Shown here: piece after piece, positions 1 through 64,000 of the stretch
Position numbering within the stretch: the stretch's first letter is position 1
Layout of the letters: each line of letters opens with the position of its first letter
NCBI GenBank assembly: GCA_038244055.1
Contig: JBBRTW010000001.1
Coordinates: forward strand, 4,291-68,290
DNA length: 64,000 nucleotides
Origin: Tepidisphaerales bacterium
GTDB lineage: Bacteria; Planctomycetota; Phycisphaerae; Tepidisphaerales; Tepidisphaeraceae
Reading direction: 5' to 3'
Notes under the pieces: model-generated
The model's input: the letters and a program-made list of their open reading frames with translations, nothing else
Database searches by the model: none
Told to the model about the DNA's origin: nothing
Made by a program: the position numbers and the translations under genes

Positions 1-53
1 TGAAGGTTGAGCAGGCCTTCGCCGATGGGCCCCTGCGCCCCAAGATCCAGCGG

Positions 54-767
54 ATGACCAAGGTCTCCATCGTCATCCCCGTTTACAATGAGGAGGCGAC
101 GGTGCAGATGCTCGTCGGGCTGGTCGTCAGAGGGCCGCTCCCCTCAGGTGTCGCCCGTGAGATCATCTGCGTCAATGATTGCTCGCGCGATAAGACGGCC
201 GAGAAACTCGATCAACTGCCGAAACTTTTCCCCGAAACCGAGTTCAAGATCGTCCATAAGCCCGTGAATCAGGGCAAAGGCGCGGCCCTCCGCGATGGCT
301 TCAAGCTGGCCACCGGCGATACCGTTCTCATCCAGGATGCCGATCTCGAATACGATCCGCAGGATTATCTCAAGCTCCTCCAGCCCATCTACGACGACAA
401 GGCGGATGTAGTCTTCGGATCCCGCTTTATCGGCGAGCCGCACCGGGTTTTGTATTATTGGCACACGGTTGGAAACAAGTTCCTGACGTGGATGTCCAAC
501 ATGTTCACCAACCTGAACCTGACCGATATGGAAGTCTGCTACAAGGTCTTCCGCAAATCGGTATTGGACCAGATCAACGTCAAGTGCAATCGGTTCGGAT
601 TCGAGCCGGAAATCACCGCTAAAGTCGCCAAGATGCGGCCGCGCCTGCGAATATACGAGGTCGGGGTGGCGTATTACGGGCGAAGCTACGAGGAAGGTAA
701 GAAGATCACCTGGAAGGACGGGATTAAAGCCATCCTCGCAATCATCCGATTCCGATTTAGCAATTGA
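54..767 (+). CDS. Family 2 glycosyltransferase (polyprenyl-phosphate sugar transferase-like)
   Basis: 237-aa ORF. VSIVIPVYNEE near the N-terminus and a QDADLEYDP DxD-type motif are typical of GT-A fold GT2 enzymes. Confidence 0.85.
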   Translation: MTKVSIVIPVYNEEATVQMLVGLVVRGPLPSGVAREIICVNDCSRDKTAEKLDQLPKLFPETEFKIVHKPVNQGKGAALRDGFKLATGDTVLIQDADLEYDPQDYLKLLQPIYDDKADVVFGSRFIGEPHRVLYYWHTVGNKFLTWMSNMFTNLNLTDMEVCYKVFRKSVLDQINVKCNRFGFEPEITAKVAKMRPRLRIYEVGVAYYGRSYEEGKKITWKDGIKAILAIIRFRFSN

Positions 768-879
768 CGGCAAGACACGTCTGCGAAGAGACTGGTGATG
801 TCCGGGGTCCCCTAACTCATGGCGGCCCCGGGTGTCCTAACGGGCGCGGTTGACCGTTTTTTTATTGGGCTGGTTGTTT

Positions 880-1827
880 ATGCGTATTCTCATCTCCGGC
901 GGCGCCGGGTTCCTCGCTTCGCATCTGACCGACCTCCTGCTTACGCAGGGCCATGAAGTCGTCGGCCTCGACAACTTCATCACCGGCAAGGAGGACAACA
1001 TCCTCCACCTCAGCGGCAACCCGAAATATAAATTCATCCGCCAGGATGTCATCGAAACCGCCCATGTGGATGGCCCGATCGATCGCATCTATCACATGGC
1101 CTCCCCCGCCTCACCCATCGGATACGTCAAACATCAAGTCGCCACGATGAAGGTGAATAGCCAGGGGACCTGGAACCTGCTGGAAATGGCGCTCTCCAAA
1201 GGCGCGCGATTCCTGATGGCCTCGACCAGCGAATGCTACGGGGATCCGCACGTCAATCCGCAGCGCGAAGACTACTGGGGCAACGTCAATCCGATCGGCC
1301 TGCGCAGCATGTACGATGAAGCCAAGCGCTTCAGCGAGGCCTGTACGATGGCCTACCACCGCGAGCGCGGCGCTGATACGCGGATCATCCGCATCTTCAA
1401 CACCTACGGCCCGCGCATGGACCCGCACGATGGCCGGGTGGTGATTTCGTTCATCCGCCAGGCGCTCAACGATGAACCGATGACCGTTTTCGGCGAAGGC
1501 CGGCAAACGCGCAGCCTGTGCTACGTCAGCGATCTGGTGCGCGGAATCAACTTGACGATGGAAGGGGATTTCATCGAGCCGATCAATCTGGGCAATCCTG
1601 AAGAGTTGACGGTGCTGGATATCGCCCGCGAAGTCCGCGAGCTCATCCCCGGCAGCAAGAGCCAGATCGTCCACCTCCCCATGCCGCCGGATGACCCCAA
1701 GGTGCGCTGCCCCGACATCACGCGGGCGCGGCAGGTGCTGGGATGGTATCCAACAGTCTCCCGCAAGGTAGGCCTGGCGAGGATGATCGATTTCTATCGC
1801 GATCGGTTGATGAAGAAGACCGCTTAA
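880..1827 (+). CDS. UDP-glucuronate decarboxylase (UDP-xylose synthase), SDR family
   Basis: Rossmann motif ILISGGAGFLASHL follows the internal Met at 880. GDPHVNPQREDYWGNVNPIGLRSMYDEAKR closely resembles the UXS signature. The ORF-track start at 850 adds a hydrophobic leader and is less likely. Confidence 0.88.
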   Translation: MRILISGGAGFLASHLTDLLLTQGHEVVGLDNFITGKEDNILHLSGNPKYKFIRQDVIETAHVDGPIDRIYHMASPASPIGYVKHQVATMKVNSQGTWNLLEMALSKGARFLMASTSECYGDPHVNPQREDYWGNVNPIGLRSMYDEAKRFSEACTMAYHRERGADTRIIRIFNTYGPRMDPHDGRVVISFIRQALNDEPMTVFGEGRQTRSLCYVSDLVRGINLTMEGDFIEPINLGNPEELTVLDIAREVRELIPGSKSQIVHLPMPPDDPKVRCPDITRARQVLGWYPTVSRKVGLARMIDFYRDRLMKKTA

Positions 1828-1829
1828 AG

Positions 1830-1857
1830 GGTTCAGGGTTCAGAGGTCAGGGTTCAG
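1830..1857. repeat. Tandem heptamer array (GGTTCAG x4, one variant)
   Basis: GGTTCAG GGTTCAG AGGTCAG GGTTCAG begins 3 nt after the TAA stop at 1825-1827. Confidence 0.9.
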
Positions 1858-1869
1858 GAATAGAAAGTG

Positions 1870-1910
1870 ACCGGTGCGGTGTCATCGAGATACCGCACCG
1901 GTTCTGTTTT
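1870..1910 (+). terminator. Rho-independent terminator candidate
   Basis: Perfect 11-bp stem accggtgcggt / accgcaccggt (1870-1880 and 1892-1902), followed by tctgtttt. Confidence 0.7.
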
Positions 1911-2001
1911 GGGGTGTGTGTTTTCATTTCCCGTGAAAGTTGGATTTTGGGCTTTTATATACGCTATAGTTTCAGTACCTTTTGAAACTTAAGGAGCCTA
2001 T

Positions 2002-2625
2002 ATGAATGCCACGAACCCCGTCCTGACCGATCTTGCCGATGAAGCCGAAGTTGCCGTTCCCGCCGTGAAAGCGAAACCGATGACCGCCGTCGAGCAGCGT
2101 CTGCGCGAGGTGCAGGATACGTTCATCCGCCGCTGGGGGGAGATGGGGCAGACCTGGGGGATCAACCGCACGATGGCCGAGATTCACGCGCTGCTCTTCA
2201 TCGTCGGTATGCCTCTTTGCACCGATGATGTGATGGAGCGCCTGCACATTTCCCGCGGGAATTCCTCGATGAACCTTAGGGCATTGTGCGACTGGGGGAT
2301 CATCAAGCGCCTGCACAAGCGCGGCGAGCGCAGGGAGTTTTTTGAATCGCTGACCGATGTCTGGGAGATGTTCTCGATCATCGCGGCCGAGCGCAAACGC
2401 CGCGAGATGGACCCGGTGCTGGAGACGATCAAGCAGTGCCAGGAAATGCTCGGCGAACAGGCCCTGGGCAAAGCCGCCAAACTCGACCCCGTCCAAATCA
2501 CCCGCCAGCGCCTGGCCGGGATGGAAGACTTCATGAAGGTCACCAACAAAGTCTTCCAGCAATTCGTCGGCAACGCCAAGAGCGGGCTGACGCGGGTGGT
2601 GAAGGTGCTGCTGAAGGCGTTTTGA
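2002..2625 (+). CDS. GbsR/MarR-type winged-helix transcriptional regulator
   Basis: 207-aa ORF. RWGEMGQTWGINRTMAEIHALLFIVGMPLCTDDVMERLHISRGNSSMNLRAL resembles the GbsR/MarR wHTH region. Confidence 0.6.
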   Translation: MNATNPVLTDLADEAEVAVPAVKAKPMTAVEQRLREVQDTFIRRWGEMGQTWGINRTMAEIHALLFIVGMPLCTDDVMERLHISRGNSSMNLRALCDWGIIKRLHKRGERREFFESLTDVWEMFSIIAAERKRREMDPVLETIKQCQEMLGEQALGKAAKLDPVQITRQRLAGMEDFMKVTNKVFQQFVGNAKSGLTRVVKVLLKAF

Positions 2626-2630
2626 GGCAG

Positions 2631-2863
2631 AAGATAGAAGCGAGGAGCGAGGAGCGAGAAGCGAGAAGAAATTCACAGGGGTCGGAAGGGTCGGAAGCCT
2701 GTTACCAGCGATCTTCCCAGTGGAATCGGCTGATTCAGGCTCGCGACCCTTTCTCGTCAGTGAACTGCCGATCGCTCCTCGCTTCCCGCTTCTCGCTCCT
2801 CGCTTCTCGCTTCTCGCTTCTAACTTCTCGCTTCTAACTTCCAACTTCTAACTTCTCCCTTCT
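2631..2863. repeat. Heptamer-array hairpin element (RAGCGAG units facing CGCTYCT/AACTTCT units)
   Basis: The left arm (2631-2668) has about 5 units of (A/G)AGCGAG. The right arm (2773-2863) has 13 consecutive 7-nt units (CGCTCCT, CGCTTCC, CGCTTCT..., AACTTCT...). The arms are complementary. Confidence 0.9.
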
Positions 2864-2947
2864 GCCCTTTTCTATTCCATCCTGAACGGACTTGGCGCAT
2901 AATTCCCATGGGTGACATACGATTTGGGGTCAGCGAGGAGCCTCTTC

Positions 2948-5308
2948 ATGCGCCACTGGGCCTTTGTCGTCTGGATTGTTGCGGGAATCCTGATCTGTTG
3001 GCCGACGCCCGCGCCCGCGGCGACGTCCAAACAGGTCGAGGATGCGATTAAGAAGGCCAAGGAGTTTTTGATCAATTCCCAGCGCGAGGGAAACTGGGAA
3101 AGCGCGCAAAAGCGCATGCCCGAGCCGCGCCCCAATGCGCTGGGGCAGGTGATGATCACCGATATCATCAATTCCAATCAATGGGGCGGCACCACGGCGC
3201 TGGTGACTTACGCGCTGCTGGCCTCGGGTGAAAGCGCGCAGGAGCCTCGGATGGCCGAGTCGCTCAAGTGGCTCTCAACGCATGAGATCAACGGCACCTA
3301 CGCCATCGCCATGCGGGCGCAGCTCTGGTATCTGATGCCGCCGGGAAAACGCAAGGAATTCGCGGAGGTGATGAAAAAGGATCGGGAGATTCTCATCACC
3401 AATATGCGCGGGGGCAAGAGCCTCCTCGGCGGCGCGCGTCGGCCGCCGGCCGGGGGAGGGCCGATGATCGGCCCGGGCGGCGTCGATCCGAACGAAGAAT
3501 TCAAGGGCTTCTACCGCTACACGGCCGATGACAACGGCTACGACCACTCGGCCTCGCAGTTTGGCGTTTTGGGCATGTGGGCGCTGGAACAGGCGGGGAT
3601 GGAATCGCCTAACGGTTACTGGAAAATCGTTGAAGATGCCTGGCTGAAGGATCAGGATAAGGCAACCGGCGGGTGGAATTATGGGCCGCTATTCCGGCCG
3701 ATGCAGCCGATTACGCCGACGATGACGGCCGCCGGTGTGGCAACCCTCTTCATCACCCAGGACTACCTGCACATGAAGGATGCGCTGGATTGCAAAGGCA
3801 ATATCAGCAACAAGGCGATCGAAGCGGGGATGAAGTGGATGACCACCAACTTCAACCAGGTGTTCAAATCGGAGTGGCCGTTCTACGCGTTATACGGTGT
3901 CGAACGCATCGGCCTGGCCTCGGGGTACAAGTATCTGGGCACGATTGACTGGTACGAGATCGGCTCGGACAAGCTGGTCGGTTTGCAGCAGCCCGATGGC
4001 GGATGGGGGACGGCGTTCGATACGTCTTTCGCGCTGCTCTTCCTGGTGCGCGGGCGTGCGCCGGTGGTCATGAACAAGCTCGAATATGCGATCGATTTCC
4101 ACGGCGAGAAGAATGCGGGAACCAACTGGAACGAGCGCCCGCGCGATGCGGCCAACGTCACCCGCTGGATGAGCCGCCAGTTCGAGCGCGATTTGAACTG
4201 GCAGATCGTCAATCTCAAGGGCTCGGTGGATGATCTGCACGATGCGCCGATCCTCTACATCACCGGCAATCAGGTGCTGAACCTGACGGCCGAGGATGAG
4301 GCGAAGCTCAAGGAATTCGTCAACCAGGGCGGGCTGATCCTGGGCAATGCCGATTGCGGGCATCTCGGTTTCGCCACGTCATTCAAGAAACTCGGCGCCA
4401 AGCTTTTTCCCCCCGGCGAGTTCAAGGAATTGCCGGCTGGGCACATCGTCTTCAATAACTTCTATCAGCGCAGCAAGTGGAAGGGTGGATTGTCGGTGCA
4501 GGGCCTGAACAACGGCGCGCGGGAGTTGATGATCCTCTTCGCCTCGGCCGACCCTTCGCGGATCTGGCAGACCGGCACTTACGGCGCGCGCGAGGAGGCG
4601 TGGCAGTTCCTGGCCAATCTCTACCTCTACATGTCGGAGAAGAAGGATTTCCGATTTAAGGGCGATACCTACATCCTCAAGCCCGATGCCAACGTGCAGG
4701 CCAGCAAAACCGCCAAGTTGGCGCGCCTGCAATATGCCGGCAATTGGGACCCCGAGCCCGGATCGTGGAAGCGCGAGTCGGCCGTATTGCACAATGAGGC
4801 GCAGCTCGATCTGACTGTGGAAACCATCCGGCTCGGCGAGGGAAAACTGGCCGGATACAAACTGGCCCATCTGACCTCCACCAACAAGTTCAAGCTGAGC
4901 GACAAGGAACGCGAGGAACTTAAGGCCTTCATCGCCGGCGGCGGCACGCTCATTGCCGATGCCTGCGGCGGCAACGGCGAGGCGGCCAACAGCCTGGAAA
5001 CAGAGCTGGCGGCCCTCTCCACCGCCAAGATCGATATTCTCAAGCAGGATCACCCCCTCTATACCGGCCTGGGCATGCCGGCCGACAAGATCGAGTACCG
5101 TCCCTTCGCCAGCAAGCAGCATTTGGGCGGCGTCCACGGCCCGCGCCTGCGCGGAGCGGAGGTCAACAACAAGCTGGCGATCATTTACAGCCCCGAGGAT
5201 CTGAGCGTCGGCATGGTGGGGCAGGCGGTCGATGGGATCATCGGCTACACGCCGGCGAGTTCGGCGGCGCTGATGAAGGCGGTGGTGGTGTATGCCTCGG
5301 GGCAGTAG
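2948..5308 (+). CDS. Secreted DUF4159-domain protein with N-terminal prenyltransferase/terpene-cyclase-like repeats
   Basis: A signal-like MRHWAFVVWIVAGILICWPTPAPA follows the Met at 2948 (alternative start 2912). NWNERPRDAANVTRWM...APILYITGNQVLNLTAEDEAKLKEFVNQGGLILGNADCG resembles DUF4159. Confidence 0.7.
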   Translation: MRHWAFVVWIVAGILICWPTPAPAATSKQVEDAIKKAKEFLINSQREGNWESAQKRMPEPRPNALGQVMITDIINSNQWGGTTALVTYALLASGESAQEPRMAESLKWLSTHEINGTYAIAMRAQLWYLMPPGKRKEFAEVMKKDREILITNMRGGKSLLGGARRPPAGGGPMIGPGGVDPNEEFKGFYRYTADDNGYDHSASQFGVLGMWALEQAGMESPNGYWKIVEDAWLKDQDKATGGWNYGPLFRPMQPITPTMTAAGVATLFITQDYLHMKDALDCKGNISNKAIEAGMKWMTTNFNQVFKSEWPFYALYGVERIGLASGYKYLGTIDWYEIGSDKLVGLQQPDGGWGTAFDTSFALLFLVRGRAPVVMNKLEYAIDFHGEKNAGTNWNERPRDAANVTRWMSRQFERDLNWQIVNLKGSVDDLHDAPILYITGNQVLNLTAEDEAKLKEFVNQGGLILGNADCGHLGFATSFKKLGAKLFPPGEFKELPAGHIVFNNFYQRSKWKGGLSVQGLNNGARELMILFASADPSRIWQTGTYGAREEAWQFLANLYLYMSEKKDFRFKGDTYILKPDANVQASKTAKLARLQYAGNWDPEPGSWKRESAVLHNEAQLDLTVETIRLGEGKLAGYKLAHLTSTNKFKLSDKEREELKAFIAGGGTLIADACGGNGEAANSLETELAALSTAKIDILKQDHPLYTGLGMPADKIEYRPFASKQHLGGVHGPRLRGAEVNNKLAIIYSPEDLSVGMVGQAVDGIIGYTPASSAALMKAVVVYASGQ

Positions 5309-5403
5309 GCGCGGAGCGCGATGCATATCATCCAGGGACGTCAAACGAGGGGGCTCATTCTACTGGGTTTCCCCCTTTTCACGGGCGGGACGCTCGTGCC
5401 CCT

Positions 5404-6810
5404 TCATTCGATCGGCCCGCGCGGCGCTTCCTCGCGCATTTCGCGCGTGTGGTCCGGCAGCAGCATGGCCGCGAACATGGCGGGGATGAATAGGAATCCT
5501 CCCACGAGCAAGGGGATGCGCAACTGGCCGCTCAGGCTGTTGGCGAAGATGCCGAAGAGAATAACGCCGACAGCAGAAGCGATTCGCCCGATGTTGTAGC
5601 AGAAGCCCGCGCCGGTGGTGCGAAGAAGGGTGGGGAAAAGCGGCGGGAGGTACATGGTGAACAGGCCGAAGATTCCCGAAAAAAAACCGACCAGGGGGAT
5701 GTAGAAGTAAAGCAAGGGCATCCAGCTTCGCTCGATGCAAAAGGCGACGGTGATCGCTGCGACAAACCCCAGACACATGACGGCGATGGCCCGGCGGAAG
5801 CCGAAAATCTTCGCCAGCCAGGCCGCGAAGAAATTGCCCGGAATGCTCACGAGAACCGGGAGCATCAGCGCCGCCGCCTGCATCTGCCGCTTGTCGGGAT
5901 CGGACCAGTCTCTAATATCCGGGTGTGAGTTCATCAACTGCGGCACCCAGAACATGATCGACCACCAGGAGGTCAGGGCGCAGGCGCAGACCACGATCGT
6001 GAGGAGCGTGATCCGGCGGGTCGGCCCGCGGAAGAGGTCGGCGATGGAAGGTTGCCGCTCGGAACCCGCGCGAGCGGCGGCATTGGCGGTGTGCCATTCC
6101 TCGGGCTCGGGAACGTGCCGGCGAATCCAGAAAACAATGAAAGCCGGCAAAATCCCCACGAGGAAGACGAAGCGCGGGTTGATCCCTTTCATCAGCGATG
6201 CGGCGACGAAGGCGATGAGCACGCCGAGATTGACGGCCGTCTGGAGAACGGCGGCGATCCATGGCCGCCAGTTCCTGGGCCAGGTTTCGGAAAGAAGCGA
6301 TGACCCGACGGCCCATTCCCCGCCAATACCCAGGGCCGCCAGGAACCGGAAGATGAGCAGGTGCCACCACTGAGTCGCGAAGGCGGAGAGCCCGGTGAAA
6401 AGGGCGTAGGTCAGGACGGTGAGCGACAGCGCGCGCGCCCGTCCCATGCGATCACCCAGACGCCCGAAAAATCCGCCGCCAAGCGCCCAGCCGATGAGGA
6501 ACGCGGCCTGGATCCAGGAGGATTTCTGCTTGACGATGGCATCGGAGGAATTGACAGGCGAGGCGGGATCGGCGGTCAGCAGGATGGCGACGAAGGAGGC
6601 GGCCACCATCGTGTAGAGGTGCATGTCCAGGCCGTCGAAGAGCCAGCCGAGCCATGCGGCGATACCGGATTTCCATTGGGCGGGGGTGAGGTCGCGGAGG
6701 GTGGAGGCTTCGCGGGGAGGAGCGGTTGTGGTAGCGGGAGGGGAGTAGGGGAGAACCGCGGCGTCAACCTCACCGCTGGCGACTGGGGTCGTCGTAGTTG
6801 GGTGGTCCAT
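5404..6810 (-). CDS. MFS transporter
   Basis: 468-aa ORF that is highly hydrophobic with about 12 predicted helices. The GRLGDRMGRARAL loop resembles MFS motif A. Confidence 0.8.
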   Translation of the reverse strand: MDHPTTTTPVASGEVDAAVLPYSPPATTTAPPREASTLRDLTPAQWKSGIAAWLGWLFDGLDMHLYTMVAASFVAILLTADPASPVNSSDAIVKQKSSWIQAAFLIGWALGGGFFGRLGDRMGRARALSLTVLTYALFTGLSAFATQWWHLLIFRFLAALGIGGEWAVGSSLLSETWPRNWRPWIAAVLQTAVNLGVLIAFVAASLMKGINPRFVFLVGILPAFIVFWIRRHVPEPEEWHTANAAARAGSERQPSIADLFRGPTRRITLLTIVVCACALTSWWSIMFWVPQLMNSHPDIRDWSDPDKRQMQAAALMLPVLVSIPGNFFAAWLAKIFGFRRAIAVMCLGFVAAITVAFCIERSWMPLLYFYIPLVGFFSGIFGLFTMYLPPLFPTLLRTTGAGFCYNIGRIASAVGVILFGIFANSLSGQLRIPLLVGGFLFIPAMFAAMLLPDHTREMREEAPRGPIE

Positions 6811-6861
6811 CCAGTGGCCTCAATGTGGGTGCTTTGAAAGATAGCGAAGTGCGGAAACCCT

Positions 6862-7755
6862 TCATGACGGGACCGGGTGAGTCCGCAGCCATTCGCGGAC
6901 ATCTTCGAGATTCTTAAAATCCAGAATCGCTTCTCCAAGCTCTTCAATCGCCGGCCAGGGCAATACATCAATCGTCTCGTGCAAGTCGGTTGGAAGTTTC
7001 CCGAACCGCTTGGTCATTTGCCGCAAAACCAGCTTCTGCTGGGCCATTTCACCCCAGCCAGTCATGATTTCCATAAATTGCTCCTTGCTGGGCGAAGGCA
7101 CTTGCTCGATCGATGCCTTGAATACCTTAGCCTCCGCCGCCGTAAGCTTCAAATACGAATCCATAAATCCGCCCACGATTCGCAATTTGGCGGGGTTCAG
7201 ACGCAATGTGGCCAGGATTCGCAGGCATTCCAGCTTAACTCGCGCCCGATCTTCGAGGGCAATCCGCATCCGCGCCATCAGGGCCGTCGCCACCGGATTG
7301 GGCCTCCGCACATAATCGCGCCAGTTCAGTCGATTGAGCTGGATCACTCGATATCGAAAAGTCAAAACGTCGAGATCGGGAAACGTCAGGCAATACTCCT
7401 CCGGTTCAGCCCTCTGCGGCGACACATAGGAGAACAGCACGATCGGATAGACCGGAAGATTGTGCTTTTCGTGCAGCCGCGCGAAATACTTGAACATGCG
7501 CCGGGCGAAGTCCGTATCGGGCGATGCCTGGGTTTCGACATGGACAAGAAAGAACGCCTCGCTCCCTTTGAACTTCGCCCGCGCCAGGACATCGACCTCG
7601 TGCCTCTCGCCCGAGGTGACATCCGTGAAGATTTCCTTGTCCATGAAGGCGATCGAATCGCGATCGAGATACTGCATCACCTCAGGGAAAAACAGATCGA
7701 TAAAATCCGCAAAGAACGTCGTCAACAGTTCCTTGAACAATCGATCGTGATCCAC
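6862..7755 (-). CDS. Rpn-family recombination-promoting nuclease / putative transposase (PD-(D/E)XK) with DUF4351-like C-terminus
   Basis: The N-terminus MDHDRLFKELLTTFFADFIDLFFPEV, the EVDVLARAKFKG...FLVHVETQ core and the C-terminal LVLRQMTKRFGKLP segment are typical of this family. Confidence 0.7.
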   Translation of the reverse strand: MDHDRLFKELLTTFFADFIDLFFPEVMQYLDRDSIAFMDKEIFTDVTSGERHEVDVLARAKFKGSEAFFLVHVETQASPDTDFARRMFKYFARLHEKHNLPVYPIVLFSYVSPQRAEPEEYCLTFPDLDVLTFRYRVIQLNRLNWRDYVRRPNPVATALMARMRIALEDRARVKLECLRILATLRLNPAKLRIVGGFMDSYLKLTAAEAKVFKASIEQVPSPSKEQFMEIMTGWGEMAQQKLVLRQMTKRFGKLPTDLHETIDVLPWPAIEELGEAILDFKNLEDVREWLRTHPVPS

Positions 7756-7773
7756 GGCCGCCCTCCCTTCGTC

Positions 7774-8706
7774 TTACGATGCCAGAATCTTATCCAGACT
7801 CCCCGAAAGCACCTTCATCCGCGCCAGATCGCCGCCGCCCATTTCGATGGTTGCCCAGTGATCCGGGCCGGAGAAACCGACATCATCCAGCGCCTTCATG
7901 ATGGCCGGCCATTTATTCGAGCCTTCGAGGAGGTCCGTCTTGAAGCCGGCCCATTTGCCCTCCTTGTCGCTCTTTTTCATGTCGTATTCCTTGACGTGAA
8001 TGCGGACGATCCGCTTGCCGAGGATTCTGATCCACTGCTCGGGGAAGCCGAAGTGCATGACGTTGCCGATATCGAAGTACCAGCCGACGGCCGGGGATTC
8101 GAACTCATCGACATAGCGCGCCGCCTCGACGGGGCTGAGGTGGAAATTGTTCCAGACGTTTTCGATGGCGATCTTGATGCCGAGCTCGGTCGCCAGGGGA
8201 ATAGCCTTGCGGATTTCCTCCTGCGATCGTTTGTAGCATTCGTCGTAGGTGACCTTTTCATTCACGACACCCGGCACCAGCAGCACTGAACCGCCGCCGA
8301 GGGCCTTGGACTGGCGGATGGATTCGAGCAGGGCGTCCACTCCAGCTTTGCGAATGGAGGCATCCGGATCAGACAGGTGCAGCCGCCAGTGCTGGGAATC
8401 GCAGGTGCCTTCGAAGAGCAGGCCTGATTCCTTGAGGGCGGCCTGAATCTGCTCCACCGGGAGCTTGGTATCGGGGAGATTGAGCTGCAGACCGTCGAAT
8501 CCCGCCTCCTTCAGCACCTTCATCTGATCCACCAGTGAAGTGCCCTTGGGCAGGCCGAAGTAGGCTTTCTTGAGGGTGCGTTTTGGATTGGCGGTAGGGG
8601 CATCGGCGGCGAGAACGCCGGCGGGGATGAGCGAGTTCAAAGCAATTCCTCCGGCGAGTGCGCCCGACATTTTGAGGATGCCGCGGCGGTTGATGGTGTG
8701 GGGCAT
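7774..8706 (-). CDS. Sugar phosphate isomerase/epimerase (xylose isomerase-like TIM barrel), Tat-exported
   Basis: A twin-arginine leader MPHTINRRGILKMSGALAGG follows the Met at 8706 (ORF-track start 8754). LGIKIAIENVWNNF and VRIHVKEYD resemble AP-endonuclease-2/TIM-barrel motifs. Confidence 0.72.
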   Translation of the reverse strand: MPHTINRRGILKMSGALAGGIALNSLIPAGVLAADAPTANPKRTLKKAYFGLPKGTSLVDQMKVLKEAGFDGLQLNLPDTKLPVEQIQAALKESGLLFEGTCDSQHWRLHLSDPDASIRKAGVDALLESIRQSKALGGGSVLLVPGVVNEKVTYDECYKRSQEEIRKAIPLATELGIKIAIENVWNNFHLSPVEAARYVDEFESPAVGWYFDIGNVMHFGFPEQWIRILGKRIVRIHVKEYDMKKSDKEGKWAGFKTDLLEGSNKWPAIMKALDDVGFSGPDHWATIEMGGGDLARMKVLSGSLDKILAS

Positions 8707-8886
8707 GAGGTCCTTTCGAGCGGGATTGTGCGCGGGGAAGGCGGGCGAAAGCAAGCGCGATGACGGGCTGGCACGGATACGAGCCGCAACGATGGTTTTC
8801 GATGATATGGACGCGACAAGCGCGCAGGATGTGAATCACGAATGGCGTGCGCTCTGGACGCGCTGGGCAAGCCCAGCGGCTAACAA

Positions 8887-9495
8887 CTACAAAGTTGCGC
8901 CGACATCGTGCCCGCCGATATCCATCTTCACCACGCCGCGCTGCCGCTTGACGGCGATCACGCGCTGTTTGAGCGTATCGAATAGCGGCCGGGGATTCGG
9001 CAGGCCGCGCATCGGAAGCTGCGGCGTCGTGTCATCGTTCGAGAAGACCGTAATCGTTCCCACGCCCAGCAGGCGGTCCGTAAACGATTGCTCGAAGCGG
9101 ATGTCTTCCACATGCCACAGTTCGAGCGTATCGATCCGCTTGCCGAGGATGCCGCGCTCGAAATCGATGCGGTAGTTGGTGATGCGGTAGCGCAGCGATT
9201 TCGTGATGATGATCTGCACCATTACCACAATGATGCCGATGGCGATGCATATGAGATAGACCAGCCAATGATAGCTCGGCTTGCCGTGTTCGAAGAAGTG
9301 GTGGATCAGGAACGGCGCGGCCATGATCACCAGCCCGATGAGCGACCAAAGCGTCACTTTGCCAAAGTGCCCGCGCAGCATGGGCGTGCCGCTGTAATAG
9401 ACCTCCTCGCGATCATCCGCCTCCTTGTGCGGCGCGTGATCTTCAAAATCGTTGTGCGGGGCGTTCTGCGGGGCGTCTTTCGGTGTCTCGCTCAT
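8887..9495 (-). CDS. Membrane protein with bacterial PH (bPH_2/YdbS-like) domain
   Basis: Two TM helices are followed by YRITNYRIDFERGILGKRIDTLELWHVEDI, which is characteristic of bPH_2. Confidence 0.6.
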   Translation of the reverse strand: MSETPKDAPQNAPHNDFEDHAPHKEADDREEVYYSGTPMLRGHFGKVTLWSLIGLVIMAAPFLIHHFFEHGKPSYHWLVYLICIAIGIIVVMVQIIITKSLRYRITNYRIDFERGILGKRIDTLELWHVEDIRFEQSFTDRLLGVGTITVFSNDDTTPQLPMRGLPNPRPLFDTLKQRVIAVKRQRGVVKMDIGGHDVGATL

Positions 9496-9567
9496 ATTCG
9501 GGCTCCTTCGATTTCCGGCCGGCGCTCCGATCGGCCTGAAATTGGGCTGATCGCGCCTCCGACCGGT

Positions 9568-9987
9568 TCATTCATCTTTTTCAGGTTGGCTCAGTTCTTC
9601 GATTCGCTTCCACATCGCATCAGGCACGGGCACGACGCTCAATCGGCTGTTGCGGATCAGATCCCAACCGGCGAAGGCGGGGTCGGCCTTGATATCGGAG
9701 AGGGTGACCGGCTGGCCGAGCCTTTTCTTCGACTTCACATCGAAAACGACAATCCGCTCATCCTCTTCCTTTGGATCTGGATAAGGATTGGAGGCGACCT
9801 CGCCGATGCCGATGGCGGCCTTCTCATCGCCCGTGTGATAAATCAGAACCGCATCGCCCTTTTTGATCGTGCGAATGTGCTTCAGCGCCAGGGCATTGGT
9901 CACGCCATCCCAGACCGTCTTCTTATCCTGGGCGAATTGATCCCAGGAGTAGCAATCCGGTTCGGTCTTGAGAAGCCATCGGGCCAT
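9568..9987 (-). CDS. EVE (PUA-like) domain protein
   Basis: MARWLLKTEPDCYSWDQF...WDGVTNALALKHIRTIKKGDAVLIYHTG matches the EVE/DUF55 N-terminal signature. Confidence 0.8.
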   Translation of the reverse strand: MARWLLKTEPDCYSWDQFAQDKKTVWDGVTNALALKHIRTIKKGDAVLIYHTGDEKAAIGIGEVASNPYPDPKEEDERIVVFDVKSKKRLGQPVTLSDIKADPAFAGWDLIRNSRLSVVPVPDAMWKRIEELSQPEKDE

Positions 9988-10028
9988 GCGCGAATGCTCC
10001 GGTTGATGTTGATGCCGTCTCTTAAATC

Positions 10029-10412
10029 CTACCGACCCGCCCGCGATCCACCGGCCCCGGCCGCACCGGTGATCTCGGCCATCGGCTTCTGAATCGCCTG
10101 GCTCACCTTCCGCATGATGTCGTAGAAATCGACCTGGGCCAGATGCAGCGCCTTCATCTTGATGTGCGAGGCGATGCGATGCTGGAAGCTCTCGAGCTGC
10201 TGGTGCTGGGCATCGGTCACGGGCATGCCCGATTGCTCCTGGCGCATGAGCGTCTCGAGCTGGCGGTTGAATTCGGCGACCAGCCGCCCGGCCTCGGGAT
10301 CTTCGGAAACGGATTTGGCGGCCGTGCGGTAGCGGTCGAAGGAAGGGTGGTCCTTGAGCATCACCGCGATTTTTTCAGCGGCATCGAGAATGGTTTGCGT
10401 ATCGGTCGGCAT
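10029..10412 (-). CDS. YlbF/YmcA-family regulatory protein
   Basis: 127-aa helical ORF. Its pattern (AEKIAVMLKDHPSFDRY...DPEAGRLVAEFNRQ...) resembles UPF0342/YlbF. Confidence 0.55.
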   Translation of the reverse strand: MPTDTQTILDAAEKIAVMLKDHPSFDRYRTAAKSVSEDPEAGRLVAEFNRQLETLMRQEQSGMPVTDAQHQQLESFQHRIASHIKMKALHLAQVDFYDIMRKVSQAIQKPMAEITGAAGAGGSRAGR

Positions 10413-10487
10413 GGGTGCGTTCCTCGGTAGATTCGTTCGATTGTCTTTTCGACACTATAATCGGGCGTGTCCGGCAGGGGAAGAACA

Positions 10488-10664
10488 GGGTATCGGGTAT
10501 AGGGTGTAGGGTATAGGAAAGTGGGGGCGGATTTGAATGGACATTCTCGCCCATAGGTCGCAAACGCGCGCCGTTCCACGAACTGAGAATCCAGAAGTCG
10601 TAACCGCGCATGCATGACCGCGCCTGCCCTATACCCTATACCCTACACCCGATACCCTACCCCC
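10488..10664. repeat. Heptamer-array inverted repeat (GGGTATM units / CCCTAYA units)
   Basis: The left arm (10488-10517) reads GGGTATC GGGTATA GGGTGTA GGGTATA. The right arm (10627-10664) reads CCCTATA CCCTATA CCCTACA CCCGATA CCCTACC. The right arm ends directly at the ATG at 10665. Confidence 0.9.
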
Positions 10665-11708
10665 ATGTCCCGCTACCACCGCCAAATTCTCCTGCCGCAG
10701 ATCGGCCAAGCCGGCCAGGATCGCCTCGCCCGCGCTCGGGTGCTGTTGGTCGGTTGCGGCGCTCTGGGAACGGTCATCGCCGAGCAACTTGTTCGCGCGG
10801 GGGTGGGGCAGTTGACAATAGCCGATCGGGATATTGTTGAGCTGACCAACCTCCAGCGGCAAACCCTTTTCGATGAAAAAGACGCGGCCGAGGGAATTCC
10901 CAAATCCATCGCCGCCGCCCGGCGTCTGTCGGCCATCAATTCTTCCGTCCAAATCACCCCGCTCGTCTGCGATGTTCACTCCGGCAACATCGAGGGATTG
11001 CTGGGCATTTCGGGATCAAATCCGCGACCGGCAATGGACCTGATCCTGGATGGCACCGACAATGTCGCCACGCGCTATCTGATTAACGATGTGGCCGTGA
11101 AATATAGCCTGCCTTGGATTTACGGCGCGGCCGTCGCCAGCGAAGGCCGGGTCATGGCGATCATCCCCGGCCAGACGCCCTGCCTCCGCTGCCTCTTCCC
11201 GAATCCCCCCAGCGCCCACGAGCTCCAGACCTGCGATACCGCCGGCGTTTTAGGCCCGGGGGCGAACATCATCGGCGCGTTTCAGGCGATGCAGGCGATC
11301 AAGATTCTCGTCGGCCAGGCTCCCGAGCAGGCCATGCTGCGGATGGAGTTCTGGCCCTGGCGGATGGGGACAGTTTCGACAATCGATGCCCGGCGAGAAG
11401 ATTGCCCGTGTTGCGGGTTGCGGAAATTCGAGTTTCTCGATTCGGCCGCGGATTCGGCCGTCAGTCTCTGTGGTCGAAATGCCATGCAGGTGCGGCCGGC
11501 CGCGCGTGTGGCGATCGACCTCGACCAATTAGCACAACGCCTCCGGACCGCCGGCGAAGTGGAGCAAACCCCCCACCTGCTCCGCTGCCGCCTGAGCGAC
11601 CCAGCCGGTGTGGTTTTGACGGTCTTTCCGGATGGCCGATCGCTGATTCAGGGCGTTCAGGAGGCCGACCGCGCCCGGTCGATTCATGCCCGCTTTGTCG
11701 GCGCATGA
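10665..11708 (+). CDS. ThiF/MoeB/HesA-family E1-like adenylyltransferase
   Basis: RYHRQILLPQIGQAGQDRL...VLLVGCGALG nucleotide-binding motif. CxxC pairs are present (PCLRC, CPCC). The C-terminal ...VFPDGRSLIQGV...ARSIHARFVG tail is seen in ThiF/MoeB-like proteins. The start is ambiguous (10614 or 10665). Confidence 0.85.
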   Translation: MSRYHRQILLPQIGQAGQDRLARARVLLVGCGALGTVIAEQLVRAGVGQLTIADRDIVELTNLQRQTLFDEKDAAEGIPKSIAAARRLSAINSSVQITPLVCDVHSGNIEGLLGISGSNPRPAMDLILDGTDNVATRYLINDVAVKYSLPWIYGAAVASEGRVMAIIPGQTPCLRCLFPNPPSAHELQTCDTAGVLGPGANIIGAFQAMQAIKILVGQAPEQAMLRMEFWPWRMGTVSTIDARREDCPCCGLRKFEFLDSAADSAVSLCGRNAMQVRPAARVAIDLDQLAQRLRTAGEVEQTPHLLRCRLSDPAGVVLTVFPDGRSLIQGVQEADRARSIHARFVGA

Positions 11709-11763
11709 AGGAATCGGGCGGCTTCTTGAAGTGCCCGCCCATTCCCCCTAGCATTGGCCCGGA

Positions 11764-12720
11764 TTGAACAACGTCTTAAAACAACCCTCGCTCCATGTGA
11801 AATCCGTCCTGGAGCTCATTGGCAACACGCCCCTCCTGTCATTCAAGCGTATGACCCAGAACGTCGCGCCGGTGCAGGTGCTGGCCAAGGCGGAATGGTA
11901 CAACCCCGGCGGGTCGGTCAAGGACCGCGCCGCCATGGCGATGATCCTGGATGGCGAAAAACGCGGGTTGCTGCATTCCGGCAAAACGCTCATCGATGCC
12001 ACGAGCGGTAACACGGGCATCGCCTACGCCATGATCTGCGCCGAGCGCGGTTATAACGTTCGTCTGGCGCTGCCCAAGAACGCCAGTGTCGAGCGCAAGC
12101 AATGCCTGCTGGCCTATGGCGCGGAACTGGACATGACTGACCCGGCCGAGGGAACCGATGGGGCACAGCGGCACGTCAAGGAACTGGTCCAGCACCATCC
12201 CGAGCGCTATTTCTATCCCGATCAGTACAACAACGACGCCAACTGGCGGGCCCATTACGATTCGACCGCCATGGAAATCTGGCGGCAGACCGAAGGCCGC
12301 GTGACGCATTTCGTGGCGGGTGTCGGCACGAGTGGAACGTTCATGGGTGTCACCCGCCGGCTCAAGGAACTCAACCCGGCCATCCAGTGCATCTGCATGC
12401 AGCCCGATTCGCCGCTGCATGGTCTGGAAGGGATGAAGCATATGGCGACAGCGCTGGTGCCGGGCATCTACGATGCAACCGTTGCCGATGAGCACGTGGA
12501 AGTGGGAACCGAGAACGCCCATCGCACAGTTCTGCGCCTGGCGCGCGAGGAGGGGTTGCTGGTGGGTGTTTCATCGGGCGCCAATATGTACGCCGCCATG
12601 CAGGTGGCCGAGCGGATCAAGGAGGGGATTGTCGTGACCATCTTCTGCGACTCGGCCTCTAAATATCTCTCGGAGAGTTTCTGGACCGAAATGGACAGCG
12701 AGGCGGTGAACTGGCCGTGA
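11764..12720 (+). CDS. cysM: PLP-dependent cysteine synthase, CysM-like (possibly thiocarboxylate-dependent)
   Basis: The motifs NPGGSVKDRAA (PLP lysine), TSGNTGIA and GVGTSGT are present. The gene lies between a ThiF-like E1 and a JAMM peptidase, as in the CysO/CysM/Mec pathway. Confidence 0.78.
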   Translation: MNNVLKQPSLHVKSVLELIGNTPLLSFKRMTQNVAPVQVLAKAEWYNPGGSVKDRAAMAMILDGEKRGLLHSGKTLIDATSGNTGIAYAMICAERGYNVRLALPKNASVERKQCLLAYGAELDMTDPAEGTDGAQRHVKELVQHHPERYFYPDQYNNDANWRAHYDSTAMEIWRQTEGRVTHFVAGVGTSGTFMGVTRRLKELNPAIQCICMQPDSPLHGLEGMKHMATALVPGIYDATVADEHVEVGTENAHRTVLRLAREEGLLVGVSSGANMYAAMQVAERIKEGIVVTIFCDSASKYLSESFWTEMDSEAVNWP

Positions 12721-13166
12721 GTCAAACTATCGTGCTGCACATCTCCGAAGCGATCAAGCGGCAGATAGAGGCCGAGGGGGTGGCCGCGTTTCCGAGTGAA
12801 TGTTGCGGCATACTCATTGGCCGGGATCTGGCGGGTGGAGAGCGCATCGTCGAACGGCTGGCCCCGATGAAAAATGCCTTCGATGCCTCCGAGCAGTATC
12901 ACCGATTCACAATCGATCCGCGGGCGCAGATCGAGGCCGAAAAGTCGGCCGATGCGGAAGGAAAAATGCTGCTCGGATATTACCACAGCCACCCCAATCA
13001 CCCCGCCCGCCCGAGCGAGTACGACCGCCAGAACATGCCGCCGTTTTCGTTTTACAGCCAGGTGATCGTCTCCATCATGGAAGGCAAGCCGGCGGACATG
13101 ACTTGCTGGTATCTGGATGAGGAAACCGAGCAGTTTGCCCAAACGCGGATTGTTGTTGTAGGATGA
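12717..13166 (+). CDS. JAMM/MPN+ metallopeptidase (Mec/CysO-cysteine peptidase-like)
   Basis: ECCG glutamate motif and the JAMM motif [14 protein letters not shown]. The GTG start overlaps the cysM stop (GTGA). Confidence 0.85.
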
Positions 13167-13203
13167 TCGAGTCGCGGAAAAAACAACGAAAGAAGGAAAG
13201 ACC

Positions 13204-14169
<966 letters not shown>

Positions 14170-14170
14170 C

Positions 14171-14422
14171 ATGCGCAGTCTTGAAATCGCCAACTTGCCG
14201 GATGGAATGTACCAGCGAATCGAGGAACAAGCGGCGGCCCATGGAACAACGGTGAGCCAGGAAGCGGCTGAACTGTTAGCCAAGGCTCTCGCCGATGACG
14301 ATACTCGCGAAACGGAACTCCTGGCGGAACTTGCCGCCGGGCGGGCGGAACTCAAAGCCAAGGGAATTCCGTCCATCAGCGAAACCGAGATCCAAGACAT
14401 GAAGCAGTGGGGCCGCGAATGA
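14171..14422 (+). CDS. Type II antitoxin (FitA/VapB-like, ribbon-helix-helix)
   Basis: 83-aa ORF starting MRSLEIANLPDGMYQRIEEQAAAHGTTVSQEAAELL. Its stop overlaps the ATG of the downstream PIN gene (ATGA). Confidence 0.6.
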   Translation: MRSLEIANLPDGMYQRIEEQAAAHGTTVSQEAAELLAKALADDDTRETELLAELAAGRAELKAKGIPSISETEIQDMKQWGRE

Positions 14423-14826
14423 TTGTTGCGGACGCCAACCTGGTTGTGTATCTGCTCATCGACGGCGATTACACCCAAGCAGCGCATCAAGTTCGGAAAA
14501 GGAATCGTCCGTGGATGGTGCCTGCGCTGTTTCGAAGCGAACTGCTCAACGTTTTGTGTTCGCAAATGCGCATCTACGGCATGGAGCGCGATGACGCCCT
14601 GAAATTGTTTCAACGCGGCATGTCAATGGTTCAAGTTTCAGACGCCGCAGTTGATGCCGCCGGCGTCCTCAATTTGTGCAAGTCTTTGAAGTCCTCGAGT
14701 TATGACGCGGAATACGTCTTGCTTGCGGAATCGCTTGGCGTGCCTCTTGTCACGCAGGATGCCGCGCTTCTCCGCGCGGTTCCCAATATCGCAGTTTCCA
14801 TTGCTCAAGCGGCTGGTGCGACGTAA
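14419..14826 (+). CDS. vapC: PIN-domain toxin VapC
   Basis: MIVADANLVVYLL (first PIN Asp), ...SSYDAEYVLLAESLGVPLVTQD (distal acidic residues); about 135 aa. Confidence 0.7.
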   Translation: MIVADANLVVYLLIDGDYTQAAHQVRKRNRPWMVPALFRSELLNVLCSQMRIYGMERDDALKLFQRGMSMVQVSDAAVDAAGVLNLCKSLKSSSYDAEYVLLAESLGVPLVTQDAALLRAVPNIAVSIAQAAGAT

Positions 14827-14949
14827 TTCCAAATCTGGAATTCCCAACGCACGATCGCGGAGAATTGCGGGGAAGCCGGAAAGCCTTGATGACGCCGCCG
14901 ATTTGAAATTTCTAAAATTCATTGCTCTAGCATCACAAAAAGCCCACCC

Positions 14950-15618
14950 ATGACTCAATCCGAAATCCACCAAGCCAACACCGCTCTCGCCACCCAATCC
15001 CCCCTCGAAATCGTCCGCTGGGCCGTCACCCGCTCCGATGGCCGGGCCGTCGTCTCCACCAACTTCCGCCCCTACGAGGCCGTCATCCTCCATCTCGCCA
15101 CCCAGGTTCAGCTGGACATCCGCGTCCTCTGGGTTGATCACGGCTACAACAAACCCGCCACCTACCGGCACGGCGAAGAGCTGATCAAGCGTTTCAAGCT
15201 CAACGTGAGGCTCTATGTCCCGCGCATGACGGCCGCCCATTACGATGCGATCCACGGCGGCGCGCCCGAGCCGACCGCGGAAAATGAGGAGCGCATCAAG
15301 GCCTTCAGCACCGTCATGAAGCTCGAGCCCTTCCAGCGCGGCATGCGCGAACTCGCCCCCAGTGTCTGGCTGACCGCGCTGCGAAAAGTGCAAAACCCCA
15401 ACCGCGCCGGCATGGAAATCATCAGCGATGATCCCACTTTCAAGACGCTCAAAGTCAGCCCCGTTCTTAACTGGAACGACCAGCAGATGAACGAGTATTG
15501 CAAGCAGCATGACCTACCGGTCGAGTGGGACTACTTCGACCCCGCCAAGGCCGATGAAAAACGCGAATGCGGCCTGCACGCGGCGTGGGGCGGCAAGGCG
15601 GTTGCAAGCCAAGGCTAA
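14950..15618 (+). CDS. cysH: Phosphoadenosine/adenosine phosphosulfate reductase
   Basis: PAPS-reductase fold ORF with the C-terminal ECGLH signature (KRECGLHAAW). Confidence 0.85.
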   Translation: MTQSEIHQANTALATQSPLEIVRWAVTRSDGRAVVSTNFRPYEAVILHLATQVQLDIRVLWVDHGYNKPATYRHGEELIKRFKLNVRLYVPRMTAAHYDAIHGGAPEPTAENEERIKAFSTVMKLEPFQRGMRELAPSVWLTALRKVQNPNRAGMEIISDDPTFKTLKVSPVLNWNDQQMNEYCKQHDLPVEWDYFDPAKADEKRECGLHAAWGGKAVASQG

Positions 15619-15623
15619 CCAAG

Positions 15624-15890
15624 ATGGCGACTCGACGATTCAGCATCGCCCGCGTGATCATGGTCCTCAGCGCCCTGCTGGCGCTGGGGGCGCTGGCGGT
15701 GCTTGGGGTCTCGGCCTACGTGTTTGTCTTTCATTTGAAGGAGATGAACATGGAGGATGCGTCGATGACCAAGCGCATCTGTGCGATTTACGGTTGCCTG
15801 GCCGGGCTTTTCGCGGGTTGCTCGATCTTTTTGTATCTGAAGCTCTATCCCCGCAAGAGCCGGCAGCGCGGCTTCGACGTGATCCAATGA
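15624..15890 (+). CDS. Small two-TM membrane protein (hypothetical)
   Basis: 88-aa ORF with two hydrophobic helices. Its stop overlaps the ATG of the PHP gene (ATGA at 15887-15890). Confidence 0.4.
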   Translation: MATRRFSIARVIMVLSALLALGALAVLGVSAYVFVFHLKEMNMEDASMTKRICAIYGCLAGLFAGCSIFLYLKLYPRKSRQRGFDVIQ

Positions 15891-16756
15891 CGCGGCAGTT
15901 CGTCGACCTCCACTCCCACTCCACCGCCTCCGACGGCACATTCGCCCCCGCCGACGTCGTTCGCCTGGCCAAATCCGCCGGCCTGGTCGGCCTGGCCCTC
16001 ACCGATCACGACACCATCGCCGGCATTACCGAGGCCGCGGCTGAGGCCAAAAAGCTCGAGATCACCTTTATTCCCGGCATCGAAATCTCGGCCGTCCCGC
16101 CCATCGATAATGGCACGCTCCATATCCTCGGCTATTGCATCGATCCGCAAAGCCCCGCGCTGGCCGAAATGACCCGCAATCTCATCGATGCCCGCGACGA
16201 TCGCAATCCGAAGATCATCGCCCGACTGCGTGAGCTCGGAATCGTTATCACCATGGATGAAGCGGTCAACTACGCCCGCGGCGGCGTGCTTGGCCGGCCC
16301 CATATCGCCGCGCTTCTTATCCGCAAGGGCATCGTCAAGACCGTCAAGCAGGCCTTCGATGAGTATCTCGCCCCCGGCGGCAAGGCCTACTTCGACAAAG
16401 AGCGCCTCACCCCCCGCGCCGCCATCTCCCGCATTCGCCAGTCTGGCGGCCTGCCCGTTCTTGCCCACCCCGTCCAACTCCGCGCCACCAACCATGCCCA
16501 GCTCGATCGAGTCATCAAAGACCTTCTCGATCTCGGCCTGGCCGGGATCGAAGTCATCCACAGCGACCACTCCCAAGCCCTCGTCGATAAATACACCCGC
16601 CTGGCCGATCGCTACGGCCTGCTCAAAACTGGCGGCTCCGATTTCCATGGCGGCAACAAAAAAGACATCTCGCTTGGCACCGCCAATGGCCGGCGCATCC
16701 CCAGAAAATTCATGGATGACCTCCTCGCCCGCGCCGCGAACCCAGTCCGATTTTAG
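15887..16756 (+). CDS. PHP-domain phosphoesterase (TrpH/YciV-like)
   Basis: MTRQFVDLHSHSTASDG, LALTDHDT and GSDFHG motifs. The ORF-track start at 15509 is an implausible upstream extension. Confidence 0.85.
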   Translation: MTRQFVDLHSHSTASDGTFAPADVVRLAKSAGLVGLALTDHDTIAGITEAAAEAKKLEITFIPGIEISAVPPIDNGTLHILGYCIDPQSPALAEMTRNLIDARDDRNPKIIARLRELGIVITMDEAVNYARGGVLGRPHIAALLIRKGIVKTVKQAFDEYLAPGGKAYFDKERLTPRAAISRIRQSGGLPVLAHPVQLRATNHAQLDRVIKDLLDLGLAGIEVIHSDHSQALVDKYTRLADRYGLLKTGGSDFHGGNKKDISLGTANGRRIPRKFMDDLLARAANPVRF

Positions 16757-16833
16757 CCGCTCCGCTTGCGGAGCGCGTCCATCGGCGCACCAACCCGATC
16801 AGTCGGAGCATGATGGAGAATTGGAATTCAGAT

Positions 16834-18957
16834 TCATCGCATATCGCGGGCGCCAGCGGCGTTGGGATCCAGACGCAGGACAAAGACCTGGCTCTTGGCA
16901 TCCACCGCCCAAAACAGATGCCGCTTGTTATCGTGCATCAGGCCAAGCGAAACATTTCGGCCTTTGACTCCGCTGGGGTCGTCGCCGGTGATTTTCAGCG
17001 AGATCCAGCGACCGGCGGCCGGGTCGAAGGCGGGCGTTCGGCGAACACCGCTTTCATCGGCGGGCAGTGTGCATCCGGCCAGGACCAGGTCGTGATCGGG
17101 GTCGTAGCGGAGCTGGCAGAGATAGGAGATGGAAGCCGCCGCGGGGGCGTTGGCCGGCTCGATCCGGCTGGCTTCGAGGGTTTTCATGTCCAGCGCGTGG
17201 ACGATGCCGTCAAAGGGATGCGTGTCCCCGTATTCCTTGCGGACCATCAGGAGGCGATCGCGCTTGGAGTCATAGGTCATCGTTGAATTGTCGACGCGCG
17301 AGCCGGGCAATTTCGCGCCGGTGACTTTCAGCCGGAGCCATTCGCGCTTGCTCGCATCGAAGCGGAAGATCGCGCCGTCCTTGGTCCAGCAGGCGATACC
17401 GGCCGGCGTCGGGCAGAGCGTCAGGTCGTAGAAGCAATCGCCATGATCCATCCCTTTGGGTTTGGGGGCGCGCGAACTCCAGTCAGCGCGGTCGGGGTCG
17501 TAGAAGTAGGAATGGGTTCGTCGGCCGGTGAAGATCATTTGCTTGATGAGCGGTTCGTAGGCGTAACTTTGATAGGAATGGCCGGTGATCCAGGGGCGCC
17601 GATTCAGGTTGTAGCCATCGGGATATTCTGTGTTTGAATAGGTCTGGCCCAGCGGGAACTCAACCGGAAAAGGGAGCTCCCAGCGGCCGGTGGCCAGATG
17701 AAAGTGAAGCACATCCGAGCCGCCATGCGCGCAGTGCCCACCGGAAAAGCGCAGGATCTGATCGCGATCCACATCCAGCACTGCCGTTCCCCAGTCGCGA
17801 TTCACCTGCGGTAACTGCGGAGGTTTGATGGCGACCCAGGTGTTGGCGGGCAGATTACCGAGGCGCTGTTGAAACGCCTGCGCATCCGGAACGGGGTCCT
17901 TCAGGAAAAAGTCCGGATGAAATGCGCCGGTGCGATACTGACGCGTATCGGCCTCGGCGAGTGCATCGGGCGCGGAACTGCTCCAGCGGTCGGCGGCGAT
18001 GTCGTAGGTGAATTCGCCATCGGCGCGGTTGATGTACTGGCCGCCCATGTAGTCGGTGTTGTTGGCGTACTGGTAGCCGCCGCTGAGTTTGACCGTGCCA
18101 TCGCCGGCGGCGGTCAGTGCATGGTTCGCGCGAGGCGGCGGGGCGGTTGGTGGCTGGCGGCAGGTCCAGGCGCGGGAGTTGGGGTCGAAGGCCCAGGTGT
18201 CGCTCGTCACATAGTCGCAGTGGTCGCCGCCGAACAGAATGTAGAGGCCGGTTTTGCGATCGAAGACAATTGGGCTGAGGGTGCGGGCGGGAGGCTCCGC
18301 ATCCAGAGGCTCGGCCGCCTGTTCGAGCGCGCGCTGAATTTCCCACATCGCGTGCATCGATTCAGCATTGAGATCTTCACCCAGTGACTTTTCGACATCC
18401 GCGGACTGCCGCGCTACGGCCACCAGCCTAAGCACGCTACGATCGCGCCGGACCGCATCGCCGCCGTTGAGGGTTTCGCCCTTCAAACCCGCTTCGAGCG
18501 ATGAAACGTCTTTGGCGATTTGGGATTGGGCGGGTAGGAGCTGATTTCTGGCCGCTGCCTCCCGGCGCTCGGCCGGAAATCCCTGGAACCATGCCGAGCG
18601 CGCCTGCGCGAGAAGTTTCGCCTGATCGATTGCCGCCTTCACGCAGAGGTCATGGTATCCCTGCAGCTTGTTCGCCTTGCGCAGGTCGGAACCGATCGGC
18701 GTCCATTTGCCGCCTTCCAGAATCCGCGTTCCGGCCCGGCCATCTTCGGCCGACTGGTCCTGTCCGCCAAAGGCCAGTCCAGCGCCATCCGGGCCTTCGG
18801 CGGACGCGCCCCAGATGATCGGCTCGTGAAGATTCACCCCGGGCAGGCGGTAGGGTTTGGGTTTTGCCTCGGCCGCGCTTGCCGGGCGCTGCGCGGCGAT
18901 CGCCGCGACGAGAATGATCGAGAACACAAACGATGCCGTCCTGACCGGTTTTGCCAT
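16834..18957 (-). CDS. Secreted hypothetical protein, possible Kelch-like beta-propeller
   Basis: Signal peptide (MAKPVRTASFVFSIILVAAIAAQRPASA). Repeated GG..., W.F/W motifs (FGGDHCDY..DTWAFDP, FSGGHCAHGG). The functional assignment is weak. Confidence 0.4.
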   Translation of the reverse strand: MAKPVRTASFVFSIILVAAIAAQRPASAAEAKPKPYRLPGVNLHEPIIWGASAEGPDGAGLAFGGQDQSAEDGRAGTRILEGGKWTPIGSDLRKANKLQGYHDLCVKAAIDQAKLLAQARSAWFQGFPAERREAAARNQLLPAQSQIAKDVSSLEAGLKGETLNGGDAVRRDRSVLRLVAVARQSADVEKSLGEDLNAESMHAMWEIQRALEQAAEPLDAEPPARTLSPIVFDRKTGLYILFGGDHCDYVTSDTWAFDPNSRAWTCRQPPTAPPPRANHALTAAGDGTVKLSGGYQYANNTDYMGGQYINRADGEFTYDIAADRWSSSAPDALAEADTRQYRTGAFHPDFFLKDPVPDAQAFQQRLGNLPANTWVAIKPPQLPQVNRDWGTAVLDVDRDQILRFSGGHCAHGGSDVLHFHLATGRWELPFPVEFPLGQTYSNTEYPDGYNLNRRPWITGHSYQSYAYEPLIKQMIFTGRRTHSYFYDPDRADWSSRAPKPKGMDHGDCFYDLTLCPTPAGIACWTKDGAIFRFDASKREWLRLKVTGAKLPGSRVDNSTMTYDSKRDRLLMVRKEYGDTHPFDGIVHALDMKTLEASRIEPANAPAAASISYLCQLRYDPDHDLVLAGCTLPADESGVRRTPAFDPAAGRWISLKITGDDPSGVKGRNVSLGLMHDNKRHLFWAVDAKSQVFVLRLDPNAAGARDMR

Positions 18958-19108
18958 GGGCGATTCCTCCGCGAGAGATGGGCCTGAATGGCTATACCGG
19001 ATTGGCGGCCGAGTGTGGCGGGGGCGGGAGGAGTGCGAGGGGTGAGTAGCGCGCCTGCGCGGATTGAACGTCGGCCATGATGTTCATCGGGCGCAGTCGT
19101 CAGCCGCG

Positions 19109-20113
19109 TTATTTTCCGCGCCGCGTGATGTTGAAATTGATCGGCCGGGTCAGACGAACGGGAATGGGCGTGCCGTTCAAGCGCGCGGGCTGGAATTTCC
19201 AGGAGCGGGCGGTGCTGACGGCTTCGTTGTCGAGGATGTCGTGGCCGGATGAAGCGAGGATGCGCACATCGGTAACCTGGCCGGTGGCGTCGATGGAAAT
19301 TTCGAGCGTGACCGTGCCGGACCAATCCTTCTCGTACGCCTTTTCCGGATAGCGGGGGCTGCGGTTGTCCTCCGAGGGCATGGGAACGCCATCGGGCACG
19401 CCCGTGCGGCCGCCGCCATCGCCGGTCGCGGAACCTTTGCCTTGCGCGGCCGAGGCGGATTGGCCGGCATTCTGGCCCGGTGTTCCGCCGGAGGCCGGGA
19501 TGGGCTTGGATGGCGATGAATTCGTTCCGGCGACGGAGGCCATGAGTGTGGATGAGCCCCCGGATGCACCAGAGGGGTTGGTATCACCGGCCGTATTGTT
19601 CTCACTGGCCGATCGCGGTTCATCGGTGATCAGCGGGCCGATCGCGATGGGCGGGCGATTGAGGCTGGCCGGCGCGGTGATCGGCTGCGTCGGGAGCGCC
19701 GGCAGAGGCTCGGAATCCGTACCGGCCAGATGATCGAGCGTGGGAGCGTGCGGGGTGATGGGCGGCGCCTCCAGCGGCGGCGGTGCGAGCAAAGTTGAGG
19801 TTGGCGGCGCATCGGCCAGCGCGCCGGGCGGCGGGATGATGATGGGGGCATCGGCGATGTTGCCCAGCGCGGGCGCACCGGCCGGCGTGCCGTCGAATTG
19901 GGCGGCGTTGCCAAACCGAAGTTCGAGCGATGGCTGACTGAAGAACTCGACCTTGATCAATACGGCCGCCGCGGCGTGAGCGGCCATCACCAGCGCGAGG
20001 ATGATGAAGAAGGAATCATCGCGGCGGCGATGCTGCCGATGATCGCCGAAAAAAAGACGGCGCAGCAGACCCGGTCTGGATACCGGATCGAGGTTGCGCG
20101 GAGGTTGGGGCAC
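19109..20113 (-). CDS. TonB-family energy transducer
   Basis: N-terminal TM helix, a Pro-rich spacer, and the C-terminal YPEKAYEKDWSGTVTLEISIDATGQVTDVRILASSGHDILDNEAVSTARSWKFQPA TonB-C domain. Confidence 0.75.
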   Translation of the reverse strand: MPQPPRNLDPVSRPGLLRRLFFGDHRQHRRRDDSFFIILALVMAAHAAAAVLIKVEFFSQPSLELRFGNAAQFDGTPAGAPALGNIADAPIIIPPPGALADAPPTSTLLAPPPLEAPPITPHAPTLDHLAGTDSEPLPALPTQPITAPASLNRPPIAIGPLITDEPRSASENNTAGDTNPSGASGGSSTLMASVAGTNSSPSKPIPASGGTPGQNAGQSASAAQGKGSATGDGGGRTGVPDGVPMPSEDNRSPRYPEKAYEKDWSGTVTLEISIDATGQVTDVRILASSGHDILDNEAVSTARSWKFQPARLNGTPIPVRLTRPINFNITRRGK

Positions 20114-20168
20114 GGGGATAGTATAGGCGATGCGCGACAGAAGAGAAAAATGAGCGTAGAAGATTGAC

Positions 20169-20244
20169 GGGTAGAGGGTAGACGAAATACCGCGTGTTTC
20201 TTGGCGCTTCGTTCTATCCTCAATCCTCTATCCTCTACCCTCTC
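20169..20244. repeat. Heptamer-array inverted repeat (GGGTAGA x2 / TCTAYCC x4)
   Basis: GGGTAGA GGGTAGA at 20169-20182 faces TCTATCC TCAATCC TCTATCC TCTACCC at 20213-20240. Confidence 0.8.
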
Positions 20245-20262
20245 TTTCTTCCTAACGTGTTA

Positions 20263-21201
20263 TCAGAACTCCCACCCGATGTTGATGTAAACGCGGGCCG
20301 TGGCGGAATCGGGGGTAATGCCGAAAAGAGGGGCGACATTGATGCTGAGCTGGGGAACCGGCCGCCACTGGACACTGGGGCCGATGAGAATGGACGTTTC
20401 GTAGTTGGCGCGGTTGCCGTGCGTGGAGATGAACTCGACCTTGGTTTCCGCTCCAAAAGAGAGTTTTTCGTCGATGAGGGTATAGGAAATGCCGCCATCG
20501 ATTTCGTAGGTGTATTCGCGGCCGCCGCCGGTTTCGAATTCGCCGACGAAATTCACGCCCCAGTGCCAGCGCGGGGCCAGCTCATCACCGAGCAGCAGCT
20601 TGAATTCCACGCCATCCGCATCGTACTCATGGTAGATATATTCGGCATAGAACGTAGGGTTGCCCCAGATCTTGCCCCAGTCCGCCAGAGCCCAGCGGCC
20701 CTCCAGTTGAGCGCCGTTCTGCCCCTTGCCGGATTCGTCGATATCGAGGCGGTAATAGACATCGACCTGGAAGTGGTAGGGCAGCCCATAGGAGATTTCG
20801 GCCAGATACCGGCCGTTGGTTTCCCCGGATTTAAGAAAGCGCGGGATGAACCAGAGCTCGGCCTCGACCTTGCCCTCGGGGATGACGTAAACGCGCGTGT
20901 TGGGGAATCGGCGCGTGGCGGTCCAGCGCGGCTGGCCGTAGGAGCCGACCCGGTCTTCCTCGCGAAGCTCGGATTTGTTGGCGGTGACATTGACGGGGGG
21001 AAGCTCATAGGAGCGGAGGTGGGCTGGCGCGGGGGCGGGAGCGGCGGATTGGTCGAGCGTGAGTGGATTGGTGAGGTCGAGTTTGTCGTCGGTAGGAGCG
21101 AAGTTGGCGGGCGGTGCGCCTGCGCCGGGATTTTCAGCCAGGGCAGGCAAGACGAGAGCGAGTAGGGCGGCCGCAATGGCCAATCGAAGGGCGCGAAGCA
21201 T
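20263..21201 (-). CDS. Outer-membrane beta-barrel protein (hypothetical)
   Basis: Signal peptide, alternating beta-strand pattern and a C-terminal ...INIGWEF aromatic terminus. Confidence 0.5.
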   Translation of the reverse strand: MLRALRLAIAAALLALVLPALAENPGAGAPPANFAPTDDKLDLTNPLTLDQSAAPAPAPAHLRSYELPPVNVTANKSELREEDRVGSYGQPRWTATRRFPNTRVYVIPEGKVEAELWFIPRFLKSGETNGRYLAEISYGLPYHFQVDVYYRLDIDESGKGQNGAQLEGRWALADWGKIWGNPTFYAEYIYHEYDADGVEFKLLLGDELAPRWHWGVNFVGEFETGGGREYTYEIDGGISYTLIDEKLSFGAETKVEFISTHGNRANYETSILIGPSVQWRPVPQLSINVAPLFGITPDSATARVYINIGWEF

Positions 21202-21280
21202 GGAGTTCCTCCCAGAACTGTGAAAGTAGTAAATACGACTATATCATGCCGAGAATAATCGCGGAAAACGAGTGTTTTGT

Positions 21281-21392
21281 GTAGCACGGGCATCCTGCCC
21301 GTGTTGAGAATTAAGAATTTGGCGAGTTTCTAAAGTCCGAATCTCGCAGACATGGGCAGAGCCTGTCTTGAGCTTGCGAAAGAATGCCCATG
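21281..21392. repeat. REP-like palindromes (GTAGCACGGGCA..TGCCCGTG family)
   Basis: gtagcacgggcatcctgcccgtgttgag lies at 21281-21308. A split copy catgggca...tgcccatgctac lies at 21350-21392. Confidence 0.85.
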
Positions 21393-21447
21393 CTACGGGC
21401 CGCTCATCTGATCCCCTCTCCCGAGTACAGGAGAGGGGGTAAATCTC

Positions 21448-21478
21448 GCAACCAGCAACTAGCAACTCGCAACTATTT
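21448..21478. repeat. Tandem heptamer array (GCAACTM units) overlapping a stop codon
   Basis: GCAACTA GCAACTC GCAACTA TTTC. The CTA at 21473-21475 is the TAG stop of the minus-strand CDS. The same CAACTATTTC junction occurs at 23771-23780. Confidence 0.8.
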
Positions 21479-22696
21479 CTCGGGATGTTCTTTAAGATCC
21501 TTCTGGATTTCCTGAAGCGCCAGCGTGGCGTACGAGGTGACCAGGATATTGCTGTCTTCGAACCATTTCTTGTCGCCCTGCCACGAGCCATCTTCTTTCT
21601 GGAGGGCGGCGATCTTATTGGTCAGGTCCAGACGCCAGTCGTGCTTGTTGCCTTTGGCATCGACGATGATCGGCTCGCCGTAGACGTGCAGGGCGCGGGC
21701 CATCGTGTGATAGTAGTAGTAAAGACCATAGCGGGTCATATCGCCGAGCTTGGGGTCATTGACCTGCATGCCGGGGTTGGCATCGACCGTGTAGTTCTCG
21801 CTGATCCATTGCCAGGCCGCCTTCACCTTGGGATCGTTCCTGGAAAGCCCCGCATAGATCATGGATTTGAGGCCCGCATAGGTCATCGACCCGTAAGAGC
21901 GAATGACGCGCTTGCCATCGGGGCCGAGGATAATCCCGGCCGGCGATTCGCCTTCATTGGCGGGCGAGTAGAAGAATCCGCCTTTCTGGGCTGGATCATC
22001 GCTGGCGAACTTCTGCTCGTTCGTTTCGGTATTGTTCTGGGTGCGGGTCAGGAACTTGAGCGCGGCCTGAAACGCGGGATCATCCTTGGACAGACCGGCG
22101 TTCTGCAGCGCTTCCATGGACATCTGCGCGTTGGAAAGATCAGGCCGGCCGGCGCGGGAATAACCCCACCCGCCCCACCAGACATTCTTATCATCGGCGA
22201 TCTTTTCACCCTTGGGTCCGGGCGGTGTCTTGTCGGTCCACTGGATGCCCTTGATGTAGGCGACGGCGCGGTCGATCTTTTCCTTGTAGGCCGGGTTGTT
22301 GGCGGCCGCCAGTGAGGAGATGGCGATGGAGGTGTTGTAGTTGGCCAGCAGGTCCTGGTAGATCCCGCCGTTATCGAGTTGGTAAGTCAGGAGCTTGTCG
22401 TAGCCTTTTTTGACGAAATCCGCATTCGGGCCGGTCTTGGGGTCTTGCGCGAAGACCTTAAGTGGCAGGGCCGTCAGAGCAGGGGGGTCCTTCTCGCCCT
22501 GCCACCCGCCATCGGGCTTTTGCTGGGCTTTGAGGTAGGAAAGCGCTTTATCGATGGAGGCCTGAACGCGAGCGTCCAGCGCCGGGGCGTCGGCCGCGAT
22601 GGCCGTGCGCGGGTAGGGCAGGGGGTTGAAACTGAACGGGGCGATGATCGAAGCGGAAATCGCGAGAGACAGAAACAATCGGAGCTTGCGGGTCAT
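21473..22696 (-). CDS. Secreted prenyltransferase/squalene-oxidase-repeat protein
   Basis: Signal peptide and repeated DGGW/GGWG motifs (QKPDGGWQG, WWGGWGYS, KEDGSWQGD). Confidence 0.7.
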   Translation of the reverse strand: MTRKLRLFLSLAISASIIAPFSFNPLPYPRTAIAADAPALDARVQASIDKALSYLKAQQKPDGGWQGEKDPPALTALPLKVFAQDPKTGPNADFVKKGYDKLLTYQLDNGGIYQDLLANYNTSIAISSLAAANNPAYKEKIDRAVAYIKGIQWTDKTPPGPKGEKIADDKNVWWGGWGYSRAGRPDLSNAQMSMEALQNAGLSKDDPAFQAALKFLTRTQNNTETNEQKFASDDPAQKGGFFYSPANEGESPAGIILGPDGKRVIRSYGSMTYAGLKSMIYAGLSRNDPKVKAAWQWISENYTVDANPGMQVNDPKLGDMTRYGLYYYYHTMARALHVYGEPIIVDAKGNKHDWRLDLTNKIAALQKEDGSWQGDKKWFEDSNILVTSYATLALQEIQKDLKEHPEK

Positions 22697-23168
22697 GGAT
22701 TCCTCATGTTGGGGTCGAGGTATGAAAAAGTTCCCGGAATCTTACTAACGGGTGCCGACAGGATGATACGACAAAAGCATTCTGGCGAGCGATTGGCCAG
22801 GCGCTGGCGGAATTTTGACCAGTTATCCGGGCGCCGGTGCCAAGGGCGGTTGGATCAGAGGTCAAAATTAACGGTGAGGCAGTCCGACAGCGGGTTTCGG
22901 GAAATGGTTGAGCAAGGGCCGTGCCTACGCGCGGACTATGCGACACTCAAATTTTGGATTGATGACCTTCGCTCCGATACGCTGCCCGAACCTGCGTGGT
23001 AATCAAATTGAGGAGGATGACACGACAACAAATCATCGCGCGCGATTTCGCGCATGTGGTGCGGCCCCGTCTCGGCTGCCAAAGCAGGCGGAGGTGCCCG
23101 CACCACAAGCGCACGATCGCGCGCACTCATTCAGAATGCCGACGGGCATCGAGGAGCGTTGAGACGCG

Positions 23169-23603
23169 TCATGCCGATGGCGAGTTGGGCCGGTTATTGC
23201 CCGGGCGGATGTCGTATTTACCCTCGAGGATCGCGCCCGACCCAACCGCCAGCGCCGGCGCGGTGACATCGCCGTGAATCTCGGCCTCGGGGCTCACCAG
23301 CACCGGGCCATGCGAGATGACATTCCCCTTGAGCTTCCCGCGGACGATCAGCCCGCCGCAGGTGATGCGATCGGTGACGACGACGTTCCCCTTCTTCTCA
23401 ACCGTGACCATGCCGACCGTTTCGATGCTGCGGCGAGCCCGGTACTCCTTGATGCGAATGTCTTCGATCGTGAGTGATTTGTTGCAATACTTGCAGGTGA
23501 CCGTGAGGGCCTTCTTGCCGATCTCCTGGGGCTTGGCGCAGTAAATGCAGAAGATGATCTGGCGATCATCGGAGGAAGGGATGGGAAGATCGCCTCCGGC
23601 CAT
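23169..23603 (-). CDS. Bactofilin-family protein with N-terminal zinc-ribbon
   Basis: CIYCAKPQ...CKYCNKS CxxC pairs are followed by a beta-helical bactofilin-like repeat (VVVTDRITCGGLIVRGKLKGNVISHGPVLVSPEAEIHGDVTA). Confidence 0.72.
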   Translation of the reverse strand: MAGGDLPIPSSDDRQIIFCIYCAKPQEIGKKALTVTCKYCNKSLTIEDIRIKEYRARRSIETVGMVTVEKKGNVVVTDRITCGGLIVRGKLKGNVISHGPVLVSPEAEIHGDVTAPALAVGSGAILEGKYDIRPGNNRPNSPSA

Positions 23604-23641
23604 GGGAGCATTCTAGCGGGGGAATCAGCTTAGAGACAATT

Positions 23642-23780
23642 CGAGTTTCGAGTGAGATGCGAGTGAGTTGCGAGATTCGAGTTATGAGTTGCGAGTCGAG
23701 AAACCGAAATCCTCCACAACTCGCAACCCGCAACTCGCAACTATTTCCGCAACTCCCAACTCGCAACCCGCAACTATTTC
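23642..23780. repeat. Heptamer-array hairpin (GAGTTGC-type units / CAACTCG-type units)
   Basis: The left arm is 23642-23700. The right arm (23717-23780) reads CAACTCG CAACCCG CAACTCG CAACTAT ttccg CAACTCC CAACTCG CAACCCG CAACTAT. The right end overlaps the TAG stop of the bactofilin gene. Confidence 0.88.
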
Positions 23781-24184
23781 GGCCCCTGTGGCTGACCCGC
23801 GGGCAGGGCCGGCTTATTCTGCCCCTGTGGCGGGCGATTCTTGACCGCTTCGGGACCGACCGTGACATGACCGACGAGAATCGCGCCTTCATCGACGACG
23901 AGCCGGCTCGTGCGCAAATCCCCTTCGTAGCGGGCCGATTGTTTCAATTCGATTTTGTCGCTGGCCGTGAGGTTGCCCGTGACTTCGCCTTCAACGGTGA
24001 TCCCGCCCGAATCGACATCGGCCGACATCTTGGCTTCCTTGGCGATGTGCAGTTTGCCGGGGGTAATGATCTTCCCCTCGAACTTCCCATGGAGGCGCAT
24101 GCCCTTCTCGAACGAAAGTTCGCCCTTAAAGCTGGCATCTGGGCCTAAAATGGTCGGAAAATCCTGATTGACGGGGTCAGCCAT
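23774..24184 (-). CDS. Bactofilin
   Basis: Starting at MADPVNQ (24184): ILGPDASFKGELSFEKGMRLHGKFEGKIITPGKLHIAKEAKMSADV..ITVEGEVTGNL is a canonical bactofilin repeat. The tail is Pro/Gln-rich. Confidence 0.8.
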   Translation of the reverse strand: MADPVNQDFPTILGPDASFKGELSFEKGMRLHGKFEGKIITPGKLHIAKEAKMSADVDSGGITVEGEVTGNLTASDKIELKQSARYEGDLRTSRLVVDEGAILVGHVTVGPEAVKNRPPQGQNKPALPAGQPQGPK

Positions 24185-24392
24185 GGTGTGCCTCCTGCGG
24201 AGTACGGGGATTTGAGCAAACCCGGCACTCCATACCGGGCGAGAAGTTGGGCGGATTATATCGATCGAAGGCAGGGCCACAATCGATTGGAACTCAATGT
24301 GTCAGAAATCAGTAGCCAGGGGCGTTGATGCTCACAGAGACCCCAACAGACTCGCCGGGCAATCGCATGTGGCATGAAAAGGGCAACTATTG

Positions 24393-24474
24393 CGAATTTC
24401 GGATTGTGGATTGCGGATTGAAAGGCGGTTTTCAATCCGCAATCCGCAATCCACAATCCGAAATCCGAAATCGG
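24393..24474. repeat. Heptamer-array hairpin (CGGATTG units / CAATCCG units)
   Basis: CGAATTT CGGATTG TGGATTG CGGATTG (24393-24420) faces CAATCCG CAATCCG CAATCCA CAATCCG AAATCCG (24433-24467). A related copy lies at 42326-42412. Confidence 0.9.
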
Positions 24475-24591
24475 TGCGATAGGTGTTACATGCGATGGCC
24501 CTAAACAGACTCTGGCGCGAGCGGACCGACCCTTGACAACCCCCCCCCGCCCGATAGAGTATCCGCCCCAAGGCGAGAGGCCTTTTTCGTA

Positions 24592-24664
<73 letters not shown>

Positions 24665-24699
24665 TTTTAAGTAATTGCAAGCACTTATGGCAATCCGCC

Positions 24700-24725
24700 G
24701 GCACCCGGTTTTGGGTGCCTTTTTC
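24700..24725 (+). terminator. Rho-independent terminator after the tRNA
   Basis: Stem ggcaccc-ggtttt-gggtgcc followed by tttttc. Confidence 0.75.
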
Positions 24726-24801
24726 ATGCCGGTTTCCGATGCGTATCGGATCAAGAACAAAATCGCCCTGATAATGTCCGCCCTGGCGACGCCCCGCATT
24801 C

Positions 24802-24891
24802 AAAACATAAAACATAAAACATAAAGACATAATCATCCTCGAGCCCCATCCGCCCCCCTTGCCTCCTTTTGTTTTATGTCTTTATGTTTTT
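24802..24891. repeat. Heptamer-array hairpin (AAAACAT units / complementary ATGTTTT-type units)
   Basis: AAAACAT x3 plus AAAGACATAA (24802-24832) faces ttttgttttatgtctttatgttttt (24867-24891). Confidence 0.85.
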
Positions 24892-25022
24892 CCCGCCTTC
24901 GCCATGAGGAGGATTGTGCAGGCGGCGGGATTCGCATGCGCTGACTCGGGTATTGGTGAGCATTGCGTCTGGGGGAGAAGGATCGGCGGTATCATCGGGC
25001 GCTCCTAAGTGAAGGACATTTC

Positions 25023-26624
25023 ATGATGAAGATCCGATGTCTGGTGGCGCTGGTGTTGTGGATGCTCGTGGGTGTGCGAGGTGGGGAGGATCGCTCGAAT
25101 GGGGTTTATGCTGAGGAGAAGGAAGGGCTCAAGCCGGGGACCGAGGTCTTTCGGGGGGATTTTGATTCGGCCGATGGGCTGAAGGGCTGGCAGATCACCG
25201 GGCCGGGGACCGTCACCCTGATCGCGCGCGAGGGGGGGATGGCGGCGCAGGTGGATGCGCCCAAGATGCCCGGGCAGAAGATGCGCATCAAGCTGCCCGT
25301 GGAGCGCATCGCCGGGCTGCGCCTGGCGATCTCGGCCTTGATCAAGTCGGAGGATGTGAAGACGCCGGAGAAGAGTTTTCAGGGAATCAAGCTGATGCTC
25401 TACACGACCGGCCCGGCCGGGCCGCAGTGGCAGCATCCCTCCAAACTCTGGGGCACGTTCGATTTTAAGCCGGTGGCGTTTCTCGCCAGTGTGCCCAAAG
25501 ATGCCACCGAGGCCTGGCTGGACCTGGGCGTGGAGGCCACCACCGGCCGGGCGGTGTTCGATCAGATCAAAGTGATGGTGCAGGCTGTCCCGCGCACCCG
25601 CCCCGCCGTTCGGCCTGCCCTTAGCGCGGTCAATTCCAATCGATGCACCGAGATTTCCCGCCTGCGCGGGGTCATGTACGGCCCGGCCGGGAAGGCCGAG
25701 GATATTGAAACCCTCGCGAAGTGGAATGTGAACTTGATCCGCTGGCAATTGCACTGGGTGCCGGGTGGCAAGCACGATGCCTGGCGCGATGGGCTGGAGG
25801 CGTATGATAAATGGATCGACCACACCCTCGATCAAATGGATACCCTGCTGCCCCTGTGCGAGAAGCATGGGATCAAGGTTTTAATCGACCTGCACACACC
25901 CCCCGGCGGCGGGATCAACATCGGTGCCTGGGCACTCTTCGAAGAGAAGAAGTACCAGGATCATTTCATCAAAGTCTGGGATCGCATCTCCGCCCGCTAC
26001 AAGGGGAACAAGACCATCTGGGGCTACGACCTGGCCAACGAGCCGATCGAAGGTTTGACCGCGCCGGGCCTGCTGGGCTGGCGCGAACTGGCGCTGGCCG
26101 TCTCGGAGCGGATTCGCAAGGTCGACGCCGACCATGCGATCATCGTCGAGCCCGGCCCCGGCGGTGACTGGGAAAACCTCCCCTTCTTCCCACCTCTGCC
26201 GGTGAAAGGCATTGTCTACAGCCCCCACATGTACAAGCCCGGCCAGTTCACCCACCAGGGGGTCTTCGGCAAATCCGCCCCGATCGCGTACCCCGGCGAA
26301 ATCGCCGGCAAACAATGGGACAAGGCCGCGATGCGCCAGGCCCTCTCGGAGATTCGCGACTACCAGCTCGACTACGATGTGCCCATCTACATCGGCGAGT
26401 TCAGCGCCATCCGCTGGGCGCCGGGTGAATCCGCCCGCGATTACCTGGCCGACTGCATCAGCTTGTTCGAAGAGTTCGGCTGGGACTGGTCCTACCACGC
26501 CTTTCGCGAGTGGAGCGGGTGGAGCGTGGAGTATGGGTCGGATCCGAAAGACACCAAGCCGAGTGAGACGCAGACTTCGCGGGAGATTCTGCTCAGGGGG
26601 TGGTTTGGGAAGAACGGGAGATAA
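25023..26624 (+). CDS. Glycoside hydrolase family 5 (cellulase/mannanase-like) with N-terminal carbohydrate-binding-like domain
   Basis: A signal peptide follows the Met at 25023. VLIDLHTPPGG, YDLANEP (acid/base Glu) and IYIGEFSA (nucleophile Glu) match the GH5 clan-A pattern. Confidence 0.8.
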   Translation: MMKIRCLVALVLWMLVGVRGGEDRSNGVYAEEKEGLKPGTEVFRGDFDSADGLKGWQITGPGTVTLIAREGGMAAQVDAPKMPGQKMRIKLPVERIAGLRLAISALIKSEDVKTPEKSFQGIKLMLYTTGPAGPQWQHPSKLWGTFDFKPVAFLASVPKDATEAWLDLGVEATTGRAVFDQIKVMVQAVPRTRPAVRPALSAVNSNRCTEISRLRGVMYGPAGKAEDIETLAKWNVNLIRWQLHWVPGGKHDAWRDGLEAYDKWIDHTLDQMDTLLPLCEKHGIKVLIDLHTPPGGGINIGAWALFEEKKYQDHFIKVWDRISARYKGNKTIWGYDLANEPIEGLTAPGLLGWRELALAVSERIRKVDADHAIIVEPGPGGDWENLPFFPPLPVKGIVYSPHMYKPGQFTHQGVFGKSAPIAYPGEIAGKQWDKAAMRQALSEIRDYQLDYDVPIYIGEFSAIRWAPGESARDYLADCISLFEEFGWDWSYHAFREWSGWSVEYGSDPKDTKPSETQTSREILLRGWFGKNGR

Positions 26625-26787
26625 TGTCAAATGTCAAAAGGCAAAACAGGCAGACTCTTCAACAAGGCGGCGGAATGGTGAGAAGACATCCCGCGCGGGA
26701 GGGGGCGGGGCGTGGCCGGCCGGCGGAGATTGGGCAGGTCGGCATCGAGAGGGATGAGGTATTGGAGCTCGAGCTTGGTGAGCCCAT

Positions 26788-27756
26788 TCACTTCCCCGAC
26801 GTCCACGCCTTGTACCGTTCATCCAATTTCGCGGCCGCGGCATTGCCGGTGTGGAAGAGGGCGCGGTATTTGAAGGTGACGGGCTTTCCCGGTTCGATCT
26901 TGAAGTCGCCCGCGCCTTTGGGCTGGTTCTTGTCGAAATCGTGGAGGCCGAAGGGATTGGGGGCGTGCAGGCCATACTCGCGCGTGTGCCACATGGTCGG
27001 GTGGCGGGGGTTTTCGGGATGATCGAAGATCGCCACACCGTAGGGCTTGCCGCCGATCTGTCCGGATTCATCGCACCAGTCGGCCGGCTTGCCCCAGATT
27101 TCCTTCTCACCGGTCTTGCCGGCCGAGTTGGTCAGCGCGCCCTTGCGGGCCTTGTCTCCTTTTTCACTGTTGCCGATCTCGGAATGGAGACGGACGGCGC
27201 AGAGGCCGGCCTCCTTGGTGTCGCCGAGCGTGACCGCTTCATTTCCCGCCGGGACCAAAGTCACTGTCACATCGATCCCGCGCGTGCCATCTTCCAAAGC
27301 GAAGAAGCGCAGCGTGCGCGTCTCTTTCAGCAGGGTGGGATCGGTCTCGGTCTTGCCGCTCCATTCGAGCTGCTCGACGAGCGTGTCGCCTTCGACTTTG
27401 TCGAACTTGATGTGTTTCTGAATCCCGGATTTGCCGGCCAGATGGGACCAGTGATCCACGCCATTGACATCGCCTTGGGAAATCCAGAAAGAGCGGTGAT
27501 GCGGATGCTCCTTGGGGTTGGTGATGGTCTGATCGCTGGTGATGCACTGCCCATCGGCCGCGTTCACCGGATACGCGAAGGGGCGATGGAAATTCTTGTC
27601 ATCGCCGGGGAGGAAGTGGTAATCGGTGAAAAGTTTGCCGTCGATTTCGACCTTGATCGAAGTCGGCTGTTGCGTCAGTTTCACTTCAGCGCGGGCCGGC
27701 GCGGACAGCATCAAAGCTCCGATGACGATTGCGGCGGTAAACAGGCGGTGGGTCAT
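26788..27756 (-). CDS. PmoA-family (DUF6807) protein, secreted
   Basis: Signal peptide. FHRPFAYPVN...HPHHRSFWISQGDVNGVDHW is characteristic of the family. Confidence 0.72.
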   Translation of the reverse strand: MTHRLFTAAIVIGALMLSAPARAEVKLTQQPTSIKVEIDGKLFTDYHFLPGDDKNFHRPFAYPVNAADGQCITSDQTITNPKEHPHHRSFWISQGDVNGVDHWSHLAGKSGIQKHIKFDKVEGDTLVEQLEWSGKTETDPTLLKETRTLRFFALEDGTRGIDVTVTLVPAGNEAVTLGDTKEAGLCAVRLHSEIGNSEKGDKARKGALTNSAGKTGEKEIWGKPADWCDESGQIGGKPYGVAIFDHPENPRHPTMWHTREYGLHAPNPFGLHDFDKNQPKGAGDFKIEPGKPVTFKYRALFHTGNAAAAKLDERYKAWTSGK

Positions 27757-27793
27757 GGGGTTCCTTATAGCGGAAAAACTAAAAACCTAAACC

Positions 27794-27951
27794 GTAGCAT
27801 GGGCATCCTGCCCATGTGGAGTGCGCGGAGCATAAAAATGCAGAGCCCAAAACACCAACGCCGCTCCCACGGGCAAGATGCCCCGTGTTACTTACACGGG
27901 CAAGATGCCCGTGCTACTGTGTTACTCACACGGGCAAGATGCCCGTGCTAC
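27794..27951. repeat. Cluster of 4 REP-like palindromes (GTAGCAYGGGCA..TGCCCRTG)
   Basis: Copies lie at 27794-27821, 27868-27887, 27895-27917 and 27929-27951, in both orientations. Confidence 0.88.
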
Positions 27952-27956
27952 GAAAA

Positions 27957-29939
27957 TCACTTCACCGAATACTCCACCCACTGCGTCTCAACCTTCTGCC
28001 CGGCGTCGAAAGACCAGGAGGCATCCTCGCCCGCATTGGGCGCGGCGTAGGTATGGGCGGCGGTTTTGGACTGGCCGGTGGAATCTTTCCAGGAGAAAGT
28101 AACCTGAGTGGGGCTGGGCTGGGAATTGGCGTAGGCGAGATGGGCTTCGACTTTTCGGTAGGTTTTTCCGCCGCTGTTGGTGAAGCGGACGCGCACGGGG
28201 CCGGCGATTTCGGGTAAGGCGATATCGCCCCAGGTGAAGGACTGGCTCCAGTAATCGGTGGGCTCGGGCTGCCGGCGGAGGATCTGCCAGTCTTTGACCA
28301 CTGGCTTCCAGGTTTGGCCGGCATCGGCCGAGAAATCGATTTGATATTTAACCTCGGGTCGCGGCGGCGCGCCGGAGGATTGCCAACTGGCGGCGTAAAG
28401 TTTGACCGCCTTCTCGCCGCGCGGGGCGGTGAGTTCCAGGGTTACGCTGGGCGAACCCATCTTGCCATCCACCACATGCGCCTCGGCCTGCGGCAAGGTC
28501 GGCCCGGCGGAGATCAGGCCCTGGTTGGACTGGGCGAAGGTGATCTGGTTCATGCCATCGTGGAGATGGGGGATGACGGCGACATTGGTCTGGCAAATGG
28601 TTTGAATGCTCAGGCCGGATTTCTTGAGATCATCCATCGACCCGGCGATGCGGAGGAGGTAGCTGTACTGGCCTTTCACAAGATCGGTCGCATCGATCAT
28701 GTCCGGGGCCGGGCCATGCACATGACCGTTGGGCGACTTGATGAGCGTGGTGAACGCCTTGACGGCCCGGCCGGCATCGTTCCAGGTCTTGCCGGCATTG
28801 GTAGAGATGGAGATGGGGAATTTTCCGTTGGAAATGTAGATCACCAGGCCATTTTTTCCGCCGGGATCGTAAATACCCCAGGGTTTGTCGTTGGGAGGCG
28901 TACAGGCGATTGTGTAGGGCGAGCGGAATTCAAACGTGATTTGCTTGCCATCTTCATCCACCACCGCCTCTTTGTACGACCCACTGGCGAAATCGGGGGC
29001 GTAATTGAAGGCGACGTTTCCATAGCGCACCTGTCCCTGGGCTGCGCCGGTGCCTTTCTTGGATCCATACATTTTCTCGGGTTGGTTGACCCAGGTTCGA
29101 TCGCGCTGCGGGCCGGGGATGCCGCCGGTGTTGTAGTTGCGGCCCCAGAAGACATAGGCGTCTCCGATGTTCAGGCCGGGCTTCAGATAGCGGGTCATCG
29201 TCTCGCCGGCGCGCAGGTTCACCATCGGCGGCGGCCCGGCGTAACCCGCGAGGTATTCGGCCACTCGATACGAAGTGTAGACGCCGCCCGCATCTTCATC
29301 GGCCAATCCCGAAACGCGCCAGCCGCGCTGGCGATCGGGCTTGAAGCCGGGGTCTTTGAGCGTCTTGATTTGCGGGACGATCTCATCGATCCCCATCAGC
29401 CGGCTGCCATCGGGGGAGAAGATGACCGTGGAAATATCGTGATCGAGCAAAACCCATTTGCCCGCGCCATACGCTCCACCCGTCAGATAAACTTCGAAGG
29501 AGTTGTGGCCCGAGACGCCGACGCTTCGGCTGCGGCAATGCCCGAGCAGTGCATCCATCTCGGCCGTCCATTGGGCGTGGGTGGTGCCGCAGAGGCCGAA
29601 ACCGTGGGCGAAAAGGCCGGCCCAGTAGTCGCGATTCCATTCGGTCTTGTTGAAGCCCTGGCCGTAGAGGTCGCATTTGCCTTCTTCGCCATGGGCGTAG
29701 TGCAGGTTCCGCCAGTACCAGGAGGCGAGGGCCTTATCCTCATCGGTGACCACCTTTTTCCCGGTGGCCCGCTCGTAAGTCTCGGCCTGGGTTTTGAAGA
29801 GGCGCTCGAAGGTGGAGCATGAGAGCTCGCCGGGATAGAAGGGATGATCCGTCTTGATCTGGGGATCCCCCGATGCGGCCCGCAGCGCGGTCGCGCCCGC
29901 CATGACCAGTCCCGCCGCCAGCGTTTTCCATAGGCTCAT
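27957..29939 (-). CDS. Secreted hypothetical protein with transglutaminase-like Cys-His-Asp core
   Basis: Start at MSLWKTLAAGLVMAGATALRAASG (29939). GFGLCGTTHAQW ... VSGHNSFEVYL ... KWVLLDHD fits the transglutaminase-like G-x-C / H-x-x-x-E-V-Y / D pattern. The ORF-track start at 30221 reads through REP copies. Confidence 0.5.
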   Translation of the reverse strand: MSLWKTLAAGLVMAGATALRAASGDPQIKTDHPFYPGELSCSTFERLFKTQAETYERATGKKVVTDEDKALASWYWRNLHYAHGEEGKCDLYGQGFNKTEWNRDYWAGLFAHGFGLCGTTHAQWTAEMDALLGHCRSRSVGVSGHNSFEVYLTGGAYGAGKWVLLDHDISTVIFSPDGSRLMGIDEIVPQIKTLKDPGFKPDRQRGWRVSGLADEDAGGVYTSYRVAEYLAGYAGPPPMVNLRAGETMTRYLKPGLNIGDAYVFWGRNYNTGGIPGPQRDRTWVNQPEKMYGSKKGTGAAQGQVRYGNVAFNYAPDFASGSYKEAVVDEDGKQITFEFRSPYTIACTPPNDKPWGIYDPGGKNGLVIYISNGKFPISISTNAGKTWNDAGRAVKAFTTLIKSPNGHVHGPAPDMIDATDLVKGQYSYLLRIAGSMDDLKKSGLSIQTICQTNVAVIPHLHDGMNQITFAQSNQGLISAGPTLPQAEAHVVDGKMGSPSVTLELTAPRGEKAVKLYAASWQSSGAPPRPEVKYQIDFSADAGQTWKPVVKDWQILRRQPEPTDYWSQSFTWGDIALPEIAGPVRVRFTNSGGKTYRKVEAHLAYANSQPSPTQVTFSWKDSTGQSKTAAHTYAAPNAGEDASWSFDAGQKVETQWVEYSVK

Positions 29940-30018
29940 TTTTTTTGTCTCCTGTCGGGGTCGGGTGTCGCAACCGTCTCCCTTCATATCACGCCGGCGC
30001 GATTCCGTGGTATAATTT

Positions 30019-30124
30019 GTAGCATGGGCATCTTGCCCATGAAACTTGTAGCACGGGCATCTTGCCCGTGTTGAGGGTGTCATGTTGATACTGCTCGCTT
30101 CCACGGGCAGGATGCCCGTGCTAC
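30019..30124. repeat. Cluster of 3 REP-like palindromes
   Basis: Copies lie at 30019-30041, 30048-30075 and 30102-30124. Confidence 0.88.
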
Positions 30125-30154
30125 GTGAAACGAGTTGAAAGGAGCCTCGCGCGA

Positions 30155-30877
30155 ATGATGAAGAAAATCGGAATGATGACATTGGTGGCGTTCTGCATGG
30201 CAACGGTGCTCTCGATCGCACTTGCGGACGACCCCAAGCCGGCCGCGGAGGAAGGATTCACGTCTATCTTCAACGGCAAAGACCTCACCGGCTGGGTTTA
30301 CGGCAAGGCGAAGAAAAAAGATGGCAGCGAAGGCGAGAACAAGGCCGGCGAGGGGTATCAGGTCAAGGATGGCGTGGTGTTTTGCACCGTCAAGGATGGC
30401 GGCAACCTTTACACCGAAAAAGAGTACGGCAACTTCGTCCTCCGTTTCGAGTTCAAGCTGAGCGAAAGCGCCAACAACGGCATCGGCATCCGCGCCCCCT
30501 TGACCGGCGACTCGGCCTACGCCGGCATGGAGATCCAGGTTCTCGATGATGAAGGCAAAGCCTACAAAAAGCCCGATGGCACCAAATGGATTCGCCCCGA
30601 GCAACATCACGGCTCGATCTACGATGTGTTCGCCGCCAAGCAGGGTTTCCAGAAGCCGGTGGGCGAATGGAACGTGGAGGAGATCAAAGCCGATGGCCCG
30701 CACATCACGGTGACACTCAACGGCACGGTGATCACGGATGCGAACCTTGATGATGTGAAGGATGAAGCGAAATTGAAGAAGCATCCGGGCCTGCGGAACA
30801 AGACCGGGCATATTGGATTTCTCGGGCATGGTGCCGAGGTGCAATTCCGGAATCTGAGGATCAAAGAACTGCAGTAG
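30155..30877 (+). CDS. DUF1080 (3-keto-disaccharide hydrolase-like) protein
   Basis: Signal peptide, then FTSIFNGKDLTGWVY, GYQVKDGVVFC, YGNFVLRFEFKLSESANNGIGIR and GHIGFLGHGAEVQFRNLRIKEL. Confidence 0.85.
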   Translation: MMKKIGMMTLVAFCMATVLSIALADDPKPAAEEGFTSIFNGKDLTGWVYGKAKKKDGSEGENKAGEGYQVKDGVVFCTVKDGGNLYTEKEYGNFVLRFEFKLSESANNGIGIRAPLTGDSAYAGMEIQVLDDEGKAYKKPDGTKWIRPEQHHGSIYDVFAAKQGFQKPVGEWNVEEIKADGPHITVTLNGTVITDANLDDVKDEAKLKKHPGLRNKTGHIGFLGHGAEVQFRNLRIKELQ

Positions 30878-30900
30878 GATCGAACCAGGTAGGTTTATCC

Positions 30901-31521
30901 ATGAAACGCCGGCGACTTCTCATCACCGCATTGGCGTTTGTTGGAATAGTGGTCTTTGGGTTTTTTGTATGGCCCGGGCGCGCGATTCTGGATCCGACTG
31001 TCCATACCCAGGCGGATCCCGAAGCGGTTAGCGCGGGACAGGTCGATCTCTTGAATGCCACGGACTTTCACTTCACCATCGGTGATGGAAGCGGCTGGCA
31101 TGGCTATGACGTCCTCAAAGTCGACGCTGATGGAAGCTGTGAATACACATACCAGCAGCATGCCTATACGAAATCTCCCGATGGTAAGACCATGCTCGAT
31201 CCGGGGTGGCGTCGCGCGAACTTTAAGATCGATTCCGCGACCCTTTTGGCGCTCCGTCAGGCCCTGGTTCAAATCGACTATTGGCGTCTCAAGAAGAGTT
31301 ATCGTGCCGATGTCGCCGACGGCACTCAGCGCTACCTGAAGATCATCGCATCCGCCCATCGAAAGGCGATCTGGTGCGACAACTACTTTCCGTCCGAATT
31401 CGAATCCATCCGCAAGTTCACTGAGTCTCGAATTATCGCAATTCACCGTCCAGAAATCGATGCGGCTCCTGCAATCCGACTCGACAGTAAGGATTGGGAG
31501 CCGGAGACCTTCGGCCCTTGA
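30901..31521 (+). CDS. Membrane-anchored hypothetical protein
   Basis: 206-aa ORF with an N-terminal TM helix. No family recognised. Confidence 0.45.
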   Translation: MKRRRLLITALAFVGIVVFGFFVWPGRAILDPTVHTQADPEAVSAGQVDLLNATDFHFTIGDGSGWHGYDVLKVDADGSCEYTYQQHAYTKSPDGKTMLDPGWRRANFKIDSATLLALRQALVQIDYWRLKKSYRADVADGTQRYLKIIASAHRKAIWCDNYFPSEFESIRKFTESRIIAIHRPEIDAAPAIRLDSKDWEPETFGP

Positions 31522-31595
31522 TCTCGATTTCGCCCTATTTTCCCGTTGTAAGATGGCAAGCTTGCTCACCCGCTCATTTCGACTAAAACTCCCTC

Positions 31596-32699
31596 ATGGC
31601 TTCGATGAGTTACGAGCAGTCGGGTGTGGATTATGACATGCTGGATGCGTTCAAGCGGGCGTGTCAGCGCGAGGCGGCGCTGACTGCGCCGGCGCTGGCT
31701 CTGCATGGACTCTCGGAGCCGGCCAGGGTGCGGGGGGAATCGGCTTATCTGATCGAGATGCCGACGGAATATCTCGCGCATGTGGAAGAGGGTCTGGGGA
31801 CGAAAAATCTGGTGGCCGATGCGATGCTCAAGCTGACGGGGCGGAGTTTTTACGCCAATGTCGGGATCGATACGGTGGCGACGATGGTCAACGATTTGAT
31901 CACCTGCGGGGCGCTGCCGATTTCGGTGGCGATGCACGCGGCGGTGGGGGATTCGGGCTGGTTCGCCAACAAGCAGGTGGCCGAGGATCTCGCGCGGGGG
32001 TTCGCGGAGGGATGCCGGCAGGCGAACGCGGTCTGGGGCGGCGGGGAAACGCCGGCGCTGAAGGGGATCGTCAATCCGGAGACGATCGTGCTGGCGGGGT
32101 CGGCCGTTGGGCGGATCGCGCCAAAGAATCTTCGGATCATGAACGATGTGAAAGATGGGGATGCGATCATCCTGCTGGCTTCCAGCGGGGTGCATACCAA
32201 CGGGCTGACGCTTTGCCGGGCGATCGCGGACAAACTTCCGGAGGGGTATCTGACGAGGATGGCGGATGGACGGGCGTATGGGGAGGCGCTGCTGGATCCG
32301 AGCGTTCTGTATGTGCGCTTCATCGCGGCCTGTCAGTCGGCCGGGGTGGGGCTGCATTATGCGGCGCATATCACGGGCCACGGCTGGCGGAAAATCATGC
32401 GGCTGGATGAGCCGTTCGTTTATCGCATGACCGAAGTTCGGCCGGCGCCGGCGGTGTTTGGCTTCATGATGGAGAAAGGGCCAATCGATCTGCGCGAGGC
32501 GTATGCGACATTCAACATGGGGGCGGGTTTCGCGGTCTACGTCAGCCCGTCCGATGCGCAACAAGTATTGCGATTGGCGGAATCATTAAGGCACGAAGCA
32601 TGGATCGCGGGGACCGTGCGGAAGCAGGGGGATCGCAAAGCGGTGGAGATCGTGCCGCTGGGGATTACGTTTGAAGGGGAGACGCTGCGGGTGAGGTAG
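31596..32699 (+). CDS. AIR-synthase-family protein (PurM-like)
   Basis: SYEQSGVDYDMLDAFK at the N-terminus, GLGTKNL and VNDLITCGA motifs, and the HITGHG C-domain motif. Confidence 0.62.
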   Translation: MASMSYEQSGVDYDMLDAFKRACQREAALTAPALALHGLSEPARVRGESAYLIEMPTEYLAHVEEGLGTKNLVADAMLKLTGRSFYANVGIDTVATMVNDLITCGALPISVAMHAAVGDSGWFANKQVAEDLARGFAEGCRQANAVWGGGETPALKGIVNPETIVLAGSAVGRIAPKNLRIMNDVKDGDAIILLASSGVHTNGLTLCRAIADKLPEGYLTRMADGRAYGEALLDPSVLYVRFIAACQSAGVGLHYAAHITGHGWRKIMRLDEPFVYRMTEVRPAPAVFGFMMEKGPIDLREAYATFNMGAGFAVYVSPSDAQQVLRLAESLRHEAWIAGTVRKQGDRKAVEIVPLGITFEGETLRVR

Positions 32700-32765
32700 G
32701 AATTCGATTTGGAGCGGTGCGTTCGCATCGTCGTCATCAGAGGTAGTGGTATCCGCCATAAGAAA

Positions 32766-32810
32766 ATGTGCCCGATCTGTTAAGGAATGGGCACATCCAT
32801 TTATATTTTC
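32766..32810 (+). terminator. Hairpin terminator candidate (possibly bidirectional)
   Basis: Stem atgtgccc / gggcacat (32766-32773 and 32789-32796), followed by ccatttatatttt. Confidence 0.5.
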
Positions 32811-32825
32811 GCCACATACGAAACC

Positions 32826-32960
32826 TTAGTGCTTGGCCAGCAAGGACATCGCCTTCGCGTGAGTCTTGAAGACATAGTCACGCGCTTCCTGAGCGCTCAT
32901 CTTCCGACCGGGTGGCGGGATCTTTTTGGGCTTCTTTTTGAGCTTGGTCGGCGTCGCCAT
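32826..32960 (-). CDS. Small Lys-rich ORF (44 aa), hypothetical
   Basis: Hand-translated as MATPTKLKKKPKKIPPPGRKMSAQEARDYVFKTHAKAMSLLAKH. It falls below the ORF-track length cutoff and has no supporting homology. Confidence 0.25.
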   Translation of the reverse strand: MATPTKLKKKPKKIPPPGRKMSAQEARDYVFKTHAKAMSLLAKH

Positions 32961-33076
32961 AATTAACACTCCTCACGGGATTATCGGCAAGAAATATTAG
33001 CACGTTGCGGCGGGAGAGTACAGATTTACCTTCAACGTGCTGAATTCGTGCCTTTAGTGCCCTTCGTGGTTCAAAG

Positions 33077-33856
33077 TCACGGCACTTTCGGCGCGGGCTC
33101 ACCATGCTCGGAGCTGTGGGCGAACTGGCGCTCGACGTAGTCGACGTGGCCGTCGCAGAACAGGACGTTTCCCCTGGCATCCGGATTGGGGATGGGGAGC
33201 GTGGGGGATGGGGCATCGGCGACTTTTTTCTTGGCCATGTCGTGGCGGAGGGAGAGGAGGTTGACGCCGTTTCCCGGGCCGTTCCAGATGACGCCGTTGC
33301 CATCATCGATGGTGGCCATGTCTTCTTCGTACATGAGGATTTTGTCGGATGAGCCTTTGACCTGACTGAGCTTTTTGACGATCACGAAGGTGGCCGGGTT
33401 GGCGTTGGTGCCGCCGCTGGTCATAAACCAGTTCATGACGTAGCTGAAGTAGTAGGGGCCCATGGCGGCGGAGTTTGTTCTCGGGCGGATGGTCCAATCA
33501 TCGGAGGGGCAGCGCATGACTTCGAGATTCGAAGGCGAGAGGTTGACGTACTTGGCCCAGGCGGATTCGCCGATCTGGCCGACCCGGCTGAGCTGCCACC
33601 AGATGAAATCTTCCTCCCAGATGCCGCCGGAGTTTCGCGAGTCGAAGGGGAGATAGCCCTTGTTGTCGTTGGTGTAGGCGATCATGGCCATGCCGAGCTG
33701 GCGGAGATTGGAGGAGCACTTGACGCGCTGGGCATTCTCGCGGGCTTTGTTCAGGGAGGGCAGGAGAATGGAGATCAGCAGCGCGATGATGCCGATGACG
33801 ACGAGAAGCTCGACGAGGGTGAAAGCGCGACGGGCGGATTTTTGAATAGCGGCCAT
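33077..33856 (-). CDS. DUF1559 protein with prepilin-type N-terminal cleavage/methylation domain (H-X9-DG)
   Basis: Starting at [40 protein letters not shown]. The C-terminal [12 protein letters not shown] is also present. Confidence 0.85.
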
Positions 33857-34152
33857 GAATCCTCTGAAATGACAAGCGAATGATACTCCAGTTTTTAAGC
33901 GGCACAAAGCGGTTGCCGGCGGGAGCGTTTGGAAGCGGACCAGGCAGGGGGTGATCGTCGTCATCCGGGTCGTGGCTGGAAGCTCCGAACCCGGCGTGGC
34001 GGCGCTCAATTTACGCTAGCGATCAGCTTGTGGGGTAATCCCTTGGGTTTTCGGGCGTGCGAAGTCGGTTAAGGTGCTTGCGGCAGGTGCGTGTTCGTGT
34101 TCTTTCTCACGATCGGGGGATGGCATTGGCCGATGAACGCCTTGGAAACGAT

Positions 34153-35541
34153 ATGAGAAGAATTCGCACCCTATTCGAAATTCGATTTGCAGCGATGTAC
34201 CTCCGCCGCGCCTGTAGCTTGCGTGGCGGCATGGCGGCGATGTCTGGCCTGGTCGTTTTAATGGCCATCGCGGCGATTCCGACTATCTCGCTGGCCGATT
34301 CGCCGGCATCGGCTGATGCGCATGCCCAGGGCAGCCCGGACGAGCGGCAGGCTTCCGTGCAGGCACCGGCCGATCCTTCGCCCAATCTCACGGGCGATTG
34401 GGCCGCGCGGAAAAGGCTGGCGGAGCAGGGGGTGTCGTTCGATGTCGATTTCATCAGCGATACCACCAGGAACCTCCGCGGTGGGTTGGACACGGCCGGC
34501 ACCTCCTGGCGGCGCATGTTTGAGGCGACGCTGACCCTCGATACCAAGCCGCTGCTGGGGATTGAAGGGGGAACGATCTTCGCCGATTTTCAATATGCGC
34601 AAGGCTCGAATGCCTCGGATAAGCTGATCGGCGACATTCAGGGAATCGATGGCCTGGATGGCGTGCCGGGGCTGCCGCATCAGAACCGCACGCAACTCAG
34701 CCAGCTCTGGTATCAGCAAATCGCCTTCGATGGCGCGCTGCGGATCAAGGCGGGGAAGATCGATGCGAACAATGATTTCGATCACTCCCCAACGGCCCAG
34801 GAATTCCTGCATCAATCGACTGGCTCCAGCGCGACGCTGTTCACGCTGCCGACTTATCCCGACCCGGCGACGGGGCTGACGATCTTTCTCAAGCCGAATA
34901 AAGATACGCAGATCGGATTCGCGATTTTCGATGGCTCGGGGGCAGAGGGGGTTCACACCGGATCGAATGGTCCGCGGACGTTCTTCCGCAATGCCCAGGA
35001 TTTATTCCTCATCGCGGAGATCGATCAGACTTGGGAGCTTGGCAAAGATCATTTGCCGGGGAGGCTGGGGGTTGGCGGGTGGTACAGCACAAATCACTTT
35101 CAGCGAATGGACTCGGCCATGGGCGCGGCCGGCCGGCAGGTTACGGGGACGGGCGGCCCGTATCTTCTGCTCGATCAAACGATTTGGCGCGCCGACCCGA
35201 AGAGCGAGAAAGATGGCCCGAATATCGCTGTGTTTCTCATGTATGGATACGGCGATCCGACGATCCTGCCTTACGATCATGGCATTGGGGGCGGGCTGGC
35301 GTGGACCGGGGCGCTGCCGAATCGGCCGGACGATATTCTGGGCGTGGGCGTTCAGGCGATTCACTTTGGCGATGCGTATCGCGCGGATTGCCGCTTCGAG
35401 ACCAGTTACGAGGTTTTCTATCGCATTCAAATTGCGCCGTGGATGGCGATCAAACCGGACCTGCAATACATCTCAAATCCCGGCGGCAGGGGGACGGCGG
35501 ATGCAGTGGCGGTGACGTTGCGGATTGAGATGCATTTTTGA
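34153..35541 (+). CDS. Carbohydrate-selective porin, OprB family
   Basis: LTGDWAARKRLAEQGVSFDVDFISDTTRNLRGGL, with a C-terminal beta-barrel ending ...LRIEMHF. The start is ambiguous (34057-34230). Confidence 0.72.
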   Translation: MRRIRTLFEIRFAAMYLRRACSLRGGMAAMSGLVVLMAIAAIPTISLADSPASADAHAQGSPDERQASVQAPADPSPNLTGDWAARKRLAEQGVSFDVDFISDTTRNLRGGLDTAGTSWRRMFEATLTLDTKPLLGIEGGTIFADFQYAQGSNASDKLIGDIQGIDGLDGVPGLPHQNRTQLSQLWYQQIAFDGALRIKAGKIDANNDFDHSPTAQEFLHQSTGSSATLFTLPTYPDPATGLTIFLKPNKDTQIGFAIFDGSGAEGVHTGSNGPRTFFRNAQDLFLIAEIDQTWELGKDHLPGRLGVGGWYSTNHFQRMDSAMGAAGRQVTGTGGPYLLLDQTIWRADPKSEKDGPNIAVFLMYGYGDPTILPYDHGIGGGLAWTGALPNRPDDILGVGVQAIHFGDAYRADCRFETSYEVFYRIQIAPWMAIKPDLQYISNPGGRGTADAVAVTLRIEMHF

Positions 35542-35598
35542 AGGTGGCGATGGATTGGCGGGATGTCCGCGCTTTTCACTGTAATTTGGAGATAAGGC

Positions 35599-36165
35599 TC
35601 AGGTGAATGAAAGCTTCTTGATCCCATGCCCCTTGTCCTGGAGGTGGGACATGACCAGGCCGACGTAGCTGGTCTTGATGATCTGGCGGGTGGCCATTCC
35701 CATGGCGGCTTGAACTTCCTGGACGGCCTTTTCGGTCGGGCCTTCGATTTCGACGAAGGTGCCGAGGTGGGGGAGCTCATCGAGCTCGATCTTGCAGCCG
35801 CGCAGGAGCCACGATTGCCGCTTTTTTTCGAAGGTCAGGACTTGCTGGTATTTCAGGGCCTTGAGCAGGTCCAGGGCTTTGTGGAAGTCGGCCACGCTCA
35901 GTTCCGTCTCATCGCGGCTTTTGAGCGCGGTGGGATGGCGCGGGCCTTTGTAGGTGATGGTGCACTGCTCGCTTTGATCGGCGACGTTCCGCGCCGAGCG
36001 GACGCGCAGGCCCATATCGGCGGCGAGGAGCGAGCGATCATCGGTGTCGAAGATCGCGTTGATCTCAAAAAAATCGCCGACCGGCTCGGCCGAGAGCTCT
36101 TTCAGTTTGGCCTGAAACGGGGCGAGGGAATCCACTTTGATTTTGGCTTCGATTTCAACGGGCAT
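35599..36165 (-). CDS. CYTH-domain protein (class IV adenylate cyclase/triphosphatase-like)
   Basis: The MPVEIEAKIKV ExExK motif is at the N-terminus. 188 aa. Confidence 0.8.
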   Translation of the reverse strand: MPVEIEAKIKVDSLAPFQAKLKELSAEPVGDFFEINAIFDTDDRSLLAADMGLRVRSARNVADQSEQCTITYKGPRHPTALKSRDETELSVADFHKALDLLKALKYQQVLTFEKKRQSWLLRGCKIELDELPHLGTFVEIEGPTEKAVQEVQAAMGMATRQIIKTSYVGLVMSHLQDKGHGIKKLSFT

Positions 36166-36170
36166 AGGGG

Positions 36171-36205
36171 GAAGGATGAATGATGAAGGATGAAGGATGA
36201 AGGAC
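36171..36205. repeat. Tandem heptamer array (GAAGGAT x5 with variants)
   Basis: GAAGGAT GAATGAT GAAGGAT GAAGGAT GAAGGAC lies immediately upstream of the CYTH gene start. Confidence 0.85.
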
Positions 36206-36285
36206 GCGGATCTTGTGACTGATGATAGGAGCGTTGGGAATTCGATCCACTGGCCAGGAGAATATTTTGAACATATCGATGCGAT

Positions 36286-39200
36286 TCATTTCACGACGAA
36301 ATTCACCAGCCGCTTGGGGACGTAGAGTTCCTTCACCACTGTCTTGCCGGCCAGATGGGGCTGGACGCCGGCGTCCTGGCGGGCGGCGGCGAGAATTTCG
36401 GCTTCGGGGGCGTCGGCGGGGACGGTGACTTTGCCGCGGAGTTTGCCGTTCACCTGGACGGGAATCTCGATGGCCGTTTCGGCGAGTTTGGCCGGGTCGA
36501 AGGTGGGCCAGGGGCGGCGGGTGAGGGTCTTGGAATGCCCCAGGCGGGCCCAGATTTCCTCGGCGATGTGCGGGGCGAAGGGGGCCAGCATCAAGGTGAA
36601 ATTCTCGGCCAAGTCGCGCGGGATCGACTCCAGTTTGGCCATCTCGTTATTCAGCTTGATCAGCTCGGCGATGGCGGTGTTGAAGCGCAGGTCTTCGATA
36701 TCCTCGGCCACTTTCTTGATGGTCCGGTGCATCTGGCGATCGATGGCATCGGGGATCGGGCCGGTACTGATAACGACGACCTTCTTCTTCTGGTCCTTTG
36801 ATTCTTCGCCGCCATCTTCATAGTCGCCGACGAGGTTTCGCCAGACGGAGTTGAGGAAGCGGGCCATGCCGACGATATCACGGGTGTTCCAGGGTTTTTG
36901 GGCTTCGAGAGGGCCCATGTACATTTCGTAGAGGCGGAAGGTGTCGGCCCCGTAGTCGCCCACGATGGTGTCGGGATTGACGACATTGCCGCGGGATTTG
37001 GACATCTTGAAGGACCGGGCATCGACCTTGATGGCGGCGTTGGCCTTGAGGACGTAGGAGTCGCCCTGCTTCTGGATCAGGATTTCTTCGATGCGCCGGG
37101 CGAAGAGTTTGACGCCGGTCTGCCTGTGGTAGCCGAACATGCGCACGCCGGCCTCGGTCGCTTCTTCCTCGACATCGCGGACCTCGGTGGCCGAGACCGG
37201 CTTGCCGCCATCGTCTTCGAAAAAGTGATATTCCATCTCACCCAGAATCAGCCCCTGGTTGACCAGGCGCTTGAATGGCTCAGGGGTTGCCACATGACCG
37301 AGGTCAAACAGCACCTTATGCCAGAAGCGCGAGTAGAGCAGATGCAGGACGGCATGCTCGACGCCGCCGACGTACAGATCGACGGGCATCCAGTAGGCTT
37401 CTTTGGCCGGGTCGACGAAGCGGTCGGAGTTGCGCGGGTCGATGTAGCGCAGGTAATACCAGCAGGAGCCGGCCCACTGGGGCATGGTGTTGGTCTCGCG
37501 CGTGAAGGTATCCCCGGCTTTGTCGGTGTAGGCGATCCAATCCTTGACCTTCGACAGGGGGGGCTCGGGGGTGCCGGTGGGTTTGAAATCGACCATTTCC
37601 GGCAGGGCGAGGGGGAGCTCGGATTCATCCAGCGGATAAGGCTCGCCATCTTCATCCAGCACGATCGGGAAAGGCTCGCCCCAATAGCGCTGGCGGGAGA
37701 AGAGCCAGTCGCGGAGTTTGTATTTGATGGATTTGTGGCCGACGCCTTCGTCTTCGAGGTGATCGGTGATTTTCTCTTTGGCGTCGGCCGTCGGCAGGCC
37801 TTCGATCAGGGGGGAGTTGATGGCGATGCCTTCGCCGACGAAACAGGTCTCGGGGTCGGCGGTCCCGGTCGCCGGTTTGACGACTCGGGTGATGGGCAGG
37901 CCGAACTTTTTCGCGAACGCCCAGTCGCGATCATCGTGCGCGGGGACGGCCATGATCGCCCCGGTTCCGTAGCCCATCAGTACGTAATCCGCGATCCAGA
38001 CCGGAATCTGCTCCTTGTTCACCGGATTGATCGCATACGTTCCCGTGAAGACGCCGGTTTTGTCTTTGGAATCGGCCATTCGATCGCGCTCGGAGCGCCC
38101 GCCGACGGCGGCGCGGTAGGCTCCGACGGCCGACTTTTGCGCATCGGTGGTGATCCGCTCGACCAGCGGATGCTCGGGGGCCAGGACCATGTAAGTAGCG
38201 CCGTAGAGCGTATCCGGGCGGGTGGTGAAGACGGTGATGACATCGCCCATGTCGGTTTCGGCGGCGAGTTCGTCTTCGAGGGAGGTTGCGGGTTGCGAGT
38301 TGGGAGTTGGGAGTTGCGAGTTACGCGAGTTGTCCGTTGTCCGTTGTCCGTTGTCCGTTGTTGGTGATTGCTCGCTCGGTCCAACTGACAACGGACCACT
38401 GACGACGGACAACGGACCTTCTCGCTTCTGTTCGACTACATCAAAATCCACCTCCGCGCCGATGCTTTTGCCGATCCAGTTTCGCTGCATTTGCTTCAGC
38501 GATTCGGGCCACTCCACGCTGTCCAAGTCATCGGCGAGGCGGTCCGCATATGCAGTGATGCGCAGCAGCCATTGCTGCATCGGCCGACGCTCAACCGGAT
38601 GACCGTCCCGCTCCGACTTGCCATCAATCACTTCTTCATTGGCCAGCACAGTCCCCAGCCCCGGGCACCAGTTCACTGGAATTTCATCTTTGTACGCGAG
38701 CCGCGAGTTAAGGATTACATCGGCCTGCTCTTCTTCCGACAGCTCGCGCCAGAGCCGCTCGGAGCGGATTTCGCCGGCGACCTGCTCGAGGCCTTCGGTG
38801 GTTGGGTTCACATGGATCGTGAAATCGGGCGCGACGACGTAATTTTCGTTAGCCAGTTCGTTCATCAGATGGGCGATGGGCATCGCCTTTTGCTGGATCG
38901 GGTCGAAATAGGAGTTGAACAGTTGCAGGAAGATCCACTGGGTCCAGCGGTAGTAGCCGGGGTCGGTGGTATCGACTTCGCGATCCCAGTCGTAGCTCAG
39001 GCCGAGCATTTGGATCTGGCGGCGGAAATTCTCGATGTTTTTGCGGGTGGTGGCGGCGGGGTGAACGTTGTTTTTGATGGCATATTGCTCGGCCGGCAGG
39101 CCGAAGGCGTCCCAGCCCATGGGATGGAGGACATTGAACCCTTTCATGCGGTAGAAGCGCGAGACGATATCGGTGGCGGTGTATCCTTCGGGATGGCCAA

Positions 39201-39354
39201 CATGCAGCCCGGACCCGCTGGGATAGGGGAACATATCCAGGATGTATTTCTTAGGCTGATCGGGAGCCTCCTCGGGGTCGAAGGCCCGGAAGGATTTGTT
39301 CTCCAGCCAATACTGCTGCCACTTCTTTTCGATCGCGGTAAAGTTGTAAGGCAT
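36286..39354 (-). CDS. leuS: Leucine--tRNA ligase
   Basis: HVGHPEGY (HIGH) and KMSKSRGN (KMSKS) motifs, the [20 protein letters not shown] editing-domain entry and the YWLEN N-terminus. At 1022 aa it is longer than usual because of an internal low-complexity insertion. Confidence 0.97.
38284..38418. repeat. Heptamer-array hairpin element embedded in-frame in leuS
   Basis: GGTTGCG GGTTGCG AGTTGGG AGTTGGG AGTTGCG ... GTTGTCC x4 (38284-38363) faces GACAACG GACCACT GACGACG GACAACG (38387-38414). It is about 135 nt and is translated as [45 protein letters not shown]. Confidence 0.85.
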
Positions 39355-39397
39355 AACGGGTTGGATGATAGCGGAAAGTGGTTGGGCGGGAAGGCGT

Positions 39398-39494
39398 CAA
39401 TGGTCCATGGTCAATTGTCCATGGTCCATTGTTTATTGGAGGAGGAGTTGTCCGAGCGGGCATACGCGATGGACAATGGACAATTGACAAAGGA
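39398..39494. repeat. Heptamer-array hairpin (CMATGGT units / GGACAAT units)
   Basis: CAATGGT CCATGGT CAATTGT CCATGGT CCATTGT (39398-39432) faces GGACAAT GGACAAT TGACAAA (39471-39491). It lies upstream of the leuS start. Confidence 0.85.
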
Positions 39495-39595
39495 CGTCCC
39501 ATAACGCGATCTTGCGCAAATTTTGGAGGAAAGTTCTAAATTGAGCCGACAGCGTTCCGATAACCGATATAGGACATCAGAGTAAGCCAGTTCGA

Positions 39596-40021
39596 ATGTC
39601 CTGGAAGGTGTGCCTTATGCTGCTGTTGACTCAACCTGAGACCGACCACGCCGGATTGGATATCGCTCCCCGCCGGAGCGCCGCCACGGGGGCCGAGCGC
39701 CGCCGCGGGCTGCGCATCGAGCAGGCCCGGCCGATCAAGGTCTTCGATCCGATGACCTCGCGCTACTTCGGCGGGCAGACCTGCGACGTCTCCGCGACCG
39801 GATTGCGGATCGAGTTGCCGGCCTCCATGCCCGTCCGCGAGGGCAAGACCATCAGCGTCCACGTCGGGCTGAACGATCAGGGGCAGGCGCTGGCCAACCG
39901 CCGGGCCATGATCCCCGCCAAGATCGTCTGGATCGACCGCTCGATGGATTCCCAGAACCCCAAGGTGATGGCGGGCGTAGAATTCGTGGTCAGCATCGCC
40001 GCGCATCTCGACGCGGCCTGA
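39596..40021 (+). CDS. PilZ-domain protein
   Basis: The RRRGLRIE (RxxxR) and DVSATGLRI (D/NxSxxG) c-di-GMP-binding motifs are present. Confidence 0.75.
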   Translation: MSWKVCLMLLLTQPETDHAGLDIAPRRSAATGAERRRGLRIEQARPIKVFDPMTSRYFGGQTCDVSATGLRIELPASMPVREGKTISVHVGLNDQGQALANRRAMIPAKIVWIDRSMDSQNPKVMAGVEFVVSIAAHLDAA

Positions 40022-40080
40022 TGCGGAACAATACAGTGGGGCGGCGTGCTGTCTGGTGCGCCTGCCCCGATAGGATTGGA

Positions 40081-40113
40081 AACACCCGCCGGTGAATGGC
40101 GGGTGTTTTCGTT
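40081..40113 (+). terminator. Rho-independent terminator
   Basis: Stem aacacccgcc-ggtgaat-ggcgggtgtt followed by ttcgtt. Confidence 0.7.
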
Positions 40114-40398
40114 GATGTCGCCAGTGCCACTTCTCCTACCGCTGGGACGGCAGAAATTGCTCGCATTGCGGATTTGTAACCCCCGCAATCGTTTGAACCG
40201 TGAAACCCCGGCAATCTCACCGCGTCCATGTAATATTGGGCGGTGCATATCCGTTCAACATTTGTAGTGGCCAGCGTAGGATGAACAGAGCATTCTCACG
40301 TCGAACGCATTCGCTTACGCAAACGGGAATCCCGATGTAGGGGTTTCCCGGCTGCGGCGAAATTTCCTGGATTGTCGCGTCGTCGGGGATGAGTTGTT

Positions 40399-42324
40399 AT
40401 GGAAGAAGCCGCTCGAAAATTCGCCCGCCGGATCCTGATGATTCACCTGGCATTACTGCTGGCGGTGATCGGGATCATCTACGCCGCCTCGCGCGAAGTG
40501 TACGACACGACTCGCGAGCAGGCGCTCAAGCAGGCCGAGGCGCGGCAGTTGATTTTGGCGGGGCAGACCGCCAAGGGGATCGAGGCTTTTTACAAGTCCA
40601 TTCTCAACGACCTGGACCTTCTGCGGCAGGCACCGGCCGATGAGGATGAAGGCGCGGTGACCAGCGAAAAACCCACCACTTCCCCAACCGCCCCGCCAAA
40701 CGGCATCGAACTGAAGCCCTTCTTCCAGTCCCTGATGGGCAGCGACTCCCGCACCGGGAACACGGTGACCGCCCGGCTCTACGCCAGCATCCTCTGGAAG
40801 CAGTTGCAAGGGCGGGTGTCGCTCCTGTTCCGCGTGGACCGCGACCGACTGGGCAAGGGCAAGCTTGATCGCGAGCTTTTGCACGATAGAGGCCCGATCC
40901 AGATGCCCCTGAGCCCGGTGGATCCAAAACAAATCCATCCGCGCGAAATCGTCGCCCGATCCATGGACTGGCTCCGCGCCGTCGATAAGCCCACGATCGG
41001 CCCGTTCCAGCAGATCACGGTGGGGGACAAGACTGAATCCATGAATCTCGTGGCCGTGCCCACGCCCGAGCGCAATCGCCTGATCGTGGCGGCGGTGCCG
41101 ATCGCCTATGCCCAGAAGCGTTTCATCGAAGATCTGAATCGCGATGGCGATTCAACCAACGCGATCCTCGCCGATGAAACCGGCACGATCATGATCGGCA
41201 CCAACCCGCAACTCGTCGGCCGGGAAGTGCAGTCGCTCAAGGACCCGGAGGTGATGCGGCTGGCCACCGATTATGCCGCCAGCCCGACCAAGGCCGTGCG
41301 GACGATCGAGCGCGAGTACGTGCTGGGCGGGCAGAAATTCCCACCGGGGCTGGTCGCCATCGAGCCGGTCAGTGTCGGCGGAAAAAAGTGGATGTTGATG
41401 ATCATCACACCGCTTTCGGATGTGGACATGGTTGTCAGCCAGATCTTCCGCCGCGCGGTGTACTGGGCGATCTTCGTTGTCTTCTCGATGACCGCGATCC
41501 TGGTTTCATCCTCGATCCAGCTCATCCGCGGGCGCATCCGTCTCGAACGCATCCGCCACGATGTCATCAACAAGGAACTCAAGCAGGCGCGGGAAATCCA
41601 GATGGCCTGGCTGCCGCAGCAGGGGGTCTCGATCCCCTCCATCGATATCGCCGCGATCAACCACCCGGCCAGCCATATCAGCGGCGATTTTTACAACTGG
41701 TTCGAGCTGCCGGGCGGCCGGATGGTCGTCACCATTGGCGATGTCACCGGCCACGGCATGTCGGCCGCGTTTCTCATGGCCACCACGCAGTTACTGGTGC
41801 ATACGACCATGCTGCGGCTGCAAGACCCCGGGCGAACGCTGACCGAGGTCAACCGCCAACTCTGCATGCAGGTCTTCAATGGCCAATTCGTGACGATGCT
41901 GATTTGCGTTCTTGATGTGGATGGGCAATCGCTTGAAGTCGCCACGGCCGGGCACTATCCACCGCTGATTAGCCGCGAGGGCCGATTCGAAGGTCTGGCC
42001 ATCGAATCGCAGTTGGTCCTGGGCGTGGAGAAAGAATCGCGCTATCCAACCGAGCGCTTTATCCTGCCGGCTTCGGCCAGCCTGGTGATGTACACCGATG
42101 GCGTGCTCGATGTGCGCTCCCCCGAGGGCAAGCGATTCGAGATGCGCCGGCTGATCGACTCGGTGCATGGCCGGGCGGAATCGGCGCAGTCGCTGATCGA
42201 TTCGATCGTGGGCCATGTGAATCATTTCCGGGGGAACAGGCCCTTGCCGGATGACCTGACGATGGTTTGCATCCAGACGCAGACGCAGCCGGCCGAGGCG
42301 GGCGTGGAGGCGATTGTGGTGTAG
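40399..42324 (+). CDS. SpoIIE/PP2C-family protein phosphatase with N-terminal membrane sensor region
   Basis: Two TM helices flank an extracytoplasmic domain of about 300 aa. The C-terminal region ISGDFYNWF...VVTIGDVTGHGMSAAFLM...LVMYTDGV is PP2C (RsbU-like). Confidence 0.85.
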   Translation: MEEAARKFARRILMIHLALLLAVIGIIYAASREVYDTTREQALKQAEARQLILAGQTAKGIEAFYKSILNDLDLLRQAPADEDEGAVTSEKPTTSPTAPPNGIELKPFFQSLMGSDSRTGNTVTARLYASILWKQLQGRVSLLFRVDRDRLGKGKLDRELLHDRGPIQMPLSPVDPKQIHPREIVARSMDWLRAVDKPTIGPFQQITVGDKTESMNLVAVPTPERNRLIVAAVPIAYAQKRFIEDLNRDGDSTNAILADETGTIMIGTNPQLVGREVQSLKDPEVMRLATDYAASPTKAVRTIEREYVLGGQKFPPGLVAIEPVSVGGKKWMLMIITPLSDVDMVVSQIFRRAVYWAIFVVFSMTAILVSSSIQLIRGRIRLERIRHDVINKELKQAREIQMAWLPQQGVSIPSIDIAAINHPASHISGDFYNWFELPGGRMVVTIGDVTGHGMSAAFLMATTQLLVHTTMLRLQDPGRTLTEVNRQLCMQVFNGQFVTMLICVLDVDGQSLEVATAGHYPPLISREGRFEGLAIESQLVLGVEKESRYPTERFILPASASLVMYTDGVLDVRSPEGKRFEMRRLIDSVHGRAESAQSLIDSIVGHVNHFRGNRPLPDDLTMVCIQTQTQPAEAGVEAIVV

Positions 42325-42325
42325 G

Positions 42326-42412
42326 GGGATTGCGGATTTGAGATTTGAGATTGCAGATTTTGCGCGGGAAATTCAATCCGCAATCCGCAATCGCCAATCC
42401 GCAATGCGAATC
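42326..42412. repeat. Heptamer-array hairpin (SRGATTK units / CAATCCG units)
   Basis: GGGATTG CGGATTT GAGATTT GAGATTG CAGATTT (42326-42360) faces CAATCCG CAATCCG CAATCGC CAATCCG CAATGCG (42374-42408). It starts 2 nt after the TAG stop. Confidence 0.9.
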
Positions 42413-42570
42413 TTCTTTATCTTCACTCAGACAATCGGTTAGAATACTCCCCGGGCCACCGTCATACGGGCATCGTACGATTCTGCGTTCGACCGGGTAG
42501 ATTCTTCGAACAGCTCGCGCCGGGGTGGAGCGGGTCATCGTGTTGGGTCATCCTTTTACGGAGTATTTCT

Positions 42571-45450
42571 ATGCAGCCAGTGTCGGAAGCTTGTCAGCGC
42601 GGGATTCGCGCCGGCCGCCTTGGTGTTGTGGCGATGGTGTTTGGTGCGGCGGCCTGCCTGCCGATGGGGGCGCTGGCTCAACCCGCTCCGGTGCCCGCGC
42701 CGGCCGCCCCAGTGGCGACGGCTCCGGCCGCGCCCGCGCCCGCCGCCGCGCCGGCCGAAGCGCCCAAGTGGCCTGATTTCAATCTGGTCACCAAGGACAT
42801 GGTCGCCCAGCAGGGCCTGTTCACCCTTTACCGCTACAACCCGGCCGACAATTCCAAGGATCAGACCAAGCTCCTTTGCCAGATTCCGCGGGCGCTGCTC
42901 AAGCAGGACCTGCTGCTGGCGACGAGCATTTCGCGCGGGCCGATGGCGGGTTTTCAGTGGGATGATTACCTGATTCGCTTTGAGGCATCCGGGCGGCTGA
43001 TCCTGATCAGCGTTCCGGATTCGCGCTACGTCAGCCGCGCGGATCAGCCGGTGTCGGATGCGGTCAACCGCACTTACAACGATGGTTTCCTGACGGCCAT
43101 GCCGATTCTGACGATGGCGCCCAATGGCGACCCGGTGGTCGAGATCGGCACACCCCTTCTGACGCCGATCGTCAGCCTCCCGCCCGCCGGCGCTGGGCTC
43201 GCTCCGCGCAAGGACCTCTCGACCTTTTCCAAGGTCAAATCCTTTCCCGATAATATCCTGATCGATGCCGATATCGCCCTGGTCGGCCGAACCGGCGCGG
43301 GCACCAATGTCGGCATCACCTACTCGTTCCGCCGCCTGCCTCCGATTGCCTCGTATACCCCGCGCATCGCCGATGAGCGGGTGGGCTACTTCACCACCGC
43401 CCGCCGCGACTGGGCGATGAAGCACACCGAAAAAGACACGACGCTCCGCTACGTCAACCGCTGGGACGTCAAGAAGAAAGACCCCTCGCTCGAACTCTCG
43501 CCCCCCGAGAAGCCGGTCGTCTTCGTGATCGAGAAGACCGTCCCGCTGCAATGGCGCAACTATGTGGCCCAGGGCGCGCTGGAATGGAACAAGGCCTTTG
43601 AAAAGCTTGGAATCGTTGGCGCGGTGGTCGTTCAGCAGCAGACCGATGACAACGAATTCGCCAACGCCGACCCCGAGGATGCCCGCTACAACTTCATCCG
43701 CTGGACCGTCAACGATGGCGGGATGGCGGTTGGACCTTCGCGGGCCGATCCGCGCACGGGGCAGATTCTCGATGCGGATATTATTTTCGACGATTCGATG
43801 CTCCGCTTCTACTTCCGCGAGTTTGAGGTGTTCGGGCCGCAGGGAATTTCCTCGGCGATGGGGCCGGAATATCTCCAGTTCCTGGCGGCCAATCCGCAGT
43901 TCATGCCCATGGGGATGAACGCGGATCAGGTGCGTGACGCCGCCAAGACGGCCGGCGCGGAACTGCTCCGCGACTCGGGCGATAACACCAGCCCGGATTC
44001 GATGGCAATCGCCCCCCGGCGCATTGCCCCCGCCCGCGCGGCCTGCAGCTACGCGGCCGGGATGCGTCAGGAAATCGCCATGGCCAACCTCGCGGCCGCC
44101 GCCGGTGGAAAGAAGATTCCCGACCGCTTCATGGGCGAAGTGATCCGCGAAGTGGTTGCCCACGAAGTCGGCCACACGCTGGGCCTGCGCCACAATTTCA
44201 AAGCCTCCTCCTGGCTGAGCGAGACCGAGATCAAGAAGCGCCGCGACACCACCGATGAGCCGCTGGTGGCCTCGGTGATGGATTACAACCCGGTGGTCTT
44301 CTTCGCGGGCGACGATATCGACAAGCTCAAGCACTTCATGACCCCCTGCATCGGACCCTACGATCACTGGGCCATCGAATACGGCTACAAGAACCTCTCC
44401 AAGGAAGAGCCCGAGGAGAAGGCTCTCATTGCCAAGGTCGCCTCGCGCAACACCCAGCGCGAGAACGCGTACGCCACGGATGAAGATGTCATGGGCCCGT
44501 CCTCGGTCGATCCAACCGCCAATCGATTCGATCTGTCCGATGATCCGATCGCGTGGGCGAAGTCGCGGATCGCGCTGAGCGATGCACTGCTGAAGGATTT
44601 CAAGAAATGGGCGGTCAAACCCAACGATCCGAACGACCGTCTGCGCGAATCGTTCCTGTATGTGATGTCGCAGAAGATGCGCGATCTGCTTTTCGTGACG
44701 CGCGTGGTCGGCGGGCAGAATTTCAACCGCAACCGGCCGGGCGATCCGGATGCCAAGCCGGCGCTGCAACTGGTCGAGCCCAAGCGGCAGCGCGAGGCGC
44801 TGGCGGTGCTGGAGTCGACGATTTTCCGCGATGATTTCCTGGCGGTCGATCCCGAGCTTTACAACGAGCTGGTGCCATCGGGCCGCTGGATCGACTGGGC
44901 CGGGCAGGATCCGTTCCGCACGCCGCGCGTCGATTTCCCCGTGCATTCCTACATCACCCGCTACCAGGGCCTGGCACTGGCGAGCCTGGTGACGCCGCAG
45001 AATCTCCAGCGCATTTACGATGCCGAGCTCAAGAGCAAGTCGGAGGATAAGTTCACCGCCGCCGAGTTGATCTCGCGCGTGCGCACGATCATCTGGGGCG
45101 GTGCCAAGCCCGCGAGCAGCGTCAAGTACACCGATGCCAAGCCGCTGCTGACGAGCGTCCGCCGGAATTTGCAGCGGCAGCATGTGCAGTTCATGCTGGC
45201 GATCGCCGAATCCAAGCCCGGCGCGCTGGTGTCGGCCGACCTGCACTCGATGGTCTGCTTCACCCTGCGCGACCTGGCCCAGCAGATCGGCACGGATCTG
45301 AACAACGCCGGCGAGCGGCTGGATCTTGGATCGCGGGCGCATTTGTCGGAGACCAAGGCGCAGATCGACCGGGTGCTGAATGCGCCGTACATCCAGATGC
45401 CGGGTTTTGGCGGGCCGATGATGATGTTCGGGCAGCCAGCCGGGCAGTGA
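42571..45450 (+). CDS. Secreted zinc-dependent metalloprotease (DUF4953/DUF5117-type)
   Basis: Signal peptide, an Ala/Pro-rich linker, and the zincin motif VVAHEVGHTLGLRHNF with a downstream SVMDYN. Confidence 0.85.
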   Translation: MQPVSEACQRGIRAGRLGVVAMVFGAAACLPMGALAQPAPVPAPAAPVATAPAAPAPAAAPAEAPKWPDFNLVTKDMVAQQGLFTLYRYNPADNSKDQTKLLCQIPRALLKQDLLLATSISRGPMAGFQWDDYLIRFEASGRLILISVPDSRYVSRADQPVSDAVNRTYNDGFLTAMPILTMAPNGDPVVEIGTPLLTPIVSLPPAGAGLAPRKDLSTFSKVKSFPDNILIDADIALVGRTGAGTNVGITYSFRRLPPIASYTPRIADERVGYFTTARRDWAMKHTEKDTTLRYVNRWDVKKKDPSLELSPPEKPVVFVIEKTVPLQWRNYVAQGALEWNKAFEKLGIVGAVVVQQQTDDNEFANADPEDARYNFIRWTVNDGGMAVGPSRADPRTGQILDADIIFDDSMLRFYFREFEVFGPQGISSAMGPEYLQFLAANPQFMPMGMNADQVRDAAKTAGAELLRDSGDNTSPDSMAIAPRRIAPARAACSYAAGMRQEIAMANLAAAAGGKKIPDRFMGEVIREVVAHEVGHTLGLRHNFKASSWLSETEIKKRRDTTDEPLVASVMDYNPVVFFAGDDIDKLKHFMTPCIGPYDHWAIEYGYKNLSKEEPEEKALIAKVASRNTQRENAYATDEDVMGPSSVDPTANRFDLSDDPIAWAKSRIALSDALLKDFKKWAVKPNDPNDRLRESFLYVMSQKMRDLLFVTRVVGGQNFNRNRPGDPDAKPALQLVEPKRQREALAVLESTIFRDDFLAVDPELYNELVPSGRWIDWAGQDPFRTPRVDFPVHSYITRYQGLALASLVTPQNLQRIYDAELKSKSEDKFTAAELISRVRTIIWGGAKPASSVKYTDAKPLLTSVRRNLQRQHVQFMLAIAESKPGALVSADLHSMVCFTLRDLAQQIGTDLNNAGERLDLGSRAHLSETKAQIDRVLNAPYIQMPGFGGPMMMFGQPAGQ

Positions 45451-46151
45451 AGTTTGCCCCGGATGAACGCGGATGGGCACGGATGAACATTCGCGCTCCA
45501 CAAGCTGATACGGCCGCCCGGCGGAACTCAGGTTTCGCCGGGCGGCTTTGGTATTTGGCGTGGAAGGCGTGCGACTTATTCCTGGTGGCGATGTCGTCGA
45601 TTCTGTTTTTGTGCGTGGTGGTGATGTGGGTGAGGAGCCGGTTCGTGGCTGACCAATGGGCGGTGATTGAGCAAGGGCCGGATGAGAGTGGAATCTACGA
45701 GCAAGCGCGAGTCCGAGCGATGCAGTCGATGGCCGGTGAGATCTCATTGGGATGGACCACATTGCCATTGCCCGTCATGTCCGGGCAAACAAATCCGCCG
45801 CCAATGAAGCCGGCTGCATTCCTCCATTCAACCGGGCATGTGGAAGGCACGCTTGCGACCGGAATAGCGTATCCTCATTCGATCTGGAATCGCTTGGGGT
45901 TCGCCTCGGGTAAGCACGATTCGTTCGGCGACTATTCCTTCATTATCGTCCCCTACTGGAGCCTGGCGGTCTTGACCGCGATCCTGCCGGGGACGGCGAT
46001 CATCCGCGGCACGCGCGGCCGGCGCATCGCGCGGAGAATCCGCGATGGTCTATGCCGGAATTGCGGCTACGATCTTCGCGCTTCCGAATCACGCTGCCCC
46101 GAATGCGGAACACCGATCAACCAGGCGGCGCCTTCCAATCCGTCATGCTGA
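45447..46151 (+). CDS. Membrane protein with C-terminal zinc-ribbon (CRNCGYDL...CPECG)
   Basis: Hydrophobic helices plus a terminal CxxC-x12-CxxC. The start is uncertain. The stop codon lies inside the 24-bp inverted-repeat arm. Confidence 0.55.
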   Translation: MKFAPDERGWARMNIRAPQADTAARRNSGFAGRLWYLAWKACDLFLVAMSSILFLCVVVMWVRSRFVADQWAVIEQGPDESGIYEQARVRAMQSMAGEISLGWTTLPLPVMSGQTNPPPMKPAAFLHSTGHVEGTLATGIAYPHSIWNRLGFASGKHDSFGDYSFIIVPYWSLAVLTAILPGTAIIRGTRGRRIARRIRDGLCRNCGYDLRASESRCPECGTPINQAAPSNPSC

Positions 46152-46247
46152 GCTTGCGAAGCATCTGGCCTCGAACGTCGAGGCCCGCCACGCTCACTCG
46201 AATGGTCCTCAACGCATCAGCAAGATGCTTCGCAAGCTCAGCATGAC
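46142..46247. repeat. Perfect 24-bp inverted repeat with nested hairpin
   Basis: gtcatgctgagcttgcgaagcatc (46142-46165) faces gatgcttcgcaagctcagcatgac (46224-46247). An inner stem ggcctcgaacgtcgaggcc is present. A partial copy (gatgcttcgctgcgctcagcaggac) lies at about 49019-49043. Confidence 0.9.
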
Positions 46248-46304
46248 AGTATGATATCCCACCCCGCCTTTGATTCTTCAATTTGATCTGCGATAACCTT
46301 CCGC

Positions 46305-47831
46305 GTGTCATCCGCCGAGCTCGAAACCATACTCAAAGACCTTCCGCGCCACGGCCAGCGCATCAAGGATCGGCCCTATCGCCAGGTCTGGCGTTTCGAG
46401 GCGGGCGGGAAGGCTTACTACCTCAAGTTCTATCCCCGCCCCGGCTCGCGCCTCAAACGCGTGTTTCGCGGCAACCCCGCCATGCGCGAATTCCTGCGGA
46501 TGCAGTGGCTCCAGAAGGCGAAGATTCCTTCGCCACGGGCGGTGGCGATGCTGGCCGGGTACACCATCGAAGGCATCAAGGGCGATGCTGTGCTTTCACT
46601 CGCCATTGAGCCCTCGATCCAACTCGACAAATACCTCAACGGCTTCGAACTGCTCGGCCAGCGCGCCGCCGATCATCTTCAGCTCTCCGCCAAAGTCCGC
46701 GAACTCGTCTTCTCCCTCGGCCGCGCCGGCTTTGGCCATAACGACCTCCACCTGGGCAACTTTCTCAAGTCCGGCGATGCCGTCTATCTCCTCGACGCCT
46801 ATGCCGTCACCCCCGGCGGGCTGAAGATGAAACAGCTTATGAAGCTCGGCCACAGCGCCGCCCGATATGCCACGCGCGGCGATGTCCGCTGCGCCTGGGC
46901 GATGCTGGCCGAGGGCGCGCCGATGCCGCGCAGCAATGCCACCTCCTCGCGCATCTGGCAAAAGTTCATCGATCAGATCGCCGGCGGCAATCGCTATTTC
47001 GGAAAGATGGATTCGCGAGGCTGGAGCGGATCGTTTTTTCAGCACTGGAAATATCCTTACCGTTGGTCGGCCGCCAGCCAGCTAAATGTTTCCGATGCCG
47101 ATTGGGCGCGGGAATGGCCGATGCTGTTGGAAAAGATGGAATCTGGCGCGTTCGAGGTTCTGAAAACGGGCCGCAGCGGCGATGTTTTGGCCGCGCAGGT
47201 CACGCTGGGCGGGCGGGCGATCGATGTGATCGTCAAGCGCCCGCGTCGGAAGAGGTGGTATCGCTATATCAATGAAATCGGCCGGGGCTCGCGCGCCTGG
47301 CGGGCCTGGAAGAAAAGCTGGAGCCTGGTCACGCGGAACATCCCCACGGCCTGGCCTCTGGCGATCGTGGAGAAGAAGACGCTCGGCTACGTCATGGATC
47401 AGGTCATTATCTGCGAGCGCGTGCCCGGGCAGTCGCTGGCGGTGACCGATCTCGATGCCCTGCCGGGGAGCGAGCGCGATCAGATGTTCCGCCGCTGCGG
47501 GAGGATGCTCCGCCGAATCGAGACGACGGGGATGAGCCATTTCGATTCCAAGTCGAGCAACTGGATCATCTCGCCCGATGAAAAGCGCGGGCCGACGCCG
47601 ATACTGGTCGATGTCGATGGCATCCGGTTCTATCGCTGGGACGCGTTCAGCATCCGCCGGCTATTGAGATCCATGCTCGAACACCCTCAATACACCCCGG
47701 CCGACAGTCTAGCGCTCTGCCAGGGCTACGCGCCATTCACGCTTCTGGAACCTGAAGAAGAATTGAACCACGAAGGACACGAAGAGCACGAAGGGGAGAA
47801 TGAGGTTGAAGAGGATGTCCGCGAGAAGTGA
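46305..47831 (+). CDS. Lipopolysaccharide kinase (Kdo/WaaP/InaA) family protein, two kinase-like lobes
   Basis: GHNDLHLGNFL and SHFDSKSSNWII catalytic-loop-like motifs. The C-terminus is an acidic HEGHEEHEGE tail. Confidence 0.68.
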   Translation: MSSAELETILKDLPRHGQRIKDRPYRQVWRFEAGGKAYYLKFYPRPGSRLKRVFRGNPAMREFLRMQWLQKAKIPSPRAVAMLAGYTIEGIKGDAVLSLAIEPSIQLDKYLNGFELLGQRAADHLQLSAKVRELVFSLGRAGFGHNDLHLGNFLKSGDAVYLLDAYAVTPGGLKMKQLMKLGHSAARYATRGDVRCAWAMLAEGAPMPRSNATSSRIWQKFIDQIAGGNRYFGKMDSRGWSGSFFQHWKYPYRWSAASQLNVSDADWAREWPMLLEKMESGAFEVLKTGRSGDVLAAQVTLGGRAIDVIVKRPRRKRWYRYINEIGRGSRAWRAWKKSWSLVTRNIPTAWPLAIVEKKTLGYVMDQVIICERVPGQSLAVTDLDALPGSERDQMFRRCGRMLRRIETTGMSHFDSKSSNWIISPDEKRGPTPILVDVDGIRFYRWDAFSIRRLLRSMLEHPQYTPADSLALCQGYAPFTLLEPEEELNHEGHEEHEGENEVEEDVREK

Positions 47832-48966
47832 TTCCTCTCCTATACCCTATACCCTACACCCTATACCCTCCCCTTTGACCAGCCCCCAAAAGATCCTCGT
47901 CATCAAACCCAGCGCCATCGGCGATGTCGTGCATACGCTGCCGATCCTGAATCTGCTGCGCAAGCGCTGGCCGGCAGCGCATATCGCGTGGCTCATTACG
48001 CCCGCCTGCGCGGGGATGATCCAGGGGCACCCGCAGCTCGATGAAGTGATCCTCTTCGACCGCAAAAAACTCGGCTCCATGTGGAAAAACCCGCGCGTGT
48101 TCTTCGAGCTGCGCCGCTTCACGCGCTCGCTTGCCGCGAAACAATTCGACCTGGTCCTCGATCTTCAAGGGCTTTTCCGCAGTGGCTGGCTCGCCCGGAA
48201 AACTCATGCGCCGATGCGGGTTGGCTTCCGCAACGCCCGTGAGTTGGCATGGTTCTTCTATACGCATCGCGTGCCGATCGGCACGATGGAGCAGCATGCG
48301 ATCGAGCGGTATTTGACGCTGGCGCGCTCGATCGGCTGCGAGGGGGAAGTGGAATTTGTCTTCGCGCACGATGATGAGGACCGACGCGCGGTGAGGGCCA
48401 TGATCGATGATGCGATCGGCATGCGCGGCGTCCAATCGAGCCCGGCCGCTTCCATGCCCCTCGGTGTTTCATCTTCATCCCTCCACATTGCCGCCCCGCG
48501 CTACGCGATTCTCGCTCCCACCACGAATTGGGACACCAAGCGCTGGCCGGCCGGGAAATTCGCCGGGCTGGTCGCGCCTTTGCGGGATCGTTTCGGGCTC
48601 GAGTCCATTCTGATCGGCGGCCCGGACGTGGCCGCGATGTCGTCCCAATTCCCTGGCGCAATCAACATTGGCGGGAAAACCACGCTTCGCCAGCTTTGCG
48701 CGCTCATCGAAAGCGCTGCGCTGGTCATCTCGAACGACTCGGGCCCCATGCACATCGCGGCCGCGATGCGCCGGCCGCTGGTGACGATGTTTGGCCCGAC
48801 CAACCCCGTGCGCACCGGCCCGTATGGGCGGATGCAAAGCGTCATCCGCCTGCCGATCGCCTGCTCGCCGTGCTATCTGAAAACCTGCTGGCATCAGAGC
48901 TGTTTGAAGCATCTGGAAATTGGCCCGGTTCTTGAACTGGCAGAGCGGCAGATGAACGGCAGTTGA
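47815..48966 (+). CDS. Glycosyltransferase family 9 (LPS heptosyltransferase)
   Basis: ILVIKPSAIGDVVHTLPILNLLRKRWP, LDLQGLFRSG and NDSGPMHIAAA motifs. The start is uncertain (ATG 47800/47815, or in-frame TTG 47875 after the repeat). Confidence 0.85.
   Translation: MSARSDSSPIPYTLHPIPSPLTSPQKILVIKPSAIGDVVHTLPILNLLRKRWPAAHIAWLITPACAGMIQGHPQLDEVILFDRKKLGSMWKNPRVFFELRRFTRSLAAKQFDLVLDLQGLFRSGWLARKTHAPMRVGFRNARELAWFFYTHRVPIGTMEQHAIERYLTLARSIGCEGEVEFVFAHDDEDRRAVRAMIDDAIGMRGVQSSPAASMPLGVSSSSLHIAAPRYAILAPTTNWDTKRWPAGKFAGLVAPLRDRFGLESILIGGPDVAAMSSQFPGAINIGGKTTLRQLCALIESAALVISNDSGPMHIAAAMRRPLVTMFGPTNPVRTGPYGRMQSVIRLPIACSPCYLKTCWHQSCLKHLEIGPVLELAERQMNGS
47838..47872. repeat. Tandem heptamer array (CCCTAYA units), same unit family as 10627-10664
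   Basis: TCCTATA CCCTATA CCCTACA CCCTATA CCCTCCC. It lies inside the only ATG-initiated reading frame of the GT9 gene. Confidence 0.88.
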
Positions 48967-49072
48967 AAGACTTCGCTTCCACTTCCACCTTTCGAAACGC
49001 CCTCGGCCGAATAGGCAAGATGCTTCGCTGCGCTCAGCAGGACCTCGGGCGCATGTTTTTTGGGGAATCCAT

Positions 49073-49118
49073 TTGACTTAGACGATCCACTTCGTATAAT
49101 TCGTTAATTCGCGAATTA
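49073..49118 (+). promoter_or_regulatory. Sigma70-type promoter plus palindromic operator upstream of arsR
   Basis: TTGACT (49073-49078), a 16-nt spacer, then TATAAT (49095-49100). A perfect 14-bp palindrome TAATTCGCGAATTA lies at 49105-49118. GGAG lies 7 nt before the TTG start at 49131. Confidence 0.7.
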
Positions 49119-49130
49119 TGGAGATGACGT

Positions 49131-49625
49131 TTGATCGAGTTCCTTGCCATTGCCAACGCACTTGCCGATGAAAACCGCGCCCGGGCGTTTCTGTCGCTCC
49201 GTGGCGGGGAGCTCTGCGTGTGCCAAATCATTGAGCTGCTTGAACTTGCGCCATCGACGGTTTCCAAGCACATGCAGATTCTCCGCCAGGCGCGTCTGGT
49301 GGAAATGCACAAGGAAGGGCGCTGGATTTACTACCGCCTGGCGGGTGAGTCGGCCAGTCCGATGGTGCGCGAGGCGATCGATTGGGCCAGCAAATGGCTC
49401 GGGGATGAGGCACAGGCCAAGGCCGACATTCGACGGATGGCGGAGATCGTTCAGGAAGACCCGGAGGCAGTATGCAGAAGGCAGATGGGGCGCCCGGAGA
49501 AGCAGGCATCGACCGCGAGCGGCGCGATGGAACCAGACAAGGCGTGCGACGAATCAAAGTGCTGTTCCTCTGCACCGGCAACTCCTGCCGAAGCCAGATG
49601 GCGGAAGGATGGGCTCGCCATCTGA
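49131..49625 (+). CDS. arsR: ArsR/SmtB-family metalloregulator
   Basis: ELCVCQIIELL (CVC As(III) site), STVSKHMQILRQARLV recognition helix and GRWIYYRL. TTG start. An unusually long Cys-containing C-terminal tail overlaps arsC. Confidence 0.82.
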   Translation: MIEFLAIANALADENRARAFLSLRGGELCVCQIIELLELAPSTVSKHMQILRQARLVEMHKEGRWIYYRLAGESASPMVREAIDWASKWLGDEAQAKADIRRMAEIVQEDPEAVCRRQMGRPEKQASTASGAMEPDKACDESKCCSSAPATPAEARWRKDGLAI

Positions 49626-49993
49626 AGGGCGATGTCATCGAAGCTTACTCAGCCGGTGTCGCGACGCATGGGCTGAATCCCAATGCCGTGCGGGTGATGA
49701 AAGAGGCCGGGGTCGATATTTCGGCCCATCGCTCGAAGCATGTGGATGAACTCAAAGACGTGGGTCTCGAATACGTCGTGACTGTCTGCGGCCACGCCAA
49801 TGAAAGCTGCCCGATGTGGCTGGCGAAGGGGAGTGCGAAAGTGATCCACGTCGGTTTCGACGATCCGCCCAAACTGGCGAAAGAGGCGAAAACGGAAGAA
49901 GAGGCGCTGGGGCATTATCGGCGCGTAAGGGATGAGATTCGGGCGTTCGTGGAGAGGTTGCCCGAGGCGTTGCAGAAGGCAGAAGACCGATGA
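49544..49993 (+). CDS. arsC: Arsenate reductase, LMW-PTPase (thioredoxin-coupled) type
   Basis: [20 protein letters not shown]-loop. A GTG at 49544 gives a canonical N-terminus; the alternative ATG at 49472 adds 24 residues. Confidence 0.85.
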
Positions 49994-51110
49994 AATCCGG
50001 AATCGCAAAAAACTCTCGTTCCTCGATCGTTACCTCACGCTCTGGATTTTCCTGGCGATGGTGCTGGGTGTCCTGCTCGGTTACGCCATCCCGCAGGCGC
50101 AGGGTTTTATCGATCGGTTCAGCATCGGGACGACCAACATCCCCATCGCCATCGGCCTGATCCTGATGATGTATCCGCCTCTGGCCAAGGTGCGGTATGA
50201 GGAGATGGGGGATGTGTTTCGCAACGTCAAAGTGCTCGGATTGTCGCTGGTGCAGAATTGGGTGATCGGGCCAATCCTGATGTTTGGTTTGGCGCTGGCG
50301 TTTCTGCATCGGCCTGAGCATCAGGAATTCATGGTGGGCCTGATCATGATCGGCCTGGCGCGGTGCATCGCGATGGTCATCGTGTGGAACGAGCTGGCCA
50401 AGGAGGATAGCGAATACGCCGCGGGGCTGGTGGCCTTCAACAGCGTGTTTCAAGTGCTGTTTTACAGCGTTTATGCCTGGCTGTTCGTAACCGTATTGCC
50501 GCCGATCTTTGGCCTGTCGGGAAGCATCGTGCGCATCACCATGGGCCAGATCGCGCAGAGCGTTCTGGTTTACCTGGGCATTCCGTTCGTGGCGGGGATG
50601 TTGACTCGTCTGGCGCTGGTTAAATCCAGAGGCCGGGAGTGGTACGAGAAGAAATTCATTCCGCGGATCAGCCCGATCACGCTGATTTCGCTGCTGTTTA
50701 CCATCATCGTGATGTTCAGCATCCAGGGGCAGAAGATCGTCAAGCGGCCGTGGGATGTGGGGCTGATCGCGGTTCCGCTTTTGATCTATTTCATCGTGAT
50801 GTTCCTGATCAGTTTCTGGATGGGGAAAAAGGCCGGCGCGGATTATTCCAAGACCGCGACGATCGCCTTCACGGCGGCCAGCAATAATTTCGAACTGGCG
50901 ATCGCGGTGTCGGTGTCGGTGTTCGGGATCAATCACGGCGCGGCCTTCGCGGCGGTCATCGGCCCGCTGGTCGAGGTGCCAGCGCTGATCGGGCTGGTGA
51001 ACGTGTCGCTGTGGCTGGGCCGAAGGTATTTCGGCGTGAATGCCGCGGAAGATGGGGCGGGTAAGAAGATGGAATCGGTGCCGTGCGCGACGGTTCGCGC
51101 CGGCCGGTAG
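49932..51110 (+). CDS. acr3: ACR3-family arsenite efflux transporter
   Basis: [13 protein letters not shown]..., 10-TM pattern and an R-C-I-A-M-V conserved Cys segment. Confidence 0.9.
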
Positions 51111-51164
51111 CTGAGATCGCATCGAATCGCTGCGCGGGACTCCGCGCGAGAGAGGATGTGGGTT

Positions 51165-51542
51165 ATGAAACAGTCATGTGGTGGACAATGTGAATCGAAT
51201 GCCCCGACGCTGGTTTTCGCCTGCTCGGGCGCTGCCGATGTCGGAGAGATTACCGATCGCGCAGCGCGGGCGCTGAGCGCATCGGGCGCGGCGAAGATGT
51301 TTTGTCTTGCGGGCATAGGCGGCCTCGTGCCGGACATGGTCGCCAAGGCCCGGGAGGCCGGGAAGCTCCTGGTGATCGATGGATGCGAGAAGAACTGCGG
51401 ATTCGAGTGTCTCGCGCGGGCCGGCCTGGGCGATCTGACCCACATCGCATTGAACGACATGGGCATGGAGAAGGGCAAATCGCCCGTGACCGAAGAGGCC
51501 GTGGCGCGAGTGGTGCAGGCCGCTCGGACGGCGCTCGTGTAA
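51165..51542 (+). CDS. DGC-domain putative zinc-binding protein
   Basis: [19 protein letters not shown]...[10 protein letters not shown] matches the DGC-domain pattern often found in ars clusters. Confidence 0.6.
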
Positions 51543-51670
51543 GCGCGCGGGCGAGTCCGCCGCCCGATGGTCGACACAAAACGGAGTGGCACTGTCAAGC
51601 TGTAAGCTTGCCAGTGGTAATTGCAATATTCGCTCGATACCGGTGGGCAGTGCCCATCCTACGGAGATTG

Positions 51671-52594
51671 ATGATGTCTGATAAAATTACCCAAGCGGTC
51701 AAGAACAAGTACGGCGATGTCGCCGCCAGCGCACTCTCGAACGATCATGCCGGCGTTCGCGCGGTGGCCGAGGCTTTTGGCTACTCGCGCGAGGAACTGG
51801 GCTCGATCCCGGCCGATGCCAACATGGGCCTCTCCTGCGGCAACCCCACCGCCATGGCCAGCCTGAAGCCCGGCGAAGTCGTCGTCGATCTCGGCTGCGG
51901 CGGCGGGCTGGATGTACTGCTCGCATCGCCGAAAGTCGGCCCGGCGGGCAAGGCAATCGGCATCGACATGACTCCTGAAATGATCGACCGCGCCCGCCGC
52001 AACGCCGCCAAAGCCGGCATCAGCAATGTCGAGTTTCACCTGGCGACCATCGACAATCTCCCCCTGGCCAGCGCCTCGGCCGATTGCGTCATCAGCAATT
52101 GCGTGATCAACCTCGCACCCAATAAGGCGGCCGTCTTCCGCGAGATTTTCCGCGTCCTCAAGCCGGGCGGGCGCGTGGCGGTGAGCGATATCGCGCTCAA
52201 GAAGGAATTGCCCGCGGAACTGGCCAGCGATTTGATGGCCTATGTCGGCTGCATCGCCGGGGCGATTCCGATCGAGGAATATCGCCGCGGGCTGATCGAC
52301 GCGGGATTCTCGGCCGTGCAGGTCGTCGACAGCGGCGCGGATCTAAACGCCTACGCCAAGGTGGAGAATCAGGCCGCCTGCTGCTCATCAACCATGACCC
52401 CGGAGCCGGCCGCCTCGTGCTGCGGCGGCGAGAGCGCGCCCAATCCAAAGAGCCTGACCCTCGCTAAAACCGGTTGTTGCGGCAAGGAAGAGCCGGCCAT
52501 CGGCACGGTGCATGAGCGCCTTGCGGGCCTTTTGAAGCAGTACGATGTGAACGATTACGCGGCCAGCGTGAAGGTGTATGCGATCAAGAGATGA
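51671..52594 (+). CDS. arsM: Arsenite S-adenosylmethionine methyltransferase
   Basis: Starts [15 protein letters not shown]. Has LSCGNP and VGCIAG cysteines, the [14 protein letters not shown] motif and a Cys-rich tail. The ORF-track start at 51302 is an upstream extension. Confidence 0.85.
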
Positions 52595-53113
52595 TCAGCC
52601 GATGCACATCTCGCGCCAACCGGTCTGGGCCTGATGGACCACGCTCTCGAGCATTCGGCGCGATGGCGTCCAGCGGTTGTCGTGCTGCATCCGCGGGTCG
52701 ATATTCCAGGCCATCCGCCACTGATGGAATGCGCCGGGCGGGAGCAGGGTCAGGTGGATCGCCTGAATCTGATCCGAGCGCCGGGCGGCCGAGTATTCCA
52801 TGCTGCGGCGGATGAGCGCGCGGTCCAGTTGAATCGCGAAGTCCGCGGCCGAATGCGGCGGGATGAAAAACTCGACGGCGACCTCGATCCACGGCAATCC
52901 GCCGGCATCGAGAATCGAAGGTGCAGCGAGAAACTCGCTGACCGTCGACTTGGCGGCGCGGGCGGCATAGTCGATTGACTGATCGATCTGCCGGATCTGG
53001 GCCAGCGCGCCGAGGGGCGCGACGTTATCGGAAGTATTCGATGTCACGTGGAAATCGGGATGGCTGGGCACCGGCGCAGGCATCCTTGCATTGCGGGGTT
53101 GGTAGTTAATCAT
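52595..53113 (-). CDS. Hypothetical protein (weak resemblance to a GH3-family C-terminal domain)
   Basis: 172-188-aa ORF that converges on arsM with zero intergenic spacing (TGATCA). YSAARRSDQIQAIHLTLLPPGAF is vaguely GH3 C-terminal-like. Low certainty. Confidence 0.35.
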   Translation of the reverse strand: MINYQPRNARMPAPVPSHPDFHVTSNTSDNVAPLGALAQIRQIDQSIDYAARAAKSTVSEFLAAPSILDAGGLPWIEVAVEFFIPPHSAADFAIQLDRALIRRSMEYSAARRSDQIQAIHLTLLPPGAFHQWRMAWNIDPRMQHDNRWTPSRRMLESVVHQAQTGWREMCIG

Positions 53114-53381
53114 GCGGGCAAAGATAGGGCAGGAATCTTGAGATTGTGCGAAGGTTTGCACGGCGGCGCGCTAAGGCGGGTTTCGCAGTTTGCCACGACG
53201 TCGCGGCGATAGCGGGGGGGATCGGATCCGTAATTGCATTCGGCGTATGCCCGACATGGGATTCTGATCCTCATATGTGCAGCGCCTGGCCCACCTGCTG
53301 CACGGGCAGATCCACCTTATTGGGCTCCAGTGACGTGAGGAATTCCTGGGGTCAAATCAACACGCCCGGTCCGCGGCGGCT

Positions 53382-56075
53382 ATGAATAAAATGGAGCGCA
53401 AGCAAAGGAGCCAATCCATGGATCGAGCAACACTGGTCTGCGGGGCGATCGGGATCGTATTCTTTTTGGCGGGAACTCACCGGCTCTCCGGAGCGGAGCC
53501 CGCCGGTCCGGCGCTTAACGTGGCGGCGGCGGCGACCGCCTCGACATCGTTCGTTTCGGGCCACGAAACAATCGACGCCCTCAACGATGGCAACGCGCCC
53601 CGGGATTCCAACGACAAAAGTCACGGCGCGTATGGCAACTGGCCGCAGACCGGCAGGCAGTGGGTGCAGTACGATTGGCCGCAGGCGATCAGCACCAATC
53701 GTGTCGCGGTCTACTGGTTCGATGACAATCAGGGCGTGCGGCTGCCCAAATCCTGCACGCTGAGCTACTGGGACGGAAAACAGTTCATCCCCGTGGCCAA
53801 TTCCCGGGGCCTGGGCCTGGAAAAGAACAAGTTCAACACCACCACGTTCGACTCGATCGCCACGATGCGCCTCCGGCTGGAGATGGACGGCAGTCAGAAG
53901 TTCTCCACGGGTATCCTGGAATGGCGCGTGTACGATGATGGCAAGTCGCCCAATTTCCCGCCGGTGGCGGTGGCCGGGGCGGACCGCGTGGCCATCCTGC
54001 CGGCCAAGACGCATCTGGCCGGGCGGATCAGGGATGATGGCAAGCCCCAGGGGAAGCTATCGAGCGTCTGGAGCAAGGAATCGGGCCCCGGCGAAGTGAA
54101 GTTCGACGATGCGAACGCGCTGGCGACGACGGCCGAGTTCTCTGCGGCGGGACAGTATGTGCTCAAGCTGTCCGCCAGCGATGGACAGTTGAGCGCTTCC
54201 GACACGCTCAAGGTCAGCGTGGAGAATGCTCCACCGGCTCGCCCTCTGCAAATCATTCCAACGCGGAACTATTCGATCGAAAGTCCCTTCTGGCGGCAGC
54301 GCGCTAAGATGCTCATCGTTAACTGGATTCCATATTGTTACGATAAATGCTCCGACCCGGCCACCAAAGAAGGTGGAATCGACAACATCATCGAAGCCGG
54401 CAACAAACTCGCCGGAAAACCATTCAAGCCGCACCATGGGTATGTCTTCGCCAATGCCTGGGTGGTGAACACGCTTGAGGCGATGTGCGTGGGGATGATG
54501 GTCGATCCTCAGGGAGATGCCGACATCATCGCCGCCCAGAAGCGCATCCGCGATGGAATCGAAGACTGGATTCCCAAGCTTCTCGCGGCCCAGGAGCCCG
54601 ATGGCTATTTCCAGTCCGCCTACACCCTCAGCGGGCGTCAGCGGTGGACCAACAAACACGATCATGAGGGATACATCGCGGGTTATTTCATCGAGTCCGC
54701 CATTGCCCATCACGAGATGACCGGCCGCAAGGATACGCGCCTGTACAACGCCGCAAAAAAGATGGCCGACTGCTGGTGGGACCACATCGGCCCCGCCCCC
54801 AAGCGCGCCTGGTACGAAGGGCATCAGGAGCTCGAACTGGCGCTGGTGCGCCTGGCGCGGCATGTCGAGGAGATCGACGGCCCGGGCAGGGGGCGCAAGT
54901 ATGTGGAACTGGCCAGATTCCTGATGGACTCCCGCCGAGATGGCGCCGAGTACGACCAGAGCCACGCGCCGGCGACACAGCAGTATGAGGCCGTGGGGCA
55001 TGCGGTGCGGGCGGTCTACTCGTACACCGGCATGGCCGACATCGCCATGGAAACCGGGGACATCGATTACCACAGCGCCATCAGAAGCATCTGGAACAAT
55101 CTGATTAACAAGAAATATTATGTGACCGGCGGCGTGGGCAGCGGCGAGACGGCCGAGGGATTTGGAAAGAACTATTCGCTCCCGCAGAATGCATACAACG
55201 AATCGTGTTCCGGATGCGGCGAAGTCTTCTTCCAGCACCGGATGAACCTGATCCACCACGACGCCAGATACGCGGACCTCGTCGAGGAAACGCTCTACAA
55301 CGCGATCCTGGGAAGCGTCGATCTGGAGGCCAAGCACTTTACTTATACCAATCCCCTGGATCAGGGCCATGCTCGCTATCTGTGGCACGTTTGCCCCTGC
55401 TGCGTCGGGAACATTCCGCGCACGCTGCTTTCGCTGCCGACCTGGATGTATGCGCGCGACGAGGATGGACTGTACGTCAACCTTTTCATCGGCAGCACCG
55501 TGGACGTCGGCAGCGTCGCCGGCACGCCGGTGAAAATGATCCAGCAGACCGATTATCCCTGGAGCGGCAAGGTCGCAATCACGGTGAGGCCGGCTGAGGA
55601 AAAGCGCTTTGCCATTCGCATCCGCGTGCCGGACCGCAGCGTGAGCGAACTTTATTCCAGCGCGCCCGATTCCAATGGCATCGCATCGCTCGCGGTCAAT
55701 GGCGAGCTCGTCGCGCCGGTCATCGAGAAGGGCTACGCCGTCATCGCGCGCAACTGGAAGCCCGGCGACAAGATCGATCTGGAATTGCCGATGAAGGTGC
55801 AGCGCGTCAAGGCCATCGACAAAGTGGCCTCGTGCGCCGGGAAGGTCGCATTGCGCGTCGGCCCGCTGATCTACAGCCTGGAATCCGCTGATCAGAAGCT
55901 CGACAAGCCGCTGGTGCCCGAAAGCATGCTGACCGCGGAGTGGAGGCCGGACTTGCTGGGCGGCGTGATGGTGATCAAGGGCGCCTTCGCCGATGGCTCG
56001 CCCATGCTGGCGATCCCCAACTATGCCCGCAACAACCGCGGAGGAAAGTCGATGGTATGGGTGCGGGATCGATAG
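53382..56075 (+). CDS. Glycoside hydrolase family 127 (beta-L-arabinofuranosidase-like) with N-terminal discoidin and Ig-like domains
   Basis: The N-terminus is F5/8-type-C-like (WPQTGRQWVQYDW...VAVYWFDD). NESCSGCG and HVCPCCVGN cysteine clusters are typical of GH127/DUF1680. Confidence 0.83.
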   Translation: MNKMERKQRSQSMDRATLVCGAIGIVFFLAGTHRLSGAEPAGPALNVAAAATASTSFVSGHETIDALNDGNAPRDSNDKSHGAYGNWPQTGRQWVQYDWPQAISTNRVAVYWFDDNQGVRLPKSCTLSYWDGKQFIPVANSRGLGLEKNKFNTTTFDSIATMRLRLEMDGSQKFSTGILEWRVYDDGKSPNFPPVAVAGADRVAILPAKTHLAGRIRDDGKPQGKLSSVWSKESGPGEVKFDDANALATTAEFSAAGQYVLKLSASDGQLSASDTLKVSVENAPPARPLQIIPTRNYSIESPFWRQRAKMLIVNWIPYCYDKCSDPATKEGGIDNIIEAGNKLAGKPFKPHHGYVFANAWVVNTLEAMCVGMMVDPQGDADIIAAQKRIRDGIEDWIPKLLAAQEPDGYFQSAYTLSGRQRWTNKHDHEGYIAGYFIESAIAHHEMTGRKDTRLYNAAKKMADCWWDHIGPAPKRAWYEGHQELELALVRLARHVEEIDGPGRGRKYVELARFLMDSRRDGAEYDQSHAPATQQYEAVGHAVRAVYSYTGMADIAMETGDIDYHSAIRSIWNNLINKKYYVTGGVGSGETAEGFGKNYSLPQNAYNESCSGCGEVFFQHRMNLIHHDARYADLVEETLYNAILGSVDLEAKHFTYTNPLDQGHARYLWHVCPCCVGNIPRTLLSLPTWMYARDEDGLYVNLFIGSTVDVGSVAGTPVKMIQQTDYPWSGKVAITVRPAEEKRFAIRIRVPDRSVSELYSSAPDSNGIASLAVNGELVAPVIEKGYAVIARNWKPGDKIDLELPMKVQRVKAIDKVASCAGKVALRVGPLIYSLESADQKLDKPLVPESMLTAEWRPDLLGGVMVIKGAFADGSPMLAIPNYARNNRGGKSMVWVRDR

Positions 56076-56136
56076 GGCCCGGCCCGACTCCGCGCCCAGT
56101 CCCGCTCTCTGGCGATGGCGGCGGCTGTCACCTCGA

Positions 56137-57141
56137 TCAGCGAATTTGATGTTGGGAAAAGAACTCCCAGATCAGATCGTTCGCCACGATGTTCTTCGTG
56201 GATTTGCCGATGAACTTCACGGGCGGCGCCTGGCCGGGCCAGGTATGCCCGCCGCCTTCGATTTCATAAAGCACCACGTCCGCCCCATTCTTGCCCGCCC
56301 CGTAGATCTTCCGCGTGACCCGCGTGCCGTCCGCTACGATCTCGGGCAACTCCGTCACCTGCGGCTTGGCATCGCACCCGTTGAGCCCAACCCACAGTCC
56401 GATGGTCTGCTCCACCGATTGGAAGCGCAGGAACTTGGGCGTTTGAGCCGGTGGGCCACGAAAAGGGACGATCGTGTCGGCCGTGCCGTGGAAACAAAGT
56501 ACCGCCACCGGCCGCTTGGGATGCAGCCCCTCTTTGGCCATCGGCATGGCCATCGTTCCGGCCACCGGCGCGATGGCGGCGATACGGTCGGACAACTCCG
56601 CCCCCAGCCGCTGACACATCATCGCGCCATTGGACATCCCGGTCGCGAAAACCCGCTTGGCATCAACGTTCACCACCGTCTTGAGATCGTCCAGCATTTT
56701 GGCCGTGAACTCGACATCATCCACCGGCCCGGGCGGGTCCTGCCCGGGCTTTCCCGGCGTTCCCCAGGCATTAAAGAACAGCGCGGCGTCGCCGAAGCCC
56801 GTGCCGTTGGGATAGATCGCGATAAACCCGGCCTCATCGGATTTGGCGTTCATCCCGCAGAACGTGGTCATCATCGCCGCGTTCATCCAGGCCCCGTGAA
56901 AAACCAGGACAATCGGCGTGGGTTTGGCCCGATCGTATTGGGGCGGGATGTGAATCAGGTACGAACGCGGGAGATGATCCTGTTCCAGGCGGCGGAGATG
57001 ATCGCCCGGAGCAAGCAGTTCAGGGCGCGCGGGCCGGGTGGGGATGGGACGGGTCGCGGGAGAGGCGGCGAAAGCGGGAGATACCCAGGCGATGGCCACC
57101 ATGCCCAGCCACAGGCACGCGTGAAACGGTAGAGTTTTCAT
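56137..57141 (-). CDS. Secreted esterase, PHB-depolymerase/feruloyl-esterase (LpqC-like) family
   Basis: Signal peptide from the Met at 57141. PIVLVFHGAWMNA, YPNG and GMSNGAMM (GxSxG) motifs. Confidence 0.72.
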   Translation of the reverse strand: MKTLPFHACLWLGMVAIAWVSPAFAASPATRPIPTRPARPELLAPGDHLRRLEQDHLPRSYLIHIPPQYDRAKPTPIVLVFHGAWMNAAMMTTFCGMNAKSDEAGFIAIYPNGTGFGDAALFFNAWGTPGKPGQDPPGPVDDVEFTAKMLDDLKTVVNVDAKRVFATGMSNGAMMCQRLGAELSDRIAAIAPVAGTMAMPMAKEGLHPKRPVAVLCFHGTADTIVPFRGPPAQTPKFLRFQSVEQTIGLWVGLNGCDAKPQVTELPEIVADGTRVTRKIYGAGKNGADVVLYEIEGGGHTWPGQAPPVKFIGKSTKNIVANDLIWEFFSQHQIR

Positions 57142-57487
57142 CGTGTGATTCACCGTCAGCCTTAATTCTCGGCCGTCCCTATGCGCCGGCGTTGCGACCG
57201 GGTACAGGTTGCCGAGAGTACACTAAAACCCCATCTCCCGCCTCGTTTGGATCAACTGCCGCTGGATGTGAACACGCAGGGAATTTCGCCAAGGCAACCG
57301 GCACCGATGCCGCAATTTCCCTGCCCGATGAGACCAATCCAGCGCGAATGCTTGTGCCAACGCTTCGCCACAGCATCGGTTGAGATTACCGGCGAGCCCA
57401 ATCTACATAGCCTGCGGCAGGGTTGACCGCCGGGCCGATGGTGAGGAAAACACTGTAAAACAAGGGGAAAATGATCAATTGGCAGGG

Positions 57488-57736
57488 ATGGGCAGGACTG
57501 AGGAAACAAAGCGGGCGAAGGGGGTCGAACCCTCGACAAACCCGCTGGATTCTGCTGGAAAAGTGACTGCTTTTGACCTGGGTGGCGTGAAAGCGGCACT
57601 CGGAGAATTGGCGGAGTGCCCAATTGACCCCGACTTGACCGACGTGGCGAACGCCTGGCCGACACTGCCGGCCGCGCTCCGGGCGGGCATCGTGGCGATG
57701 GTGAATGCATCGGCCAGCAACGGGGTCAAGCCATGA
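57488..57736 (+). CDS. Small hypothetical protein (island-associated)
   Basis: The ORF ends with ...LTDVANAWPTLPAALRAGIVAMVNAS. The start is very uncertain (ATG 57380, ATG 57488 or GTG 57563). The stop overlaps the next ATG (ATGA at 57733). Confidence 0.35.
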   Translation: MGRTEETKRAKGVEPSTNPLDSAGKVTAFDLGGVKAALGELAECPIDPDLTDVANAWPTLPAALRAGIVAMVNASASNGVKP

Positions 57737-58281
57737 GTAAAGCATCAAGCCGGGGTAACGTCTTTTCAGCAGGCCATGCGCCGCCTCCAGCCTTGTTCGA
57801 TATCAAGCTCCTGGCGTTCATCCAGAAGCGCGGCGGGCGCGTCAGCGTTCGGGAGCTTTCCCGGAGCCTGGCTACCTGCCGCCATGCCGCAGATGCCCGA
57901 AGCCGTCTGGAGGCCCTGGTGGACGCCGGCATCGGCAACTGGACCTATCTCCGTCCTGGCGCCAAAGGCGGACGGCCGGCTCGGCTGTTCATCCTGACGA
58001 TTGGGCCTGGTGCGGTCGAGCCGCTGGTCATGGCGGCCAGGCAGGCATCGACGGTGCGGGGTAGCGCATACACTCGACTGATTGCCCGCGACACGGTGCG
58101 ATTCTTGAACCGCTTCGGCTGCGTGCCCTGCCGGCAAATCTCCGAGGCGCTCTCCCAAGTAACTCGCGCCTTGGACAAAGTTTCGCTCGACGACTTCCCC
58201 GCCCCCATGTTTCGCCGAACCATCCGGATGACCGCCCGAGGAAGTTTCAGCGTTGAATGGGTCAATGTGAGCCCATGGTAA
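57733..58281 (+). CDS. Hypothetical protein with probable winged-helix N-terminal domain
   Basis: LLAFIQKRGGRVSVRELSRSLA...EALVDAGIG...GGRPARLFIL is a wHTH-like pattern. It is translationally coupled to the upstream small ORF. Confidence 0.45.
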   Translation: MSKASSRGNVFSAGHAPPPALFDIKLLAFIQKRGGRVSVRELSRSLATCRHAADARSRLEALVDAGIGNWTYLRPGAKGGRPARLFILTIGPGAVEPLVMAARQASTVRGSAYTRLIARDTVRFLNRFGCVPCRQISEALSQVTRALDKVSLDDFPAPMFRRTIRMTARGSFSVEWVNVSPW

Positions 58282-58380
58282 CCATGTCGGGGAGTTACTG
58301 TTTCCGTGAGCGATTTCGACTTCGGATTGCGACACAACCACGGGCGGAGCGGGCTGGATGCCGAGTTGTGGCGGAAATGC

Positions 58381-58410
58381 GCAAACAGGCCCCGCCGCCT
58401 GTTTGCGTTT
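58381..58410 (+). terminator. Hairpin terminator candidate
   Basis: Stem gcaaacaggc-cccgcc-gcctgtttgc followed by gttt. The T-tract is weak. Confidence 0.45.
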
Positions 58411-58598
58411 CATCTCACGCGCATCCGAGGACCCGCGCCCGATTCATTGCCCTAAGCGATCAACTCGCCCTCAATGATAATTCACGCCGGCGCGGCCGAT
58501 CCGGCATGGAAATCGTCATCCTGCGCATATTGAAAAACGTGTTAGTCTATATCGGCCATTGACTTACATGAGATGAAGTATGCGCCGAATGCGCTGTC

Positions 58599-59444
58599 TT
58601 GTGTCGCATGGGTATGGCGGACGATAATCCATCCATCAATTCGAAACACTTCTCGAAGGGAAGAGCGATGCCCAGCACACCCGCCGCCAAACGTTCACCG
58701 ATTAAACAACCTTCGCGTCCGCAGGCCGGCGAAAGTTTGATGCACCAGCGCAATATGCGGTTGCTGGACATCGCCTATTTCGTCTTCCTCCCCGCGATCT
58801 TCATCATGCTCGCGGCTTTTGAGTGGCTCCGATACTGGTTCCGGGTCCCGGTTTCGCCCTGGATTCTCACCATCACGGCGTTGGTCGTCGCCACCTACTC
58901 TGCAATCCGGGGCCGAAGGATCTGGCGCGGTTTGGCCGCGCTGGAGCTCGGCCTTCGCGGCGAACGAACCGTGGGCCAGCGTTTGGAGGAGTTGCGGGCA
59001 ATGGGCTATCACGTCTTCCACGACCTGTGCGAGGACGCCTGGAATATCGACCATGTGCTGGTCGGCCCCGGCGGCGTCTTCGCGGTGGAAACCAAGACGA
59101 TTTCCAAGCCTAATGACCATGATGCCAAGGTGACCCACGACGGCGAAAAGCTCCTGGTTGATGGCTTTGAGCTCGACCGCGATCCACTCAAGCAGGCGAC
59201 GGCGGCCGCCCGCCATGTGCAGAAGGTTCTGCGAGAGCAGACGGGCCAGGATGTGAAGGTCCAAGCCGTGGTGGTATTCCCCGGATGGTTTGTCGAAGGA
59301 ACTTCACGCAGCGCGGATGTGTATGTTTCCAATGACAACTATCTGATGAAGCGATTCGAAAACGAGGGCGGTCGCCAGGTCCTCGACCCGCGCGACGTGG
59401 ATCTTTACGCGGCGGGAATCGATCGGTATCAGCGACGTACGTGA
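58599..59444 (+). CDS. Membrane-anchored NERD (nuclease-related domain) protein
   Basis: Two TM helices (LLDIAYFVFLPAIFIMLAAF, ILTITALVVATYSAI) are followed by GYHVFHDLCEDAWNIDHVLVGPGGVFAVETKT. The start is ambiguous among several Met codons. Confidence 0.72.
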   Translation: MCRMGMADDNPSINSKHFSKGRAMPSTPAAKRSPIKQPSRPQAGESLMHQRNMRLLDIAYFVFLPAIFIMLAAFEWLRYWFRVPVSPWILTITALVVATYSAIRGRRIWRGLAALELGLRGERTVGQRLEELRAMGYHVFHDLCEDAWNIDHVLVGPGGVFAVETKTISKPNDHDAKVTHDGEKLLVDGFELDRDPLKQATAAARHVQKVLREQTGQDVKVQAVVVFPGWFVEGTSRSADVYVSNDNYLMKRFENEGGRQVLDPRDVDLYAAGIDRYQRRT

Positions 59445-59455
59445 TGGGCAGAGCG

Positions 59456-60097
59456 CTATCCCAAGGGTTTGAATAGCAGTTCCGTACCGATGGTCTTGAT
59501 CAGCTCATTGAGGTAGGAGTCGATGTATTGCAGGCATTGCGCCTGATCGGTCGAGCCGACTTCCGAAAAGACCACCCGTAAAGTCGTGTGTTTATCGCGG
59601 ACTGCGGCGAACGCCGCGGCGGTTGCCTGCACGCCATCTGCGGTCACTAGGAGGCGCAATACTGCTTCGAGGCAGACGATGCGACAGCGCAGCGCATCCC
59701 GCACGGCCTGGAGGGTGGGGGCCGCCGCCAACGCCCGCATCGCGCGTTTGTCGCCCGAGGCTATGTAATAGGCGGGGTTCTCGGCCGCCAGTGCCAGGAG
59801 CAGGGCCTCGCCTTCATCAATCGCTTCGACTTCGTTAAGGAGTTGGAAGAGCGCATCGTCGGCGGGACGGTCAATCAGGGGCGCAATGCCGTTGCACTCG
59901 GCGACCGCCTTTCGTCGCACGGCATCGCTATAGTTCTTCTTAAAAGCCTTCCCCCGGTCGAGCTGGTGCGGCAGCGCCTCCAGCCGGCGAATGTTCCCGT
60001 CCTCCACCCCCAGCAGCGCGGCGACGCGTCCGATCAACCCGGCCGAGGCCAGGAGGATGAAGATATCGGAGTCAATGATGAGCAGCCGGTCTGCCAT
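59456..60097 (-). CDS. PIN-like domain protein (putative nuclease) with C-terminal extension
   Basis: LLIIDSDIF (Asp9/Asp11), EAIDEGEALLLALA and YIASGDKRA give a PIN-type acidic pattern. AAGGA lies 7 nt upstream of the ATG, and only 12 nt separate it from the upstream gene. Confidence 0.5.
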   Translation of the reverse strand: MADRLLIIDSDIFILLASAGLIGRVAALLGVEDGNIRRLEALPHQLDRGKAFKKNYSDAVRRKAVAECNGIAPLIDRPADDALFQLLNEVEAIDEGEALLLALAAENPAYYIASGDKRAMRALAAAPTLQAVRDALRCRIVCLEAVLRLLVTADGVQATAAAFAAVRDKHTTLRVVFSEVGSTDQAQCLQYIDSYLNELIKTIGTELLFKPLG

Positions 60098-60109
60098 CCC
60101 CGTCCTTTC

Positions 60110-61183
60110 TCAATCACAGGAATCGCCAATGGATAGACACGAGAGGAACCGGGCGGACGACTCGGGAAGGTCACCCATGTCGACGTGCCGCTTCAAATGC
60201 TCGGCGATGATGGCATGGGCGCCGGCATCTTCTCCCAGCGTCTGGAGCGCCAACTGACCTGGCCCCCAGCGATTGGCGGAGCGTGCATAGACTAAGGCGA
60301 CAGTGCCAGCAGCCACACCATTCTCAGCGCCCCAGCGCTGGGCGGCTTTGGCAAGCTTGGCGGCGGTCAGCCCCCACTCGGGGCGGAACCCCGGCTTCTC
60401 CTGCCCAGTCAAAACCTTATTGGCAAAGGCGTCCGCCTGCTTCTCCTGGGCGTCATCATCAACGCGGTCAATATCGGCATCCACGAGGGGTGCTTCGCCC
60501 GGATTGACATGTCCCAGGAACAGGTGCCCCATCTCGTGAGCCAGGTGGAAGGCAAGCCACGGCGGACTTTGCTTCACCGAACCCAGGACAATCACCGGGA
60601 CATTGCCACAGTAGAGCGCCAAGCCGGCAAACTTCTTTGCCGCCCGGGGAAGGCGCTCGGGAAGAACGTGGAACACGACAATTCCGCTCCGCCAGGCGAA
60701 GGTCAGAAGCGATGCCAGATCGACGGCTGGTGCATCGGCCAAGATGTGCCCCCGCACCTTTTCCGCCACTACAGACCCGCCGAAGGGCGCAGGAGCCGTC
60801 GTATGCGCGACAACCAGCGCTGCCAGGCGCTGCGCGATGTGGACGGCGGGGCGCAACTCCTCGGCGGGCACGTTTTTATGCCGCTTCAGGCGAAAAGAGC
60901 CGATTGCGGGCACGGGCAGGGCGCGCTTTGGATCACGCAGTTCGGCGATCTTGAAGCCTAATTGTTTGGCGATCGCGGCCTCGGCCAGCGCGCGATTGGC
61001 GGGCACGGCGGCGAGCTTGTCTTCCCACCAGTCGGGTAGCACGACCCCTTTCAGAAACGCGGCGTCAAAGCCGCGTTCCTTTAGGCGGTCGTACAGATCC
61101 TGCATGGGCTTGGCGTTCTGGATGATGGCTCTCCTTGGCGTGGTAGGCATGAATTGTAGCATGCCGGCCGCGCCCTCGCACAT
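60110..61183 (-). CDS. ImmA/IrrE-family (COG2856) HEXXH metallopeptidase
   Basis: LAFHLAHEMGHLFLGH plus downstream EKQADAFANKVL is typical of the family. The start is ambiguous (61183, 61162 or 61105). Confidence 0.72.
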   Translation of the reverse strand: MCEGAAGMLQFMPTTPRRAIIQNAKPMQDLYDRLKERGFDAAFLKGVVLPDWWEDKLAAVPANRALAEAAIAKQLGFKIAELRDPKRALPVPAIGSFRLKRHKNVPAEELRPAVHIAQRLAALVVAHTTAPAPFGGSVVAEKVRGHILADAPAVDLASLLTFAWRSGIVVFHVLPERLPRAAKKFAGLALYCGNVPVIVLGSVKQSPPWLAFHLAHEMGHLFLGHVNPGEAPLVDADIDRVDDDAQEKQADAFANKVLTGQEKPGFRPEWGLTAAKLAKAAQRWGAENGVAAGTVALVYARSANRWGPGQLALQTLGEDAGAHAIIAEHLKRHVDMGDLPESSARFLSCLSIGDSCD

Positions 61184-61266
61184 ACTGACAGTCGAGGCAT
61201 CTGATCGGAATTAACCTGAAGTTCCCTGGCTGATCTCCGGGTCGCCGCATGCGGACGCTGGTCCGC

Positions 61267-62361
61267 CTAGCGCCGAGTGGCCGACGCGAGGCTCTGGACG
61301 TAATGCCAAGGACATTCCCGGATTGCCTTCCTCGTCCGGGCTCGGTGCTTGACCCACCACGCCACGAGCGACACTGCGATCCCGATTCCTGCCAAGACCG
61401 GAGCGAAGACGGTCCCGGCAACTGTGGCAGCGCCCGCAGCCGCCATGGCGGGCGTCGAAATTGCCAGTGCCGACACCCCCGTCTCAATCCGGGCCTCTCG
61501 CAATGCCTTGCGGTGGTCGCGGATCGCCGATTTGATTTCGCCCCGTTTCTGCACAATGAAGTCCTCGATCGCAGCCGGGTCCTTCAGTTCGGCGCAGCCT
61601 ACGCCCAACGCCTCGACCGCCTCACGAAAGCGGCGGCGCTCATCGGCCCGTCTTTCTCGGAAATCGAGTATCTGGCGCATGGTCAGATTGGCGACTGAAT
61701 CCGCTGTCGGGAATTCGATCCCCAGCCGCAGCAGGAACGACCGTCTTACCGCCTCGCCGTCACACTCTTCCGGGAGCGCGTCGGCGTGCAAGAGGTACTC
61801 GCCCCCAGGCGCGACACGGGGGACGTCGGTCACCATGGGACAGCCCATTTCCCGCGACATCACGGTGGCGAGGCACGCCATGTAGCCCGCGCTGAGGTCG
61901 ACCGCCATTCTCATCCAGTCACCGCGTTTCTCTGCACGACCGCTCCTCAATAAAAGATCTCGCAGTTCCTCGCTCATTTTGCTGCTGTACACGTAATCCG
62001 CACCCCTCCTATTGGCGAACGTGCCCCACATGGTCGCCGACTGTTCGGATTCCCGATTCGCCCAAGGCAGTACCCGCGCCTTGAAAAGCTCCGCCGCAGC
62101 GACGGCGTAATCCCGGGGATCGCCGGTGAGGAGGCATCCGGCCCCGGCGGCCTGATTCACCTCCTTCGAGTCCCGCACCTCGAATCTGAGGGCGTTCGGG
62201 ACGATCCGCCGCACCCGCTCCCAATACAGCAAGCTAGATTTAAGCCAACCAAGGTCTGGTTTGAGATTCGGATAATAAAGTGCGGTGCCGGCTTCCGTTC
62301 TGAACCGCACCGGCGCACTCTCCTCCGCTTCGTCCAATGGTCTTCTCGTCGTCATGGCCAT
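61267..62361 (-). CDS. DUF6236-like protein with C-terminal transmembrane segment
   Basis: ALYYPNLKPDLGWLKSSLLYWERVRRIVP near the N-terminus resembles what I recall of DUF6236. The C-terminal hydrophobic stretch is AGTVFAPVLAGIGIAVSLVAWWV. A strong AAGGAG SD is present, and the gene starts 17 nt after the methyltransferase stop. Confidence 0.5.
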   Translation of the reverse strand: MAMTTRRPLDEAEESAPVRFRTEAGTALYYPNLKPDLGWLKSSLLYWERVRRIVPNALRFEVRDSKEVNQAAGAGCLLTGDPRDYAVAAAELFKARVLPWANRESEQSATMWGTFANRRGADYVYSSKMSEELRDLLLRSGRAEKRGDWMRMAVDLSAGYMACLATVMSREMGCPMVTDVPRVAPGGEYLLHADALPEECDGEAVRRSFLLRLGIEFPTADSVANLTMRQILDFRERRADERRRFREAVEALGVGCAELKDPAAIEDFIVQKRGEIKSAIRDHRKALREARIETGVSALAISTPAMAAAGAATVAGTVFAPVLAGIGIAVSLVAWWVKHRARTRKAIRECPWHYVQSLASATRR

Positions 62362-62378
62362 TGCTCCTTTCTTTTGGT

Positions 62379-64000
62379 CTATTTCCCCACCGCGTACACC
62401 TTGAGTACCTCGTCCCCGTAATGATTGATCACCTTCACCGCGATCTTCCCCGACGCGGGCCGGGGGAACGGGCGGCTCCTGGTCTGGTACAGGTCGGCCC
62501 AGGCCGATTCATCCACCTCAGCGCGCAGGGCTTTCTTGAGCTTCTCATAGGGCTCATCCGCCCCGGTGAAATAGGCGTGGCGGACGAAGAAGCTCTCATC
62601 GTTGTAGTTGGTGTCGATAAACCAGCAGGCGATGTCATCGGTGGAGTTGGAGCGAATCTCCCCCGTGGTGGGGTCATAGACGTCCAGGCCGCGAATCTCG
62701 GCCACCAGCATTCCCTCGGGCACATCCGGGTCGTAGCGGACCGCTCCGGCGTCGGCGGCGGGCTTTTTCCCTTTGGCGGCGGCAGCGCCGGCCGGCTTAT
62801 CGCCGGAGAGGATCGCCACATCCGGCTCGCCGAAAACCATGAAGAGATTCCCCGCCCCGGTCTTCTTGAGCAGCTCATCCCCCATCGACAAATCCGGGTT
62901 CATCTTGACCGACAAAACCGTGAGCTTGCCGTACCGTTTGGCCTCCTCCGCTACGTGTGGGTCAAAGGCGAAGCCGCAGACCAGCAGGATGTCGAACCCG
63001 ACCCCCTTCACCGTCTCCATGGCCGCATCCTTGACCAGCCGCGGCTCGACCGTGCCGAACTCCGGGCCGATGCAGATCGCGGCCCGGCGGGGCTTGCCGT
63101 CGGCGTCCGCGTACCGCCCCTCGCCGCAGATCCACTCGCCCGGGTAAATCTCGACCGAGTCGAACTTCAGCCGCTGGCTCTTGACCGTGTTCTGCACCCC
63201 CGCCTTCTTGAGGTTCTCCAGCATGGTGTTGGTGAAGTCGCTCCCGGCGAGCATCTTCATCGTGAAGCCCAGGTCGGTCGGCTTGTTGGCCGCCCGCTCC
63301 TTGGCCTCGACACTGATCGTCCGGTGCGGGGAGAGGCTCTCGACAGTGAACGGCCCGGCGACGCGCAGGCGGCCGGCGTCGGCGTAGGGCTTGTCGAAGA
63401 GGGTCTCGGTATCGGCGTGTTTGGCGATCGCGGCGTCGATCTCGCGGCGGGTCATGCCCTCTTTAATGTCCGGGTTGTTGGCGATGGATTTGAGCGTGAC
63501 ATGGGGGACGCGCTGGTAGACGAAGCCCTTGCGCACGTCGCCGTCGAATGCCGCGGAAGGATTCACCACGGAGGACACGGAGGGCACGGAGGCGGACAAC
63601 TCGGCTTCCTTCTTGCGGCCCTCGGGAGAGTCGGAGAGGAGGTAGTACGGGAAGCGGGCGCACATCAGGCGAGTGCGGGCGAGGGCCAGGGCAACGCGGC
63701 TTGTGTCGGTAGTGATCCAGCGACGGCCCCATTGCTCGGCGACATAGGCAGTCGTGCCGCTACCACAAGTGGGATCGAGGACGAGATCGCCGGGGTCGGT
63801 GGTCATCATGATGCAGCGTTCCACCACCTTCACTGATGTTTCGACGACGTACCGCTTGTCACTCGCAAATCCGGCAACGACGGTATCAGCCCAAAGATCG
63901 CTGATCGGCATGGCCGGGAAGTCATTGATAAACCTTACGTAATACAGTCCCCCACTAGTCGCCTCCAGGCGCCTCGCGGCGAGCAATTTCGTCATGCCGG
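62379..64000 (-). CDS. Site-specific DNA methyltransferase, beta-class N6A/N4C (Mod-like), 5'-truncated by the window edge
   Basis: AdoMet motif I is LVLDPTCGSGTTAYVAEQWGRRWITTD. A long C-terminal domain ends ...KIAVKVINHYGDEVLKVY, as in large Mod-type enzymes. The catalytic (D/N)PP(Y/F) motif is expected beyond 64000. Confidence 0.82.
   Translation of the reverse strand, partial: GMTKLLAARRLEATSGGLYYVRFINDFPAMPISDLWADTVVAGFASDKRYVVETSVKVVERCIMMTTDPGDLVLDPTCGSGTTAYVAEQWGRRWITTDTSRVALALARTRLMCARFPYYLLSDSPEGRKKEAELSASVPSVSSVVNPSAAFDGDVRKGFVYQRVPHVTLKSIANNPDIKEGMTRREIDAAIAKHADTETLFDKPYADAGRLRVAGPFTVESLSPHRTISVEAKERAANKPTDLGFTMKMLAGSDFTNTMLENLKKAGVQNTVKSQRLKFDSVEIYPGEWICGEGRYADADGKPRRAAICIGPEFGTVEPRLVKDAAMETVKGVGFDILLVCGFAFDPHVAEEAKRYGKLTVLSVKMNPDLSMGDELLKKTGAGNLFMVFGEPDVAILSGDKPAGAAAAKGKKPAADAGAVRYDPDVPEGMLVAEIRGLDVYDPTTGEIRSNSTDDIACWFIDTNYNDESFFVRHAYFTGADEPYEKLKKALRAEVDESAWADLYQTRSRPFPRPASGKIAVKVINHYGDEVLKVYAVGK

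Follow-up and report, generated by a model that had tools for sequence, protein, structure and literature searches.

The window, i.e., the whole 64,000-nucleotide stretch of DNA under investigation, belongs to the metagenome-assembled genome of an uncultured, Tepidisphaeraceae-like planctomycete and contains, among others, the genes for leucyl-tRNA synthetase (LeuRS) and tRNA-Lys; tRNA was the sole match of an Rfam search. About 24 tandem arrays with 7-nt units are spread over 13-14 loci of the window (Table 1). The initial annotation had listed 13 loci with a period that is always 7, and all of them were found at those coordinates; one correction concerns the locus at 20169, whose left arm consists of only about two units. 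The arm credited with 13 consecutive units is the right one of its pair, at 2772-2863, whose 92 nt hold about 13 units.

Table 1. Heptamer arrays of the window and the gene that hosts three of them (window coordinates; gene strands in brackets).
Position	Feature	Unit and copies	Context
1828..1858	single array	AGGGTTC x4.4	directly 3' of TAA stop of epimerase gene 850-1827(+); canonical terminator hairpin follows at ~1868-1910
2636..2668	left arm	GAAGCGA/GGAGCGA x4.7	10 nt past stop of gene 2002-2625(+)
2772..2863	right arm	TCGCTTC/CTTCTAA, ~13 units (92 nt)	complement of 2636-2668, spacer 103 nt
10487..10517	left arm	GGGTATA x4.4	divergent region, YlbF-like gene (-) / ThiF-family gene (+)
10627..10664	right arm	CCCTATA x4.7-5.4	runs right up to ATG (10665) of ThiF-family gene
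20169..20183	short left arm	GGTAGAG x2	
20213..20243	right arm	TCTATCC x4.4	19 nt off stop of gene 20263-21201(-)
21448..21475	single array	GCAACTA/GCAACTC x4	includes TAG stop of gene 21473-22696(-), junction GAAATAG|TTGCG
23649..23696	left arm	GAGTTGC-type	
23717..23780	right arm	CAACTCG-type	two tandem 33-nt blocks; includes TAG stop of bactofilin gene 23774-24280(-)
24389..24420	left arm	ATTGCGG x4.6	upstream of tRNA-Lys promoter-like site
24433..24472	right arm	CAATCCG x5.7	near-perfect hairpin with 24389-24420
24802..24832	left arm	AAAACAT x4.3	downstream of tRNA-Lys terminator
24867..24891	right arm	ATGTCTT/ATGTTTT-type	complement of 24802-24832
26623..26638	weak array	AATGTCA x2.3	overlaps stop of GH5 cellulase gene; sole array in a convergent gap
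36171..36204	single array	GAAGGAT x4.9	5 nt upstream of CYTH gene (-) start (36165)
36286..39354	leucyl-tRNA synthetase gene (-), 1022 aa		hosts in-frame heptamer insertion
38280..38322	array	GAGTTGC-type, ~6 units	within LeuRS coding sequence, antisense to gene, read in frame
38329..38361	array	GTTGTCC x4.7	within LeuRS coding sequence; encodes 11-residue stretch
38382..38417	array	GGACAAC-type x5.1	within LeuRS coding sequence; complement of 38329-38361
39396..39432	left arm	GTCCATG/GTCAATT x4.9	LeuRS/PilZ divergent spacer
39469..39495	right arm	ATGGACA x3.9	LeuRS/PilZ divergent spacer
42326..42360	left arm	GGATTGC/GATTTGA, ~5 units	1 nt past TAG stop of SpoIIE-domain gene 40399-42324(+); poor pairing with partner arm
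42374..42412	right arm	CAATCCG x4.6-5.5	
47839..47869	single array	CCTATAC x4.4	unit common to 10627-10664; 7 nt past stop of gene 46305-47831(+)

The sharp excess of period 7 that had been anticipated is seen in the window by two approaches. Tandem Repeats Finder reported 25 rows at period 7 and eight further rows at period 14 or 21, the latter being the same arrays described again. In a lag-autocorrelation scan, strong segments were found at periods 7, 14, 21 and 28 only, with the single exception of a REP cluster (27868-27951, periods 27 and 29), and none at periods 1-6, 8-13 and 15-20; eight strong period-7 segments were counted versus none in 30 second-order Markov shuffles of the window, in which strong segments were essentially absent at all periods from 1 to 30. 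GTAG-tagged REP-like hairpins, present alongside the heptamer arrays, constitute a separate family. Like long simple sequence repeats (long SSRs), the arrays repeat a unit of 5-11 nt head to tail above the chance level for the composition, and within the window the unit length of 7 exceeds the neighbouring lengths. Period 7 was also the commonest short period that is not a multiple of 3 among the LeuRS loci of diverse bacteria (1.35 Mb), and in 1.65 Mb of viral contigs, where five periods (5-9) were compared, 348 period-7 arrays (172 units) were counted, versus 5, 83, 43 and 103 arrays of periods 5, 6, 8 and 9, respectively.

The size of the arrays is also peculiar. Their median copy number in the window is 4.6, with 4.0-5.1 copies in 16 of the 24 arrays; in the viral contigs the lengths cluster at 25-33 nt, and just 24 out of 348 arrays are longer than 34 nt. 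The unit CAATCCG has a preferred form, (CAATCCG)4CAAT, which keeps the same phase over unrelated contigs having a G+C content of 39-71%. What is new here is that the arrays have a quantised size, close to 4.5 units or about 32 nt, although most units are devoid of G-tracts.

The arrays cover 6.8% of the non-coding DNA of the window versus 0.26% of its coding DNA. The idea that they represent non-coding DNA holds for most loci, but not for those at 38280-38417, which lie in frame inside the LeuRS ORF. As for the gaps between genes, arrays are located in 9 of 27 co-directional, in three or four of six divergent and in one of seven convergent gaps, the latter harbouring a weak array of two units. 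At eight loci, the array lies at most 10 nt from a stop or start codon, or contains it. Two arrays that had been placed 0-3 nt from a stop (1830 and 42326) start 0-1 nt past the stops at 1827 and 42324, and two minus-strand genes, with their ends at 21473 and 23774, have stops embedded in arrays sharing one junction (GAAATAG|TTGCG), as previously noticed. Starts are abutted as well as stops, and the seven convergent gaps contain a single weak array.

A complementary partner array, noted earlier at most loci 10-100 nt away, is present at 9 of the 13 loci at a distance of 12-109 nt, while five loci carry single arrays without a partner arm. The nine inverted pairs fold into stems of 17-30 bp, most of them far better than shuffled sequences (z = -3 to -8.7), in line with the long hairpins envisaged at the outset. 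As an example, the hairpin formed by 24389-24420 and 24433-24472 has a dG of about -50 kcal/mol (z = -7 to -8.7), and the one in the LeuRS mRNA (38329-38361/38382-38417) a dG of -51.5 kcal/mol (z = -3.75). The pair at 42322-42420 folds weakly (z = -2.3); this hairpin has decayed. The direct-repeat single arrays show neither self-complementarity nor a tag.

The window holds about 11 unit families, whose similarity is no greater than that among letter-shuffled heptamers; a kinship among them was considered and found not to exceed chance. Contrary to the statement that the unit differs from locus to locus, GGGTATA and CGGATTG recur at two loci each and GAGTTGC at three within the 64 kb. Five coincident pairs of loci sharing a unit were observed versus about 0.07 expected (78 pairs, about 1,170 unit classes); since this recurrence is far above chance seeding, copying between loci must also occur. 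The sequence GCAACTATT, a boundary motif common to two independent loci, occurs four times versus 0.19 expected. Common descent, as suggested by an equal order of variant units, was retained only for this boundary; it was abandoned for two CAATCCG arrays (24431 and 42372), since these do not have the same variant units. Concerning the question of whether the arrays at 10627 and 47839 are copies, the exact 23-mer GGGTGTAGGGTATAGGGTATAGG was found in metagenomes at at least 120 loci, mostly on short (TTTAGGG)n contigs. These (TTTAGGG)n-dominated contigs are probably telomere-variant repeats of eukaryotes (algae), and since GGGTRTA variants are common in them, a common variant order represents weak evidence of copying.

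In public viral contigs, two scrambled control heptamers formed arrays of at least three units at 5 and 16 loci, the expectation being well below one for each; the preferred units CAATCCG and GAAGGAT were found at 61 and 76 loci, respectively, and are thus 4-15 times commoner than these controls. The proposal of a generic generating mechanism instead of a single spreading family is in agreement with the unrelated units, the control arrays and the period-7 excess; it has to be amended in that the recurrence of the same unit implies copying between loci.

The LeuRS gene carries the sole coding copy in the window. LeuRS residues 307-372 align to six residues (237-242) of the Thermus thermophilus enzyme (structure 1h3n) at the entry of the CP1 editing domain; the insertion lies in a variable surface loop, which is different in every relative. 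Peptides corresponding exactly to the translation of heptamer arrays were retrieved by exact matching in 4 of 120 LeuRS relatives of the family, versus 0.15 expected; a scan of the same 120 sequences for a periodicity of seven amino acids, which caught one protein only (P0112), was too insensitive and was replaced by this matching. The protein collection searched contained no LeuRS relative above 75% identity. Three assemblies of one related species, made independently of each other, have identical in-frame arrays, and in-frame arrays are stable over 3-5% protein divergence. A phage prohead protease carries the peptide QSAIRNPQSAI, which is likewise of the array type and in frame. Arrays have repeatedly invaded LeuRS loops in frame, an observation that is new here. 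The insertion in frame, into a conserved gene and at a permissive site, is reminiscent of RPEs; this resemblance is one of behaviour and not of membership of the RPE family.

The arrays are denser here (about 24 per 64 kb) than in relatives of the family (0-2 per 23 kb). As suggested at the outset, units turn over in orthologous spacers, where relatives carry other units or none: the PilZ-LeuRS spacer has a GTCCATG pair in the window, a TTTCCGG array in one relative (L085), an octamer array in another (L081) and nothing in Fontivita. Three contigs of one related species (99.8-99.96% identical) show no change in copy number, hence slippage is not fast; in two IMG/VR contigs (98.4% identical), one array-bearing spacer of about 100 nt has been wholly replaced. 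When the viral loci were compared with each other (all-against-all BLAST) in search of empty and filled sites, only identical pairs and this replaced spacer came up, with no clean insertion. An alignment of about 100 CAATCCG arrays, inspected by eye, showed neither conserved flanks nor duplications of a target site such as flank the terminal inverted repeats of a MITE. Automatic sorting of viral arrays into those inside and outside ORFs is unreliable because long spurious ORFs read through them; the placement was therefore inspected by hand in two viral contigs. The same type of module fills the gene gaps in phage contigs, which is also new here: in the compact structural operon of phage L242, nearly every gap holds an array of 32-33 nt, which follows the stop by 0-6 nt and precedes the next ATG by 2-30 nt. 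Similar arrays are present in contigs of numerous projects and, judging from the source names of matching proteins, in isolates, e.g., Bordetella hinzii and Chitinophaga niastensis. A literature search with the CAATCCG array sequence retrieved no paper.

The initial annotation knew of no formal description of such elements; heptanucleotide repeats are, however, a described over-represented class (PMC4679880, PMC4692102; the same class was also reported in PMC6749651), and paired inverted arrays near gene ends have been reported in Xanthomonas (PMC4692102). The window arrays are heptanucleotide simple-sequence-repeat modules of the STRR/long-SSR type. The GGGAATC/GGGGAYT heptamers of Xanthomonas and Nostoc are dispersed, mostly non-coding and prefer about four units (Rehm et al. 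2015, PMC4692102), a preference attributed to G-quadruplexes; in Xanthomonas, 70-75 pairs of arrays per genome lie on opposite strands in convergent orientation, forming inverted repeats, and the arrays are located within ~50 bp of stops or starts, mainly between co-directional genes (PMC4692102). The window arrays share with them the number of units (about four), the convergent inverted pairs, the location within ~50 nt of gene ends and the G-rich arm coming first (six of the seven G/C-skewed pairs). They differ in that the published description deals with one family containing a G3 tract per genome, whereas about 11 unrelated units coexist here, most of which are unable to form a G-quadruplex (G4): the tract of three or four G residues per unit is missing, about nine other window families having no G3. 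In addition, on the window side, the pairs are the majority form, one of them lies in frame in an essential gene and the host is a planctomycete. In Nostoc, heptamer arrays may lie directly beside a start codon or overlap it (bioRxiv 10.1101/2022.06.06.494920).

The cyanobacterial STRRs, compared here by their description in later papers, include three tandemly repetitive heptanucleotides in Calothrix PCC 7601, as cited in PMC4692102. The likeness consists in the presence of several heptamer families per genome, each tandem and dispersed over many intergenic loci, and GGGTATA, CGGATTG and GAGTTGC are tandem heptanucleotides dispersed in this way; phylum and units are different, STRRs being named units of heterocystous cyanobacteria, whereas the LeuRS relatives belong to Tepidisphaeraceae/Phycisphaerae. 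The units that we take to be those of STRRs (CCCCAGT, TTGGTCA, CAACAGT) do not occur in the window, and a 1995 paper by Jackman and Mulligan reportedly deals with these cyanobacterial repeats. According to Mrázek, Guo and Shah (2007), as summarised in PMC4679880 and PMC4692102, 7-nt units are the most abundant class of long SSRs in most prokaryotic genomes, are enriched in large, G+C-rich genomes of non-pathogens and might be caused by polymerase slippage with a contact length of about 7 nt; quantised size, inverted pairing, in-frame insertion in housekeeping genes and phages do not appear in these two summaries. The TAACTGA repeats of marine Beggiatoaceae (PMC4679880) and the (GATAGRA)n satellites of Chloroflexus (PMC6749651) are similar in being intergenic, very close to starts, composed of 2-6 units and patchily distributed over phyla, but have one dominant unit per genome, are hardly ever inverted (one case in 170 sets) and are oriented to the downstream gene. 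REP/BIME and Rickettsia palindromic elements (PMC3733652) are likewise short, dispersed, intergenic and strongly variable in abundance among relatives; they often form inverted dimers, in most cases lie downstream of genes and are found now and then within conserved genes, which they do not destroy. However, a REP/BIME unit forms an imperfect palindrome, measures 20-40 nt and bears a GTAG or CGTC tag, whereas a heptamer array is not palindromic, has neither tag nor family sequence and is not accompanied by a RAYT in the window.

The reading that we favour, and to which an even chance may be given, is that the arrays would be by-products, or selfish passengers, of slippage and template-switch copying, kept only where harmless, rather than terminators or an RNA structure shaped by design. 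Replication slippage in 7-nt registers might generate arrays and change their size; template switching, i.e., ectopic copying between arrays, may give rise to new copies and to the complementary partner arms; and selection would remove each copy that breaks a gene. In Escherichia coli, MutS-type mismatch repair is inefficient on loops exceeding about 4 nt, and quasipalindrome correction by such copying is a known mutational process. The generating process operates specifically at period 7, whatever the sequence of the unit, the arrays turn over much faster than the flanking genes, and they survive only where harmless; their sites (past stops, before starts, in divergent promoter regions and in the LeuRS surface loop) represent every kind of dispensable DNA. 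Some findings speak against parts of this account. Simple slippage predicts a monotonic decrease with length, whereas sizes in the window and in the viral contigs peak; the preferred phase of CAATCCG and the 4-15-fold preference for some units over scrambled controls do not fit passengers, and a phage operon with an array in nearly every gap is unexpected for junk. In addition, the constant copy numbers in nearly identical contigs and the persistence of in-frame arrays over 3-5% protein divergence speak against rapid slippage.

These same observations make it possible, even though rather doubtful, that the arrays are a discrete module, four and a half heptamers or about 32 nt in size, read or written by a dedicated factor common to bacteria and phages. 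A reader might be a multi-domain protein binding single-stranded nucleic acids, the 30S subunit or ribosomal protein S1, the array being an intercistronic landing pad or processing site; a writer might be a polymerase or recombinase making or inserting about four and a half repeats per event. The quantised size, with its sharp drop above 34 nt over 172 units, the phase of (CAATCCG)4CAAT kept over unrelated contigs, the strongly favoured units and the tight location of phage L242 arrays between a stop and the next ATG, paralleled by the window arrays abutting stops and starts, are all consistent with such a factor; moreover, the G-quadruplex account of the four-unit preference (PMC4692102) cannot cover the non-G3 units found here, and Nostoc reporter data hint at regulatory effects of start-adjacent heptamer arrays (bioRxiv 10.1101/2022.06.06.494920). 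On the other hand, hundreds of unrelated units are hard to reconcile with a sequence-specific reader, arrays occur in both orientations relative to transcription, many window arrays are locked in hairpins, at odds with a single-stranded landing pad, and close relatives lack arrays at orthologous positions with no visible consequence. A Pfam scan of the about 50 window ORFs disclosed no RAYT, Y1 transposase, reverse transcriptase or other candidate enzyme.

It is unlikely that the arrays act as RNA hairpins at 3' ends, either as intrinsic terminators, for which selection had been proposed initially, or as REP-like elements that stabilise mRNA or are processed by RNase III between genes of one transcript. 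[quoted passage not shown] However, an intrinsic terminator requires a G+C-rich, short-loop stem followed by a U-tract and a location at the 3' end, whereas the loops here comprise 12-109 nt, a terminator scan of the 19-28 kb region (which includes four hairpin loci and whose matches were other hairpins) picked out none of the heptamer hairpins, and no clear T-run was seen by eye after the remaining arms. Canonical terminators adjoin arrays as separate structures (1868-1910, and 24700-24719 after tRNA-Lys), convergent gaps are nearly empty, and divergent promoter regions, start-codon boundaries and one coding sequence, with its pair, are occupied. Optimisation of the sense-strand RNA was considered and not found: at the six oriented loci the sense strand folds better than the other in one case, worse in three and equally in two; besides, five loci are single arrays. 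The heptamer arrays here are not transcription terminators.

As a general explanation, the G-quadruplex or i-motif elements suggested in the case of the Xanthomonas and Nostoc GGGNATC heptamers are very improbable. GGGTATA (10487, 10627, 47839) and GGGTTCA (1828) do provide four G3 tracts with 4-nt loops, and the four-unit preference, the pairing and the location at gene ends are as in Xanthomonas (PMC4692102), but G3 tracts exist in only two of the about 11 unit families, and CGGATTG, GAGTTGC, GAAGCGA, GTTGTCC, GGTCCAT, AAAACAT and AATGTCA are unable to form canonical G4s. The size limit near 4.5 units holds regardless of unit sequence, being equal over 172 mostly non-G3 units, and thus G-quadruplexes cannot be its general reason. 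An artefact of assembly or sequencing, conceivable for a contig from a metagenome-assembled genome, as assemblers can be misled by repeats, has a negligible probability given the intact 1022-aa LeuRS frame with arrays inside, the identical in-frame arrays in three independent assemblies of a related species and the same kind of arrays in contigs of many projects and in the isolates B. hinzii and C. niastensis.

That heptanucleotides are over-represented in prokaryotes was recognised in 1990 for STRRs and in 2007 through genome surveys. As of 2015, no detailed work on heptanucleotide repeats existed (PMC4692102), and the cause of the preference for period 7 is still a guess. The window, where arrays make up about 7% of the non-coding DNA, represents an extreme case and adds a new phylum, and any explanation has to account for the size limit of about 4.5 units, the presence not only in host chromosomes but also in the operons of phages, and the in-frame carriage in essential proteins. 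On the practical side, the arrays yield spurious or over-extended ORF calls, such as small ORFs annotated as "major type 1 subunit fimbrin" and window ORFs running through arrays, and could serve as strain markers, as in the STRR fingerprinting of cyanobacteria. Arrays carried in frame in proteins such as LeuRS add disordered peptides to surface loops. It might even be speculated, with some scepticism, that heptamer arrays with four and a half units, or about 32 nt, form a discrete, unit-agnostic class of modules with fixed period and size, written or read by a conserved factor in many phyla and phages; if so, this factor would explain the long-noted heptanucleotide excess in prokaryotes, the four-unit preference so far ascribed to G-quadruplexes, and the colonisation of gene gaps and protein loops by these modules.

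A period-7 signal dominates the repeats of the window. Among its 59 Tandem Repeats Finder rows, 25 have a period of 7, and a further 8, with a period of 14 or 21, re-describe the same heptamer arrays. An independent lag-autocorrelation scan disclosed strong segments at periods 7, 14, 21 and 28 only, with the sole exception of an unrelated hairpin-repeat cluster (27868-27951); second-order Markov shuffles of the window (n = 30) gave essentially zero segments at periods 1-30. Every locus listed in the initial annotation is present, as is the 13-unit arm it had claimed (2772-2863); the arrays it had placed near stops begin 0-1 nt past the stop codons 1827 and 42324, and the stop it had located within arrays is the TAG of two minus-strand genes, at the common junction GAAATAG|TTGCG. 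The complementary partners are inverted pairs, found at 9 of the 13 loci with spacers of 12-109 nt, and most pairs are indeed far more stable than dinucleotide shuffles, as in the hairpins 24385-24480 (dG -50 to -52 kcal/mol, z = -7 to -8.7) and 23640-23785 (dG -64.7, z = -5.4).

The idea of a common mechanism acting on divergent sequences is backed by the ~11 unit families of the window, which are no more alike than letter-shuffled heptamers; the generating process acts specifically at period 7, whatever the unit sequence. Some units recur within the 64 kb (GGGTATA at 2 loci, CGGATTG at 2, GAGTTGC at 3), giving 5 coincident locus pairs versus ~0.07 expected, by our own arithmetic, from 78 locus pairs and some 1,170 unit classes. 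A non-periodic boundary, GCAACTATT, is also common to the arrays 21448 and 23717, with 4 occurrences versus 0.19 expected. Arrays are copied between loci: since an 11-nt seed of any given unit is expected about 1-2 times per genome, the same unit at several loci requires such copying in addition to local growth. In metagenome contigs (L087-L206), abundant (GGGTRTA)n interleaved with (TTTAGGG)n is read as a eukaryotic, probably algal, telomere-variant repeat, which confounds searches for bacterial GGGTATA arrays.

Repeat units probed in IMG/VR and other features of the window
Feature	Remark	Window position	IMG/VR loci
CAATCCG	window unit		61
GAAGGAT	window unit		76
GGACAAC	window unit		15
GAGTTGC	window unit		7
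ACCTGAC	scrambled control		16
CTACGAC	scrambled control		5
GTAG-tagged REP-like hairpins	second dispersed family	21280-21308, 27793-27821, 27885-27951, 30018-30124	
9-nt tandem repeat GGGTCGGAA, x2.1	inside the 103-nt spacer of the 2636/2772 pair	2679-2697	
Hairpin CCCCTCTCCCGAGTACAGGAGAGGGG	adjoins the 21448 array	21413-21440	
YhgA-like putative transposase / recombination-promoting nuclease gene	Transposase_31 + DUF4351; third-position G+C below neighbours'; the window's only transposase-like gene	6862-7755(-)	
tRNA-Lys(CTT)	flanked by a heptamer hairpin on each side (24389-24891)	24592-24664	
tRNA-Lys promoter-like site		24533-24560	
tRNA-Lys canonical terminator		24700-24719	

The arrays at 38280-38417, first taken for non-coding DNA, lie in frame within the 1022-aa leucyl-tRNA synthetase (LeuRS) ORF 36286-39354(-). 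An identical protein is recorded once, on an NCBI contig, and the nearest relatives (67-75% identity) carry Tepidisphaeraceae or Phycisphaerae labels, Fontivita pretiosa among them. In a comparison with the structure of Thermus thermophilus LeuRS, residues 307-372 correspond to six residues only (237-242), where the chain enters the CP1 editing domain, and this array loop has a different length and sequence in each family member compared. Of 120 family LeuRS sequences, 4 contain exact translations of heptamer arrays versus 0.15 expected, for example the peptides KSEIRNPKSEI (AAATCCG) and IENRKSKIEN (ATCGAAA); in the LeuRS P0112, GGGTTCA and ACTCAGG arrays were seen at the DNA level. One related species has identical in-frame LeuRS arrays in three independent assemblies, and the array-encoded peptides are constant among variants of 95-97% identity; the arrays are thus real, heritable and tolerated within an essential enzyme. 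Residues 148-217 form a second insertion, of ~70 aa, when compared with T. thermophilus LeuRS; it is not repeat-derived and is conserved among the Tepidisphaeraceae relatives. The LeuRS loops of two relatives, P0117 and P0087, contain the peptide SPSPGTPGEGRGEG; since it resembles the translation of a hairpin repeat like CCCCTCTCCCGAGTACAGGAGAGGGG, a second, hairpin-like repeat type may also enter these loops in frame.

Array density is lineage-specific, with ~24 arrays in the 64 kb of the window versus 2 per 23 kb, both within LeuRS, in the species with a 75%-identical LeuRS; L085, the locus of another relative, has 2 arrays, and none was found at the loci of F. pretiosa and two other Phycisphaerae. 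The turnover of arrays outpaces change in flanking genes. The PilZ-LeuRS spacer differs between relatives, in line with the comparison of orthologous spacers proposed initially: it holds a GTCCATG hairpin in the window, a single TTTCCGG/TTTCGGG array in L085, an octamer array without heptamers (CCCCTCAT-like, 9880-9935) in L081, from the species with the 75%-identical LeuRS, and no array in Fontivita. The octamer array indicates that period 7 is not absolute. Across 1.35 Mb of LeuRS loci from a range of bacteria, period 7 outnumbers every other short period not divisible by three, and complementary array pairs also occur in a verrucomicrobial (L071) and a Prevotellaceae (L042) locus.

The IMG/VR viral contig collection was probed with triple repeats of six heptamers; for any one such 21-mer the chance expectation is far below 1. 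Since the scrambled controls also match far more often than by chance, any heptamer can form arrays, some units being 4-15 times commoner than others. The 1.65 Mb of viral contigs contain 348 bystander arrays at period 7, built from 172 different units, and 5, 83, 43 and 103 arrays at periods 5, 6, 8 and 9, respectively. Array size is quantised, a property that had escaped the initial annotation. The bystander period-7 lengths cluster at 25-33 nt (only 24 exceed 34 nt), the canonical CAATCCG module is (CAATCCG)4CAAT, 32 nt, in contigs whose G+C ranges from 39 to 71% and whose flanks are unrelated, and in the window the copy number is 4.0-5.1 in 16 of 24 Tandem Repeats Finder period-7 rows (median 4.6). 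Contig L242, with an HK97-type capsid gene, harbors 11 arrays in 13 kb, mostly of 32-33 nt, at least 6 of them in co-directional structural-gene gaps, 0-6 nt past the stop and 2-30 nt ahead of the next ATG. A phage prohead protease (contig L210, 1379-2281(-)) carries QSAIRNPQSAI in frame, kept between two contigs at 94% nucleotide identity, and in a contig pair at 98.4% identity one array-bearing spacer has been replaced wholesale.

Heptamer modules of 32-33 nt occupy many gene gaps of L242 (1-13338), and phage contigs also contain GTAG-type REPs (GTCAGGGCTCGACAGAGTCTCGCCCTAC). In the window, GTAG-tagged hairpins (GTAGCACGGGCATCTTGCCCGTG and variants) are present in at least 7 copies, some in tandem at period 34; they correspond to the GTAG-REPs known from Planctomycetes and Verrucomicrobia (PMC3733652), and similar REPs flank heptamer arrays in the viral contigs L207 and L258. 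Small spurious QSAIRNP-repeat ORFs are recorded from Acidobacteriota, Desulfobulbaceae, Verrucomicrobiaceae, Bordetella hinzii, Chitinophaga, Chloroflexota and Phycisphaerae (P0121-P0221, 31-74 aa, annotated, e.g., as 'major type 1 subunit fimbrin (pilin)'); they are almost certainly translated CAATCCG arrays rather than genes.

In the most likely mechanism, modelled on general bacterial mutagenesis, the arrays would expand and contract via slipped-strand mispairing in 7-nt registers, which would evade MutS-type repair. Template switching, from one array to another or inside a quasipalindrome, would generate further copies as well as the partner arms, and harmful copies would be purged by selection. 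We give this combined origin about an even chance. Three features chiefly weaken it: arrays are capped in size, their phase is conserved, and in a phage operon they are placed in an orderly way. All three better fit a discrete module written or read by some factor, an explanation that is possible but rather unlikely.

That the hairpins serve as terminators, as had been suggested, or as stabilisers is improbable. According to a gene map built from codon-position G+C and Pfam (window G+C ~60%), arrays make up 746 of 11,035 non-coding bases (6.8%) and occur in 9/27 co-directional and 3-4/6 divergent gaps; the seven convergent gaps hold a single weak 2-unit array. This spread over gap types speaks against terminators. 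In a terminator scan of 19-28 kb, no heptamer hairpin passed and none was followed by a T-run, while the canonical terminator of tRNA-Lys was detected; the two heptamer hairpins flanking this gene lie outside its own unit of promoter-like site and terminator, and a separate classical terminator hairpin comes after the array at 1828. RNA structure tuned in the transcript was likewise rejected: at six oriented loci the sense fold was better in one, worse in three and equal in two, the 42322-42420 pair is decayed (z = -2.3), and 5 loci lack a partner arm. Rfam matched the tRNA only, and no known RNA family for the arrays.

Surviving arrays are confined to dispensable DNA. The 10627-10664 array abuts exactly the ATG of a ThiF-family gene, and that at 36171-36204 is located 5 nt upstream of a CYTH gene start. 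The mechanical ORFs 42349-45450, 47800-48966 and 10614-11708 extend upstream through stop-free arrays, so that naive calling would extend the Met-zincin, heptosyltransferase and ThiF-family genes too far at their N-termini. No heptamer array was found in 48-64 kb of the window; its 57-64 kb portion, with genes for a NERD nuclease-related protein, an IrrE-like M78 peptidase, DUF6236 and a DNA methylase, was possibly acquired as an island too recently for arrays to have built up.

Heptamer repeats, for which the initial annotation knew of no formal description, have already been described. According to Mrázek et al. 2007, as cited in PMC4679880 and PMC4692102, heptanucleotides outnumber all other long-SSR classes in most prokaryotic genomes, and slippage over the ~7-nt polymerase contact length was suggested as the reason; several tandemly repeated heptanucleotides constitute the cyanobacterial STRRs, as cited in PMC4692102. 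Other examples are the (GATAGRA)n satellites of Chloroflexus (PMC6749651) and the TAACTGA repeats immediately 5' of start codons in marine Beggiatoaceae (PMC4679880). The closest match is represented by the Xanthomonas GGGAATC arrays, which prefer four units, lie within about 50 bp of a stop or start, chiefly in co-directional gaps, and form 70-75 convergent inverted pairs per genome with stem-loop potential (PMC4692102). As in Xanthomonas, 6 of the 7 window pairs with clear G/C skew have the G-rich arm first; unlike it, the window mixes many unrelated, mostly G4-incapable units, pairs are the majority form, and arrays have entered an essential gene (LeuRS) in frame. G-quadruplexes would cover at most 2 of the ~11 unit families, and the four-unit preference without G-tracts undercuts the G4 explanation given for Xanthomonas; G4 elements are thus very improbable here. 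An assembly artefact, set against the heritable LeuRS arrays, has practically no likelihood. Of the earlier interpretation, the generic period-7 process stands, while terminators and the absence of a prior description do not. The window arrays are an extreme case of an already described kind, in a new phylum, and the size quantisation, the phage context and the in-frame LeuRS insertions make the cause of the heptamer preference more testable.

Follow-up and report, generated by a model that had tools for sequence, protein, structure and literature searches.

How did a block of seven-nucleotide repeats that folds into a long hairpin come to lie, in frame, deep within the gene of an essential enzyme? 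This question is raised by leuS, the leucyl-tRNA synthetase (LeuRS) gene of a Tepidisphaeraceae-like planctomycete, which was analyzed within a 64-kb window (the whole stretch of DNA under study). The gene and the part of it that is of concern here are as follows.

36286..39354, minus strand: leuS, bacterial-type leucyl-tRNA synthetase, the host gene; ORF of 1022 residues (TIGR00396; 1h3n match)
38239..38436, minus strand: hypervariable connector, residues 307-372 (1h3n alignment and AlphaFold2)
38239..38283, minus strand: acidic tail of the connector, residues 358-372; the linkers of relatives end in like acidic stretches

The ORF is a bacterial leuS: it scores 1052.6 bits against the TIGR00396 leuS_bact profile (cut-off of 548.4) and matches the LeuRS of T. 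thermophilus (1h3n) with E = 2e-211. The class I motifs HVGH (residues 51-54) and KMSKS (residues 783-787) are found in its translation, and the CP1 editing motif TTRPDT is also visible. The connector follows the β-strand ending in GAEVDFDV and precedes the strand by which the chain enters the CP1 editing domain. Residues 306 and 373 of the query align with residues 236 and 243 of the Thermus enzyme, i.e. 66 residues are found where Thermus has 6. The connector of E. coli LeuRS has about 8. In the AlphaFold2 model, residues 311-368 have pLDDT values of 28-43 (below 50) and are flanked by confident strands at 296-307 and 372-377; the insert region is thus predicted to be a disordered surface loop. 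The acidic tail is probably ancestral linker lying outside of the insert, judging from the ends of the linkers in relatives (e.g. EDEDLT and EGDGDV).

Extra sequence at the CP1 entry, over an otherwise short connector, had been claimed for this gene, and orthologue alignment agrees. Among 120 relatives, the linker is between 18 and 96 residues long and cannot be aligned from one clade to another; the connector is minimal in 22 of these close relatives, and that of the query is the second longest. Had relatives shared a conserved, equally long segment free of repeats, this would have spoken against an insertion; their linkers instead vary up to 96 residues and have no sequence common to the clades. 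The nearest relatives, whose LeuRS is 75% identical to that of the query, carry unrelated linkers of 27 and 34 residues. As no empty-site sister strain was among the sequences compared, and the nearest LeuRS is only 75% identical, the insertion event itself is deduced from distant comparison. Residue periodicity at lag 7 is significant only in the query and in two relatives (P0112 and P0036), i.e. in 3 of 71 long linkers. Not every long linker can therefore be assigned to heptamer DNA, and the notion that all of them are visibly heptamer-derived was dropped.

The block at 38284-38418 was described initially as an in-frame, stop-free heptamer hairpin, and it is just that: three TRF arrays, two of which form the arms of the hairpin, translated as residues G313-T357 (45 aa). 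From the 3′ side of the gene to the 5′ side, its parts and the adjoining remnant are listed below.

38284..38328, minus strand: outer array without a partner arm (TRF 38285-38332, period 7, 6.6 copies, GTTGCGA), encoding 15 aa
38329..38361, minus strand: hairpin arm, GTTGTCC x4.7 (TRF period 7, 100% matches; inverted-repeat pairs I1 and I2), encoding 11 aa
38362..38381, minus strand: non-repetitive hairpin loop, TGTTGGTGATTGCTCGCTCGGTC region (from sequence and folds), encoding part of GPSEQSP
38382..38417, minus strand: degenerate hairpin arm (TRF period 7, 5.1 copies, 79% matches, CAACGGA), encoding 12 aa
38418..38430, minus strand: AGAAGCG AGAAG (mRNA strand), probably what remains of two units from a third heptamer family, with the 12-mer AGAAGCGAGAAG at 38418-38429, encoding QKRE

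On the plus strand, the outer array consists of the units GGTTGCG, GGTTGCG, AGTTGGG, AGTTGGG, AGTTGCG and AGTTACGCG, which on the mRNA strand appear as CAACTCG, CAACTCC and CAACCCG. The GTTGTCC arm reads GGACAAC on the mRNA strand, where it is the 3′ arm, and the degenerate arm (CAACTGA, CAACGGA, CCACTGA, CGACGGA and CAACGGA on the plus strand) is the 5′ arm of the mRNA. The two arms are 90% complementary over 30 nt (38332-38361 with 38388-38417), and 88-90% when the whole of 38382-38417 is set against 38329-38361. The block folds into a hairpin of 30-32 bp: the DNA hairpin has a folding energy of -34.2 kcal/mol (z = -7.75), which none of 200 shuffles equalled, and the mRNA strand of the block folds at -57.1 kcal/mol (z = -3.8). 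There is no uridine run after the stem in the sequence, and it is therefore not an intrinsic terminator. Three of the six frames of the block are open, so that its lack of stop codons is unremarkable when taken alone. Because the 12-mer AGAAGCGAGAAG belongs to another heptamer family, the remnant at 38418-38430 is likely to be the 5′ edge of the insert, which would then probably reach to about 38430 and measure about 147 nt (residues 309-357). No target-site duplication or terminal signature could be defined at the block; the sole candidate direct repeat at its edges, the 5-nt TCGAA, is indistinguishable from chance.

Heptamer arrays are a general feature of the window. Eight tandem arrays of period 7 are found in it versus none in dinucleotide shuffles, and there are none of periods 4-6 or 8-12. 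At a lower threshold, the period-7 arrays number 18, of which only the two in leuS lie deep within a gene; the others are intergenic or at the edge of a called gene. At least 10 families of heptamer units are present within the 64 kb. The likeness in architecture that had been noted between the leuS block and intergenic hairpins is borne out by seven heptamer-arm hairpins in the window (2629-2863, 10487-10664, 20170-20243, 23649-23780, 24389-24472, 39396-39495 and 42328-42412), some of which also have an array without a partner arm beside the hairpin, e.g. at 2831-2856. Four of the elements in the window bear directly on leuS or on its surroundings.

23649..23780, plus strand: intergenic hairpin of the same unit family as the leuS block, with a GAGTTGC arm and a CAACTCG/CAACCCG arm; carries the shared 25-mer
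2629..2863, plus strand: intergenic hairpin with AGAAGCG/TCGCTTC arms and an unpaired CTTCTAA array; the only other source of AGAAGCGAGAAG in the window
39396..39495, strand not given: heptamer hairpin GTCCATG/ATGGACA in the divergent leuS-PilZ intergenic region
36171..36204, strand not given: array of GAAGGAT x4.9 shortly after the stop codon of leuS

The outer array of leuS shares an exact 25-mer, CAACTCCCAACTCGCAACCCGCAAC, with positions 23750-23774 of the first of these hairpins, where 0 such matches are expected by chance, and the order of the three variant units within it is identical at both loci. Within the window, the 12-mer AGAAGCGAGAAG has one copy in leuS and four in the hairpin at 2629-2863, and no others (0.01 expected by chance). 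In addition, the hairpin arm of leuS is about 85% identical to an intergenic hairpin of another metagenome (L167:3517-3600). By sequence similarity, an intergenic relative exists for each of the three parts: the 25-mer, the 12-mer and the hairpin arm. Elsewhere in the window, the hairpins at 24389-24472 and 42328-42412 are homologous over their entire length and have unrelated flanks, and 10623-10662 is 90% identical to 47834-47873. A full-length second copy of the leuS composite was not found in the 64-kb window, nor did the window or 86 searched loci yield further copies of (GTTGTCC)3. Rfam returned a single tRNA as its sole match in the window and none for the element, and Pfam scans of 30 window proteins revealed no transposase, RAYT or reverse transcriptase.

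Elements of this kind also recur in frame in other lineages. Those of six independent assemblies from other studies (L081, L084, L085, L131, L140 and L149) are equivalent to that of the query and occupy the same site in LeuRS, with heptamer hairpins there in L085, L131 and L140. In L083, leuS and proS carry one and the same element in frame, its loop included. In L140, L046 and L149 elements of the same vocabulary are found at two sites of one leuS. The GAAGGAT unit that lies downstream of the query gene is in frame within the leuS of the closest relative (L082, 8436-8465). The leuS-PilZ spacer of relatives has hairpins at the same position as the query but made of other units, as in L085 (TCACAAC/GTTGTGA at 1928-2079). 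The suggestion that the heptamer elements are, or were, mobile or generative gains from these observations: a shared 25-mer, dispersed copies with unrelated flanks, one element in both leuS and proS, and leuS genes filled at two sites. Pairing of the GGGTTCA and ACTCAGG arrays of L081 through G·U pairs was considered as well and rejected, because on one and the same strand these units do not complement each other.

We favour, at a probability of roughly 0.7, the reading that dispersed heptamer hairpin elements of the genome itself gave rise to the block, as a composite of about 147 nt that was copied or recombined into leuS and has been tolerated there. Copying from another element would have taken place by ectopic recombination, gene conversion or a transposition-like process, and would have placed the element at the tip of the β-hairpin that leads to the CP1 editing domain. 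Later slippage of units, in steps of three, is proposed to account for the perfect GTTGTCC array. The insert would have survived because its length keeps the frame, because the frame used is free of stops and because the loop tolerates extra residues. Transcribed and translated with leuS, it would add about 49 hydrophilic, disordered residues to the surface of the enzyme, most likely with little or no effect on catalysis, and it may be close to neutral. In the coding RNA it would form a stem of about 30 bp, which translating ribosomes must unwind.

A broader proposition concerns the elements as a class. In-frame arrays of 7-mers (8-mers in two cases) are present in 14 of 160 unselected leuS loci, at five loops, and the same few LeuRS loops carry in-frame heptamer insertions in several bacterial phyla. 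By period, the tandem arrays in leuS across 166 loci include 22 of period 7 and 0-3 each for the other periods from 4 to 12. A first estimate, made with strict ORF filters, put the enrichment of leuS at about 25-fold per kb; in a looser, uncurated count, in-frame heptamer arrays were much commoner in leuS (12 of 137 genes) than in neighbouring genes (5 of 673 ORFs; Fisher p = 1e-6), and four of the latter five ORFs look spurious on inspection. Heptamer-arm hairpins might be a distinct and widespread kind of DNA in Planctomycetota, Verrucomicrobiota, Acidobacteriota and Binatia, self-propagating or enzymatically generated, with a preference for loops of LeuRS and other editing synthetases that arises by targeting or selection. 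We regard this as tentative and would give it considerably less than even odds. Were it true, the excess in leuS would reflect, for example, a generator of new loops or control of synthetases at the mRNA level, and not mere tolerance. The loops named in connection with it are those at the CP1 entry, at YWM|GVDLYVGG and in the anticodon domain.

When the inserted peptide was searched against 5.8 billion proteins, seven candidates were returned, with one weak match, a spurious 54-aa ORF lying over an intergenic hairpin. The leuS element is thus not seen in frame in other proteins, and its interpretation as a widespread in-frame protein module was rejected.

Growth of the repeats in place, by slippage and intrastrand template switching from a short seed in the linker with nothing imported, is an unlikely account of the block, although parts of it have the look of such a history. 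The GTTGTCC array is 100% perfect and its partner arm 79% regular, as recent local expansion predicts; L081 shows a local tandem duplication of 99 nt within its arrays; unit sequences tend to be specific to a lineage and a locus; and heptamers are over-represented in many bacteria, for which polymerase slippage has been proposed (PMC4679880, PMC4692102). Local growth, however, would not be expected to reproduce in the 25-mer another locus's order of three variant units, to leave a 12-mer of a third family at the edge of the insert, or to give the leuS and proS copies of L083 a common non-repetitive loop, and it does not account for whole hairpins of the window that recur with unrelated flanks. 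Furthermore, only slippage in steps of three units is viable, because single-unit slippage causes a frameshift in an essential gene.

Selection of the insert for a function, either as a new LeuRS surface or as an mRNA hairpin that tunes leuS through ribosome pausing, RNase III cleavage or attenuation, is less likely again. The excess of in-frame arrays in leuS, the use of the same few loops in several phyla, the linker motif QGSEPQP that is kept across one subclade of relatives and the hairpins in the orthologous leuS-PilZ spacer are all in keeping with it. Yet the inserts are unrelated between lineages and predicted to be disordered, many relatives do with a minimal loop, the stem lacks the uridine run of an intrinsic terminator, and the enrichment in leuS can be explained by unusually permissive loops in the indispensable LeuRS.

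The reliability of the assembly at the site was another of the points raised initially. The sequence is present in a single public run, of DNA from a sediment metagenome, with a depth of about 4.7. Independent Logan contigs support 38150-38254 and 38334-38520 at 99% identity or better, and the stretch between them, 38255-38328, which takes in the outer array, is uncovered at this depth. An assembly artefact of the whole block or of part of it, the assembler having threaded leuS through shared repeat k-mers, is slightly less probable even than selection: the depth is low, pure GTTGTCC 31-mers reach a depth of about 1000 in the same run and the uncovered stretch is the one that holds the 25-mer shared with 23750-23774, but the upstream coding sequence of leuS is found on one independent contig, at the depth of the organism, together with the degenerate arm, the hairpin loop and some four GTTGTCC units, leuS lies on both flanks with the frame kept, and equivalent in-frame elements are present at the same site in the six independent assemblies listed above. 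A joint termed skip 231 was rejected as an empty-site allele, since it is seen at 90% likeness and gone at 99% and would remove the conserved GAEVDF strand.

Among the intergenic tandem repeats of prokaryotes, heptamers are reported to be the most abundant, with "no clear clue" as to what they do or where they come from (PMC6344855). To this the present case adds that such repeats can be organized as hairpin elements existing in dispersed copies, that essential genes can take these up in frame although the unit length, 7, is not divisible by 3, and that in leuS short tandem repeats other than heptamers are nearly absent. How the repeats spread can be approached through filled sites, donor loci and composite structures. 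The elements point to a natural origin for new surface loops in an enzyme that is universally conserved, and their sites mark LeuRS positions that tolerate 15-80 extra residues, which may be of use in protein engineering. Two practical consequences are that such inserts lengthen and disrupt the alignments of LeuRS, a marker common in phylogenetics, and that a perfect 7-nt array in an essential gene is a potential hot spot for frameshifts.

Among known systems, literature searches gave no account of heptamer hairpins in Planctomycetes or Verrucomicrobia, or of repeat insertions in LeuRS. Close parallels include the Rickettsia palindromic elements (RPEs) and intragenic REPs: the leuS element acts like one of these, but is made of heptamer arrays. 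RPEs are dispersed palindromes of about 100-150 bp that lie in frame in unrelated, often essential genes, where the translated segment at the surface is judged to fit the fold (PMC10969869, PMC3733652). The leuS element is likewise palindromic, hairpin-forming and in frame, and in-frame palindromes occur here in genes of unrelated function, as with the L083 element in two aminoacyl-tRNA synthetase genes, leuS and proS. RPEs, however, have a family consensus and a conserved peptide, whereas the heptamer-arm units differ between loci; three unit families make up the leuS copy, for which no full-length twin was found and which shares with other loci only the 25-mer, the 12-mer and one arm in L167, and the host belongs to the Planctomycetota, not Rickettsia. 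The comparison drawn in the initial annotation is apt as an analogy and does not extend to family membership.

Heptanucleotide repeats, such as the cyanobacterial STRRs, GGGAATC in Xanthomonas and TAACTGA in Beggiatoaceae, are mainly intergenic, over-represented and sometimes arranged as inverted pairs (PMC4692102, PMC4679880, PMC6344855). In the Beggiatoa genome, ORFs contain ten sets of TAACTGA, oriented so as to avoid stops, and an RNA polymerase β′-like protein has one of these sets in a surface loop (PMC4679880). The window shares with these the tandem 7-nt units, in at least three head-to-tail copies and above both chance and other periods, and the leuS arm holds CAACTGA units. In those systems, one favoured unit per genome (of the TAACTGA, GGGAATC or CCCCAAT type) forms mostly direct arrays of 2-6 units, while here at least 10 families coexist in 64 kb, typically as hairpins with long stems, and a 147-nt composite is found deep in an essential gene. 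MITEs, e.g. ERIC, BOX and those of Anabaena, are non-autonomous repeats that can lie in ORFs and be translated (PMC10969869), but they are defined by IS-related terminal inverted repeats and target-site duplications, neither of which was identified at the leuS block.

Finally, intragenic REPs are extragenic palindromes that also occur in genes, sometimes twice per ORF and with a preference for large housekeeping enzymes, in hosts that include the verrucomicrobium Opitutus terrae (PMC3733652). The leuS element resembles REPs and REPINs in being a short palindrome of extragenic type found also within a gene. It differs in its heptamer-array substructure, REPs and REPINs being imperfect palindromes of 20-40 bp tagged at one end with GTAG or CGTC and mobilized by RAYTs, which are IS200/IS605-like tyrosine transposases; the termini of the leuS block have neither tag, and no cognate RAYT was among the 30 proteins scanned in the 64-kb window. 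Such a tag is carried by another family in the window, a separate and classical GTAG-tagged one, TGTAGCACGGGCATCYTGCCCGTG.

The window (60.6% G+C) contains leuS, a gene for a bacterial leucyl-tRNA synthetase (LeuRS), whose closest relatives in a collection of 5.8 billion proteins are only 75% identical and are annotated as Tepidisphaeraceae or Phycisphaerae. The gene order CYTH-leuS-PilZ-SpoIIE is common to the window and its nearest relatives. A composite heptamer hairpin, akin to intergenic elements, fills a surface loop of this enzyme in frame. The gene and the arrays of the insert, the latter delimited with Tandem Repeats Finder, are as follows:

36286..39354, minus strand: leuS, 1022 residues; open reading frame, TIGR00396 (1052.6 bits, cut-off 548.4), match to T. 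thermophilus LeuRS 1h3n (E = 2e-211)
38285-38332 (block part 38284-38328): outer array with no partner arm; period 7, 6.6 copies
38329-38361: GTTGTCC hairpin arm; period 7, 4.7 copies, 100% matches
38382-38417: CAACGGA-type hairpin arm; period 7, 5.1 copies, 79% matches

The GTTGTCC and CAACGGA-type arrays are mutually inverted (90% complementarity over 30 nt). The mRNA strand of the block folds at -57.1 kcal/mol (z = -3.8), the DNA hairpin alone has a z of -7.75, and three of the six frames read open. Thus arrays, inverted arms, folds and ORF confirm the heptamer hairpin that the initial annotation had noticed in leuS, and the translation proposed there (residues 313-357) matches the ORF exactly.

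The block had also been described as extra sequence relative to orthologues, which agrees with the alignment to the Thermus enzyme: query residues 306 and 373 pair with Thermus residues 236 and 243, so that 66 residues replace 6. In 120 relatives, the linker between the NWIGxS and TTRPDT anchors, at the entry to the CP1 editing domain, spans 18-96 residues (median 36.5); it has the minimal length in 22 of them, and the query, with 79 residues, is second longest. When linkers were compared in neighbour-joining-tree order, conservation was confined to very close sequences and minimal linkers were spread over many clades; thus, the short connector is ancestral and the site hypervariable. Linkers of the query's two closest relatives measure 27 and 34 residues and are unrelated. 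The acidic tail of the query linker, which resembles the ends of relatives' linkers, is probably ancestral, and the insert proper comprises about residues 309-357. An AlphaFold2 model built on 95 aligned relatives (mean pLDDT 78.9) places confident strands at 296-307 and 372-377, with residues 311-368 at pLDDT 28-43 and almost devoid of secondary structure between them, so the insert is predicted to be disordered, forming a loop at the tip of a beta-hairpin leading to the TTRPDT editing motif. A second insertion relative to T. thermophilus (~70 residues, 148-217; window 38704-38913) is conserved in sequence in 95/95 aligned relatives and modelled with helices and strands; it is structured, lineage-wide and not repeat-derived.

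Strong tandem arrays in the window are confined to period 7 (8, versus 0 in dinucleotide shuffles); periods 4-6 and 8-12 have none. Relaxing the threshold raises the period-7 count to 18 arrays, of which only the leuS pair lies deep within a gene; the others are found between genes or at the edge of a called gene. They are mostly paired as long-stem hairpins, each with its own unit:

2629-2863: intergenic heptamer hairpin, units AGAAGCG / TCGCTTC
10487-10664: heptamer hairpin, units AGGGTAT / CCCTATA
23649-23780: intergenic heptamer hairpin, units GAGTTGC / CAACTCG
24389-24472 and 42328-42412: heptamer hairpins, units ATTGCGG / CAATCCG

An unpaired extra array adjoins the hairpin both in element 2629-2863 (at 2831-2856) and in the leuS block (38284-38328). 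Since heptamer arms and an unpaired side array are found in the block and in some intergenic elements, their architecture is the same, as the initial annotation had held. The hairpins at 24389-24472 and 42328-42412 are ~80% identical along their whole length in unrelated flanks, 10623-10662 is 90% identical to 47834-47873, and heptamer elements in general are dispersed copies. A tRNA-Lys(CTT) gene (24592-24664) lies 120 nt downstream of element 24389-24472. An A+T-rich hairpin (24802-24891, AAAACAT x4.3 against TTTATGT units) lies upstream of a GH5 cellulase gene and shows that the units of these elements need not follow the genome's 60% G+C in composition. A weak, degenerate period-7 array (33183-33213, GGATGGG x4.1, 73% matches) lies in frame in a DUF1559 / N-methyl protein gene (33077-34009, minus strand), right before the conserved NVLFCDGHV; it is possibly a heptamer insert, now decayed, in another gene of the window.

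Judged by sequence comparison, the leuS block combines three unit families, each with relatives outside genes. Its outer array holds the 25-mer CAACTCCCAACTCGCAACCCGCAAC, which is identical, with its three variant units in the same order, at intergenic 23750-23774; none is expected by chance. Two more copies of the 23649-23780 family finish in the same ..GCAACTATTTC. The 12-mer AGAAGCGAGAAG at the 5' edge (38418-38429) occurs elsewhere in the window four times, only in element 2629-2863 (0.01 expected). A search with the inserted peptide led to a spurious 54-residue ORF over an intergenic hairpin on a contig of another metagenome, whose arm GTAGTCAGTGGTCCTTTGTCCGTTG matches the leuS arm GTCGTCAGTGGTCCGTTGTCAGTTG; no second copy of the inner hairpin was found in the window. 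In L083 (Tepidisphaeraceae MAG GCA_035634055.1), the same heptamer hairpin is in frame in leuS and, ~3 kb away, in the prolyl-tRNA synthetase gene proS (L083 8300-8430), the two copies sharing GGGGTTC and ACCCGAA arms as well as a loop that is not repetitive; the encoded peptides are GPGFGVRGPGEGDGGASPSSPDT..SSPDTRHPKPETR (leuS) and SGFGVPGSGEDGDAPSSPDTRHPKPETR (proS).

Because the 25-mer, 12-mer and arm are shared and the elements are dispersed as copies, the block more probably arose by copying between loci than by independent slippage. Growth in place purely by slippage is unlikely: it would explain why one array is perfect and why units are lineage-specific, but leaves the shared 25-mer and 12-mer, as well as the common loops of the L083 copies, unaccounted for. 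That the GTTGTCC array is perfect while the arm opposite it is degenerate suggests local expansion after such copying. The earlier proposal that heptamer elements are mobile or generative is supported by the 25-mer, the dispersed whole-hairpin copies, the leuS and proS copies of L083 and the genomes that have one unit vocabulary twice in a single leuS.

The CP1-entry loop is a recurrent sink for heptamer DNA. Among relatives deliberately fetched for comparison, the following leuS genes carry repeats:

L081, CP1 entry: (AGGGTTC)n and (ACTCAGG)n arrays, with a 99-nt block duplicated
L084, CP1 entry: GGGTTCA arrays
L085, CP1 entry: hairpin of AGAGACG-type units, -55 kcal/mol
L086 (second-closest relative), CP1 entry: decayed GGGTTCN units
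L082 (closest relative), another loop, query residues 846-862: GAAGGAT and AAATCCG arrays, in frame

Two collection scans returned 160 leuS loci regardless of repeats; with the six fetched relatives (L081-L086) these make 166, whose leuS ORFs contain 22 tandem arrays of period 7, 3 of period 8 and 0-1 at any remaining period in the 4-12 range; periods 6, 9 and 12, which would keep the frame, have none. In-frame 7- or 8-mer arrays are present in 14/160 unselected genes. Across all loci they sit at five loops:

CP1 entry: L046, L064, L093, L131, L140, L149
Residues 493-502: L164
YWM / GVDLYVGG junction (query 656|657): L003, L033, L043, L046, L064, L093, L117, L140; octamers in L037, L050
C-terminal: L071, L149
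Anticodon domain, residues 846-862: only the fetched L082, L083

In L140, L046 and L149, two sites of the one leuS draw on the same unit vocabulary, which in L149 recurs directly beyond the stop codon. Where hosts are named, they are Phycisphaeraceae, Verrucomicrobiia/-ota, Ca. Binatia and Ca. Acidoferrum. The octamers of two Verrucomicrobia genes (L037 4888-4998, L050 1945-2037; TTCAACGA / TTCAACAA) take the place of heptamers, are in frame and encode STIQQFNNST. 'SPSPGTPGEGRGEG'-type peptides occupy the same LeuRS loops in some relatives (P0087, P0090, P0117, P0108 and P0114 at site 1; P0004 at site 3); judged from the proteins, they resemble what would be encoded by another G+C-rich palindromic repeat, one that is frequent in planctomycete genomes.

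Arrays lie deep in 12/137 leuS versus 5/673 other ORFs of the flanking DNA (Fisher p = 1e-6, uncurated), a preliminary estimate because the gene calls are crude: four of the five non-leuS ORFs look spurious and one of the twelve leuS matches is upstream of the true start. This enrichment could reflect selection for a function of the loop or mRNA stem, which is nevertheless improbable, given that nothing is conserved from lineage to lineage and many relatives have minimal loops. An assembly artefact is also improbable, despite a depth of ~4.7 and GTTGTCC 31-mers at depth ~1000 in the same run, as the frame is intact and the phenomenon recurs in independent assemblies. Independent contigs cover 38150-38254 and 38334-38520, one of them joining the hairpin to leuS coding sequence; assembly support therefore holds for the hairpin but not for the outer-array stretch 38255-38328, nor for the copy number of the units.

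The block would have been copied from another element by ectopic recombination, gene conversion or a transposition-like process, and would have survived by keeping the frame; with a chance of ~1 in 3 and three of six frames open, no special design is needed. Its product would be a disordered, hydrophilic loop that hardly affects the enzyme, and translating ribosomes would have to unwind an mRNA stem of ~30 bp. This stem is not an intrinsic terminator, since no uridine run follows it. In a coding region, array length can viably change only by three units (21 nt) at a time. A perfect array of 7-nt units makes a potential frameshift site in an essential gene, which argues that single-unit slippage is infrequent or constantly purged.

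The analysis supports the initial interpretation. The block works like Rickettsia palindromic elements, dispersed palindromic repeats inserted in frame (PMC10969869), or like the GTAG- or CGTC-tagged REPs found within genes, at times two per ORF, with a verrucomicrobium among the hosts (PMC3733652). However, it has neither a family consensus along the whole element, unlike the former, nor a GTAG or CGTC tag, unlike the latter. Heptamers are the commonest intergenic tandem repeats of prokaryotes, of unknown function (PMC6344855, PMC4692102), and ORFs of a Beggiatoa genome harbour ten TAACTGA sets, oriented so that no stop codon arises; one of them falls within a surface loop of an RNA polymerase beta-prime-like protein (PMC4679880). 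The window differs from these in combining many unit families within 64 kb, in arranging its units as hairpins and in having a 147-nt composite deep in an essential gene. Our literature search turned up neither an account of heptamer hairpins in Planctomycetes or Verrucomicrobia nor one of repeat insertions in LeuRS. The interest lies less in the lone insert than in the behaviour it reveals: heptamer hairpins behave as copyable, dispersed DNA that, across phyla, repeatedly extends the same few loops of a universal enzyme.

The PilZ-leuS spacer holds a repeat hairpin at the orthologous position in several relatives, with differing units; here, sequence is replaced and position kept:

Window 39396-39495: GTCCATG / ATGGACA
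L085 1928-2079: TCACAAC / GTTGTGA
L082 5823-5920: 8-9-mer units

GTAG-tagged REP-like palindromes (TGTAGCACGGGCATCYTGCCCGTG; 21280-21308, 27793-27821, 27864-27951, 30018-30124), partly tandem and partly inverted, are of classical REP type and separate from the coexisting heptamer hairpins. The 9-mer arrays (CACGAAGGA, CACGGAGGA) at gene 3' ends (47769-47794, 63567-63592, 33045-33074) may form a further small dispersed family, 33045-33074 being 87% complementary to 47763-47792 over 30 nt. Finally, a cluster encoding a DNA methylase, an M78/IrrE-like peptidase and a DUF6236 protein (~59456-63998) might represent a mobile island or a defence island.

Follow-up and report, generated by a model that had tools for sequence, protein, structure and literature searches.

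Organisation of the locus

The window (the whole stretch of 64,000 nucleotides that was analysed) carries a pair of minus-strand genes, the first for an ImmA/IrrE-type metallopeptidase and the second for a smaller PIN-like protein. The pair, the domains of the protease and the neighbouring genes are laid out as follows.

58599..59444, plus strand: context gene, NERD-domain protein of 281 aa with N-terminal hydrophobic helices (Pfam NERD, 66.4 bits)
59456..60097, minus strand: PIN-like gene, 213 aa; core of about residues 1-150 with a helical insert, C-terminal helical extension at residues 155-205
60098..60109, minus strand: spacer between the protease and PIN-like genes, 12 nt, GAAAGGACGGGG on the coding strand, with an SD-like AAGGA
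60110..61183, minus strand: protease gene (ImmA/IrrE, Peptidase_M78), longest ORF 357 aa
60113..60385, minus strand: C-terminal all-helical domain of the protease, about 90 aa (helices 248-326, high confidence in AF2)
60386..60793, minus strand: M78 catalytic core, with HEMGH (residues 216-220, nt 60524-60538) and Glu247 in QEKQADAFA
60926..61105, minus strand: helical domain at the N-terminus of the protease (about the first 60 residues in the 331-aa form), with the invariant LPDWWED
61267..62361, minus strand: context gene, DUF6236-like protein of 364 aa with a C-terminal hydrophobic helix (Pfam DUF6236, 27.8 bits vs a cut-off of 26.2)
62379..64000, minus strand: context gene, type III-like DNA methyltransferase Mod, C-terminal 538 aa (PADLOC MTase_III PDLC03632, E 7e-173; Pfam N6_N4_Mtase)

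Both open reading frames of the pair lie on the minus strand at the coordinates originally predicted, and the 12-nt gap between them does contain a Shine-Dalgarno-like element (GAAAGGA) ahead of the PIN-like gene; as judged from the sequence, a spacer of this kind is consistent with translational coupling of the downstream gene. The motifs on which the original prediction rested were all found, HEMGH in the protease and IIDSD (residues 7-11), DEGEA (94-98) and SGDKRA (114-119) in the 213-aa protein. The pair had also been described as having no adjacent HTH gene, and this holds within the window, where its flanks are the DUF6236-like and NERD genes and there is no room beside it for an XRE-type gene.

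The DUF6236-like gene sits between the Mod gene and the protease gene, 83-161 nt upstream of the latter, and is specific to the window, with no homologue at the other loci compared. The Mod gene lies on the same strand as the pair, has its stop 17 nt before the DUF6236-like gene and is cut off by the window boundary; the Mod genes beside the pair in loci L001, L006, L010, L011 and L068 are its homologues. A Res gene is not visible within the window, and the window order Mod-DUF6236-M78-PIN differs from that in the relatives. On the downstream side the NERD gene is convergent, its stop lying 11 nt from the PIN-like gene. Scans around the locus gave no sigma-70 promoter match, terminator-like sites at chance level, and neither a tRNA nor a GC shift.

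Domain structure of the protease

The assignment of the first gene to the ImmA/IrrE M78 peptidases is borne out by a match to Pfam PF06114 above its cut-off (29.4 bits vs a gathering score of 22, residues 194-285) and by the presence of HExxH and the additional Glu in 77/77 loci; the zinc-site residues H216, E217, H220 and E247 are all retained, and the protease is predicted from its sequence to be catalytically competent. The AF2 model (pLDDT 93.3) has CapP (7t5t; Foldseek prob 0.99, E 0.016) as its best match in the PDB, followed by PrpR (6cyj), in both cases over the core only. Searches returned at least 131 homologues of the 357-aa protein, with E-values down to 1e-123, and the family profile of the 213-aa protein matches 1,692 50%-identity clusters (1,285 of them at E <= 1e-10), which rules out chance open reading frames.

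Nearly all homologues begin at the equivalent of M27 (MQDLYDRLK; MxDLYxRLK in the alignment), and the real start of the protease is therefore probably nt 61105, giving 331 aa. The predicted open reading frame thus stands, and the length of 357 aa attributed to the peptidase probably does not. The N-terminal region of about 200 aa that had been left without assignment turns out to comprise two parts: about 100 aa forming a conserved domain, in which an LPxWW motif is invariant, and the M78 core from about residue 131 onwards. Residues P50, W52 and W53 are kept in 77/77 loci. The AF2 model shows this N-terminal domain as five short helices; no Pfam match was obtained for the 31 N-terminal segments scanned, and a profile search gave no PDB match. 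The five helices had raised the suspicion of a cryptic XRE HTH, which found no support in the empty Pfam and PDB searches and an hhalign probability of 5.9% against an XRE profile of nine sequences, in a screen that covered XRE folds only. The N-terminal domain is not detectably an HTH. The C-terminal domain is conserved along the family alignment and has no Pfam family assigned to it; it is a candidate partner-binding or neutralising domain.

The PIN-like protein

Searches with the single 213-aa sequence and with a 60-sequence profile gave no match in Pfam, NCBIfam, PADLOC or PDB sequences. The protein was proposed to be distinct from DUF4411 (PF14367), and such an identity was indeed rejected, with 0/60 family members matching that model at E <= 1. 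Among the PIN-clan models no threshold was passed, 3 of the 60 members giving sub-threshold hits to PIN or PIN_3 (E 0.015-0.05), and the profile search of PDB sequences did not find PIN. Structure prediction together with Foldseek and profile searches of both proteins returned M78 and PIN-like folds for the respective partners. The AF2 model of the 213-aa protein (pLDDT 93.9, pTM 0.90) has PIN/VapC proteins as its top PDB matches (1v8o, prob 0.99; 6a7v; 2fe1; 3h87; 5k8j). For 1v8o the TM-score is 0.64 normalised to the target and 0.44 normalised to the query, and since the Foldseek E-values are weak (>= 0.14) support for the PIN fold is moderate.

Acidic residues of the protein are strongly conserved: D9 and D116 in 77/77 loci, D11 in 76/77, E97 in 75/77, and D94 and E144 in 73/77. 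In the model D9 follows beta-1, E97 stands at a helix start, D116 follows beta-3 and E144 follows beta-4; strand ends and helix starts of the core are where PIN-like nucleases carry their three or four conserved acidic residues. The protein also carries a helical insert and a conserved C-terminal extension of ~60-70 aa, both missing in canonical VapC. The predicted fold and the conserved acidic residues uphold the description of the protein as PIN-like, and we regard it, with moderate confidence, as a predicted metal-dependent nuclease. It matches PHROG phrog_15597 over its full length; PHROGs lists both families of the pair, each with full-length matches to the respective protein, as 'unknown function', and there is no model for the nuclease partner in Pfam or PADLOC.

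Pairing and co-inheritance of the two genes

Genome loci were seeded from the protease alignment and, separately, from a narrower nuclease alignment. Among the protease-seeded loci, 69 of the 72 that could be assessed carry the PIN-like gene directly downstream on the same strand, and these loci span at least 10 phyla; the protease gene is directly upstream in all 18 assessable nuclease-seeded loci (6/6 and 12/12). The co-occurrence of the two genes therefore extends well outside the source genome. Intergenic spacing has a median of 12 nt and ranges from -23 to +31 (81 loci), and the divergence of one protein is correlated with that of the other (pairwise identity matrices, r = 0.88, Mantel p <= 0.001). 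Mean identity is only 29-34%, yet both active sites are retained across 77 loci. The protease and PIN-like genes are an obligate pair, co-inherited as a tight bicistron. Generic type II toxin-antitoxin (TA) systems are recognised by a tight bicistron, co-inheritance, a patchy distribution and a variable neighbourhood, and the pair displays each of these.

Decay within the pair runs in one direction. Remnants of the PIN gene stand beside an intact protease gene in L013 and L041, the PIN gene is split in L011, L014 and L096, and it is degraded or absent next to an intact protease gene in L060; the converse, an intact PIN gene with a degraded protease gene, was not seen among the loci examined. 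This one-way loss fits the nuclease as the toxic partner. Misassembly of MAGs may account for the split PIN genes.

An XRE domain lies near the pair in 4/101 loci (XRE HMM, within 1.5 kb), being fused in L064 and encoded by a separate gene in L074, L086 and L034, and none was detected in the other 97/101. Since these few carriers belong to the same family, the pair in the window is best regarded as an HTH-less derivative and not as a separate invention. The predicted absence of an XRE partner thus holds here and in 97/101 loci, whereas the pairing of such a protease with a PIN-like protein is not new, having already been published.

Genomic neighbourhoods

The flanks of the pair are not conserved across loci, as expected for a mobile module. 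In a subclade, to which this arrangement is restricted, the pair is embedded between restriction-type genes in the order Res-M78-PIN-Mod with gaps of 11-23 nt (L001, L005, L006, L007, L010, L011, L016, L068 and L102). For the upstream helicase of these relatives the evidence is limited to Pfam ResIII and one weak PADLOC REase_III match, and we therefore word the system as 'type III-like' and not as 'type III'. At another locus, L015, the DISARM gene DrmD is directly upstream of the pair, and in L059 and L065 a full-length homologue of PD-Lambda-2_C is directly downstream. Other neighbours include GmrSD, SNF2/PLD helicases and type I components, and many flanks consist of housekeeping genes. 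The pair was also found on prophages and small cyanobacterial plasmids and beside integrases and recombinases. In E. coli it sits in a prophage, with the P2 replication endonuclease on one side and the portal gene on the other, a site documented as a defence hotspot (PMC9519451). The proteins of the E. coli ET565 pair are WP_033817166.1 and the PIN-like WP_001747379.1. A tblastn search with the window nuclease gave no match in phages or plasmids, and the E. coli homologue had no match in the phage collection and 5 weak plasmid matches only. Embedding within defence operons has been used to predict defence function (10.1101/2024.01.29.577857).

Comparison with known systems

The pairing of a COG2856/DUF955 protease with a PIN-like toxin has been reported by Makarova 2009 (PMC2701414), Matelska 2017 (PMC5499597) and Ernits 2023 (PMC10440598), and COG2856-PIN operons have been predicted to be TA systems (PMC2701414; PMC5499597). 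The three-component XRE-COG2856(DUF955)-PIN systems resemble the pair in being mobile and patchily distributed and in having an ImmA/IrrE Zn-protease encoded immediately upstream of a PIN-like gene. Unlike them, the window protease has no detectable HTH and bears the family-specific LPxWW domain at its N-terminus, and its PIN-like partner falls outside DUF4411 and every other Pfam model. The PIN groups distinguished by Matelska 2017 (PMC5499597) are DUF4411, COG2405, PIN_14, PIN_20 and PIN_26; of these, PIN_14, PIN_20 or PIN_26 may include the window protein. PADLOC v2.0.0 assigns neither the pair nor the PIN-like gene to a system, an assignment that would have spoken against the original prediction. 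Literature and accession searches turned up no paper with a name for the pair, and the accessions of its E. coli representatives are absent from the NetFlax supplements.

RosmerTA (RmrT/RmrA; Millman 2022, Ernits 2023) combines a Zn-peptidase antitoxin with variable toxins (10.1101/2022.05.11.491447; PMC10440598), and rmrA could not be deleted (10.1101/2022.05.11.491447); Ernits et al. also report that their ImmA (D25) antitoxin node is associated with PIN-like domains (PMC10440598). The window pair is like RosmerTA in having two genes, one of them for a Peptidase_M78, with a partner that varies between systems, and we count the defence role and phage carriage of RosmerTA as further likeness. 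In contrast, the window protease matches 13 RmrA models only locally at HExxH, over 60-110 of ~380 residues (best match E 1.5e-6, residues 194-261 vs profile positions 192-253 of 394), no RmrT model in PADLOC matches the 213-aa partner, and RmrA usually has an N-terminal HTH (PMC10440598) that the window protease lacks. With RmrA matched only locally and RmrT absent, PADLOC would not call the locus RosmerTA, and this identity was rejected.

In PD-lambda-2 (Vassallo 2022, PMC9519451), an Xre-M78 peptidase shares an operon with a toxin-like RNase, forming a TA-like Abi defence carried on E. coli mobile elements, a layout that the pair considered here resembles; the Xre-peptidase was toxic by itself, and the HigB-like protein encoded upstream neutralised it (PMC9519451). 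Its partner is thus HigB-like and upstream, whereas that of the window protease is PIN-like and downstream; its peptidase has an HTH, and most loci, the window among them, lack its third gene. The window protease gives no match to component A and a marginal one to PD-Lambda-2_B (E 1.6e-4), and with homologues of component C only in L059 and L065 the locus was not identified as PD-lambda-2. In architecture the pair has two relatives that have been validated by experiment, RosmerTA and PD-lambda-2.

The remaining comparisons concern one partner or the setting. CapP/CapH, ImmA/ImmR and IrrE/DdrO share the M78 fold and HExxH...E with the window protease, CapP (7t5t) being its best structural match. 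In these systems the protease cleaves an XRE-type repressor, leading to de-repression, whereas the window partner is nuclease-like and there is no repressor; ImmA, IrrE and CapP cleave their partner proteins site-specifically (PMC2701414; PMC10440598). VapBC type II modules are likewise tight bicistrons, the second gene of which specifies a PIN-fold toxin with four conserved acidic residues. Their upstream partner is a small DNA-binding antitoxin, whereas that in the window is a predicted active metalloprotease of 331 aa, and the PIN-like protein of the window, at 213 aa, is the longer one and bears both an insert and a C-terminal extension. The closest relatives of the pair embed it in restriction-type operons, as is the case for PrrC in EcoprrI and for the HEC/PDC candidates (Payne 2024, 10.1101/2024.01.29.577857), although the pair matches no HEC or PDC model in PADLOC v2.0.0.

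A model for the pair and its alternatives

Taken as a whole, the pair is probably a self-contained, horizontally mobile two-gene TA or abortive-infection module. A TA-type anti-phage module is the most likely reading since the pair travels as a unit across phyla, prophages and restriction operons, and since protease-PIN modules have been described from 2009 onwards we see in it an HTH-less form of these known modules that is itself uncharacterised and unnamed. By analogy with RmrA in RosmerTA, the protease protein would bind the nuclease and hold it inactive, acting as both antitoxin and sensor. A phage- or stress-derived cue would turn on proteolysis, directed at the protease protein itself or at an inhibitory segment of the complex, and the freed nuclease would then degrade RNA, or possibly DNA, and arrest the infected cell. 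Complex formation, the toxic partner, the trigger and the nuclease substrate are the elements of this model that we infer.

The original prediction spoke of a 'protease-gated nuclease', an idea that is plausible. In its zymogen form, which we consider unlikely, the PIN-like protein would be made inactive, and the M78 protease, as an activator and not an antitoxin, would cut off the C-terminal extension or an internal insert after a trigger and so activate it. The strict retention of the protease site (77/77 loci) implies that proteolysis matters, an HTH repressor substrate is lacking in 97/101 loci, the PIN-like protein has the extension and insert absent from canonical VapC, and site-specific cleavage of partner proteins by ImmA, IrrE and CapP provides precedent (PMC2701414; PMC10440598). 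However, a nuclease that is harmless until cleaved gives no selective reason for one-way decay, no cleavage-site motif was identified, and the RosmerTA Zn-peptidases act as antitoxins, rmrA deletion being unobtainable (10.1101/2022.05.11.491447). The role assignment of our preferred TA model could also be reversed as in PD-lambda-2, the closest validated Xre-peptidase system, so that the M78 protein would be toxic, cleaving an essential protein of host or phage, and its PIN-like partner would serve as neutraliser or sensor. Near-invariant acidic residues would be unexpected in a mere neutraliser, the intact protease genes beside degraded or absent PIN genes in L013, L041 and L060 argue in the same direction, and a large protein followed by a small nuclease is the antitoxin-toxin order of VapBC-type modules (PMC5499597). 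Set against these points are the toxicity of the PD-lambda-2 Xre-peptidase alone and its HigB-like rescue (PMC9519451), the PD-Lambda-2_C homologues after the pair in L059 and L065, which link the two systems, and the weak PD-Lambda-2_B match (E 1.6e-4); we nevertheless hold such a reversal to be improbable.

A function outside defence, as a regulatory or addiction cassette of mobile elements, whether an ImmA-like anti-repressor switch or a TA system for post-segregational killing, appears to us just as improbable as reversed roles. ImmA/ImmR and IrrE/DdrO are regulatory pairs (PMC2701414), and the occurrence of the pair in prophages and small cyanobacterial plasmids and its proximity to integrases and recombinases, with housekeeping genes at many flanks, is what a cassette of this type might show. 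However, in 97/101 loci the pair is not accompanied by a gene for a repressor substrate, the unconserved flanks leave no fixed element to be regulated, and the pair is placed repeatedly in restriction and DISARM operons and in the P2 defence hotspot. A more ambitious version of the defence reading, which we regard as unlikely, is that the pair constitutes an anti-phage system of wide occurrence and as yet without a name (at least 1,285 50%-identity clusters), in which the protease would sense infection by itself and not by way of a repressor; where it is nested between Res and Mod or lies by DrmD, it would serve as a PrrC-like back-up that is set off once a phage anti-restriction factor has neutralised the host restriction system.

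If the pair is an ordinary TA system, the gain lies in annotation and a new PIN-like family model only. Beyond this, the analysis delineates a large family of protease-nuclease pairs that extends across phyla and of which neither partner has been characterised. As the usual XRE substrate is missing, the family lends itself well to the question of what an ImmA-type protease cleaves and senses without a repressor, and the nesting in restriction and DISARM operons makes it a test case for layered or 'guard' immunity. The pair is directly testable, since a natural representative exists in E. coli in the P2 prophage defence hotspot; the nuclease partner of this representative carries the RefSeq name 'hypothetical protein'.

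The protease and the PIN-like protein are encoded by a conserved gene pair

The minus strand of the window carries, in order, a Mod gene that runs off the window end, a DUF6236-like gene, the ImmA/IrrE protease gene and the PIN-like gene, with two plus-strand ORFs beyond the pair:

57733-58281, plus strand: 182-aa ORF on the left margin of the apparent island, sub-threshold DUF6187 match only
58599-59444, plus strand: NERD (nuclease-related domain) protein, 281 aa, with N-terminal hydrophobic helices (Pfam NERD)
59456-60097, minus strand: smaller ORF of the pair, 213 aa, PIN-like
60110-61183, minus strand: larger ORF of the pair, 357 aa, ImmA/IrrE protease
61267-62361, minus strand: DUF6236-like protein, 364 aa (Pfam DUF6236, 27.8 vs 26.2 bits, C-terminal third only)
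62379-64000, minus strand: Mod, a large type III-like DNA methyltransferase of which the window end leaves the C-terminal 538 aa (PADLOC MTase_III, 575 bits)

The two ORFs of the pair lie where the original prediction had placed them, and the 12-nt gap between them, GAAAGGACGGGG on the coding strand, contains the expected SD-like motif (AAGGA, 6-7 nt ahead of the ATG). Every motif quoted in that prediction is present: HEMGH at residues 216-220 of the larger protein (nt 60524-60538), and IIDSD, DEGEA and SGDKRA in the 213-aa protein. More than 130 homologues of the larger protein were retrieved, with E-values as low as 1e-123; the 213-aa protein has 19 word-indexed homologues, and a profile made from these retrieved 1,692 50%-identity cluster representatives at E ≤ 1e-3, including 1,285 at E ≤ 1e-10. 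Judged from sequence, both ORFs are genuine genes. Because nearly all homologues of the larger protein begin, in the alignment, at the equivalent of M27 (MxDLYxRLK), the actual protease product is probably 331 aa long, with its start at nt 61105.

The pairing, proposed from a single genome, recurs elsewhere almost without exception. Searching with the protease, and keeping one genome per species, gave 80 loci from Planctomycetota, Verrucomicrobiota, Acidobacteriota, Cyanobacteriota, Pseudomonadota (including Pseudomonas, Enterobacter and Leclercia), Actinomycetota, Chloroflexota and other phyla. A PIN-like gene lies directly downstream on the same strand in 69 of the 72 loci with enough downstream DNA to be assessed, and the protease gene is truncated in two of the remaining three. 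Conversely, the protease gene is directly upstream in 6/6 and 12/12 assessable loci found by searching with the nuclease. The spacing between the genes has a median of 12 nt (range -23 to +31). In 77 complete pairs the proteases share only 34% identity on average and the nucleases 29%; protease residues H216, E217, H220 and E247, together with P50, W52 and W53 of the N-terminal motif, are present in all 77, as are D9 and D116 of the nuclease, with D11 in 76 and E97 in 75. The pairwise identity matrices of the two proteins are correlated (r = 0.88, Mantel p ≤ 0.001). The pairing, residue conservation and co-divergence together indicate, at the level of sequence, that the two genes are inherited and diverge as a single unit, with selection on both catalytic sites.

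Predicted folds of the two proteins

The larger protein passes the Pfam Peptidase_M78 (ImmA/IrrE) threshold (29.4 bits, cut-off 22), and gives weak, local matches only to the PADLOC RmrA, CapP and PD-Lambda-2_B models and to the NCBIfam spr1629 antitoxin model. Its confident AlphaFold model (pLDDT 93.3) has as top PDB fold matches CapP (7t5t) and the M78-like core of M. tuberculosis PrpR (6cyj). Model and alignment divide the protein into three parts: an N-terminal helical domain bearing the LPDWWED motif, an M78 core with HExxH and with E247 in QExxADxFA, and a C-terminal helical domain of ~90 aa.

No model in Pfam, NCBIfam or PADLOC matched the 213-aa protein. Among 60 diverse members of its family, three matched PIN or PIN_3, all below threshold, and none matched DUF4411, in line with the distinctness from DUF4411 first suggested. 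AlphaFold models the protein with confidence (pLDDT 93.9, pTM 0.90), and the best PDB matches by Foldseek are VapC-type PIN domains (1v8o, 6a7v, 2fe1, 3h87, 5k8j), of which 1v8o aligns with a probability of 0.99 and a TM score of 0.64 on the target; E-values for the PIN matches are modest (≥ 0.14). In a viral library the matches were otherwise weak and included a PIN-domain protein and FEN-type exonucleases. In the model D9 and D11 follow strand 1, E97 starts a helix, D116 follows strand 3 and E144 follows strand 4, and the conserved acidic residues occupy the positions of PIN catalytic residues. We therefore accept the designation ‘PIN-like’, which rests on predicted fold and active-site pattern and not on sequence-family membership.

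Loss of the XRE element

No HTH gene flanks the pair in the window, where there is no room for one beside it. The conserved N-terminal domain of the protease gave no HTH signal in Pfam or PDB profile searches, and hhalign against an XRE alignment returned a probability of 5.9%. Among 101 related loci from other genomes (given L numbers, with locus-internal coordinates), only 4 gave an XRE HMM match no more than 1.5 kb from the pair, using a small profile (nine sequences, four of them entered by hand) that screens for XRE-type HTH alone. In L064 (1312-2481) a canonical XRE domain precedes the LPxWW domain as an in-frame fusion, a separate 110-aa XRE-like ORF lies just upstream in L074 and L086 (9654-9986), and an XRE gene lies just downstream of the pair in L034 (11736-12137). 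These four loci resemble evolutionary intermediates between the family and classical three-component systems. The sequences indicate that the family is akin to classical XRE-protease-PIN systems and that the large majority of members, that of the window included, have given up XRE.

Proposed mechanism and relation to known systems

Two precedents inform a mechanism: RosmerTA, in which a Zn-peptidase antitoxin accompanies variable toxins (10.1101/2022.05.11.491447; PMC10440598), and COG2856-PIN operons, which are TA systems by prediction (PMC2701414; PMC5499597). By analogy, the protease protein would bind and silence the PIN-like nuclease, a phage or stress cue would set off proteolysis, and the nuclease, once freed, would arrest the cell. 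The main rivals to such silencing are a zymogen arrangement, in which cleavage by the protease activates the nuclease; a reversal of roles with the protease protein as the toxic component, as is the Xre-peptidase of PD-lambda-2 (PMC9519451); and a purely regulatory or addiction role for the pair. In several loci the PIN gene has decayed beside a protease gene that is still intact, and the opposite arrangement was not seen; this asymmetry weakly supports an antitoxin protease that silences the nuclease, and some of these cases may be assembly errors.

The general architecture, in which the PIN-like protein comes after the ImmA/IrrE protease, has already been published (PMC2701414, PMC5499597, PMC10440598), and the pair is thus not categorically new. 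The original prediction stands as regards the pair, the PIN-like fold, the missing XRE partner and the separation from DUF4411; it overstated how unusual the arrangement is, and a TA-like protease-PIN pair alone would not surprise a specialist. By sequence, the pair is uncharacterized, unnamed and widespread, and is set apart from RosmerTA and PD-lambda-2, whose definitions it fails, from DUF4411, whose definition its nuclease fails, and from all PADLOC models, the embedded PDC/HEC candidates included, which were ruled out on their sequence definitions. It also lacks the HTH that defines the three-component XRE-protease-PIN scheme, and its protease is distinguished by the invariant LPxWW N-domain.

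Genomic neighborhood

The DUF6236-like protein, which has a C-terminal hydrophobic helix, is encoded between Mod (17-nt gap) and the protease gene; it has no homologue in any of ~100 related loci, and its gene is therefore an insertion specific to the window genome that could be a further embedded defense candidate. In relatives, homologues of the window Mod come after the pair; in the window Mod comes before it, and no Res gene was seen within the window, whose end cuts Mod itself. The NERD gene converges on the PIN-like gene (stops 11 nt apart) and is probably a separate defense gene of the same island; its product weakly matches the NCBIfam MADS MAD6 kinase N-terminus (E 0.001). Beside the 182-aa ORF, a ~550-nt stretch (57150-57730) holds short overlapping ORFs only. 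No tRNA or GC shift was found in the window as an island boundary.

Across loci no neighboring gene family is conserved, and immediate neighbors range from housekeeping genes to transposases, as expected of a mobile, self-sufficient cassette. The pair is an obligate, translationally coupled and mobile bicistron with both catalytic centers conserved, and it frequently resides in defense loci and in a prophage defense hotspot. In its closest relatives (L001, e.g. 1939-9473, L005, L006, L007, L010, L011, L016, L068 and L102) it is enclosed by a helicase gene (ResIII, ~1,010 aa) on one side and a type III-like Mod on the other, with 11-23 nt separating the genes. Because Pfam ResIII is the only family this helicase carries and PADLOC REase_III models barely match it, the restriction system around the pair may itself be type III-like but atypical. 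L102, which holds the closest protease homologue (60% identity), encodes after its Res-M78-PIN-Mod operon an ApeA-NTD/HEPN protein, an Mrr-type nuclease and CTD7/MC3-domain proteins (13315-18993), and has an integrase, a serine recombinase and Mu Gam on its flanks; it is thus a dense defense island on a mobile element.

Other defense genes recur beside the pair. In L015 (964-10048) a DISARM DrmD gene lies directly upstream (PADLOC, 1,096 bits) and a 1,360-aa gene downstream; one member of the pooled downstream genes matches DrmMI with E = 0, and is probably this gene, in which case the pair would sit inside a DISARM operon. In L059 (11605-12663) and L065 (11555-12646) the gene immediately after the PIN-like one, also on its strand, encodes a full-length PD-Lambda-2_C homologue (Pfam Beta_protein), giving a three-gene variant that ties the family to PD-lambda-2. 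Further neighbors include SNF2/PLD helicases, GmrSD, type I components and AbiEii-type ATPases. The pair also occurs on a cyanobacterial plasmid.

In E. coli the pair is present in 4 of 5,426 complete genomes, under the RefSeq names ‘ImmA/IrrE family metallo-endopeptidase’ and ‘hypothetical protein’. In strain ET565 (NZ_CP100944.1; L087, 12001-13664) it lies in a P2-like prophage, in the interval from the replication endonuclease/DinI-like genes to the portal gene. This site is P2 defense hotspot #1, which houses old, tin and many newer defense systems (PMC9519451). Both proteins match PHROG families full-length (phrog_18577, protease; phrog_15597, nuclease), each labelled ‘unknown function’. 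Family size, loss of the repressor element, nesting within Res-Mod and DISARM loci and the P2-hotspot site together make the pair a good candidate for a new defense system, readily testable in E. coli. The same ET565 prophage carries, beside its integrase, a gene for DUF4041, a domain reported in defense by Vassallo 2022 (PMC9519451).
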